In this document: positions 1 through 24,000 of the stretch, one piece after another
How the letters are laid out: every line of letters begins with the position of its first letter
Position numbering within the stretch: the stretch's first letter is position 1
DNA from: Synechococcus sp. MIT S1220
GTDB taxonomy: Bacteria > Cyanobacteriota > Cyanobacteriia > PCC-6307 > Cyanobiaceae
Length of the DNA stretch: 24,000 nucleotides
Assembly (NCBI RefSeq): GCF_047303025.1
Contig: NZ_CP138939.1
Location: 1,379,518 to 1,403,517 of the forward strand
Direction: 5' to 3'
Program-made: the position numbers and the translations under genes
The notes under the pieces: generated by a model
What the model was told of the DNA's origin: nothing
The model's database searches: none
Seen by the model: the letters and a program-made list of their open reading frames with translations, nothing else

Positions 1-134
1 AGGATCTCAACCTGATCGTCAGTGAGCTTGAGGCTTGCCATCGCGCTTACCCCGATCACCACGTTCGCATCGTCGGCTACGACGCCTACACCCAGAGCCA
101 GGGTTCCTGCTTCGTGGTCTTCGAGGGGCGCTGA
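1..134 (+). CDS. rbcS: RuBisCO small subunit, 3' end only (gene begins upstream of the window)
   Basis: Reading from nt 3 gives [43 protein letters not shown], with stop TGA at 132-134. This is a typical form IA small-subunit C-terminus. It sits immediately upstream of csoS2, as in alpha-carboxysome operons. Confidence 0.9.
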
Positions 135-155
135 TCCCTCGACCTAATTGGTTCT

Positions 156-190
156 GAGCCCTGACTTCAGTTCAGGGCTCCAGCTTTTTT
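156..190 (+). terminator. Stem-loop plus T-run after rbcS (intra-operon attenuator or partial terminator)
   Basis: GAGCCCTGA (156-164) pairs perfectly with TCAGGGCTC (172-180) across a 7-nt loop, followed by CAGCTTTTTT (181-190). A second small hairpin, GAAGGG (192-197) / CCCTTC (205-210), follows directly. Confidence 0.6.
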
Positions 191-237
191 CGAAGGGCAG
201 GAGTCCCTTCACTTCACGACGACACCCCTGGGCGGAC

Positions 238-2643
238 ATGGCAAGACTTTCCAGTCGCGAACTCGCACTTGAGCGCCGCAAGGCACTGACCACTTCCGGT
301 AAGAAGTCGCCTGCTGCCGCAGCTGTCAGCGCCAACCGTGTGCGCACAGCGGCTGACGCTCGTCCGACGCGCACCAATGCGAACCCTGCTGACGAACCGG
401 TTACGCGGGCGTCGACCGCATCCGTTGCTGTAGCTCCGCAACGACCGGTCGCTCCCCATCGCACCGTCAGTTTCACCACAACTGCTGTGTCTCGCTCCTC
501 CACGGTGAAGCCCCAGAAACATCCCAGCCGAGAGCTTGTTCTGGCTCGTCGTGACGCCTTGTCCCGCCGTGGAAAGACGGCCGATACCAGTCGAGATCGA
601 AATCGTGCCGATGTGGCGCGACACGCCAAAGCAGCACCACAATCCTCAGCGACCTCAGACGACAAAAAGGGTTGCGGTTGTGGTGGTTCACGCGCGGCTG
701 AAAAATCCGCTCTCAGTTCCAGAGCACCGCAACTGAGCCTGCGCATTGATCGTGCACCAGCCGGTGAGCGCCGATCGGCATCCCCCAAGCGCCGGGCGAT
801 CGAAAATCCAAGTCGAGCCCTTGTTCTGGCTCGTCGCGTGGCGATGTCCAAGCACGGCAAAACAGCTGGTAAGCAACCCACCAGCGCAGCCGCCGTTGCA
901 CGGCAAGCCAATCCAGACCTCACCAGTCGCGAATTGGCTCAACAGGTGCGCGAGCTGCGCGCCAAGGCGGGTGCTCGCAACAAGCAGAGCGCCGGTATTA
1001 CACGTCCAAGCGGACCCAATCGCCATGGTGCCAAGCAGGCTGCTGCGGCAGATGCTCACTGGAAAGTTGGTGAGAGCACCACGTCATCCGGGCAGACGGT
1101 GACCGGTACCCAGGCCAACAGGTCTGTGAAGACCACCGGCAACGAAGCCAGCACTTGCCGTTCAATCACCGGTACTGAATATCTCGGGTCGGAAGTCTTC
1201 CAGACGTTCTGCCAGTCTCCGCCCGAACTCACCACACCAGCGAAGGTGCGCGTCAGTTCCACCAGTCATGGAAACCGTGTCACCGGAAATGAAGTTGGAC
1301 GTTCAAGCAAGGTCACAGGTGATGAGCCAGGCACCTGTAAGACGGTGACCGGCACGGAATACATCTCCGCGAATCAGGCAGCGAACTACTGCGGAGGTGG
1401 CAATCTCTCCCCCCGCAAAGTCGGCCACAGCCTCACTGAGCAGGGACGCCCCGTCAGTGGTGTGATGGTTGGTCGCTCTTCCAGCGTGACCGGCGATGAA
1501 GCCGGTGCAAACCGCGCTTTAACAGGTGATCAATATCTAGGTTCCGATCCCTTGCCCGATGGTCGACCAGCGGCCAAGGTCGGTTTGTCAGCCACCCTGT
1601 CCGGCTCCGGCGTCACCGGCACCATGGTGGGCCGTTCCTCCAGCGTCACCGGTGATGAGTTCGGCTCATGCCACCGTGTCACCGGCGACCAGTACATCAG
1701 CGCCGAGCAGGTCAATGCCTTCTGCGGCGGCAAGACTGAGCCTGAGGCCGCCAAGGTTGGTTTCAGCATTACCAATCGCAACCAGGTGGTGAGCGGTACA
1801 CGCACCGGGCGTTCCGATCGTGTCACCGGTGATGAGCCAGGAACCTGCAAGGCGGTCACAGGCACTCCCTATGCAGGACTCGAGGATGCTGGTCAGCATT
1901 GCGGCACCCCTGCAGTGCAGGCGATCCGAGAGCGCACTCCAGTGCGTCCTGGTACACCTGCAGCGCCAATGACCGGTCTTCAGCCTGGTATTGGTGGTGT
2001 GATGACCGGTGCCGAACGCGGTGCCTGCGAAGCGGTAACCGGTACGCCTTATGTGGGTGCTGATCAACTCGCATCCACTTGCGGTGCTGATGCACCTGCC
2101 GGTACTGAGACTCACGCTGAAGTCCCTGAAGGGGCTGCCTGGACGCGTTTCAGCGTGATGTCACCAGCCCGTGCAGCCCAGCAGCAGCGCGACACACGAA
2201 ATGGTGTCACCGGAACCACCTATGAGCAGGGGAATCGCATCACCGGCCCTTTTGACATGGCGGGCGGCAAGGTGACCGGCACCGAGCAGTTCCGCTTCGA
2301 CAATCGCGAGTTCCAGAACCGGCAATCCCGTCAGTTTCAGCCAACACCACCCGTCGCTGTTGCAGAACCTTCTGACGCCACTCCTGCATCCCGGGTTACG
2401 GGTGAGGGCTCGTCCACCAAGGTCACAGGTGATGACTGGGACCGCGGTGAACACGTCACCGGCACAGAAGGAGCATCCGCCCGTCGTCGTAATCCCTCCC
2501 GTCCAGGCCCGATGAGCGCGATGGCCCCCTATGAGCGCAAGCGCAATGAAGAGATCGAGTGGCCCGTCAGCCGTGTCACCGGTTCCAGTGGAAACACGGA
2601 GAAGGGATCGCTGATCACGGTTTCTGGCGGCGCACGGGGTTGA
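238..2643 (+). CDS. csoS2: Carboxysome assembly/scaffold protein CsoS2 (801 aa)
   Basis: The ORF is open from 148, but the ATG at 238 gives MARLSSRELALERRKALTTSGKK, which matches my recollection of cyanobacterial CsoS2 N-termini (unchecked). There are four basic N-peptide repeats. Six middle repeats have the V[TS]G triplet pattern, mostly with paired Cys; the third repeat has none. The C-terminal region also carries VTG repeats. Position after rbcS fits. Confidence 0.95.
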   Translation: MARLSSRELALERRKALTTSGKKSPAAAAVSANRVRTAADARPTRTNANPADEPVTRASTASVAVAPQRPVAPHRTVSFTTTAVSRSSTVKPQKHPSRELVLARRDALSRRGKTADTSRDRNRADVARHAKAAPQSSATSDDKKGCGCGGSRAAEKSALSSRAPQLSLRIDRAPAGERRSASPKRRAIENPSRALVLARRVAMSKHGKTAGKQPTSAAAVARQANPDLTSRELAQQVRELRAKAGARNKQSAGITRPSGPNRHGAKQAAAADAHWKVGESTTSSGQTVTGTQANRSVKTTGNEASTCRSITGTEYLGSEVFQTFCQSPPELTTPAKVRVSSTSHGNRVTGNEVGRSSKVTGDEPGTCKTVTGTEYISANQAANYCGGGNLSPRKVGHSLTEQGRPVSGVMVGRSSSVTGDEAGANRALTGDQYLGSDPLPDGRPAAKVGLSATLSGSGVTGTMVGRSSSVTGDEFGSCHRVTGDQYISAEQVNAFCGGKTEPEAAKVGFSITNRNQVVSGTRTGRSDRVTGDEPGTCKAVTGTPYAGLEDAGQHCGTPAVQAIRERTPVRPGTPAAPMTGLQPGIGGVMTGAERGACEAVTGTPYVGADQLASTCGADAPAGTETHAEVPEGAAWTRFSVMSPARAAQQQRDTRNGVTGTTYEQGNRITGPFDMAGGKVTGTEQFRFDNREFQNRQSRQFQPTPPVAVAEPSDATPASRVTGEGSSTKVTGDDWDRGEHVTGTEGASARRRNPSRPGPMSAMAPYERKRNEEIEWPVSRVTGSSGNTEKGSLITVSGGARG
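250..984 (+). repeat. Four CsoS2 N-peptide (Rubisco-binding type) repeats
   Basis: SSRELALERRKALTTSGKK (250-306), PSRELVLARRDALSRRGKTA (523-582), PSRALVLARRVAMSKHGKTAGK (808-873), TSRELAQQVRELRAKAGARNK (922-984). Repeats 2 and 3 share an identical 17-nt core, CTTGTTCTGGCTCGTCG (535-551 and 820-836). Confidence 0.85.
1090..2082 (+). repeat. CsoS2 middle-region repeats (about 6 units of ~50 aa)
   Basis: The recurring pattern is G..VTG....GRS..VTGDE.G.C..VTGT.Y......FC. Examples: GQTVTGTQANRSVKTTGNEASTCRSITGTEY..., GNRVTGNEVGRSSKVTGDEPGTCKTVTGTEY..., GSGVTGTMVGRSSSVTGDEFGSCHRVTGDQY... Confidence 0.85.
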
Positions 2644-2650
2644 TCGGCTG

Positions 2651-4414
2651 ATGGTTCGCTCCATGCCCTTTTCCGGCGGGCGAGCACAGGCCCCCACCGC
2701 TCCGTCCCGTCGACAGCGCTTCCAATCTGAATCGCGCGCTGATCAAGCTGATCAAGATTCCACAGCGGCCACTTCGTCAACGATGAGCCCGCGCGAACTC
2801 GCCCTTGAGCGCCGTCGTGCCCTCACCAGTGCTGGAAAGGCTGCGGTGCTTGCTTCAGGCACCGTTGCTGGTGGCCGAATTCGCACCAGTCAGGACAATC
2901 GACGTCCGGTTCCTCAGCAACCCGGCTGGGTGCGACGTGACAGCAAACGATCGGTGTCGCGTCCAGTTCCGTTCAACCTGAGCCGATCATCTCTGCCGAT
3001 CACGCATCGGCAGCATCCGCTCACGGACGCGACAGCGAATGGTGTTCTTCGGGCTTACGAAGATGAGGTGAAGGGCCGCTTTGATCGGATTGTGCCCTTG
3101 TTGCAGAAGGTGTCTGCTCTCCAGCACGACACTGATTTCATCGAGCAGGCCCAGCGCATGACCCGGGCCGAACTGGGTTTCGACCTGCCACAGCATGTGC
3201 TCGACAAATCATGGGTTCGGCCACTGGACATGCGTGCCCTGTTCGCATGGTGCGTGTTTGAGTCCCACCGCTTGTTCAGTGATCGATTTTTTCAGGACGA
3301 TCCCCTCTGTGGTGCCTCAGGCAGTGAAGCTGCTCATCGGTTCGAGCAGTTTCTGCTCGAGTGCGGAATTCATCTTCTCGATGTGAGTCCCTGTGCTGAT
3401 GGTCGTCTGGCGCACAGCGTCGCTTACGCCCTGAGGATTCCTTTCAGTGCAGTTCGTCGCCGCTCCCATGCCGGAGCGATGTTCGATGTGGAGAACACCG
3501 TCAACCGTTGGGTGAAAACCGAGCACCGCCGCTATCGCGAGGGGGTACCCAACCCCGCAACGGAACCCACTCGATATTTGAAGGTGGTGACCTACCACTT
3601 CAGTTCCCTCGATCCCCTTCACCAGGGATGTGCTGCCCATGGAAGCAATGATGAACTCGCCGCTTCCGCAGGCCTTCAGAGACTTCTTGATTTTCGTGAG
3701 ACGGTTGAGAACAGTTTCTGTTGTGGTGCCTCGGTTGACCTGCTCCTGATCGGTCTCGACACCGACACGGACGCCATCCGGGTGCACTCCCCGAATCGTG
3801 ACAGCGAGATGGTTCTTGATCAGTGGGTGTGTGCCCGCGATCTGCATTCCGCAACGGCATCGATGACAGCGGATCAAGCCCAGCAGGTGGTCAGTGATGC
3901 GGTTGCATCCGCGGCTCCAGGACCGATGGAACAAGGCATGCAACGGTTCATCACGCAGCTCCTGACCAACAATTTTTCCCAGATCGACTACGTGCAGGAT
4001 CTGCATCAGGGCCCTTACCCCGATGCAGGCCACGCCGAGCGTTTCATTGGGGTTGGCATTGGTTTCAAGGAGGTTCATCTGCGCAACCTCACCTATTTCG
4101 CCCATCTCGACACGGTTGAAGAGGGCGCACCCGATCTGGATGTTGGCGTCAAGATTTTCAAGGGGCTCAACGTCTCCCGCGATCTACCCATCCCCATCGT
4201 GGTTCGCTTCGATTACTCGGGTCGTGTGCCCGGAGCCCGGGAGCGGGCGATCGCCGACTGCCAACGGGTCAATGAAGCGATTGCAGCTCGCTATTCCGAG
4301 CTCGTTAAAGATGGTCTGCTTCATACCTGTCTCACGATCCGGGACCGCCATCAGACCGCACCAGCCGAAGTCGTTGGTTCCACTCTCGACCCTCAGATCC
4401 AGGAGGCTCACTGA
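2651..4414 (+). CDS. csoS3: Carboxysomal carbonic anhydrase CsoSCA (CsoS3)
   Basis: I recognise the block FDRIVPLLQKVSALQHDTDFIEQAQ ... LDKSWVRPLDMRALFAWCVF ... CGIHLLDVSPCADGRLAH ... as CsoS3/CsoSCA-like from memory (no search run). Position between csoS2 and csoS4A fits. The start is uncertain: ATG at 2651, 2663 (MPFSGG...) or 2783 (MSPRELALERRRAL...). An upstream start is favoured because the MP...G...PTAP N-terminus resembles my recollection of other cyanobacterial CsoSCA proteins. Confidence 0.93.
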   Translation: MVRSMPFSGGRAQAPTAPSRRQRFQSESRADQADQDSTAATSSTMSPRELALERRRALTSAGKAAVLASGTVAGGRIRTSQDNRRPVPQQPGWVRRDSKRSVSRPVPFNLSRSSLPITHRQHPLTDATANGVLRAYEDEVKGRFDRIVPLLQKVSALQHDTDFIEQAQRMTRAELGFDLPQHVLDKSWVRPLDMRALFAWCVFESHRLFSDRFFQDDPLCGASGSEAAHRFEQFLLECGIHLLDVSPCADGRLAHSVAYALRIPFSAVRRRSHAGAMFDVENTVNRWVKTEHRRYREGVPNPATEPTRYLKVVTYHFSSLDPLHQGCAAHGSNDELAASAGLQRLLDFRETVENSFCCGASVDLLLIGLDTDTDAIRVHSPNRDSEMVLDQWVCARDLHSATASMTADQAQQVVSDAVASAAPGPMEQGMQRFITQLLTNNFSQIDYVQDLHQGPYPDAGHAERFIGVGIGFKEVHLRNLTYFAHLDTVEEGAPDLDVGVKIFKGLNVSRDLPIPIVVRFDYSGRVPGARERAIADCQRVNEAIAARYSELVKDGLLHTCLTIRDRHQTAPAEVVGSTLDPQIQEAH

Positions 4415-4416
4415 TC

Positions 4417-4785
4417 ATGCTGATTGTCAAGGTCATCAAGCCACTTGTCTCCACCAACCGGATTCCGGATTTTGAACACAAACACCTGCAGGTGGTTCAG
4501 GACGGCAGTGCCAAGAAGGTCGCGGTGGATGCCGTCGGTGCCAAACCCGGCGATTGGGTGATCTGCGTCAGCAGTTCAGCTGCCCGGGAAGCTGCCGGCA
4601 GCAAGTCTTATCCCAGTGATCTCACCATTGTTGGGATCATCGATCACTGGGAACCTGATCCGCCCAAGACCGCAGCTCCTGCCGCGACGCCCACCGCGGC
4701 ACCCGTTGCGCCTCCGAAGGCTGCACAATCTCCGCCTTCCCAGGCCGCGCCTGCGAGTCAACCACCAGGAGGCAGTACCAGCTGA
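4417..4785 (+). CDS. csoS4A: Carboxysome vertex (pentamer) protein CsoS4A with a Pro/Ala-rich C-terminal tail
   Basis: MLIVKVIKPLVSTNRIPDFEHKHLQVV...WVICVSSSAAREA... is an EutN/CcmL-family fold sequence. It starts 2 nt after the csoS3 stop. Its stop overlaps the csoS4B start (TGATG at 4783-4787). Confidence 0.85.
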   Translation: MLIVKVIKPLVSTNRIPDFEHKHLQVVQDGSAKKVAVDAVGAKPGDWVICVSSSAAREAAGSKSYPSDLTIVGIIDHWEPDPPKTAAPAATPTAAPVAPPKAAQSPPSQAAPASQPPGGSTS

Positions 4786-5036
4786 TGGAAATCATGCAGG
4801 TGATGGGAACTCTCGTGTGCACCTATCGGGTTGCAGGACTCGATCACATGCACCTGCGCATTCTCCGCAACAACAAAGGCAAGAAGCTCGTTGCAGTGGA
4901 TCCTGTTGGTGCCCGTGAAGGCAACTGGGTGTTCACAGCGAGTGGTTCTGCTGCACGCCATGCCTGTCCCGACAACACCGTCCTGACCGATCTGACGATC
5001 GGCGGAATCATCGACTTCTGGACGCCGGACGGATAA
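4785..5036 (+). CDS. csoS4B: Carboxysome vertex (pentamer) protein CsoS4B
   Basis: MEIMQVMGTLVCTYRVAGLDHMHLRILRN...WVFTASGSAARHA... is paralogous to the preceding EutN/CcmL-type gene. The 1-nt stop/start overlap suggests translational coupling. Confidence 0.85.
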   Translation: MEIMQVMGTLVCTYRVAGLDHMHLRILRNNKGKKLVAVDPVGAREGNWVFTASGSAARHACPDNTVLTDLTIGGIIDFWTPDG

Positions 5037-5088
5037 GGATCTCCACTCCTGTTCCTCCGCTTCCGTTCCGCATCCACCTCTTCTTTTT

Positions 5089-5622
5089 ATGGCTACTCCA
5101 TCACCCACACCAAGGCGCCGCACAACCCGCAGCTCCGCTGCCGCCAAGACGGTCAATGTGACCCCGGTCAGCAGCGGTTCCAGTGATGGAGCTTCTTCCC
5201 AAACGAAGTCTTCTGCGCCCAGCTCATCACGTCCGACCGCGTCCCGAGGCAGGCCGTCTCAAGCAGGCAAGGGTGGTGCCATCGCCAAACCATCAGGGAG
5301 CTCCGCGGCGATCGCTCCATCTCCGGTCAGCGGCATTGCCCTCGGCATGATCGAAACCCGCGGAATGGTTCCGGCGATTGAAGCGGCGGATGCGATGACG
5401 AAAGCGGCAGAGGTGACCCTGATCTGCCGTGAGTATGTCGGTGGTGGGTACGTCACCGTCATGGTCCGTGGAGAAACGGGAGCCGTCAACGCCGCTGTCC
5501 GTGCTGGTGCCGATGCCTGTGAGCGCGTAGGAGATGGCTTGGTTGCTGCTCATATCATTGCTCGGCCTCATCAGGAGGTGGAGCCTGCCCTGGAACCCAG
5601 CGGAGCCCTGCGTCGCAGCTGA
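5089..5622 (+). CDS. csoS1E: BMC-H (Pfam00936-type) shell protein with a long disordered N-terminal extension, CsoS1E-like
   Basis: The C-terminal ~95 aa, IALGMIETRGMVPAIEAADAMTKAAEVTLICREYVGGGYVTVMVRGETGAVNAAVRAGADACERVG..., is a canonical single BMC domain. The first ~80 aa are Ser/Pro/Ala/Arg-rich low complexity. The symbol is assigned by analogy with marine Synechococcus operons. Confidence 0.75.
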   Translation: MATPSPTPRRRTTRSSAAAKTVNVTPVSSGSSDGASSQTKSSAPSSSRPTASRGRPSQAGKGGAIAKPSGSSAAIAPSPVSGIALGMIETRGMVPAIEAADAMTKAAEVTLICREYVGGGYVTVMVRGETGAVNAAVRAGADACERVGDGLVAAHIIARPHQEVEPALEPSGALRRS

Positions 5623-5640
5623 GTTGTTCAGACCAAATCA

Positions 5641-5661
5641 AGCGCTTTGACATAAAGCGCT
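5641..5661. other. Perfect 8-bp hairpin between the carboxysome genes and ndhF4
   Basis: AGCGCTTT (5641-5648) and AAAGCGCT (5654-5661) flank a 5-nt loop. No T-run follows on either strand, so it is not a classical terminator. It could be an RNA processing or stability element. Confidence 0.3.
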
Positions 5662-5733
5662 GCAAAACGCAAACACCCGCTTAGATTCGCCGGCCAGTAC
5701 AGGACAGGCCCGATCCCAACCCTGCTTGATGTT

Positions 5734-7578
5734 GTGACTCCGGAGCTCTCTCTCCCGACCCAAACAGCCTGGTTGATCCCTCTCTATGGGTTCGCAGGCA
5801 TGGTCGTTTCCCTGCCATGGGCTTCAGGTTGGTTCCGTCGTCAGGCCCACCGTCCTGCGGCTTACCTGAACATCCTCCTGACCCTGCTTGCTTTCGTGCA
5901 CGGCAGTCTCCTGCTGCAGGAAGTGTTTCTTCAAGGTCCTGTGGATCTCAGCTACCCCTGGCTCACGGTGGCTGATCTCGAATTGGACATCAGCTTCAGC
6001 CTGACGCTGAACAACCTTGTTGCCCTTGAGCTGATCACGGGCCTGAGTCTGTTCTCTCAGGTGTATTCACTTGGATACATGGATAAGGAATGGGCTTTGG
6101 CCCGTTTCTTTGCGCTTCTTGGTTTTTTCGAGGGAGCGATGAGTGGTGTGGTGCTGAGCGATTCACTGTTTCAGAGCTACTTCCTGCTGGAGATGCTCAC
6201 ACTCTCCACCTACTTATTGGTCGGTTTTTGGTATGCCCAGCCGCTGGTCGTCACCGCCGCGCGGGATGCCTTCCTCACCAAACGCGTGGGTGATGTTCTT
6301 CTGCTGATGGGCGTTGTCGCTCTTTGCAGCTTTTCGGGTGTGATGGGATTCGGCGATCTCTATGCCTGGGCTGCTCAGAACAACCTCACATCCTTCGCCG
6401 CGACGTTGCTTGGTCTTGGCTTGATTGCCGGACCTACTGGGAAATGTGCCCAATTTCCAATGCACCTCTGGCTGGATGAAGCGATGGAAGGTCCGAATCC
6501 GGCCTCGATCCTTCGCAATTCTGTCGTTGTCACCTGTGGAGCCATCGTGCTTCTGAAAGTGATGCCGATCCTTCAGCTTTCGCCAGTGGCCCTAGCGGTA
6601 CTGCTGGTGATCGGCAGCATCAGCGCCATCGGTGGTTCCCTCGTCGCCATCGCTCAAGTGGATATCAAGCGGACCCTGTCTTACTCAACAACGGCCCACC
6701 TTGGTTTGGTGTTTATCGCGATCGCGTTGCAGATTCCTGTTCTTGCTTTGCTTCTCCTATACACCCACGCCGTCTCCAAGGCTTTGTTGTCGATGAGCGT
6801 TGGAGGGGTGATCGCTTCCACAAACTGTCAAGACATCACAGAGCTTGGTGGACTTGGTAGTCGAATGCCAGCCACGACGACCTCCTATTTGGTCGGTGGT
6901 GCCGGGCTGGTTGCCTTCCTTCCTCTGGGTGGGTTTCTGGCCATGGCGCAAGGCATCGAGTTGCTGAGTGTCCGCTCCGTTCCCTTCATGGCGGTGTTCC
7001 TGCTCACCAATGCACTGACTGCCCTCAATCTTGTGCGGGTGTTCCGCCACGTCTTCCTTGGCGATGTCCTGATCAAATCCCGCCGTGCTGCTGAAGTGAA
7101 CTGGCAGATGGCCCTTCCGATGGTGGCGCTGTCTGTGGTGGTGGTGCTGACCCCGGTCCTGCTGGTTCGTCTCGAGTCGCTTGATGGTTTGCTGGCGTTC
7201 CCTCTCTGGGCTGCAGCTCTGGTCGTTGGCAGTGGGCTGATCGGTCTTGTCGCCGGGGCTGTTCTGCCGTTGAGCAAAGCCTGGTCCCGTTCCCTGAACC
7301 CGCTTTTGCGCTGGTTCCAGGATCTTCTCGCTTACGACTTCTACACCGAGCGCTTCTACAGAATCACGATCGTCAACGTGGTGGCTGGATTCTCGCGGCT
7401 TGCGTTCTGGTTTGATCGCAATGTTGTCGATGGGGTGCTCCATGGGGTGGCCCGCCTGTCGATGCAGAGCGCCGAAGGCCTGAAGCTGAGTGTGAGTGGC
7501 CAAAGCCAGTCGTATGTGCTCACGGTGCTTGTGGCGATTGTTCTTTTCCTCACCTCGGTGAGCTGGTTCCTCACCTGA
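5734..7578 (+). CDS. ndhF4: NDH-1 subunit F, CO2-uptake type (NdhF4)
   Basis: 614-aa polytopic membrane protein with NuoL/NdhF-type motifs (TAWLIPLYGF..., GKCAQFPMHLWLDEAMEGPNPAS, YSTTAHLGLVF). GTG start at 5734. The gene order ndhF-ndhD-chpX next to cso genes is the marine alpha-cyanobacterial NDH-1(4) arrangement. The F4 versus F3 assignment is inferred from that context. Confidence 0.85.
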   Translation: MTPELSLPTQTAWLIPLYGFAGMVVSLPWASGWFRRQAHRPAAYLNILLTLLAFVHGSLLLQEVFLQGPVDLSYPWLTVADLELDISFSLTLNNLVALELITGLSLFSQVYSLGYMDKEWALARFFALLGFFEGAMSGVVLSDSLFQSYFLLEMLTLSTYLLVGFWYAQPLVVTAARDAFLTKRVGDVLLLMGVVALCSFSGVMGFGDLYAWAAQNNLTSFAATLLGLGLIAGPTGKCAQFPMHLWLDEAMEGPNPASILRNSVVVTCGAIVLLKVMPILQLSPVALAVLLVIGSISAIGGSLVAIAQVDIKRTLSYSTTAHLGLVFIAIALQIPVLALLLLYTHAVSKALLSMSVGGVIASTNCQDITELGGLGSRMPATTTSYLVGGAGLVAFLPLGGFLAMAQGIELLSVRSVPFMAVFLLTNALTALNLVRVFRHVFLGDVLIKSRRAAEVNWQMALPMVALSVVVVLTPVLLVRLESLDGLLAFPLWAAALVVGSGLIGLVAGAVLPLSKAWSRSLNPLLRWFQDLLAYDFYTERFYRITIVNVVAGFSRLAFWFDRNVVDGVLHGVARLSMQSAEGLKLSVSGQSQSYVLTVLVAIVLFLTSVSWFLT

Positions 7579-7587
7579 TCACCTGAG

Positions 7588-9078
7588 ATGTATTTGTCGC
7601 TCCTGCTTCTCATTCCCTTCCTCGGAGCTCTTGCTCTGATTATTTGGCCGGGCTCAGCCTCCAGCGCAAGGTTGCGTGAGCTGACCATCGTGTTGCTTGC
7701 CGTGCAATGCGTGGCCAGCTTTGCGCTGCTTTTGCCCTTTGATCCTGATCAGGCAGGGCTTCAGCTGGTGGAGCAAGCCCGCTGGGTCCATGTGATCGGC
7801 CTGGACTATGCCCTTGCGGTGGATGGTCTGTCCCTGCCCCTGGTGCTGATGAACGGGGTGCTCTGTTTGGTGGCGGCCGTTGCCTCCAGGGAAATCACGA
7901 ACAGACCCCGCATCTATTTCGCCTTGCTTTTGGTGATCAGCGGCGCTGTGAATGGAGCCTTTCTTGCCCAGAACCTCCTGCTCTTCTTCCTGTTCTACGA
8001 GCTGGAACTGATTCCTCTCTGGTTGCTCATCGCTGTCTGGGGAGGTGCGAATCGTGCCTATGCCGCCACCAAGTTCCTGATTGTGACGGCGGTGTCAGGG
8101 GTGTTGATCCTGTTGGCTTTTCTTGGGCTGGCCTTGGTGACCGGCACGATGGATTTCAGCCTGCGGCCGATCCTCTCCGGAGAGATGGGCATGACCAGTC
8201 AGTTGGTGTTGATGGGTGCTCTCCTGATCGGCTTCGGGATCAAAATTCCGCTGTTCCCCTTCCACACTTGGTTGCCTGATGCCCACACCGAAGCCTCAAC
8301 CCCTGTTTCGGTGTTGTTAGCTGGGGTCTTGCTCAAGCTTGGAACCTATGGCTTGCTGCGCTTCTGTCTTGGCTTGTTTCCAGAGGCCTGGCAGGTTGCA
8401 TCCCCATGGCTGGCTGGTTGGGCGGCGATTTCAGTGCTGTATGGATCTCTTGCTGCTATCGCTCAAACCGACATGAAGCGGATGGTGGCCTACAGCTCTG
8501 TGGGCCACATGGGTTATGTGCTCCTGGCTGCGGCCGCGGCCACTCCGCTCGGCTTGATGGGTGCCCTCTTTCAGATGGTCAGTCATGGCTTGATCTCAGG
8601 TGTTCTCTTCCTGGCGGTGGGCGTTGTCTACGCGCGCACCGGAACCCGTGATCTCAATGTGCTGCGTGGGCTGCTGAATCCCGAACGGGGTTTGCCACTG
8701 ACGGGGTCGTTGATGATCATCGGCGTTATGGCCAGTGCAGGTATTCCTGGTATGGCTGGATTCATTTCGGAATTTCTGATCTTTCGTGGCAGTCTCCAAC
8801 CGTTCCCACTGGCCACACTGCTCTCGATGGTTGGCTCTGGGTTGACGGCGGTTTATTTCCTGCTGCTCGTAAATCGTGCTTTCTTCGGGCGTCTGGCCAT
8901 TGCTGCCGGTGCTGTTGTCAATCCCCGTATCCTCCAGAGCGTCCCGTTGCGTGAACAGGTGCCAGCCATCGCACTCACCCTTGGCGTTCTTGTTCTCGGC
9001 CTGGCACCTGAACTGCTCTCTGGCCTCAGTGAAGCGGCCACCACAAGCCTCAGTCAGCTCAGCGGAGGGCTCTCATGA
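7588..9078 (+). CDS. ndhD4: NDH-1 subunit D, CO2-uptake type (NdhD4)
   Basis: 496-aa membrane protein with NuoM/NdhD motifs (KIPLFPFHTWLPDAHTEASTPVSVLLAGVLLKLGTYG, MKRMVAYSSVGHMGYV). Starts 9 nt after ndhF4. Its stop overlaps the chpX start (ATGA at 9075-9078). Confidence 0.85.
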   Translation: MYLSLLLLIPFLGALALIIWPGSASSARLRELTIVLLAVQCVASFALLLPFDPDQAGLQLVEQARWVHVIGLDYALAVDGLSLPLVLMNGVLCLVAAVASREITNRPRIYFALLLVISGAVNGAFLAQNLLLFFLFYELELIPLWLLIAVWGGANRAYAATKFLIVTAVSGVLILLAFLGLALVTGTMDFSLRPILSGEMGMTSQLVLMGALLIGFGIKIPLFPFHTWLPDAHTEASTPVSVLLAGVLLKLGTYGLLRFCLGLFPEAWQVASPWLAGWAAISVLYGSLAAIAQTDMKRMVAYSSVGHMGYVLLAAAAATPLGLMGALFQMVSHGLISGVLFLAVGVVYARTGTRDLNVLRGLLNPERGLPLTGSLMIIGVMASAGIPGMAGFISEFLIFRGSLQPFPLATLLSMVGSGLTAVYFLLLVNRAFFGRLAIAAGAVVNPRILQSVPLREQVPAIALTLGVLVLGLAPELLSGLSEAATTSLSQLSGGLS

Positions 9079-10220
9079 CCACCACAACCACCCGACCCCT
9101 CCAGGTGGAAGCTCCAACTCTTCCCGATCAGGAAGAGCTGATCCGGCGTCTGCTCAGTGACACGCCGCTCTTGAAAGACACATCAGATCACCTTCTCCAG
9201 GTGGTCAATGTGCTTGAGAGTTATGGGCTTGTTTTGGATGCGTACAGCCGAAACCTTGTGGATCAAGGTGAGAAGCAACTTCTCAACCCTTTCCCGGTGA
9301 TGCGCTTCTTCCATGAGGGCATCACGGTCCAGAGAATCTGGGACCATCTCCTCGGTGACCGCATCAATTTCGAATACGCCGAGTACTGCCAGAAGGCGAT
9401 GTTCTGGCATGGCACTGGTGGCCTGGATGCCTATCTGGACAGCGAGGCATTTCAGCAGGCCTGCCGAACGATCATCCAACGCAAATCCCGGCATGATCCT
9501 TTGCTGGCGATGACCAATCGCCTCTATCCAGGTTTCGCACCGGAGTCGATACGTTCCCTCACCACGATTTATTGCCTGGGGCTGTTCTGGCGGGTGATGA
9601 GCGATCTGTTCATCGACTTGGCCCGCCGTTACAGAATCAAGGAAGTGGTCAGTGTGAAAGATGTGGTGCATCACATCCGAGACGGCCTGGTGGCGGCAGC
9701 CGCTCATCCGATCACTTACAAAGTGTCGATCGCCGGAGAGGAGATCTGGGTGTTGCCACCGGAGGCAGGACTCACCTTCTTGGTGGATGTGGCCGTGCCG
9801 TATGTGGAAGCGGTCTTTTTCAGAGGAATGCCGTTTCTTGGCACGGTGTCGTACAACGCACAGGCACGTCAGATTTCACCGGACATCAGCGATTTCAAGT
9901 ACGGCGCGCTCTATGCCGATCCGATCCCCAGCATGGGTGCTGGTATCCCTCCAAGTTTGTGCATGAAAGATATGTACAGAAATCTGCCGGCGGAGTTGAA
10001 TCGTTGGTACGACGATCATGAGCGCGGTCAGGTTGATGTTCACGTGCAGATCTGCGTGAGTTTTCAGAAGTCGATGTTTTGTGTCACCAATGGTGCGATC
10101 GCTGGCACTATGCCCCATGTGCTGGATACGACGGATCCGGAGGAGCAACAGGCGAATCGTGCCTATGCCGAACATTGGACGAGTCGATTGATGGGTTGCA
10201 GAAGGGAAGCGTTGTTATAA
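9075..10220 (+). CDS. chpX: CO2 hydration protein ChpX/CupB (381 aa)
   Basis: A soluble protein following ndhF4-ndhD4, of ChpX-like length (ChpY is longer). The segments LNPFPVMRFFHEG..., YAEYCQKAMFWHGTGGLDAYLDSEAF and PPSLCMKDMYRNLP look ChpX/ChpY-like to me, from memory (no search run). The last ~9 codons (MGCRREALL) lie in the island junction and may not be ancestral. Confidence 0.85.
   Translation: MTTTTTRPLQVEAPTLPDQEELIRRLLSDTPLLKDTSDHLLQVVNVLESYGLVLDAYSRNLVDQGEKQLLNPFPVMRFFHEGITVQRIWDHLLGDRINFEYAEYCQKAMFWHGTGGLDAYLDSEAFQQACRTIIQRKSRHDPLLAMTNRLYPGFAPESIRSLTTIYCLGLFWRVMSDLFIDLARRYRIKEVVSVKDVVHHIRDGLVAAAAHPITYKVSIAGEEIWVLPPEAGLTFLVDVAVPYVEAVFFRGMPFLGTVSYNAQARQISPDISDFKYGALYADPIPSMGAGIPPSLCMKDMYRNLPAELNRWYDDHERGQVDVHVQICVSFQKSMFCVTNGAIAGTMPHVLDTTDPEEQQANRAYAEHWTSRLMGCRREALL
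10191..10211 (+). repeat. Left copy of the imperfect direct repeat flanking the low-GC island
   Basis: ATGGGTTGcaGAAGGgaAGCG at 10191-10211 versus ATGGGTTGGAAGGAGCG at 21496-21512. There are 17 matching nt, including an exact 8-mer, and two 2-nt indels. The left copy lies exactly where GC content drops. Confidence 0.45.
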
Positions 10221-10352
10221 AAGCCTTGATTATGTCGGCAACGATTATTGAGGTAAGAAGAAACGAATCCAATTTTCTACAATATCTACCAATAACTTCT
10301 CTATCTGAATGAACCCTGGATCAAAATTTCAAATTAATTTCACTTAAAATAG

Positions 10353-12314
10353 TTAAGCGTCGATAACCTTGATTTGGTCAGGCGCTGAGAAGATATTGCT
10401 GTCAAGCTGGAGCAATTCCTGCGTATTTGCTGTGAAGTTTCCAGCCGGAGCATACACCAACTTACTGGTATCTGTTGCAAAGGCCAACAGCCCTTGATTA
10501 CCAGTCGGGAAGACTTGGCTTTTGATCTCAGCATCAAGACCTACGATCAAAATGTTGGCCATTGAAGGTGAAGCCCCTGCCTCAATGATAGTTTTTTGCT
10601 GAACAGTCGCACCTGCGGTGTAATTTGGGAATGCCCCATCGTTGATCTGAATCAGGTCAAAGGAGCCAGCCTGTTTTGTGGCTGCATTTGCGCCCACATA
10701 CCCAGTAATCGTATCCCTGCTAGTCGTCGTTGTTTGACCCGTTAAATCAATCGTGTTTTGCACATTCTGATTGGGAGAAGTGATGATGTCCTGGCCAGTT
10801 CCTCCTGCAATCGTGGATTGTCCAGCGGTGGAACCCCTGAGATTGTCAATGCCAGGGCCACCGAGGAGATGGGAATCACCAGACAATCCTTCCACGGTGT
10901 CAGGGCCAAGAGTGCCCTCAATTTTTATACGGTCTCGATTTGTTGGCAGGCCTGAGTCAGCATTGTTTAAATTGACGCCGTGTTGAGATCTAATTTCGGA
11001 AAAATCATAATTTGCGATCCCAGGTGTACCCCAATTCTGATACGTTGTTGCGGCAGTGAAAGTGCTTGGTGAAAAAGTGAATGATTTTCCATTTGCGATT
11101 CCACTCAGATCCAACTCAGTGCTTCCATCATTTGATGCCTCAATTTTAAAATCTTCAATATTGATAAACTTGGCGCCAAAAGCGGTAAATATGCTATCCA
11201 GCTTGTTGAACTGGTTGCTTTTGATCACGATGGTGTCTTTGTCTGAGGGAGAAGGATCTTGAATGGTGTCATCGTTAATCGTTCCAATCTCACATGTAAT
11301 CGAATCGCTAAAGGTTGTGGTTTCGGGGGGGAGAATGTCTTTTCTGACAATTTTTGTAAGGGTGGCTCCTGCTTTCGTGATACTCAGGGTTAATGGAAGT
11401 GATGTTTGTTGTTTTTTATCCCCACTTTCAGTAGCAACAACGGTGAAACTATAGCTATCTTTGCTAGCGATGTTGAAATCATCCTGGGTGCTCACAGCGC
11501 CAGATGTGGCATCAATCTTGAATGAAGCTGCATCTGTTCCACTTAGTGAGAAGGTGACTTCCCCACTGTTATCTGTTGCAGATGCGTTATAAATTATGGA
11601 TCCTATGGGACTATCCTCTTTAATAGGGGTCACCGTTATTGGTGAAGTGAAGCTAGGAGGCAGGTCTTTATTGATTGAAAGAGTTAGCGGACTGCTTGTT
11701 GTTGAATGTCCTTCGCTGTCTGTGGCGATAACATTAAAGAGATAACTTGATTTTGCGTCATGATCAGTATTCTCCATAATCGCCACCTCACCATTATTGG
11801 GATTGATGGCTAAAAAATTGGCATCTTGTCCAGTTAATGAATAGATAAGGGGAGTATTGTTACCTGTGGCAGCGGCCAGATAGATGGCTGTGCCAGAGGT
11901 TGAGCCTTCAGTGATGGAATCAACTGATGTTGGCGAAGTAAAAACAGGACTAGTAGTCTCCTGGGTAATCAGAGTTCCTTGGGTAAAGAAAGAACGGGAG
12001 GAATTCTTCTTTTTTTTGGCAAGTCGAAATCTCTTAAATTGTTTGAGAGGAGAAAATGTAAATTCTTCTCCGCCTGTGAACAAATTAGCCTCATTGTTAT
12101 CGTTGAGACTTTCAAGGGTGATTTTCAGGCTAGCTTTTTTCCTCTTTCTCTTGCCTGGTAGCTCACCTTTCTCAAATCTAAAAACAAATCTCCCGTTGAA
12201 ATCACCAGTATGTGTAATTGTATCTAATATTTGATTTCCTTTTTTGTTGGAAAGCGTTGCTTTAAGGTCCGAATAATCTTTAAAGCCTTTCAGTTTTGCG
12301 ACAAGTTTCATCAT
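10353..12314 (-). CDS. Large secreted-type protein: Lys-rich N-terminal domain, two tandem cadherin-like domains, RTX-type Ca-binding repeats, C-terminal tail
   Basis: 653 aa. Two ~95-aa repeats are roughly one-third identical by eye: aa 123-216 (nt 11667-11948) and aa 219-314 (nt 11373-11660). They share the pattern FTSP..V..I.E.S..G..IY.A.AT....YSL.G.DA..F.I....G.V...Y.F.V.AT...L.L.I.K. GGxGxDxU nonapeptides LLGGPGIDNL and IAGGTGQDII lie at aa 476-512 (nt 10779-10889). The N-terminus (MMKLVAKLKGFKDYSD) has no hydrophobic signal peptide, which fits a C-terminally signalled type I secretion substrate. Confidence 0.6.
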   Translation of the reverse strand: MMKLVAKLKGFKDYSDLKATLSNKKGNQILDTITHTGDFNGRFVFRFEKGELPGKRKRKKASLKITLESLNDNNEANLFTGGEEFTFSPLKQFKRFRLAKKKKNSSRSFFTQGTLITQETTSPVFTSPTSVDSITEGSTSGTAIYLAAATGNNTPLIYSLTGQDANFLAINPNNGEVAIMENTDHDAKSSYLFNVIATDSEGHSTTSSPLTLSINKDLPPSFTSPITVTPIKEDSPIGSIIYNASATDNSGEVTFSLSGTDAASFKIDATSGAVSTQDDFNIASKDSYSFTVVATESGDKKQQTSLPLTLSITKAGATLTKIVRKDILPPETTTFSDSITCEIGTINDDTIQDPSPSDKDTIVIKSNQFNKLDSIFTAFGAKFINIEDFKIEASNDGSTELDLSGIANGKSFTFSPSTFTAATTYQNWGTPGIANYDFSEIRSQHGVNLNNADSGLPTNRDRIKIEGTLGPDTVEGLSGDSHLLGGPGIDNLRGSTAGQSTIAGGTGQDIITSPNQNVQNTIDLTGQTTTTSRDTITGYVGANAATKQAGSFDLIQINDGAFPNYTAGATVQQKTIIEAGASPSMANILIVGLDAEIKSQVFPTGNQGLLAFATDTSKLVYAPAGNFTANTQELLQLDSNIFSAPDQIKVIDA

Positions 12315-12504
12315 TTTTCAAGTTTCTAGAACCTTGCTCCTTTTTAGCTGTGAAACGAGCTTGTGTCCTCTGCGCTTAAGAATCAATAGCGATCAATTCT
12401 GAACTTGTTCCACTCGTTACAGAGTAGTCGTTCCTTCAGGGGTGGAGAGTGACCACAAAGGATCAAATCAGCGACTTGTTCGCCAGCCAGGAGGTATGAG
12501 GGGT

Positions 12505-12666
12505 ATGGACGAAATCTCAGGACGCGGACTCGGATTGTTTCAAGGGGTCGGATCTCTGTTGAAAGTCACGTTCCACGGCAGATTTGAGAAGCTTCTTTGC
12601 ACTTTTCTATCTGAAGCGATGGCTCTGCTGCGTTACGCCATCGTTATGAGCATCCGGCTGAACTGA
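12505..12666 (+). CDS. Candidate small ORF (53 aa), hypothetical; may instead be non-coding
   Basis: AGGAGG at 12489-12494 lies 10 nt upstream of the ATG at 12505. Translation: MDEISGRGLGLFQGVGSLLKVTFHGRFEKLLCTFLSEAMALLRYAIVMSIRLN. The frame is open from a GTG at 12442 (74 codons). No family recognised. It lies in a ~52% GC patch of an otherwise AT-rich intergenic region. Confidence 0.2.
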   Translation: MDEISGRGLGLFQGVGSLLKVTFHGRFEKLLCTFLSEAMALLRYAIVMSIRLN

Positions 12667-12780
12667 TCACTCCCAGTTGATTTTGGTAGCAAATTTCGAA
12701 TCAACCTTCGACGCAAATATGATGAATAAAATAAGAAGCCAACGAGGTTGCACGAGTTTGTATCATATGACGAAGGCAGC

Positions 12781-12807
12781 GATTATTTTTTTGTCAAAAT
12801 AATAATC
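12781..12807. promoter_or_regulatory. AT-rich inverted repeat / Fur-box-like operator candidate upstream of the TonB-dependent receptor
   Basis: GATTATT (12781-12787) and AATAATC (12801-12807) are exact inverted repeats with a 13-nt spacer. AATAATAATC (12798-12807) matches 9 of 10 positions of the AATGATAATC core of the Fur consensus GATAATGATAATCATTATC. The best 19-mer alignment is only 11/19. It ends 16 nt before the receptor start. Confidence 0.25.
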
Positions 12808-12822
12808 TATTGAAATGAGGCC

Positions 12823-15039
12823 TTGGGTAATAATTTACTTCGCTTGATTTTAGCTTTTTTTCAGTCCTCTTCTTCGTTGCCGATTGCCTTTGCCTATCTC
12901 TGTATTGTTTTTACTCCAATCCCTTCATTCGCAGAAGAAGAATTGAGAATTATCACCGTTGGCGAACAGCTTGATGACCCTAGTTACGAGCAACCTGCCA
13001 GTTTTACGGTGATTGATCGTGAAGAAATGGACCGGCGAGGGGTGATTAATTTTAAGGATTTGTTTCGCTACCAACCTGGGATTGAGGTGCGCCGAAGTAG
13101 GCGGTATGGAATCGAAGATATCAATATTCGCGGTTTGGATGGCAATCGCATTCTGTATGAGCTGAATGGTGTTCGCTTGCCGGAACGGTTTGAGTTTGGC
13201 CCTTTCCGTCAGACGCGAGGCCAGTGGATTGACTTATTGAATATTGGTGACGTTGATATTATCCAAGGCCCTGCATCAGTCCTGTATGGAGATGGGGCCC
13301 TTGGAGGTGTTGTCTCTTTTTCATCCCTTCATCCAGAAGTATTTTTAGGAGAGGATGATCGTGCTGCTCAAGCGGTTGTCATGCTCAGCTCAGAGAACAA
13401 CAGCGTGTCTGAACTTGTTCGATTTGCAGCTGAGGATTCAAACGGAATTATGGGTTTGTTGAGTGTCAGTCGTTCTGACTCAGAAGAGCCCCATCCGATC
13501 GCTGATTCTGATTTGGTTAATCGCCAAAACAATGACGGTACTGGTTTTAATGCACAAATCATGATTCCATTTTCCGAAGATTTGAAATTTCGATTAAATA
13601 CAGTTGGTTCCAGGCAAATTACAAGAACAACAATTGGCCAAGGTAATTTGCCATCAGGAGAATGGGGCTACGTCGTGAATCAAGATAAGGAAACAATCAC
13701 AAATCAACTTTGGCAACTCGTCGCTGCGTTGGAATTTGATTCCTTGATGGAGAATCCACTTTTTTCAGGGATGAAGTTTAATATCTATTTTCAAGATGCC
13801 TCTCAAGTGGATCAGAGGTTTGAGCATCGCACGACCACGTCTGCAGAGTTGGAGCGGAATGCAAAGACCACGGCAGTGAGTCAAGTTTCTGGTTTTAATC
13901 TTTCACGGAAACAGGAAGTGTTATTTGGCGACCTGATTCACGAGCTAAATTATGGAGTTGATTATTCAAGAACCTTCAATTCGCGCCGCAGAGATCGCAT
14001 TCAGACAAATGTAGAAGATGGTTCGAAGACCAGAGAGTTGCCGCTTGGCAACTTTCCGGTCAAAGATTATCCTGACTCACTGACGAATCGTCTTGGAGCA
14101 TTTTTACAAGACACGTTGATAATTGATTCCCTAAAATTGATTGCAGGGCTCCGTTATGAATCATATTTGATGAATCCACTGTCAGATTCAACTTTTGAAA
14201 AAAATGGAGCATTGGCTGGTAGCTCCGATGCAATCACTCCAACTTGGCGCTTGGCTGCACTATGGAGTTTGGATGAATCACATGTTATTTGGATGAATTA
14301 TAATCGATCATTCAGAATGCCTCTTTATAGTGAAATTAACAGTGGATTTACGAATTTGAATTCAGGGTATCAGACAATCAGTAATCCAGATCTTAAATCT
14401 GAAACTGGCGATGGACTTGAATTAGGTTTGAGAGCGCATTATGAGCATTTTAAATATAGTTTTACTGGGTATTACAACAGATACAGTAATTTCATCGAAG
14501 CAGGGCGATTTGTTGGCACGAATTGTGAATTTGAGCAAGGCCGATGTGTTGCACAATATCAAACTGTCAACGCAGAGCAAGCTGTCACCTATGGTGTTGA
14601 GGGTAGTGCTGAGTACTCAACTGTTCCGGATGGCTATGGCTTGAAGATTCGATCAGGGTTCAATTATACGGTTGGCAATGATCTGGAGATCAACCAGCCA
14701 CTTACAAGCATTGATCCTCCCAAGGCAATCGTTGCTGTTGGATATCATGAGCCTGATGATGGCTGGTCGGCTGAGTTGATTGGCACAGCATTCGCACGTG
14801 CCCGGGTTCCAGCTGATAGTGAACTTTTCATCCCTTCTTCTTATATTCGCTGGGATTTACTGGTTTCCTGCGCCGTTGGCGCAAACTTTAAAATAAACTT
14901 TGGAGTTCTCAATCTATTTGATCACAGGCAGTATTCATATGCTGATACAAAGTATATCTTAGATACTGGATATCGAGATATGAGCGGGTTTTCATTACCA
15001 GGTCGTGCCTATCAAGTTGGTTTCACTCTGCGCTTGTAG
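12823..15039 (+). CDS. TonB-dependent outer-membrane receptor (738 aa)
   Basis: TTG start. Signal-peptide-like N-terminus ending in PSFA/EEE. TonB-box-like LRIITVG. Plug-domain motifs (FKDLFRYQPGIEV, INIRGLDGNRILYELNGVRL, IDIIQGPASVLYGDGALGGVVSF). Barrel motifs (FRMPLYSEIN, ISNPDLKSETGDGLELG) and a terminal GRAYQVGFTLRL. The last residue is Leu rather than the usual aromatic. Confidence 0.85.
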   Translation: MGNNLLRLILAFFQSSSSLPIAFAYLCIVFTPIPSFAEEELRIITVGEQLDDPSYEQPASFTVIDREEMDRRGVINFKDLFRYQPGIEVRRSRRYGIEDINIRGLDGNRILYELNGVRLPERFEFGPFRQTRGQWIDLLNIGDVDIIQGPASVLYGDGALGGVVSFSSLHPEVFLGEDDRAAQAVVMLSSENNSVSELVRFAAEDSNGIMGLLSVSRSDSEEPHPIADSDLVNRQNNDGTGFNAQIMIPFSEDLKFRLNTVGSRQITRTTIGQGNLPSGEWGYVVNQDKETITNQLWQLVAALEFDSLMENPLFSGMKFNIYFQDASQVDQRFEHRTTTSAELERNAKTTAVSQVSGFNLSRKQEVLFGDLIHELNYGVDYSRTFNSRRRDRIQTNVEDGSKTRELPLGNFPVKDYPDSLTNRLGAFLQDTLIIDSLKLIAGLRYESYLMNPLSDSTFEKNGALAGSSDAITPTWRLAALWSLDESHVIWMNYNRSFRMPLYSEINSGFTNLNSGYQTISNPDLKSETGDGLELGLRAHYEHFKYSFTGYYNRYSNFIEAGRFVGTNCEFEQGRCVAQYQTVNAEQAVTYGVEGSAEYSTVPDGYGLKIRSGFNYTVGNDLEINQPLTSIDPPKAIVAVGYHEPDDGWSAELIGTAFARARVPADSELFIPSSYIRWDLLVSCAVGANFKINFGVLNLFDHRQYSYADTKYILDTGYRDMSGFSLPGRAYQVGFTLRL

Positions 15040-15964
15040 TTGTTGGCTGTTTCTGCGCGCCTGTCTGAGCCGGCAAGGTGTAACGCTGCTTTTCTTGTTT
15101 CTCAATTGCTTTTTGGTGCTTGTCACTCCCTTTGATCACGATGCTGTAACTGACTGGTACCCGCGCACCACCGTCGATGGCTTTGAATCGTGATCGACGT
15201 CCAGCATCCAACGCTGCATTGTCGATTTCAGGATTACCGCTCGATCGTTCCAGTTGTACGTTTTGCACCCGTCCATTGCTGTTGATTGTGATCAGAACTC
15301 TGGGTTCTCCTTCAATGCCTCGTCGCAGTGCACGTTTGGGGTATCGAGGTTTTGGGCAAGACAGACATTCCACAACGCGGCGAGGTTTGACCTTGCTTGT
15401 TTCCCCCACCTGGATTGACGACGTCTGCGGCGAGTGTTGCTGTCCAGTGGTCATCCCCTGCTTGACATTGTTGGATTGTTCTTGATCCTGTTTCCTCTTA
15501 GAGCTGGATGGCTTCTCACGAGTCGACGCGATGGCCGACGATGGTTGTTCCTGCAGTGGTTTGGTATCTGAACCATGGCGCTTGCTGGAATGTTTGGGCG
15601 ACTGTCTCAGGATTGGAGCTGGGGTCCGGCTAAGTTGCGGGGCTGCAGTGGACGTGGGCGCAGGAGTTGGTTGTTCAGCGTTGGGTGGTTGTATCCGATC
15701 AGATAACGCAACAGCCTTTTGTTGGATCGGTTCGTCTTGCTCATTCTCTTGCCGATTGGCTTGCTCGGTGATGGCCTGATCTTCTGGTCGTTGTTTCGCT
15801 TCCTTCGTACTCGGTAAAGCAGCCAACTCAATGATCACGACGTTGGATTGGTTTTTCGGGAGTAAGGCATACTCTCTTTTTTCTCTGATCAAGAAGAGCA
15901 GAAGCGCATGAATGGAAATTGAAATGATTAAATAAAAGATTACATTGGATTTTAAATGTTTCAT
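15023..15964 (-). CDS. tonB: TonB energy transducer
   Basis: N-terminal membrane anchor (VIFYLIISISIHALLLFLI), a long Pro/Gln/Ser/Lys-rich spacer, and a C-terminal TonB_C-type domain (PRYPKRALRRGIEGEPRVLITINSNGRVQNVQLERSSGNPEIDNAALDAGRRSRF). Last gene of the exbB-exbD-tonB string. Its 3' end overlaps the receptor 3' end by 17 bp, convergently. Confidence 0.8.
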   Translation of the reverse strand: MKHLKSNVIFYLIISISIHALLLFLIREKREYALLPKNQSNVVIIELAALPSTKEAKQRPEDQAITEQANRQENEQDEPIQQKAVALSDRIQPPNAEQPTPAPTSTAAPQLSRTPAPILRQSPKHSSKRHGSDTKPLQEQPSSAIASTREKPSSSKRKQDQEQSNNVKQGMTTGQQHSPQTSSIQVGETSKVKPRRVVECLSCPKPRYPKRALRRGIEGEPRVLITINSNGRVQNVQLERSSGNPEIDNAALDAGRRSRFKAIDGGARVPVSYSIVIKGSDKHQKAIEKQEKQRYTLPAQTGAQKQPTTTSAE

Positions 15965-15974
15965 TATTTGGCGG

Positions 15975-16397
15975 TCATTTTCTGGCTTTTGTCTGAGGGC
16001 TTGTGACTAGGCCAATGGATTCAAATTCTGCTAATTTAGCCTTTTCAATGATACTGAAAATGACACCATATTCAATGGTCTGCTCGGCATCAATGAGTAG
16101 TTTCTTTGATGCATTTTGCTGCGTGATGATGCTGAGATCGTTGAGGAGTGTGGTTTGATTGCTTGGTTCGCTATTGATAAAGAGCTCTCCATCCTTTTTG
16201 ATGCTGACAATGACGTCATCCGAGCCGATCGTTGTGGTAGTCGTCGCCTTTGGTCGATTGATCTCCACTACTCTGTTGCTACTGAGTATCAGGCTGGAAA
16301 GAACAAAAAAAAGAAGTATGGCGAAAAGTACGTCAATCATGGGAAGAATATTGATGGTCAGATCGTTCTCCTGGTCAAATTCGTTGCCAAAATCCAT
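15975..16397 (-). CDS. exbD: ExbD/TolR-family biopolymer transport protein
   Basis: 140 aa with INILPMIDVLFAILLFFVL, a single N-terminal transmembrane helix, followed by a periplasmic domain. Lies between exbB and tonB. Confidence 0.8.
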   Translation of the reverse strand: MDFGNEFDQENDLTINILPMIDVLFAILLFFVLSSLILSSNRVVEINRPKATTTTTIGSDDVIVSIKKDGELFINSEPSNQTTLLNDLSIITQQNASKKLLIDAEQTIEYGVIFSIIEKAKLAEFESIGLVTSPQTKARK

Positions 16398-16403
16398 GGT
16401 GAG

Positions 16404-17045
16404 TTAATGTTGAATTAAAAACTGTTCTTCAAGGCTGGTTGCAAACAATTGAAGTTCGTGTTTTTGCGTTCGACTGAAACTTCGAAATAAGTTAGTAAAA
16501 GCAAGCGTAATCATTGCAATCACCAATCCAATAGCAGTTGAAACAAGAGCCTCACTGATCCCGGATATTACTACCTCTGCATTCTCCAAAGGTTGTTCAA
16601 GCCCCAGCCCTTCGAAGGAACGTATCAGACCCAGAACGGTACCCAGCAGACCCAGTAATGGCGAAATCGCGACGATGGTTGACAACGTTGCGTCGTATCG
16701 ACGCAACGGAGGACTTACACGTTGAAAACCAATTTTGATACGCCGCTGAAACGATTCAAAATCTCTTGCCTTGGTTTGAATGACAGAGCGATAGAAGATC
16801 ACCAACGGATGATTCCGTGGCTCAAAATTCAATACCGTTTCCTCTGGATAAGAAGTATGGAAATGGGCCAAGAGATTTTCTCTGACGGCTGTTTGCCTGG
16901 TAAGAGTCGTCATCCAGAAGACGAGTCGTTCAAGAATCAATGCCAGTGCAATGATGGAAACGAATCCCAGGGGGATCGAAACTACGCCGCCGATGTTGCT
17001 GAGATCCATTGCGGATGCAAAATAAAGAGCCTCAGACCAATACAT
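16404..17045 (-). CDS. exbB: ExbB/TolQ/MotA-family proton-channel protein
   Basis: 213 aa with three predicted transmembrane segments and the C-terminal family motif ISGISEALVSTAIGLVIAMITLAFTNLF. Directly upstream of exbD. Confidence 0.8.
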   Translation of the reverse strand: MYWSEALYFASAMDLSNIGGVVSIPLGFVSIIALALILERLVFWMTTLTRQTAVRENLLAHFHTSYPEETVLNFEPRNHPLVIFYRSVIQTKARDFESFQRRIKIGFQRVSPPLRRYDATLSTIVAISPLLGLLGTVLGLIRSFEGLGLEQPLENAEVVISGISEALVSTAIGLVIAMITLAFTNLFRSFSRTQKHELQLFATSLEEQFLIQH

Positions 17046-17083
17046 GTCCTGAGGCGCCTGGATGCAGAGACTATCTGCCTATT

Positions 17084-18370
17084 TTAGATGTCGGCTCCAA
17101 ATGCCCAATCACTGGGAGATAATTTAGCCACGATGTCGTAGCTGTCACCATGAGGCTTAATGATATAAGCCGTTCCTTGAGGATCAGGGTAGATATTTGT
17201 GGTGCCTTCAAAGGGATCGTCATGACCGACAAGAACAGTATTTTTCTTTTTTGGTGTTTTTGATAACATCGGTGCAATTCTGTCGTGATATATATCTAAT
17301 TGCTCGTCAGTATAGTCTTCGTAAGGCAAGAAGTTTAAATCATCAATGGCTTTCCCTTTGCCGAATGCTATTTGCGCTGTGTCGATGGCTCGTTGATATT
17401 GACTATTGCGGACGTTTCCGATCACAATGTCGTTGGCTTTGATGCCTTTTTTAATGTCGTTTGCTTCTTGAATCCCCTGGGCGCTCAGATTCCTTTGGGT
17501 TGATGGATCATTCAAATCCAGATTTGGATCAGCTTGATCGGCATAATCCGTTTCTGTTGTGGTATGTCGTAGATAGATTACATGGCCCCCTTTTTTCAAT
17601 TTCTTAAGCAATTTCTTATCGCTCAACTTGTTCTCGAAGGCATCGTTGTTGAACTCCGCTTCTGAGAAATTATTGGGTTTGCTCTTGGGACTGCCAAAAA
17701 TATCGTCTCCATTCAGATCGATGGAATGTTTCTTTTCCATCTTATGAATCCATTTGTTTGATGCTGCTTCCTCTTGTGCAGAAGCCATTCCTTCTTCCTC
17801 GCTCATTGCGAAGGCTTGCTTTCTGAATTTGTTTTTTTCATCCTTAAAAACAACGTAAGTTGTCCTTTTGTTTTTGATAATACCGGTCACTTCACCTTCC
17901 CTTGATCCACCCGGACGCGGAGCGTCGAACAGGCTGGTATAGATATTTTTCTCGTCATTCATCCACAGTGGCTTGAACATTTTGGGTTCTGCCATGCGTG
18001 CAAGACCGTATTCGGCTAGGCCGATGCGATGGGTTCCACCCAGGTAGTACAGGCCCATTCCTGAGTTACCGCGTCGCCCGTCGTGATAAGTGACGTAGAC
18101 AGGATCTCCATCACCAGCGCCTGGAGCCCCCCCAGCACCTGGAGGCCCCCCAGCACTTGGAGGCCCTCCAGCACTTGGAGATTCTCCACCCGAATTTCCA
18201 GCCGCTGGAGGTCCTGCAGAGGGAGGAGTGGATTCATCGTCTTTTTCGTCGTCTTCAGTTGCATTACAGAACTCGAAGCCATCCACAGGAGGATGTCCAT
18301 CAGGAAGGCAACCACCTCCATCAGGTGAAACGGGTGGATGGCCTTCAGGTAATGTGATGCCTGTAGACAT
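17084..18370 (-). CDS. Multidomain protein: duplicated GHPPV/Cys motif, Gly/Pro repeat linker, unknown middle domain, C-terminal histidine-phosphatase (His_Phos_1/PGAM-like) domain
   Basis: 428 aa. The C-terminal domain (aa ~262-420, nt 17111-17587) carries VIYLRHTTTE (RHG-type catalytic motif), NLSAQGIQEA, NSQYQRAIDTAQI and LVGHDD (second catalytic His). The N-terminus is MSTGITLPEGHPPVSPDGGGCLPDGHPPVDGFEFC followed by (PSAGG)n. No signal peptide is evident. It is the first gene of the minus-strand string ending in exbB-exbD-tonB, with a 38-nt gap to exbB. Confidence 0.55.
   Translation of the reverse strand: MSTGITLPEGHPPVSPDGGGCLPDGHPPVDGFEFCNATEDDEKDDESTPPSAGPPAAGNSGGESPSAGGPPSAGGPPGAGGAPGAGDGDPVYVTYHDGRRGNSGMGLYYLGGTHRIGLAEYGLARMAEPKMFKPLWMNDEKNIYTSLFDAPRPGGSREGEVTGIIKNKRTTYVVFKDEKNKFRKQAFAMSEEEGMASAQEEAASNKWIHKMEKKHSIDLNGDDIFGSPKSKPNNFSEAEFNNDAFENKLSDKKLLKKLKKGGHVIYLRHTTTETDYADQADPNLDLNDPSTQRNLSAQGIQEANDIKKGIKANDIVIGNVRNSQYQRAIDTAQIAFGKGKAIDDLNFLPYEDYTDEQLDIYHDRIAPMLSKTPKKKNTVLVGHDDPFEGTTNIYPDPQGTAYIIKPHGDSYDIVAKLSPSDWAFGADI
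18114..18185. repeat. 18-bp imperfect tandem repeat x4, in frame within the phosphatase-family gene
   Basis: On the + strand: CCAGCGCCTGGAGCCCCC / CCAGCACCTGGAGGCCCC / CCAGCACTTGGAGGCCCT / CCAGCACTTGGAGATTCT. On the - strand these encode the hexapeptide units ESPSAG-GPPSAG-GPPGAG-GAPGAG. Confidence 0.85.
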
Positions 18371-18682
18371 TGAATTGAAAACACTTAGTCATATTTATGC
18401 TTAAGGACCCCCAAGAAGAATGCCACACTTTATTTCACAGCCGCATGTATAAAAATTTACGGATTGAATATTGATTTCGCCTCGTATTGGCTTTTTGTAG
18501 CATGACTCTGGTCAACTGCATTTGCTCTAAGTCAATCAGGTTGCTCCCTTTATATAAAGAGCCTCGAGCCATCGATGAAATCGTTACTTCAAACTCTTTT
18601 CATTGGGTGGGTCTGGTCCAGATTCCTGGCATTGAGGATTGAAATTGCAAAGGATACTCGTAATCACATTGCCGGTTTGTCC

Positions 18683-19663
18683 ATGAAATTCATTTCATTT
18701 CTTGGATTGCTGTGGATATTAGCCATTGTTTTTGTTTTATCATTATGTGTCGGTGATTCGCCGATTGGGTTTGAGGACCTGTGGGATTATGTCTCAGGAA
18801 CTTCCTCCTCAGAGACAACTGTCTTGGTGATTCGTGATATTCGCTTGCCTCGCACCTTGGCAGCCTTGTTGACGGGATCTGCTCTGGGCGTTTCAGGGGC
18901 AATGCTTCAAGGAATGCTTCGTAATCCGTTGGCCAGTCCATTCTTGCTCGGCATTTCTTCGGGCTCAGGAGTCTGTGTCGTTATTCTTTTTTCCTTGAAT
19001 AGTTTGGCTTATTGGATCCCACTGGGTGCATGGTTGGGTGCTGTGGTGTCGGCGTTAATCGTTTTTTGTATTGCTTATGATCAAAAGAGGATTTCCCTGG
19101 AACGATTGATTCTCTCAGGAGTCGCTGTCAGTAGTGTTTTGGGATCTGTGCAAGCTATTTTTCTCTTGCGCTCGGATGATACACGCATTCAGAATTCTTT
19201 AACCTGGTTGTCCGGAACATTGGCTGGCCGTGAGTGGGGCGATTTAACTTTTACATGGATTCCAATCGTCGTATGTTTATTGTGCTCCTTTGTTTTCGCT
19301 AAACAACTTAATTTGGCATTGCTTGATGATGATACCAGCCGATCCTTAGGCCTGTCTTTAACACGACTCAGGATTTTGATTGGTGTTTGCGCAACTCTGC
19401 TGACATCCTGTTCTGTATGTATTGCGGGACTGGTCGGTTTTGTCGGTTTGGTGATTCCTCACATAGCACGTTTACTCTGCGGTGGTAATTTTGTTTATGT
19501 TTTGCCATTCTCTGGGGTCTTGGGCGCACTCACTGTTGTAGTAGGTGATCTGATCGCAAGAATGTATCTCTGGGAGCTTCCAGTCGGTATTGTGACAGCA
19601 CTATTTGGTTCGCCATTTTTTATCTATCTATTGAGAAAACGCCGAATGGAAGGGAGTGTCTAA
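18683..19663 (+). CDS. ABC importer permease, FecCD/BtuC/HmuU family (single permease gene)
   Basis: Family motifs IRLPRTLAALLTGSALGVSGAMLQGMLRNPLASPFLLGISSGSG, GLVGFVGLVIPHIARLL and ELPVGIVTALFGSPFFIYLL. The ORF is open from the ATG at 18575. The ATG at 18683 (MKFISFLGLLWILAIVFVLSLCVGD...) gives a 326-aa protein with the usual family architecture. Confidence 0.85.
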   Translation: MKFISFLGLLWILAIVFVLSLCVGDSPIGFEDLWDYVSGTSSSETTVLVIRDIRLPRTLAALLTGSALGVSGAMLQGMLRNPLASPFLLGISSGSGVCVVILFSLNSLAYWIPLGAWLGAVVSALIVFCIAYDQKRISLERLILSGVAVSSVLGSVQAIFLLRSDDTRIQNSLTWLSGTLAGREWGDLTFTWIPIVVCLLCSFVFAKQLNLALLDDDTSRSLGLSLTRLRILIGVCATLLTSCSVCIAGLVGFVGLVIPHIARLLCGGNFVYVLPFSGVLGALTVVVGDLIARMYLWELPVGIVTALFGSPFFIYLLRKRRMEGSV

Positions 19664-20421
19664 TGGAGGATCTATCTTTATCTGACGTCTCTTATTCTAT
19701 AAATTCTAATTCAATCCTTGAGAAGATTTCGTTTTCTGTTGGTCCTGGGGATTGGCTTTGTATCGCTGGATGCAATGGTTCAGGAAAATCCACGTTGTTG
19801 AGATTGATGGCAGGTTTAATTGGTCCTAGTCATGGTTGCATTCAATTTGGGGGCACAGCTTTTAAGGACTTGCCTGATAAAGATAAAAAAATTTCGATTC
19901 TCTCCCAGCGTTCCAATGTCAATGCATGCTTGACGGTTCAAGATCTTGTGTGTTTAGGACGTTATCCCTATTTGCCGAGCTGGGGTGTCCGTTTTTCCGA
20001 GGCTGATTGGGAGCAGGTTAGTTATGCCATCGATTTTGTTGGTTTGAATGATCTGCGTGATCGTTCGCTTGATTCATTGTCTGGTGGAGAAAGACAGCGA
20101 GCTTTTTTAGCCCTTTCTTTGGCACAGAATGGATCCATTCTGCTTTTGGACGAACCTACCAATCATCTGGATATTGTTGCACAAAATCAGATTTTGAATC
20201 TTTTGGAGAAAATGGCCAATTCCGGAAAGATTATTGTTTCCGTATTCCATGATCTGAATCATATTTCGAGGTATTCCTCTCATCTTGCCTTGATGCGCCA
20301 AGGTCAGTTGCTTGAGTTCGGTCCCACGGATCATGTGTTTCGTTCACAGTCGTTGAGTGAAACATTTGGTCTGGCTATTCGTGTTGTTGAGCATGAGGGG
20401 CAACGGTGCGCTCTGTATTGA
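19663..20421 (+). CDS. ABC importer ATPase, FecE/FhuC/BtuD/HmuV family
   Basis: Walker A GCNGSGKST, signature LSGGERQR, Walker B ILLLDEPTNHLD, H-loop VFHDLN. The start overlaps the permease stop by 1 nt (TAATG at 19661-19665). Confidence 0.9.
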   Translation: MEDLSLSDVSYSINSNSILEKISFSVGPGDWLCIAGCNGSGKSTLLRLMAGLIGPSHGCIQFGGTAFKDLPDKDKKISILSQRSNVNACLTVQDLVCLGRYPYLPSWGVRFSEADWEQVSYAIDFVGLNDLRDRSLDSLSGGERQRAFLALSLAQNGSILLLDEPTNHLDIVAQNQILNLLEKMANSGKIIVSVFHDLNHISRYSSHLALMRQGQLLEFGPTDHVFRSQSLSETFGLAIRVVEHEGQRCALY

Positions 20422-20461
20422 GACATTACTTGTTGGATAGCTCAATCGTGGCTGGTCACGG

Positions 20462-21412
20462 ATGAATATATGGTGTTGTTTTTATCACATTGTCATGCTT
20501 ATTTTGTTCGATCGGGGGTCAGTTATTGGTATAAAATTAATTCCATTGGTTTATGAAATTGTGGCTTATTTGTATCCATTCCTTTCGGTTTTGCTCGTTT
20601 TCTTTTGGCTTCCACCTTTGCGGGCGCAAGGGGAGATCGACATCAGTCGTTCTGGCCGACAGGTGAGCCGTGTGGTTGCCTTGACTTCACTGTCTGCTGA
20701 CATGGTTGTGTCACTGGATCCTGGAGTCCTGGTTGGTGTTCCAGGCACTTCTCTGACCAACAACGACTCGCGTTTCAAAGGTATGAAGCGCATTTCTTCT
20801 GGCAGAAGTCAGCCAAGCCTGGAGGCCATTGTGGCCCTTAAGCCTGATCTTGTGGTGGGCGCAGATGGTTTCCACTCCAAGATCTTGAATGGTTTGAATG
20901 GCTTAGGCATTGCAACTCTTTCTTTAAGGATTGATCGCTGGAATCGTCTGGAGGAAGCGGCTCAGTTGCTGCGTCAGCGTATTTCCAATTCCGATGTTCT
21001 CGAACAAAAACTGGCTGACATCTGCCCTGCTGTCTCTGGTGTTGCGAAGCCGTCGCGATCGCGTGTGTTGATTCTTGTTGGGGTGTCGCCCAAGCTTTCG
21101 CCTTCTTCAGATAGTTGGTCTGGGTCTCTGCTTGCCAGGCACGGTCTAATCAACGTCACTCAGGGGCTTTCGGGGGGGAGTGAGTTTTCGGGCTATATCA
21201 CCATGTCAAACGAGCGTTTGTTGACCGTTGATGCTGACACGGTTCTTGCTGTAAACCCTTCAGGTGGTGCAAAACAATTGCGACAATTAATTCGGCAATT
21301 TTTACCTAAAGTCAAGTCAAAAAATGTTGTCAAAATGGATTATTATGGATTGATCAATCCTGGAAGTTTAGGAAGCATTGCCTCTGCTTGTAAGCGTCTT
21401 CGGGCTTTGTAA
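20462..21412 (+). CDS. Periplasmic substrate-binding protein, cluster A / FecB-BtuF-HmuT type
   Basis: RVVALTSLSADMVVSL..., LEAIVALKPDLVVGA... and VLILVGVSP... are typical of metal-chelate binding proteins. The start is uncertain: ATG at 20462, ATG at 20495 or GTG at 20561. The last gives VAYLYPFLSVLLVFFWLPPLRAQG, a plausible signal peptide. Confidence 0.7.
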   Translation: MNIWCCFYHIVMLILFDRGSVIGIKLIPLVYEIVAYLYPFLSVLLVFFWLPPLRAQGEIDISRSGRQVSRVVALTSLSADMVVSLDPGVLVGVPGTSLTNNDSRFKGMKRISSGRSQPSLEAIVALKPDLVVGADGFHSKILNGLNGLGIATLSLRIDRWNRLEEAAQLLRQRISNSDVLEQKLADICPAVSGVAKPSRSRVLILVGVSPKLSPSSDSWSGSLLARHGLINVTQGLSGGSEFSGYITMSNERLLTVDADTVLAVNPSGGAKQLRQLIRQFLPKVKSKNVVKMDYYGLINPGSLGSIASACKRLRAL

Positions 21413-21495
21413 ACATATGGCTGGAGGCGGAGTGGATGTTGTTCAAGCTTGCTCGTCTCACTCTTGTAGGTTAAAGACCAGCGGTATGGCCTCAT

Positions 21496-21512
21496 ATGGG
21501 TTGGAAGGAGCG
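21496..21512 (+). repeat. Right copy of the imperfect direct repeat flanking the island
   Basis: ATGGGTTGGAAGGAGCG begins at the ATG of the acRAF-like gene. See the left copy at 10191-10211. Confidence 0.45.
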
Positions 21513-21744
21513 CAGGAGGCCGGTGTGTCTTGAAAGGCGCTATGAGTTTGAGAGCTACAACGCGACACGGGATTTCCTGGATCGGCTTGGGCTTCATAGT
21601 GAGGCCACGCAGCGCTTTCCGGATATCAGCTTTGGTCGAACATATGTGAACATCACACTCCGTCCTGAGGATGACGGAGATTCCGCCCAGATAGCTGATG
21701 CGGATCATTCGTTCGCGGCTGAGATCGATGCCCTGCTCGATTGA
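21496..21744 (+). CDS. Pterin-4a-carbinolamine-dehydratase-like protein lacking the catalytic histidines (acRAF-type Rubisco assembly factor candidate)
   Basis: 82 aa. [47 protein letters not shown] aligns with the PCD fold, but the DHHPE motif reads QRFPD and the downstream STH reads RPE. Position next to cbbX and the cso genes fits the alpha-carboxysome-associated PCD-like family. Confidence 0.7.
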
Positions 21745-22633
21745 TCTTGCCGCTGCTTATGCCGATTCCGGTGTGGCTGAGGTGCTGGAGCAGCTTGATC
21801 TTGAGCTCATCGGCTTGACTCCGGTCAAGACTCGGATCCGCGAAATCGCAGCCTTATTGCTTGTGGATCAGGCCAGGCAGCAGCTGGATTTGCCCAGCAC
21901 GGCGCCCAGCCTGCACATGTCATTCACCGGTCGTCCCGGTACGGGTAAGACGACCGTGGCCCAGAGGATGTCGCAGATTCTGCACCGGCTTGGTTACCTG
22001 CGTAAAGGCCACGTGGTCACGGCGACCCGAGATGATCTGGTGGGGCAGTACGTGGGCCATACAGCTCCAAAGACGAAGGAGATGCTCAAGCGTGCTCAGG
22101 GTGGTGTGCTGTTCATCGATGAGGCCTACTACCTCTACAAACCAGACAATGAGCGTGACTACGGCGCTGAGGCGATCGAAATCCTCCTGCAGGAAATGGA
22201 GAATCAGCGCAGTGATGTGGTGGTGATCTTTGCGGGGTACAAGGATCGAATGGAGACTTTCTACAGCTCCAATCCGGGCCTTTCCTCACGGGTGACACAT
22301 CATCTCGATTTCCTTGACTACAGCAATGACGAGCTGATGGCCATTGCCGGATTGCTTCTTGAAGCGCAGCACTACCGCTTCAGCCATGAAGCCTGTAACG
22401 CGTTCTCCGACTACATCTCGCTCAGGCGAGCATTGCCGTTCTTCGCCAATGCTCGTTCCATCCGCAATGCCATTGATCGGGCCAGGTTGCGTCAGGCCAA
22501 CCGCCTTTTCGCTCGGATGGGGGAGGAGCTCACCAAGGAGGACCTGATCACGATTGAAGCAGCAGATATCAAGGGGAGTCGGGTGTTTCAGGGGCAGGTT
22601 GAGGGGCACCACCCAGTGGCACAAAGTGACTGA
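21728..22633 (+). CDS. cbbX: CbbX AAA+ protein (red-type Rubisco activase family)
   Basis: Near-colinear with my recollection of the Rhodobacter CbbX sequence (unchecked). Shared blocks: [43 protein letters not shown], Walker [12 protein letters not shown], Walker [44 protein letters not shown]. The ORF is open from 21698. The ATG at 21728 (MPCSIDL...) fits homolog N-termini and overlaps the preceding gene by 17 nt. Confidence 0.9.
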
Positions 22634-23834
22634 TCATTTCGCCCACCACCACGCCAACCAAGGCTCCCGTGGCGCCATGACCTTGCAGGAGCAACACAGT
22701 CAGAACGAGCACAGAGACCCGGGCCCGCAGCATCACCTTGTAGAAGGCCGCAGTGAGTCCCCCACACCAACTCCCAAGGGTTCCCACCTCTGGGAACAGT
22801 TGATGCAGGGCGCTGCCGAAGGCACAGGCAATCAAAAACACAGGGAAGAAGATGCCGCCGCGCCAGCCTGTTTCCAGGCAGAGGCCAAGCATCAGCAACT
22901 TGATCAGTCCAGACAGCATCAGGACGACCACCTGGCTGCGATTCACCCCTTCCAGCAATGGACGGAGTTGTTCTTCACCTGCAAATGGCACAAGGGGAAG
23001 CCAATGCATCATCGCGCCAAGCAGGAGCCCCGTAATCACCGGCCACCATCGCCAGTGGGCAAGAAGGTGACGCCGCTGAAGAGTGCCCCGCCAGGACCGC
23101 AGTAGAAGGCCCAAAGCACTGCCGATGAGGCCGGCAATGATTGCCGAGCCCAGCGTTCCAATGTCTTCACCCGGGTCGGTGGGCCACATGTATGGCATGG
23201 CCCGGAGCGATCCACCCGTTACCTCATCAATGCCATGGAACAGCACAAAACCGCCCATACCTCCGATCGTGCCTGGAATCCAGCGTCGGATCAGATCCCC
23301 ATGCTGCTCACTGACAACGGCCCCACCCAGCAAAGGGGCCCCGAAGAGGCCAAGGGAGCCGGCAACACTGGCGTTCTGAAGATCCTGATCCCGGCCCTGC
23401 CAGATGCGTTGACTGCTGAGAGCTGCGATTCGCGTCATCAACGCTTCCGGACCGGACACTCCGCCTCCCACCAGCGCCACGATCGCTCCTGCAATCGCCT
23501 TCAAGTTGTCTCGCGGTGGAGCGTCTTCGGGGTGATTCAGATCGTGGAGTGTTTCAGGCAGTTCCGGAAGCAGGGTTTTTTCACCCCCGCGATGGATCAG
23601 GGCGAGCAAAGCTCCGAAGCCACCGCACACCCCCAAAGACCAAGCGAGAGGGATGGTGTAGTCCAGGCCCTGTTCGGTGGGATCCCCCCAAAGCGTTTTG
23701 GTGACTATTCCGACGCCTCCCATGATCAGAGCGGTGATTGCGCCACTGATCGCACCTGTCAAGAGAGCGATCAGTGCCTGCCGGACGACGGGGGGAAGGA
23801 TCAGAGAACGGCTGCTCACCCGAGATCGAGCCAC
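22569..23834 (-). CDS. ClC-family (voltage-gated chloride channel-like) membrane protein, divergent
   Basis: 421-aa polytopic protein with [11 protein letters not shown] (GREGP-like), [12 protein letters not shown] (FNAPLAG-like) and GGIFFPVFL (GxFxP) motifs in the ClC order. A clear GSGIP motif was not recognised. Confidence 0.55.
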
Positions 23835-24000
23835 AAAGGATTGGTGCGTAGTTCACCATGGGCTGCCTTTTTTTTGAAGGGGTTGGTGCCGAATTCCTTC
23901 CCTGGGCACCGTGTTGCGGAGTCGCCTTGAACGTGATCTTTCAACCAAGGCGCTTGGGATGTCACCAGTAGGGATCGCTGGCGAACTCCACCGACAACCT

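Follow-up and report, generated by a model that had tools for sequence, protein, structure and literature searches.

What is a block of low-GC DNA encoding TonB-dependent uptake doing inside the CO2-concentrating gene supercluster of Synechococcus sp. MIT S1220, how did it get there, and what does it import? We analyzed a stretch of 24,000 nucleotides, hereafter the window, in which the low-GC island spans positions 10221 to 21495 (11,275 bp) and carries nine genes and no mobility genes. Mean GC was 0.447 in the island compared to 0.587 and 0.585 in the left and right flanks, and in 500-nt windows GC was 0.53 to 0.63 up to about position 10000, 0.38 to 0.54 at 10001 to 21750, and 0.55 to 0.63 beyond. 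The compositional step described in an earlier, sequence-only reading of this DNA is thus real, but the figures given there (62 to 67% versus 32 to 45%) were overstated, the true difference being about 14 points. GC at third codon positions (GC3) was 0.37 to 0.49 in the nine island genes and 0.58 to 0.68 in 11 flank genes, without overlap; the alpha-carboxysome genes (148 to 5622; GC3, 0.59 to 0.64) and the right flank (21496 to 23834; GC3, 0.58 to 0.68) both have host composition. Pfam and NCBIfam searches agreed with the same reading that the nine recognizable genes are TonB-dependent uptake cargo and that none serves carbon fixation (Table 1). The small ORF it had called doubtful (12505 to 12666) was unsupported, as this intergenic stretch is kept only in a near-identical relative (L081) and not in more distant island copies.

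Table 1. Features of the window, in order of position
Feature	Start	End	Strand	Details
csoS2	148	2643	+	Pfam CsoS2_M
csoSCA	2651	4414	+	Pfam CsoSCA_N/cat/C
csoS4A	4417	4785	+	Pfam EutN_CcmL
csoS4B	4785	5036	+	Pfam EutN_CcmL
BMC-domain shell protein	5089	5622	+	Pfam BMC
ndhF	5734	7578	+	Pfam Proton_antipo_M/N; CO2-uptake NDH-1 module
ndhD	7588	9078	+	Pfam Proton_antipo_M/N; CO2-uptake NDH-1 module
chpX	9075	10220	+	Pfam ChpXY, 5e-149; CO2-uptake NDH-1 module
Cadherin/RTX-like protein	10353	12314	-	653 aa; Pfam Cadherin 1.8e-17
Divergent intergenic region	12315	12822	.	508 bp, cadherin gene to receptor gene
TonB-dependent outer-membrane receptor	12823	15039	+	738 aa; Plug and 22-strand-type beta-barrel
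tonB	15023	15964	-	Pfam TonB_C PF03544; NCBIfam tonB_Cterm; overlaps receptor 3' end by 17 nt
exbD	15975	16397	-	Pfam ExbD PF02472
exbB	16404	17045	-	Pfam MotA_ExbB PF01618
hyp428, histidine-phosphatase-domain protein	17084	18370	-	428 aa; NF004841 245 bits (cutoff 178)
FecCD-family permease	18575	19663	+	PF01032 3.5e-93
ABC ATPase	19663	20421	+	ABC_tran PF00005 1.4e-29
Class-III periplasmic binding protein	20462	21412	+	Peripla_BP_2 PF01497 7e-14
TAGGTT motif	21467	21472	+	24 nt 5' of acRAF start; junctions of 13 empty sites compared with those of 6 occupied ones
acRAF-like Pterin_4a protein	21496	21744	+	Pfam
cbbX, Rubisco activase-type AAA+ protein	21698	22633	+	Pfam
CLC channel	22569	23834	-	Pfam

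The island separates chpX from the acRAF-cbbX pair (ndhF, ndhD, and chpX are named ndhF4, ndhD4, and chpX in PMC2441476). That it is an insertion splitting the supercluster was borne out by the reference loci, since the chpX-acRAF gap is only 19 to 139 nt, i.e., the site is empty, in 65 of 71 informative loci. The site is thus polymorphic: of the informative loci, 13 of the 19 that are marine-like and all 52 others of cluster 5 were empty, while at least six reference loci, plus L081 to L091 and L100, were occupied. The same island, with the same gene order and junction, was present in GCA_047285265.1 (L081), in Tara contigs L083 to L087, and in the partial contigs L089 and L091. The island is therefore not specific to the strain: it is shared with L081, whose flanks diverge by 2 to 3%, and most of its genes differ at synonymous sites as much as the flanks do (dS from the window of 0.08 to 0.11 for five island genes and 0.07 to 0.11 for the flanks). 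Other strains hold other DNA at the chpX-acRAF junction, namely, a flavodoxin/oxidoreductase/hydrolase cassette in L011, L016, and L100 and further inserts in L003; all inserts were low in GC (0.38 to 0.45) except in L003 (0.54). The junction is thus a hot spot used repeatedly, occupied in these strains by different iron-stress genes.

With its deviant composition and its presence/absence polymorphism at a conserved site, the insert qualifies as one of the flexible genomic islands of marine Synechococcus, its host being a marine-like member of cluster 5. It resembles the islands described by Dufresne et al. in 2008 (PMC2441476) in its unusual oligonucleotide usage, in carrying accessory genes related to the niche, and in its variability among strains, but it differs from them in lacking an adjacent tRNA or mobility gene and in lying inside a strongly conserved core operon region.

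Could the cluster instead be ancestral at this site in marine Synechococcus and have been lost from most lineages, with no insertion at all? Occupied lineages with mutually saturated synonymous sites, the codivergence of island and flanks between the window and L081, and the lack of mobility genes or att repeats all fit such a history, as do the 45 to 83% identities of island proteins between the window and L083, which bracket that of the weakly constrained flank gene CLC (59%). The dS values between the window and L083 were saturated and uninformative for dating, so that they are compatible with ancient vertical presence and many losses. However, the site is empty in every informative non-marine cluster 5 locus and in most marine loci, and the spacer of empty sites is tight and conserved (38 to 48 nt in marine loci); island GC3 has not shifted toward host values despite the very long residence implied; other strains have unrelated genes at this junction; and the two receptor modules found there (see below) are non-orthologous. 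We thus regard ancestral presence as improbable and retain insertion.

The left edge of the inserted DNA lies directly 3' of the chpX stop codon TAA (10218 to 10220), and the right edge lies somewhere between the stop of the binding-protein gene (21412) and the TAGGTT motif. In empty sites, TAGGTT consists of the chpX stop codon and the first bases of the spacer, thus indicating that the motif marks the right-hand limit of the inserted DNA. We also considered whether the right junction holds an att-like duplication or a displaced copy of the chpX 3' end; by eye it resembled the chpX terminus, but the resemblance failed our tests: Smith-Waterman alignment against shuffles gave a P value of >0.2 for the window, and a position weight matrix of the last 18 chpX coding bases ranked the window junction 253rd. 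The likenesses of the chpX terminus that held up were limited to the short TAGGTT motif and the second L100 island.

Delivery, past or present, by a self-mobilizing integrative element or a phage (a tycheposon-like element or a cyanophage-borne cassette) would agree with the low GC relative to the host, with an insertion point lying exactly where a gene ends at its 3' side, and with the chpX-terminus-like remnant at the far end of the second L100 island (rank 1 of about 7,900 positions). Such a remnant was, however, undetectable in the window and in five other inserts. No integrase, recombinase, or transposase domain was found in any tested ORF (Pfam, NCBIfam), no tRNA was found in the window, and no long terminal direct or inverted repeat was found at the island, in line with the sequence-only reading; nor did blastn, tblastx, or tblastn detect flank-gene fragments in the island. 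A phage or viral carrier was rejected, as the receptor had no relative in 2.9 million viral contigs. Taken together, these data make mobile-element delivery very improbable. Because such alternatives are absent, we infer that homologous recombination across the flanking genes, which are highly conserved, is the likeliest mechanism by which the island would have entered and been exchanged among lineages.

L100 is a tandem double island whose duplicated flanks are 90 to 93% identical and joined by a cbbX'::'chpX fusion, although it is a single metagenomic scaffold whose first base is the fusion joint and may be an assembly artifact. It was the sole direct hint of flank recombination. The metagenome scan added four short contigs only.

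As to the source of the island, its composition had been likened to that of Prochlorococcus or other low-GC marine bacteria. Its tetranucleotide correlation was only 0.56 with the Prochlorococcus-type cluster but 0.85 to 0.90 with other Synechococcus islands. The Prochlorococcus-type cluster (Pro-eCAG_015, e.g., MIT9201; here Tara contigs L098 and L099) has the same components and presumably the same role under low iron, but it has a GC of 0.27, proteins 28 to 49% identical to those of the window, and the order permease-ATPase-receptor-binding protein-tonB-exbB-exbD; it lacks the phosphatase-domain gene and adjoins a photolyase gene rather than the carboxysome cluster. GC, gene order, identity, and tetranucleotide signature thus rule out a Prochlorococcus donor. 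A low-GC heterotroph donor is unlikely, and the next-nearest receptors (about 37% identity) come from other cyanobacteria such as Leptolyngbyaceae and Nodosilinea.

All seven transport components (receptor, TonB, ExbB, ExbD, permease, ATPase, and binding protein) are contiguous in the window. The PF03544, PF02472, and PF01618 matches all exceeded the gathering scores, and the NCBIfam matches of the inner-membrane module were scattered over FhuB, BtuC, FecCD, and heme models, none above cutoff. The receptor start (TTG) is that of the longest ORF, relatives being called at 718 to 745 amino acids, and the true starts of the permease and binding protein probably lie about 20 to 32 codons further downstream, as in the L081 calls. 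We propose that the island would by itself supply MIT S1220 with all that is needed for TonB-dependent import of iron bound in organic complexes. The outer membrane receptor, of a HutA/PhuR-like subfamily, would bind the substrate, the island's own TonB-ExbB-ExbD would transduce proton-motive force and open the receptor plug, and the periplasmic binding protein would pass the substrate to the FecCD-type permease and the ATPase for import.

The island belongs to a known picocyanobacterial cluster type of low-iron waters, labeled siderophore uptake, and its kind is therefore not new. As in that type, the seven components lie together with no siderophore synthesis genes nearby: no nonribosomal peptide synthetase, polyketide synthase, or NIS genes were found in the window (ORF list, Pfam). 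Few picocyanobacteria carry such clusters, which are part of the flexible gene content (PMC9122953, PMC10119275), as the sequence-only reading had stated; the clusters anticorrelate with dissolved Fe, and in Prochlorococcus Fe deficiency induces them (PMC9122953, PMC10119275). A Synechococcus receptor transcript annotated as phuR also rises under Fe limitation (PMC9723758), and iron is the presumable substrate class.

The closest published counterpart is the cluster of Synechococcus clade 5.1A single amplified genomes (SAGs; e.g., AG-679-B05; Hogle 2022, PMC9122953), of the same published type as the fecDCAB-tonB-exbBD eCAGs (Dore 2023, PMC10119275); the label Syn_GI036 of the latter study groups many strain islands into one broad module and was uninformative on the chpX-acRAF site. 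Like the island of the window, the SAG cluster encodes the same seven functional components, is low in GC relative to the host, and is inserted between chpX and acRAF (L007, L001, L005, and L100). We refer to the receptor module of the window as type A and to that of L007, L001, and L100 as type B. Between the two, FecCD is 67 to 68% identical, the ATPase 54 to 55%, the binding protein 59%, and the phosphatase-domain protein 56 to 59%, whereas the receptor is only 26 to 28% identical, ExbD 34%, and ExbB 41%, and TonB could not be aligned. The phosphatase gene also lies on the opposite side of the receptor module in the SAG cluster, which has a shorter RTX-repeat gene in place of the cadherin/RTX gene. 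In a neighbor-joining receptor tree, type B grouped with the Prochlorococcus type in 100 of 100 bootstraps, while types A and B were exclusive sisters in none of 100. Judged by these comparisons, the island is a mosaic: its inner-membrane module and phosphatase gene are orthologous to the published Synechococcus version, and its receptor-TonB-ExbBD module derives from a separate, deeply diverged cyanobacterial lineage. Overall, a mosaic island of known type, with a self-sufficient import system and spread by flank recombination, is the likely explanation of the locus.

We then considered the substrate. The receptor matched Plug (PF07715, 3e-24, residues 55 to 163) and TonB_dep_Rec_b-barrel (PF00593, 5e-43, residues 274 to 698), and it has a candidate TonB box, EELRIITVG, following a signal-peptide-like segment ending in SFA (read from the sequence). 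Its best NCBIfam models were TIGR01786 (265 bits; cutoff, 323.75) and TIGR01785 (259 bits; cutoff, 316.85), and it lay above the curated cutoff of no NCBIfam subfamily. By sequence it is apparently a member, below the curated cutoffs, of the heme/hemoglobin/transferrin-type (HutA/PhuR-like) subfamily. This raises the possibility that heme or another iron porphyrin, and not a siderophore, is what the system imports, by way of a HutA/PhuR-type receptor and an ABC heme importer, with iron freed by the host's own phycobilin-pathway heme oxygenase. The TIGR01785/01786 scores are twice that on the siderophore model (125 bits), the type B receptors of L007 and L001 pass the curated heme-family cutoff (355 to 357 versus 324), and the only near-full-length match in the PDB is the Pseudomonas aeruginosa heme receptor PhuR (8the; 1e-52). 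Among annotated proteins, those closest to the receptor are cyanobacterial and assigned to the "hemoglobin/transferrin/lactoferrin family," and the top NCBIfam match of the binding protein, although weak (46 bits), is IsdE. In Anabaena, HutA1 and HutA2 of the same class (Alr2153/Alr3242) support growth on heme, and HutA2, which like the window receptor is clustered with an ABC importer, lies beside it without a dedicated heme oxygenase (PMC10792254).

Against heme stand, besides the subthreshold scores, the breadth of TIGR01786, which takes in non-heme receptors too, and the lack of a heme oxygenase or heme-chaperone gene in the island, an argument used by Hogle et al. (PMC9122953). Identity to annotated cyanobacterial HutA-type members is about 35 to 37% at best, and many of them have an N-terminal extension or AMIN domain that the window receptor does not. 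HemR/HmuR-type receptors carry FRAP and NPNL boxes with a required conserved histidine between them. The FRMP and NPDL motifs of the window receptor resemble these boxes and lie 20 residues apart, but unlike in heme receptors, no heme-liganding histidine stands between them. We therefore consider heme a possible but doubtful substrate.

Two further proteins accompany the transport components. The cadherin/RTX-like protein has two cadherin repeats (residues ~114 to 313) and C-terminal RTX-like GGxGxD repeats (residues ~465 to 545), matched cadherin-23/CELSR and, weakly, the CyaA RTX in the PDB, and is probably a secreted or surface Ca2+-binding protein; its gene is present in some island copies (L081, L089, and L091) and absent from others (L083 to L087). 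Hyp428 has a disordered Pro/Gly/Ala-rich N terminus, partly encoded by 18-nt tandem repeats (18114 to 18215), a small beta domain (residues 92 to 196), and a C-terminal histidine-phosphatase domain (residues ~237 to 428) with conserved RH and GHD motifs and invariant R268, H269, and H383. Foldseek searches with its AF2 model (pLDDT, 71) matched SixA, RosC, and PSP. These matches confirm that the fold is that of a histidine phosphatase, but they point to no specific substrate, and the middle beta domain matched nothing. Homologs consisting of the phosphatase domain alone lie next to exbBD, a TonB-dependent receptor, and a binding protein in Acaryochloris and next to ferritins and Bfd in Leptolyngbya PCC 7376, a further link of the system to iron. 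Both the phosphatase-domain and the cadherin/RTX-like proteins travel with the import system as putative accessories.

The phosphatase also bears on corrinoid (vitamin B12) salvage, in which a BtuB-like receptor, a BtuCDF-like importer, and a CobC-like alpha-ribazole phosphatase would act together. The fold family includes alpha-ribazole phosphatase (6nru, rank 43 in Foldseek), the permease scored 229 bits on a BtuC model, and the Dore data set labels the binding protein "iron siderophore/vitamin b12." Nevertheless, the receptor scored just 58 to 61 bits on BtuB models (cutoffs, 600 to 836), the BtuF score was 21 bits, there was no cobalamin riboswitch, the phosphatase homologs lie in iron neighborhoods, and clusters of this type are iron responsive in culture and follow low iron at sea. 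B12 salvage is thus extremely unlikely.

What the locus adds is modest: an island of a known adaptive class was correctly detected and its donor attribution corrected, the new elements of the window copy being the divergent receptor module and a site holding different iron-stress genes in other strains. Iron limits picocyanobacterial production across large ocean areas, and a single receptor gene currently serves as the marker for estimating what share of cells can use organically bound iron. With only 26 to 29% identity to the receptors of the SAGs (type B) and of the Prochlorococcus type, the window receptor lies in a separate clade and is apparently not an ortholog of the marker. A second, deeply divergent receptor module on the same island scaffold would imply that some "consumers" go uncounted and may use a different iron compound, and one junction in the most conserved operon region, with several iron-stress cassettes, offers a locus for studying how homologous recombination spreads islands that lack mobility genes. 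In a broader reading, the junction may be a dedicated recombination hot spot for swapping iron-limitation cassettes among marine Synechococcus, comprising two non-orthologous TonB-dependent import types and flavodoxin/oxidoreductase/IsiA-like genes, sometimes stacked in tandem; cassettes may move together with pieces of the conserved flanks; type A may import a different iron compound, either heme or some metallophore; and surveys using the type B or Prochlorococcus receptor as a metagenomic marker may have missed it. Since the last operon of the cassette runs into acRAF-cbbX without a terminator, read-through that responds to iron may in addition control expression of the Rubisco activase. 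That all these parts hold together is speculative and rather unlikely.

Concerning regulation, a promoter and terminator scan returned counts equal to those of shuffles, with nothing at the island edges, and the best matches to the Escherichia coli Fur 19-mer in the intergenic regions were no better than shuffles, although a Fur site of the cyanobacterial kind may be present. A riboswitch or other RNA in the long receptor leader was rejected, as the window gave no Rfam match even at an E value of ≤1. Alignment of all island copies revealed a short conserved block, TTGC..GTAnnAAATGA..CAAAATAA (~12745 to 12800), which lies 25 to 80 nt 5' of the receptor start and is likely a promoter or operator.

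All proteins of the window were mapped onto 80 chpX loci with 10-kb flanks from species-representative genomes, of which 20 were marine-like (chpX at least 76% identical) and 60 were non-marine cluster-5 and other loci. Among the latter, chpX and acRAF were separated by 19 to 139 nt in 52 of 52 informative loci, and 13 of the 20 marine-like loci were empty as well, with a spacer of 38 to 48 nt. Four other marine-like loci (L003, L007, L011, and L016) carried 1.3 to 8.3 kb between the two genes, two (L001 and L005) showed chpX followed by island genes up to the contig end, and one was uninformative. Since the junction is normally tight in these reference loci, the 11.3 kb present in the window represents extra DNA, supporting both the insertion and the variability proposed in the sequence-only reading. 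In empty sites, chpX ends in ...CTC CTC TAG, followed by GTTT; the window chpX has its own TAA stop and a TAGGTT motif lies 24 nt upstream of acRAF, indicating that the inserted DNA begins at the stop codon.

Sliding-window GC was 0.53 to 0.63 up to position ~10000, 0.38 to 0.54 from 10001 to 21750, and 0.55 to 0.63 beyond, with means of 0.447 for positions 10221 to 21495, 0.587 for the left flank, and 0.585 for the right flank. The GC3 values of the 9 island genes (0.37 to 0.49) and the 11 flank genes (0.58 to 0.68) did not overlap. The coordinates of the GC step were thus correctly read and the contrast is real, but its size had been overstated (62 to 67% versus 32 to 45% claimed, about 14 points measured).

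Pfam and NCBIfam bore out the initial gene calls. The left flank comprises csoS2, csoSCA, csoS4A, csoS4B, a BMC shell gene, ndhF, ndhD, and chpX. Of these, ndhF, ndhD, and chpX form the low-affinity CO2-uptake set named ndhF4/ndhD4/chpX by Dufresne et al. (PMC2441476). The right flank comprises acRAF, encoding a Pterin_4a-like protein, and cbbX, encoding an AAA+ protein, together with a CLC channel gene in convergent orientation. The 3' ends of the receptor and tonB genes overlap by 17 nt, and those of cbbX and the CLC channel gene by 65 nt; both convergent overlaps are kept in the related contigs L081 and L083.

Positions of the features in the window or, where a locus is named, in comparison loci, with the identity of type B counterparts to the window proteins
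Feature	Position	Strand	Type B identity
Cadherin-domain protein	10353-12314	-	
Conserved block upstream of receptor gene	~12745-12800		
TonB-dependent receptor, Plug/beta-barrel	12823-15039	+	26-28%
Receptor/tonB 3' overlap	15023-15039		
tonB	15023-15964	-	not alignable
exbD	15975-16397	-	34%
exbB	16404-17045	-	41%
hyp428 (428 aa, without Pfam match)	17084-18370	-	56-59%
18-nt repeats in hyp428 gene	18114-18215	-	
FecCD permease	18575-19663	+	67-68%
ABC ATPase	19663-20421	+	54-55%
Peripla_BP_2 binding protein	20462-21412	+	59%
cbbX/CLC channel 3' overlap	22569-22633		
383-aa and TauD-family gene region, MAG Parasynechococcus Co_bin1	L003:6957-10131		
RTX/serralysin-type repeat protein, AG-679-B05	L007:11233-12303	-	
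Insert, AG-686-F08	L011:1873-6515		
Insert, MAG CUG2171	L016:11128-17009		
Phosphatase region, Leptolyngbya sp. PCC 7376	L092:5164-8798		
Phosphatase region, Acaryochloris thomasi	L093:6642-13820		
Double island, SUHA22-1_SAMN20336528 scaffold_550	L100:1-20507		

As the sequence-only reading had recognized, the cargo is a TonB-dependent uptake system; its seven core genes make up a complete TonB-dependent import route. Published work reports clusters of this type from 37% of 42 clade 5.1A Synechococcus genomes and from a minority of Prochlorococcus, and associates them with low-iron waters and with induction when iron is deficient (PMC9122953; PMC10119275). The island is a correctly detected genomic island of this known and ecologically important class. 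Under iron limitation in the field, the transcript of a Synechococcus receptor annotated as phuR goes up (PMC9723758). With regard to the substrate, the window receptor harbors FRMP and NPDL motifs without a histidine between them, and the island has no heme-degrading gene, an argument also made by Hogle et al. (PMC9122953). Both points speak against heme, even though the top models of the receptor were heme/hemoglobin models (259 to 265 bits, under the cutoffs of 317 to 324), its siderophore-model score was half as high, and its BtuB score was poor. Heme import is further favored by PhuR being the sole near-full-length solved relative, by type B receptors exceeding the heme-family cutoffs, and by the support of growth on heme by Anabaena HutA1/2, which belong to the same receptor class (PMC10792254). 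We consider heme a possible but rather doubtful substrate and lean slightly toward a siderophore or another metallophore; a corrinoid is highly improbable.

A second version of the cluster, type B, was found at the same junction in two single-cell genomes, AG-679-B05 (L007) and AG-683-C23 (L001), in MAG L005, and in the metagenome scaffold L100. In a neighbor-joining tree of the receptors, type B and Prochlorococcus-type sequences grouped together in 100 of 100 bootstraps, and types A (the window version) and B were exclusive sisters in none of the 100. Together with the split identities to the window proteins, this indicates that the island is a mosaic, in which a common inner-membrane-plus-phosphatase module is joined to one of two non-orthologous outer-membrane-plus-energizer modules. 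The receptors of all three picocyanobacterial types are 35 to 40% identical to those of other cyanobacteria, versus 24 to 31% to those of proteobacteria.

The nearest relatives of the window receptor (94, 88, 76, 70, and 50% identity) make up a small group represented almost exclusively in metagenome assemblies. Gene order is identical on their contigs, and the site is the same wherever these extend far enough, namely, in L081 (a 3.1-Mb contig of NCBI assembly GCA_047285265.1) and in the Tara contigs L083 to L087, which lack the cadherin gene and carry an 8.8-kb insert with a GC of 0.43 versus 0.60 in the flanks; L088, L089, and L091 are partial contigs. Between the window and L081, dS was 0.07 to 0.11 for flank genes and 0.08 to 0.11 for the cadherin, tonB, exbB, hyp428, and fecCD genes, showing that the last ancestor shared by the two carried the island. 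For the receptor, exbD, ATPase, and binding-protein genes, dS was 0.17 to 0.22, about twice the value of the flanks and other island genes, which may reflect local recombination tracts inside the island or weaker codon constraint, and dN was elevated across the whole island. Synonymous sites were all saturated between the window and L083, so that dS does not date the deeper history of the island.

The initial proposal of a donor in Prochlorococcus or other low-GC marine bacteria was not supported. The Prochlorococcus-type cluster, represented by Tara contigs L098 and L099, has a GC of 0.27, compared to 0.447 for the island, and a different gene order (permease-ATPase-receptor-binding protein-tonB-exbB-exbD, matching the published fecDCAB-tonB-exbBD), and its proteins are only 28 to 49% identical to those of the window. 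Its tetranucleotide usage correlated with that of the island at 0.56, compared to 0.90 and 0.85 for other Synechococcus islands and 0.75 for the window's own flank. The next tier of receptors (~37% identity) is assigned by annotation to Leptolyngbyaceae, Nodosilinea, and further cyanobacterial taxa. The evidence points to a cyanobacterial gene pool moving among Synechococcus islands rather than to Prochlorococcus or heterotrophs as proximate donors.

The junction also holds other cargo. In AG-686-F08 and MAG CUG2171, it is occupied by an alpha/beta hydrolase, a Pyr_redox_2 oxidoreductase, and a flavodoxin (GC ~0.38 to 0.41). Flavodoxin is the classic replacement for ferredoxin under iron stress, and the junction thus gathers more than one type of iron-limitation gene. 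In MAG Parasynechococcus Co_bin1, chpX and acRAF are separated by a 383-aa gene whose family is unknown, and acRAF and cbbX by a TauD-family dioxygenase gene, showing that the acRAF-cbbX pair can be split in some genomes. L100 harbors an apparent tandem double island, in which chpX, the type B TonB cluster, acRAF, and a cbbX(1-117)::chpX(51-end) fusion precede a second cassette (ferredoxin, PSII/IsiA-like protein, histidine phosphatase, hydrolase, oxidoreductase, and flavodoxin), followed by acRAF and cbbX; the duplicated flanks share 93 and 90% DNA identity. This layout, with its incompletely identical flanks, hints at the expected product of a single homologous crossover with a circularized foreign fragment. 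As the first base of the scaffold is the fusion joint (ACCTGGTGGATCAGGGC), an assembly artifact is possible, and we take L100 as a hint only. Four points go beyond the published descriptions consulted: the exact island location within the carboxysome/CO2-uptake supercluster, the repeated occupation of one junction by different iron-stress cassettes, the diverged receptor-TonB-ExbBD module of type A, and the conserved histidine-phosphatase partner.

In agreement with the sequence-only reading, no integrase or transposase domain, tRNA, or terminal repeat was found in the window. An Rfam scan of the window at an E value of ≤1 gave zero matches, no relative was found among viral contigs, and no flank-gene fragments were found inside the island. 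The flanking proteins NdhD, NdhF, and CbbX, with 87 to 91% identity across lineages, are among the most conserved of the genome. Given these absences and the conserved flanks, homologous recombination through the flanking genes would be the most economical route of acquisition. A candidate chpX-terminus remnant at the right junction of the window failed shuffling and PWM tests. No terminator-like site was found between the binding-protein gene and acRAF, and one may speculate about read-through from the last operon of the island into acRAF-cbbX. In the region preceding the receptor gene, conservation across island copies with 50 to 94% receptor identity is confined to a short block, TTGC..GTAnnAAATGA..CAAAATAA; this block is a candidate promoter or operator and is not a Fur box of the E. 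coli type.

In hyp428, a disordered Pro/Gly/Ala-rich N terminus, encoded in part by 18-nt tandem repeats, is followed by a small beta domain and, at the C terminus, by a histidine-phosphatase domain that scores above the NF004841 cutoff and whose RH and GHD motifs are kept across 23 homologs. Its AF2 model (pLDDT 71) matched SixA, RosC, and phosphoserine phosphatase in Foldseek. Stand-alone homologs of the phosphatase domain (~50% identity) are found in numerous cyanobacteria. Two of ~250 aa have iron-acquisition or iron-storage genes as neighbors: the Acaryochloris thomasi homolog is bordered by exbB-exbD on one side and by an AraC/TBDR/binding-protein set on the other, and the homolog in Leptolyngbya sp. 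PCC 7376 adjoins Bfd, a multicopper oxidase, and two ferritins. L100 has another histidine-phosphatase copy in its flavodoxin cassette. This recurring association with iron genes, apparently new, points to a putative, uncharacterized family of iron-linked phosphatases. The hyp428 gene contains an 18-nt unit (CCAGCGCCTGGAGCCCCC and variants) four times in tandem; this repeat codes for a low-complexity linker rich in Pro, Gly, and Ala and probably accounts for the variation in homolog length (408 to 491 aa).

The cadherin-domain protein contains RTX-like repeats in addition to two cadherin repeats. At its position between chpX and the receptor, the type B island of L007 encodes an RTX/serralysin-type repeat protein that cannot be aligned with it. 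Each island type encodes a repeat protein predicted to be secreted and to bind Ca2+; conceivably, these proteins catch the substrate at the cell surface.

What the first reader, a model, noticed from the sequence alone, without database searches (positions are those of the whole stretch)
17084..18370. Novel multidomain histidine-phosphatase-family protein heads the exbB-exbD-tonB operon
The first gene of the minus-strand string combines four parts. (1) A duplicated motif LPEGHPPV...CLPDGHPPV...FC rich in His and Cys, a possible metal or cofactor site. (2) An acidic stretch plus (PSAGG)n Gly/Pro linker. (3) A ~170-aa middle region with no motif I recognise (DPVYVTYHDGRRGNSGMGLYYLGGTHRIGLAEYGLARM...). 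(4) A C-terminal His_Phos_1-type domain with both catalytic His contexts (LRHT, VGHD) and the RA..TA helix motif. I know of no ExbB-ExbD-TonB operon led by such a protein. With only a 38-nt gap to exbB, co-transcription is likely. It may process a phosphorylated substrate, act on a phospho-signalling partner (SixA-like), or be unrelated cargo.
Basis: partly seen in the sequence, partly recalled or inferred. Interest (0 to 1): 0.65.

Follow-up and report, generated by a model that had tools for sequence, protein, structure and literature searches.

The report
Phosphatase-like gene in cyanobacterial iron-uptake island
The gene is real and its last domain is a histidine-phosphatase-type enzyme domain, but it sits in an already described iron-uptake island of marine Synechococcus; what is new is that this phosphatase family, usually exported, lies next to iron-stress genes in many cyanobacteria.

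Summary
It has about 50 full-length homolog clusters (E to 1e-216), all from marine metagenomes or Synechococcus single-cell genomes.

The C-terminal domain belongs to NCBIfam NF004841 (E 4e-73), an uncharacterised branch-1 histidine-phosphatase family. The predicted fold matches SixA, RosC and CobC, and R268/H269/R327/H383 are intact.

The surrounding cluster is not new. It is the published picocyanobacterial TonB-dependent "siderophore uptake" island, here inserted between chpX and cbbX. This gene is not discussed in the papers I read.

Every long-form ortholog with enough flank lies in that cluster, in one of two arrangements:
- heading exbB-exbD-tonB, as in the window;
- as its own unit, divergent from the receptor gene.

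Short (~240 aa) relatives all carry an N-terminal hydrophobic leader, most with a lipobox. In 58% of 81 genome loci they sit within 5 kb of futA/idiA, fur, dps, piuC, isiA, exbBD or receptor genes.

Best reading: an exported, metal-independent phosphatase that assists iron acquisition. The substrate is unknown and export of the long form is unproven. Two orthologs have lost their catalytic residues but keep the middle module. A SixA-like signalling role and an unrelated-cargo role are both unlikely.

The parts
17084..18370 (-). Whole gene: 428-aa multidomain histidine-phosphatase-family protein (long form, 'type A')
   Evidence: ORF. Homologs to E 1.5e-216, 54-76% identity. Alignment A1.
18260..18370 (-). 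N-terminal motif region (residues 1-37): LPEGHPPV...C21 / LPDGHPPV...C36. No hydrophobic signal sequence.
   Evidence: Conserved in 9 type-A homologs. A single copy of the GHPP(V/I)DG(Y/F)..C motif also opens the RTX protein P0129. Max hydropathy is low. Predicted disordered.
18110..18259 (-). Acidic stretch plus Gly/Pro low-complexity linker (residues 38-87). Includes the 18-bp tandem repeat at 18114-18180.
   Evidence: pLDDT below 50. Length and composition vary between homologs; many type-B forms have His/Asp-rich linkers.
17693..18109 (-). Middle beta-rich module (residues 88-226) ending in a D-L-N-G-D-D Ca-loop-like motif. No Pfam family.
   Evidence: pLDDT 70-83 in the full model. 27 positions are invariant across 33 long forms and are kept even in the catalytically dead orthologs. 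The remote relatives are tandem-repeat, signal-less proteins, some with RTX repeats.
17087..17623 (-). C-terminal histidine-phosphatase (branch 1) domain (residues 250-428). Catalytic R268-H269 (17564-17569), R327 (17390-17392), H383 (17222-17224). E351 is a possible acid.
   Evidence: NCBIfam NF004841 E 4.2e-73, residues 229-423. Foldseek: SixA 1ujb E 1e-6, RosC, phosphoserine phosphatase, CobC. Profile alignments place the RA..TA Arg and the GH His. Conservation.
17046..17083 (-). 38-nt gap between the gene and exbB
   Evidence: No minus-strand terminator-like site.
16404..17045 (-). exbB
   Evidence: PF01618 E 1.6e-26
15975..16397 (-). exbD
   Evidence: PF02472 E 4.5e-21
15023..15964 (-). 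tonB
   Evidence: PF03544 E 1.5e-15
12823..15039 (+). TonB-dependent outer-membrane receptor, convergent with tonB
   Evidence: Plug plus beta-barrel. Best NCBIfam matches are the heme/hemoglobin/transferrin receptor subfamilies, below their cutoffs.
18371..18574 (.). Divergent promoter region between the gene and fecCD. Contains a conserved GTA-N8-TAC palindrome at 18447-18460.
   Evidence: Sequence. Alignment of the type-A upstream regions.
18575..21412 (+). ABC importer: FecCD permease (18575-19663), ATPase (19663-20421), periplasmic binding protein (20462-21412)
   Evidence: PF01032, PF00005, PF01497

Best explanation
The gene encodes an accessory enzyme of a horizontally acquired, TonB-dependent iron-uptake island in a marine Synechococcus.

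Proposed mechanism, step by step:
1. In the window it is probably transcribed with exbB-exbD-tonB from the promoter region it shares with the divergent fecCD-ATPase-binding-protein operon. The 38-nt gap and the absence of a terminator are shown; co-transcription and iron regulation are inferred.
2. The protein acts outside the cytoplasm, in the periplasm or at the cell surface. It would get there by a route other than Sec, which is inferred and is the weakest step.
3. The N-terminal His/Cys motif and the Ca-loop beta module target or anchor the protein, or bind substrate. This is inferred from their conservation and from their reuse in an RTX protein.
4. The C-terminal domain is a metal-independent branch-1 histidine phosphatase. 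It would hydrolyse a phosphomonoester through a phospho-His269 intermediate, with R268, R327 and H383 forming the phosphate pocket. This chemistry is family knowledge; the residues are shown to be present.
5. The most likely purpose is to make iron transportable. The enzyme would strip phosphate-ester groups from an iron-binding organic ligand or complex, so that Fe(III) or the processed chelate can be taken up by the receptor and ABC importer here, or by FutA/IdiA systems in other cyanobacteria.

The substrate is unknown.
For: Domain identity:
- NF004841 E 4.2e-73.
- 24 of 26 relatives hit PF00300.
- Fold matches to SixA, RosC, phosphoserine phosphatase and CobC at E 1e-6 to 1e-5.
- Catalytic R/H/R/H are conserved in 33 of 36 long forms and are invariant in the 26-sequence alignment A2 (25 short forms plus the window's C-terminal domain).

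Linkage of long forms to the TonB cluster:
- Window.
- L001-L004.
- Synechococcus single-cell genomes L008-L010.
- L087-L089, L091, L096-L102, L106.
- L115.
- There are no counter-examples among contigs with at least 1.5 kb of flank.

Family-wide iron link:
- 47 of 81 genome loci have at least one iron family within 5 kb: FutA/IdiA 16, Fur 13, receptor 12, PiuC-like 11, Dps 9, ExbB and ExbD 8 each, IsiA-like 6, flavodoxin 5.
- The FutA identity is confirmed against solved structures.
- No phosphate-acquisition genes appear among the recurrent neighbours.

Extracytoplasmic action:
- 60 of 60 short forms have an N-terminal hydrophobic leader; 38 also match a lipobox pattern. This comes from my own hydropathy/regex test, not a signal-peptide predictor.
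- The Cys pair co-varies perfectly: CC 60, PQ 20, FG 1, and no case in which only one Cys is kept.
- P0055 is two phosphatase domains fused to RTX repeats.
- Relatives of the middle module are Ca-loop/RTX proteins without N-terminal signals.

Iron context of the cluster: the receptor and the binding protein are reported as iron-limitation-induced in a Prochlorococcus strain, and the cluster's abundance tracks low dissolved iron (PMC9122953; PMC10119275).
Against: - No activity, localisation or expression data exist for this gene.
- The long form has no Sec or lipoprotein signal, and the window copy has lost the putative disulfide pair (P/Q instead of C/C). A cytoplasmic role after import cannot be excluded.
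- Two type-A orthologs lack catalytic residues and have 15-17 changes at otherwise invariant phosphatase-domain positions, while the middle module is untouched. One of them sits at the orthologous site. Catalysis is therefore dispensable in some lineages.
- From my own knowledge, none of the known marine siderophores I can recall carries a phosphate ester.
- The iron link is not universal. A Prochlorococcus-like contig has a short form between psbA and amt. A Corynebacterium locus examined by Pfam shows no iron genes, and three further Corynebacterium loci had none in the tally.
- The neighbour HMMs were built from the inner 5 kb of the loci. This biases the comparison between the inner 5 kb and the 5-10 kb ring.
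Confidence: 0.45

Rival explanations
1. Iron-sparing enzyme swap. The protein is an exported, metal-free phosphatase expressed under iron stress to replace Fe/Ca-dependent PhoX-type alkaline phosphatase for phosphorus scavenging. This would parallel flavodoxin replacing ferredoxin. It would not serve iron uptake itself.
For: Histidine phosphatases need no metal (family knowledge). The family sits among general iron-stress genes, including isiA-like (6 loci) and flavodoxin (5 loci), not only among transporters. Short forms have export-type leaders. PhoX is known in marine Synechococcus (PMC10119275).
Against: The commonest neighbours are uptake components: futA 16 loci, receptor 12, piuC 11, exbBD 8. 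The long form is strictly linked to the receptor/TonB cluster in two arrangements, which this idea does not predict. No pst/pho genes recur nearby.
Confidence: 0.15
2. Mainly a binding protein. The protein would act as a surface or secreted partner of the receptor that captures or presents the substrate, as TbpB, HasA or SusD do. The phosphatase fold would serve as an anion-binding pocket and the middle module as the essential part.
For: P0004 and P0007 have lost catalytic residues but keep all 27 invariant middle-module positions, and P0007 is at the orthologous locus. In type-B loci the gene is divergent from the receptor gene. The receptor's best family matches are the protein-ligand and heme receptor types. 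The N-terminal motif, linker and module form a cassette that is reused in another protein.
Against: 33 of 36 long forms, and every row of the 26-sequence alignment A2 (25 short forms plus the window domain), keep the full catalytic set. This argues for selection on chemistry. There is no evidence of contact with the receptor.
Confidence: 0.12
3. Cytoplasmic processing enzyme. The long form would have lost export and would act on the imported chelate or a metabolite after ABC import, as the Fes esterase or FhuF-type reductase do.
For: No signal peptide in any of 45 long forms. The Cys pair is lost in the window and in 20 sequences.
Against: Most type-B long forms keep the Cys pair. The middle module and its relatives carry Ca-loop motifs and RTX repeats typical of extracellular proteins. 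A double-phosphatase RTX fusion exists.
Confidence: 0.1
4. PmrG/Ais-like dephosphorylation of envelope (lipopolysaccharide) phosphates, which would change Fe(III) binding at the cell surface.
For: Weak NCBIfam PmrG hits: E 0.0019 for the window protein and 1.2e-4 for P0065. PmrG is a periplasmic branch-1 histidine phosphatase tied to Fe(III) (my own knowledge).
Against: The scores are far below the cutoff (17.7 against 170 bits). From my own recollection, marine Synechococcus lipopolysaccharide was reported to lack heptose and phosphate.
Confidence: 0.05
5. SixA-like phosphohistidine phosphatase acting on a signalling partner, or a CobC-like step in corrinoid salvage with the cluster importing B12.
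For: JGI names homologs 'SixA'. SixA and CobC are among the top fold matches. The ABC genes are BtuCDF-like in type.
Against: SixA model: 14 bits against a cutoff of 74.5. Relatives have export-type leaders. There is no HPt or two-component gene in the cluster. No NCBIfam CobC (alpha-ribazole phosphatase) family appeared at E <= 0.1. No cobalamin riboswitch or any Rfam hit in 9500-22500. The receptor matches BtuB only at E 6e-17, against 1e-78 for heme-type families.
Confidence: 0.04
6. Hitch-hiking cargo with no functional tie to the transport genes.
For: The island is horizontally acquired (GC 0.43 against 0.60). Some family members lie away from iron genes.
Against: Linkage is kept in two different gene orders and in all informative long-form loci. 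The short-form family shows an independent iron association.
Confidence: 0.06

Closest known systems
NCBIfam NF004841 (PRK06193.1-1), 'histidine phosphatase family protein' / hypothetical protein; short exported forms in cyanobacteria
   Same: The C-terminal 200 residues match above the curated cutoff. They are about 50% identical to proteins from Leptolyngbya PCC 7376, Acaryochloris and others, with the same catalytic residues.
   Different: The window protein lacks the signal peptide or lipobox. It carries about 230 extra N-terminal residues (His/Cys motif, linker, beta module) and has lost the conserved Cys pair. The family itself has no known function, and no paper in the searched library mentions PRK06193.
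Picocyanobacterial TonB-dependent 'siderophore uptake' gene cluster (fecDCAB-tonB-exbBD; Hogle 2022 PMC9122953, Dore 2023 PMC10119275, and the earlier work they cite)
   Same: Same gene set (receptor, TonB, ExbB, ExbD, FecCD, ATPase, binding protein) in a low-GC island of marine Synechococcus.
   Different: The searched main text of PMC9122953 never mentions a phosphatase. The main text of PMC10119275 mentions only alkaline phosphatases, in its phosphorus section. The rows of its gene-cluster table that I read name only the transport genes. Neither text mentions this gene. The substrate of the cluster is stated to be unknown.
SixA (phosphohistidine phosphatase), solved structure 1ujb
   Same: Best fold match (E 1e-6, TM 0.66 on the target). 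Same superfamily chemistry.
   Different: SixA model score is 14 bits against a cutoff of 74.5. SixA is a small cytoplasmic signalling enzyme, whereas the relatives here have export-type leaders.
PmrG/Ais, periplasmic lipopolysaccharide heptose(II)-phosphate phosphatase
   Same: A periplasmic branch-1 histidine phosphatase connected to Fe(III) biology (my own knowledge). Weak profile hit.
   Different: Far below the family cutoff. The likely substrate is absent in marine Synechococcus (my recollection). PmrG is not linked to TonB clusters.
Accessory hydrolases of iron-uptake clusters (Fes, IroD/IroE, Cee esterases), and receptor partners (TbpB, HasA)
   Same: The same logic: a non-transporter protein encoded inside a TonB-dependent uptake cluster that processes or presents the substrate.
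   Different: No sequence or fold relation. Those are alpha/beta-hydrolase esterases or dedicated binding proteins. A histidine-phosphatase fold in this role has not been described, to my knowledge.

Membership tests
Histidine phosphatase superfamily, branch 1 (Pfam PF00300 His_Phos_1) | Profile match at or above the gathering score | tested here: inconclusive
   The window protein scores 12.5-14.9 bits (E 0.11 / 0.021) against a cutoff of 21.7; only residues 267-337 align. In contrast, 24 of 26 rows of A2 (the window's own domain is one of the two that do not) match at E <= 0.01, best 4.9e-8. Many relatives also carry precomputed PF00300 hits.
Histidine phosphatase superfamily, branch 1 (Pfam PF00300 His_Phos_1) | Catalytic core: Arg-His of the RHG motif, a second Arg in S..RA..TA, a second His in a GH motif | tested here: met
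   R268-H269 (LRHT; Thr replaces the usual Gly), R327 (QYQRAIDTA) and H383 (VGHDD). These are invariant or nearly invariant in A1 and A2. The RA..TA Arg aligns to yeast phosphoglycerate mutase and the GH His to Sts-2.
Histidine phosphatase superfamily, branch 1 (Pfam PF00300 His_Phos_1) | Alpha/beta fold of the dPGM/SixA type | tested here: met
   The AlphaFold2 C-terminal domain reaches pLDDT 96. Foldseek gives 123 solved-structure matches at E <= 0.001; all 50 listed are histidine phosphatases or proteins that contain such a domain.
Histidine phosphatase superfamily, branch 1 (Pfam PF00300 His_Phos_1) | Phosphatase or mutase activity through a phospho-histidine intermediate | not testable with these tools
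   Needs an enzyme assay.
NCBIfam NF004841 (PRK06193.1-1) | Score above the curated cutoff over most of the model | tested here: met
   245.5 bits against 178; residues 229-423 cover model positions 32-228 of 232. The model's N-terminal ~30 positions are not matched; in P0065 the match starts at residue 10, inside its leader.
SixA phosphohistidine phosphatase (TIGR00249) | Equivalog score above cutoff; cytoplasmic protein acting on an HPt domain | tested here: not met
   14 bits against 74.5. Relatives have export-type leaders. No HPt or two-component gene lies nearby.
PmrG/Ais (NF052369) | Equivalog score above cutoff | tested here: not met
   17.7 bits against 170.
Picocyanobacterial TonB-dependent siderophore-uptake cluster | Receptor, TonB, ExbB, ExbD, FecCD permease, ABC ATPase and binding protein adjacent to each other. 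Hogle et al. required at least five of the six partner families next to the receptor. | tested here: met
   All seven are found at 12823-21412. The criterion is quoted.
Picocyanobacterial TonB-dependent siderophore-uptake cluster | Located in a genomic island of a marine Synechococcus or Prochlorococcus | tested here: met
   GC is about 0.43 against 0.60 in the flanks. The flanks carry csoS2, csoSCA, ndhF/D-type genes, chpX, cbbX and CLC. The same insertion site is seen in L002 and L115. Homologous loci occur in Synechococcus single-cell genomes.
Picocyanobacterial TonB-dependent siderophore-uptake cluster | Transport of a siderophore | not testable with these tools
   The substrate is unknown even in the literature. 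The receptor's best profile matches are heme/hemoglobin/transferrin types, below their cutoffs.

The most novel reading that the evidence does not exclude
The long-form protein is a secreted or surface-bound partner of the TonB-dependent receptor. It would define a new mode of iron acquisition in ocean picocyanobacteria: a phosphatase-fold protein, exported by a route other than Sec, that captures or dephosphorylates an iron-carrying organophosphate ligand and hands iron or the processed chelate to the receptor. This would reveal the unknown substrate class of the 'siderophore' cluster. More broadly, the NF004841 family would be a general cyanobacterial iron-acquisition phosphatase working with FutA/IdiA.
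Probability: 0.15. Interest if true: 0.8.

Novelty: new variant of a known kind. Interest (0 to 1): 0.45.

Why it matters
Picocyanobacteria carrying this island are a large share of the population in iron-poor ocean layers. The authors who mapped the island state that its substrate is unknown (PMC9122953). A conserved enzyme-like gene inside the cluster gives a concrete biochemical handle on that question.

The family-wide adjacency of exported histidine phosphatases to futA/idiA, fur, dps, piuC and exbBD in many cyanobacteria suggests a phosphate-ester step in iron acquisition or iron-stress physiology. I found no description of such a step in the searched literature.

The claim is still guilt by association, and the C-terminal domain belongs to an already catalogued family, although that family is uncharacterised.

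Tried and rejected
- Pfam on the whole protein and on the separate segments gave no hit at threshold. The middle region has no family.
- A sequence search of the whole protein against solved structures returned only a spurious pTAC3 match at E 0.01. A family-profile search gave only weak phosphoglycerate mutase and Sts hits.
- AlphaFold2 on the middle module alone gave mean pLDDT 48.8. Its Foldseek search had no match at E <= 0.001 (best 0.14, beta-propeller-like proteins) and is treated as uninformative.
- A profile-profile comparison of the middle module with the W_rich_C domain protein P0139 gave 46% probability over 64 columns, mostly the Ca-loop. This is not enough to claim homology.
- A Fur-box consensus scan of the upstream regions found at best 11-12 of 19 matches, which is not convincing.
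- The GTA-N8-TAC palindrome is conserved in type-A upstream regions and absent in type B. It is noted but not interpreted.
- Literature searches for histidine phosphatase with TonB, cyanobacteria and iron, and for PRK06193, found nothing relevant. The supplement of Hogle et al. held as text has no gene-level mention.
- tRNA and Rfam scans of the island found nothing.
- A Corynebacterium homolog locus showed no iron genes by Pfam.
- I ran no further search on the N-terminal modules.
Full report
**Observation**

The minus-strand ORF 17084..18370 (428 aa, ATG start) exists as described. It has these parts:
- Two LP(E/D)GHPPV units, each followed by a Cys (C21, C36).
- An acidic stretch followed by a Gly/Pro linker. 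The linker is encoded by an 18-bp tandem repeat at 18114-18180.
- A conserved beta-rich middle region.
- A C-terminal alpha/beta domain with YLRHTTTE, QYQRAIDTA and VGHDD.

exbB starts 38 nt downstream, and no minus-strand terminator-like site lies between the two genes. exbD and tonB follow. A TonB-dependent receptor gene is convergent with tonB. A FecCD permease, an ABC ATPase and a binding-protein gene are divergent from the gene.

The gene is not a chance ORF. About 50 full-length homolog clusters (410-560 aa, 54-76% identity, E down to 1.5e-216) exist. All come from marine metagenomes or Synechococcus single-cell and metagenome-assembled genomes.

**The C-terminal domain**

Pfam His_Phos_1 does not reach threshold on this protein (E 0.11 whole protein, E 0.021 on the C-terminal part). 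Four other lines of evidence identify the domain:
- NCBIfam NF004841 (PRK06193.1-1, 'hypothetical protein') matches residues 229-423 at E 4.2e-73, above its cutoff.
- 24 of 26 rows of the family alignment A2 hit PF00300.
- The AlphaFold2 model of this domain reaches pLDDT 96.
- Foldseek returns SixA (E 1e-6), RosC, phosphoserine phosphatases, a Nostoc SixA-like protein and CobC, and no other fold among the 50 listed matches.

R268/H269, R327 and H383 are conserved across the family. They align with the catalytic Arg and His of solved relatives. The specific families are excluded by score: SixA 14 bits against a cutoff of 74.5, and PmrG 17.7 bits against 170.

**Genomic context**

The window carries alpha-carboxysome genes (csoS2, csoSCA, EutN/CcmL-type and BMC shell proteins), ndhF/ndhD-type subunits and chpX on the left. 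cbbX and a CLC channel gene lie on the right. GC content is about 0.60 in these flanks and about 0.43 from roughly 10.2 to 21.7 kb. This is a low-GC island in a marine Synechococcus.

The island is already described. It is the picocyanobacterial fecDCAB-tonB-exbBD 'siderophore uptake' cluster, whose abundance tracks low dissolved iron (PMC9122953, PMC10119275). The main text of PMC9122953 contains no mention of a phosphatase. PMC10119275 mentions only alkaline phosphatases, in its phosphorus section, and the rows of its gene-cluster table that I read name only the transport genes. The authors state that the substrate is unknown. So the operon context is not novel, but this gene appears to have gone undiscussed.

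**Neighbourhood survey of long-form orthologs**

Every long-form locus with at least about 1.5 kb of flank lies in the same cluster. There are two arrangements.

| | Type A | Type B |
|---|---|---|
| N-terminus | GHPPV..C motif | A different ~80-aa N-terminus, TEYxLYN..., sometimes duplicated |
| Linker | Acidic, then Gly/Pro | Low-complexity, often His/Asp-rich |
| Gene order | binding protein <- ATPase <- FecCD <- / -> gene -> exbB -> exbD -> tonB / <- receptor | exbB-exbD-tonB has its own start; the gene is a separate unit divergent from the receptor gene |
| Loci | window, L001-L003, L087-L089; L115 shows the FecCD side only (its contig ends just after the gene) | L004, L008-L010, L091, L096-L102, L106 |

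'Heads the exbB operon' is therefore arrangement-specific, while linkage to the cluster is general.

**Neighbourhood survey of the wider family**

A scan of one genome per species found 286 relatives. I examined 81 genome loci: the 79 best from that scan plus two found by exact-protein look-up. Most are short (~240 aa) proteins of diverse cyanobacteria.

I clustered their neighbours within 5 kb without prior assumptions and annotated the clusters with Pfam and solved-structure searches. The recurrent neighbours are:

| Neighbour family | Loci |
|---|---|
| FutA/IdiA Fe(III)-binding protein (E 8e-137 to Trichodesmium IdiA) | 16 |
| alpha/beta hydrolase | 15 |
| Fur | 13 |
| Crp-type regulator | 13 |
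| TonB-dependent receptor | 12 |
| PiuC-like 2OG-Fe oxygenase | 11 |
| Dps | 9 |
| ExbB | 8 |
| ExbD | 8 |
| IsiA-like | 6 |
| Flavodoxin | 5 |

- 47 of 81 loci (58%) have at least one iron family within 5 kb, against 23 in the 5-10 kb ring.
- Only 14 (17%) have a TonB system or a receptor.
- No phosphate-acquisition genes recur.

There are exceptions. A Prochlorococcus-like contig carries a Sec-type short form between psbA and amt. Corynebacterium homologs show no iron genes.

One caveat applies. The neighbour profiles were built from the inner 5 kb, so the comparison between the inner region and the ring favours the inner region. No random-gene control was possible.

**Localisation**

- All 60 complete short forms have an N-terminal hydrophobic leader, and 38 also match a lipobox pattern. 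This is my own hydropathy/regex test.
- A Cys pair in the phosphatase domain (D-C-STQR and Y-C-RA) co-varies perfectly: CC 60, PQ 20, FG 1, and no case in which only one Cys is kept. This is the signature of a disulfide and hence of an exported protein.
- P0055 is two phosphatase domains fused to RTX repeats.

The long forms, however, have no signal sequence, and the window copy has the P/Q state at the Cys-pair positions.

A profile search of the middle module across 1.8 billion representative proteins gave only 23 hits. Beyond its own family, these are tandem-repeat proteins rich in DxNxDG Ca-loop motifs, several with RTX repeats and mostly without N-terminal signals. One of them, P0129, comes from a picocyanobacterial contig. 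It shares the N-terminal motif, acidic linker and module colinearly with the window protein (BLASTP E 1e-7), but ends in a second module plus RTX repeats instead of a phosphatase domain.

The N-terminal half therefore looks like a cassette of secreted or surface proteins. Export of the long form by a route other than Sec is plausible but unproven.

**An unexpected point**

Two type-A orthologs, P0004 and P0007, have 15 and 17 substitutions at 76 phosphatase-domain positions that are invariant in the other 33 long forms. The changes include R268, H269 and H383 in P0004, and R268 and R327 in P0007. Both keep all 27 invariant positions of the middle module. P0007 occupies the orthologous locus.

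Catalysis is therefore dispensable in some lineages, and the middle module has a selected function of its own. The window copy keeps the full catalytic set.

**Mechanism**

Best-supported reading (confidence about 0.45): an extracytoplasmic, metal-independent histidine phosphatase that serves as an accessory to iron acquisition. In the window it would be co-expressed with ExbB-ExbD-TonB. It would remove phosphate-ester groups from an iron-binding ligand or complex, so that iron or the processed chelate can be imported.

- Shown: domain identity, catalytic residues, gene order and linkage.
- Inferred: export, iron regulation and the substrate class.

Rivals:

| Rival | Confidence |
|---|---|
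| Iron-sparing replacement for Fe/Ca-dependent PhoX | 0.15 |
| Mainly a binding or receptor-partner role | 0.12 |
| Cytoplasmic processing enzyme | 0.10 |
| PmrG-like envelope dephosphorylation | 0.05 |
| SixA-like signalling or CobC-like corrinoid salvage | 0.04 |
| Unrelated cargo | 0.06 |

The SixA/CobC rival is weakened by the absence of any riboswitch and by the receptor matching BtuB only weakly.

**Verdict**

The finding is a new domain architecture of a catalogued but uncharacterised phosphatase family, sitting inside a known uptake island. Its association with iron genes did not appear in the literature I could search. Interest is moderate (0.45). It offers a testable handle on the unknown substrate of an ecologically important transporter, but everything functional is still inference.

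Noticed in passing
window 10221-21697: An 11.5-kb low-GC island (about 0.43 against 0.60 in the flanks) is inserted between chpX and cbbX, beside the alpha-carboxysome and CO2-uptake genes. The same insertion site is seen in metagenome contigs L002 (ChpXY side) and L115 (cbbX/CLC side). No tRNA gene or Rfam element was found at its borders.
   Followed up: partly
window 10353-12314 (-): A 653-aa protein with cadherin domains (PF00028, E 1.8e-17) and no NCBIfam hit lies at the left end of the island. Homologs sit beside the receptor gene in type-A loci L087 and L088, and L002 has a 474-aa unannotated gene in the same place. It may be a secreted or surface partner of the cluster.
   Followed up: partly
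window 18447-18460: The palindrome GTAAATTTTTATAC (GTA-N8-TAC, the form of NtcA/CRP-family sites) is conserved upstream of the gene in type-A loci (window, L002, L003, L087). It is absent from type-B upstream regions, which instead share TTTGACA, ATGTATCAT and GTATCATT motifs. No convincing Fur box was found. A Crp-family regulator gene lies directly upstream of short-form genes in 13-15 other cyanobacterial loci.
   Followed up: partly
window 12823-15039 (+) and 20462-21412 (+): The receptor's best NCBIfam matches are the hemoglobin/transferrin/lactoferrin and heme receptor subfamilies (E about 1e-78, below their cutoffs), not the siderophore receptor subfamily (E 4e-36). The binding protein's best match is the heme-binding IsdE (E 5e-12). 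This bears on the unknown substrate of the published 'siderophore' cluster.
   Followed up: no
window 15023-15039: The 3' ends of tonB (-) and the receptor gene (+) overlap by 17 nt (convergent overlap). The same tight junction appears in homologous loci such as L002.
   Followed up: no
L116 (P0004), L115 6351-7667 (P0007): Natural orthologs have lost catalytic residues and carry 15-17 changes at otherwise invariant phosphatase-domain positions. The middle module is fully conserved, so these look like pseudo-enzyme variants.
   Followed up: yes
P0055 (Cyanobacteria bacterium J06649_4, partial 602 aa): A protein with two tandem phosphatase domains of this family followed by RTX calcium-binding repeats. 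This implies type I secretion of the domain in some cyanobacteria.
   Followed up: partly
L107 3032-3742: A 236-aa Sec-signal short form of the family lies on a low-GC, Prochlorococcus-like contig between psbA and an ammonium transporter gene, with no iron genes nearby. Many similar 236-aa forms are abundant in marine metagenomes.
   Followed up: partly
L007, L014, L025, L036, L064, L065: Very large RTX/cadherin-type repeat proteins recur next to short-form phosphatase genes in several cyanobacteria (5 loci within 5 kb, 9 in the 5-10 kb ring).
   Followed up: no
L005 11255-12085: In Leptolyngbya PCC 7376 the gene after the phosphatase encodes a 276-aa unannotated lipoprotein whose signal peptide is nearly identical to that of the phosphatase (MKPIKPVELFLALGLATTLGAC against MKSIKPVEMFLALGLAVTIGAC). 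The locus also holds a multicopper oxidase, two ferritin-family genes, a BFD-like ferredoxin, a PiuC-like oxygenase and two OprB porins.
   Followed up: no
window 17119-17148 (-): A promoter-like site (GTGACA, 16-18 nt spacer, TAAATT/AATTAT; 9 of 12 matches) lies inside the 3' end of the gene, upstream of exbB. exbB could therefore also have its own start. The match is no better than chance expectation.
   Followed up: no
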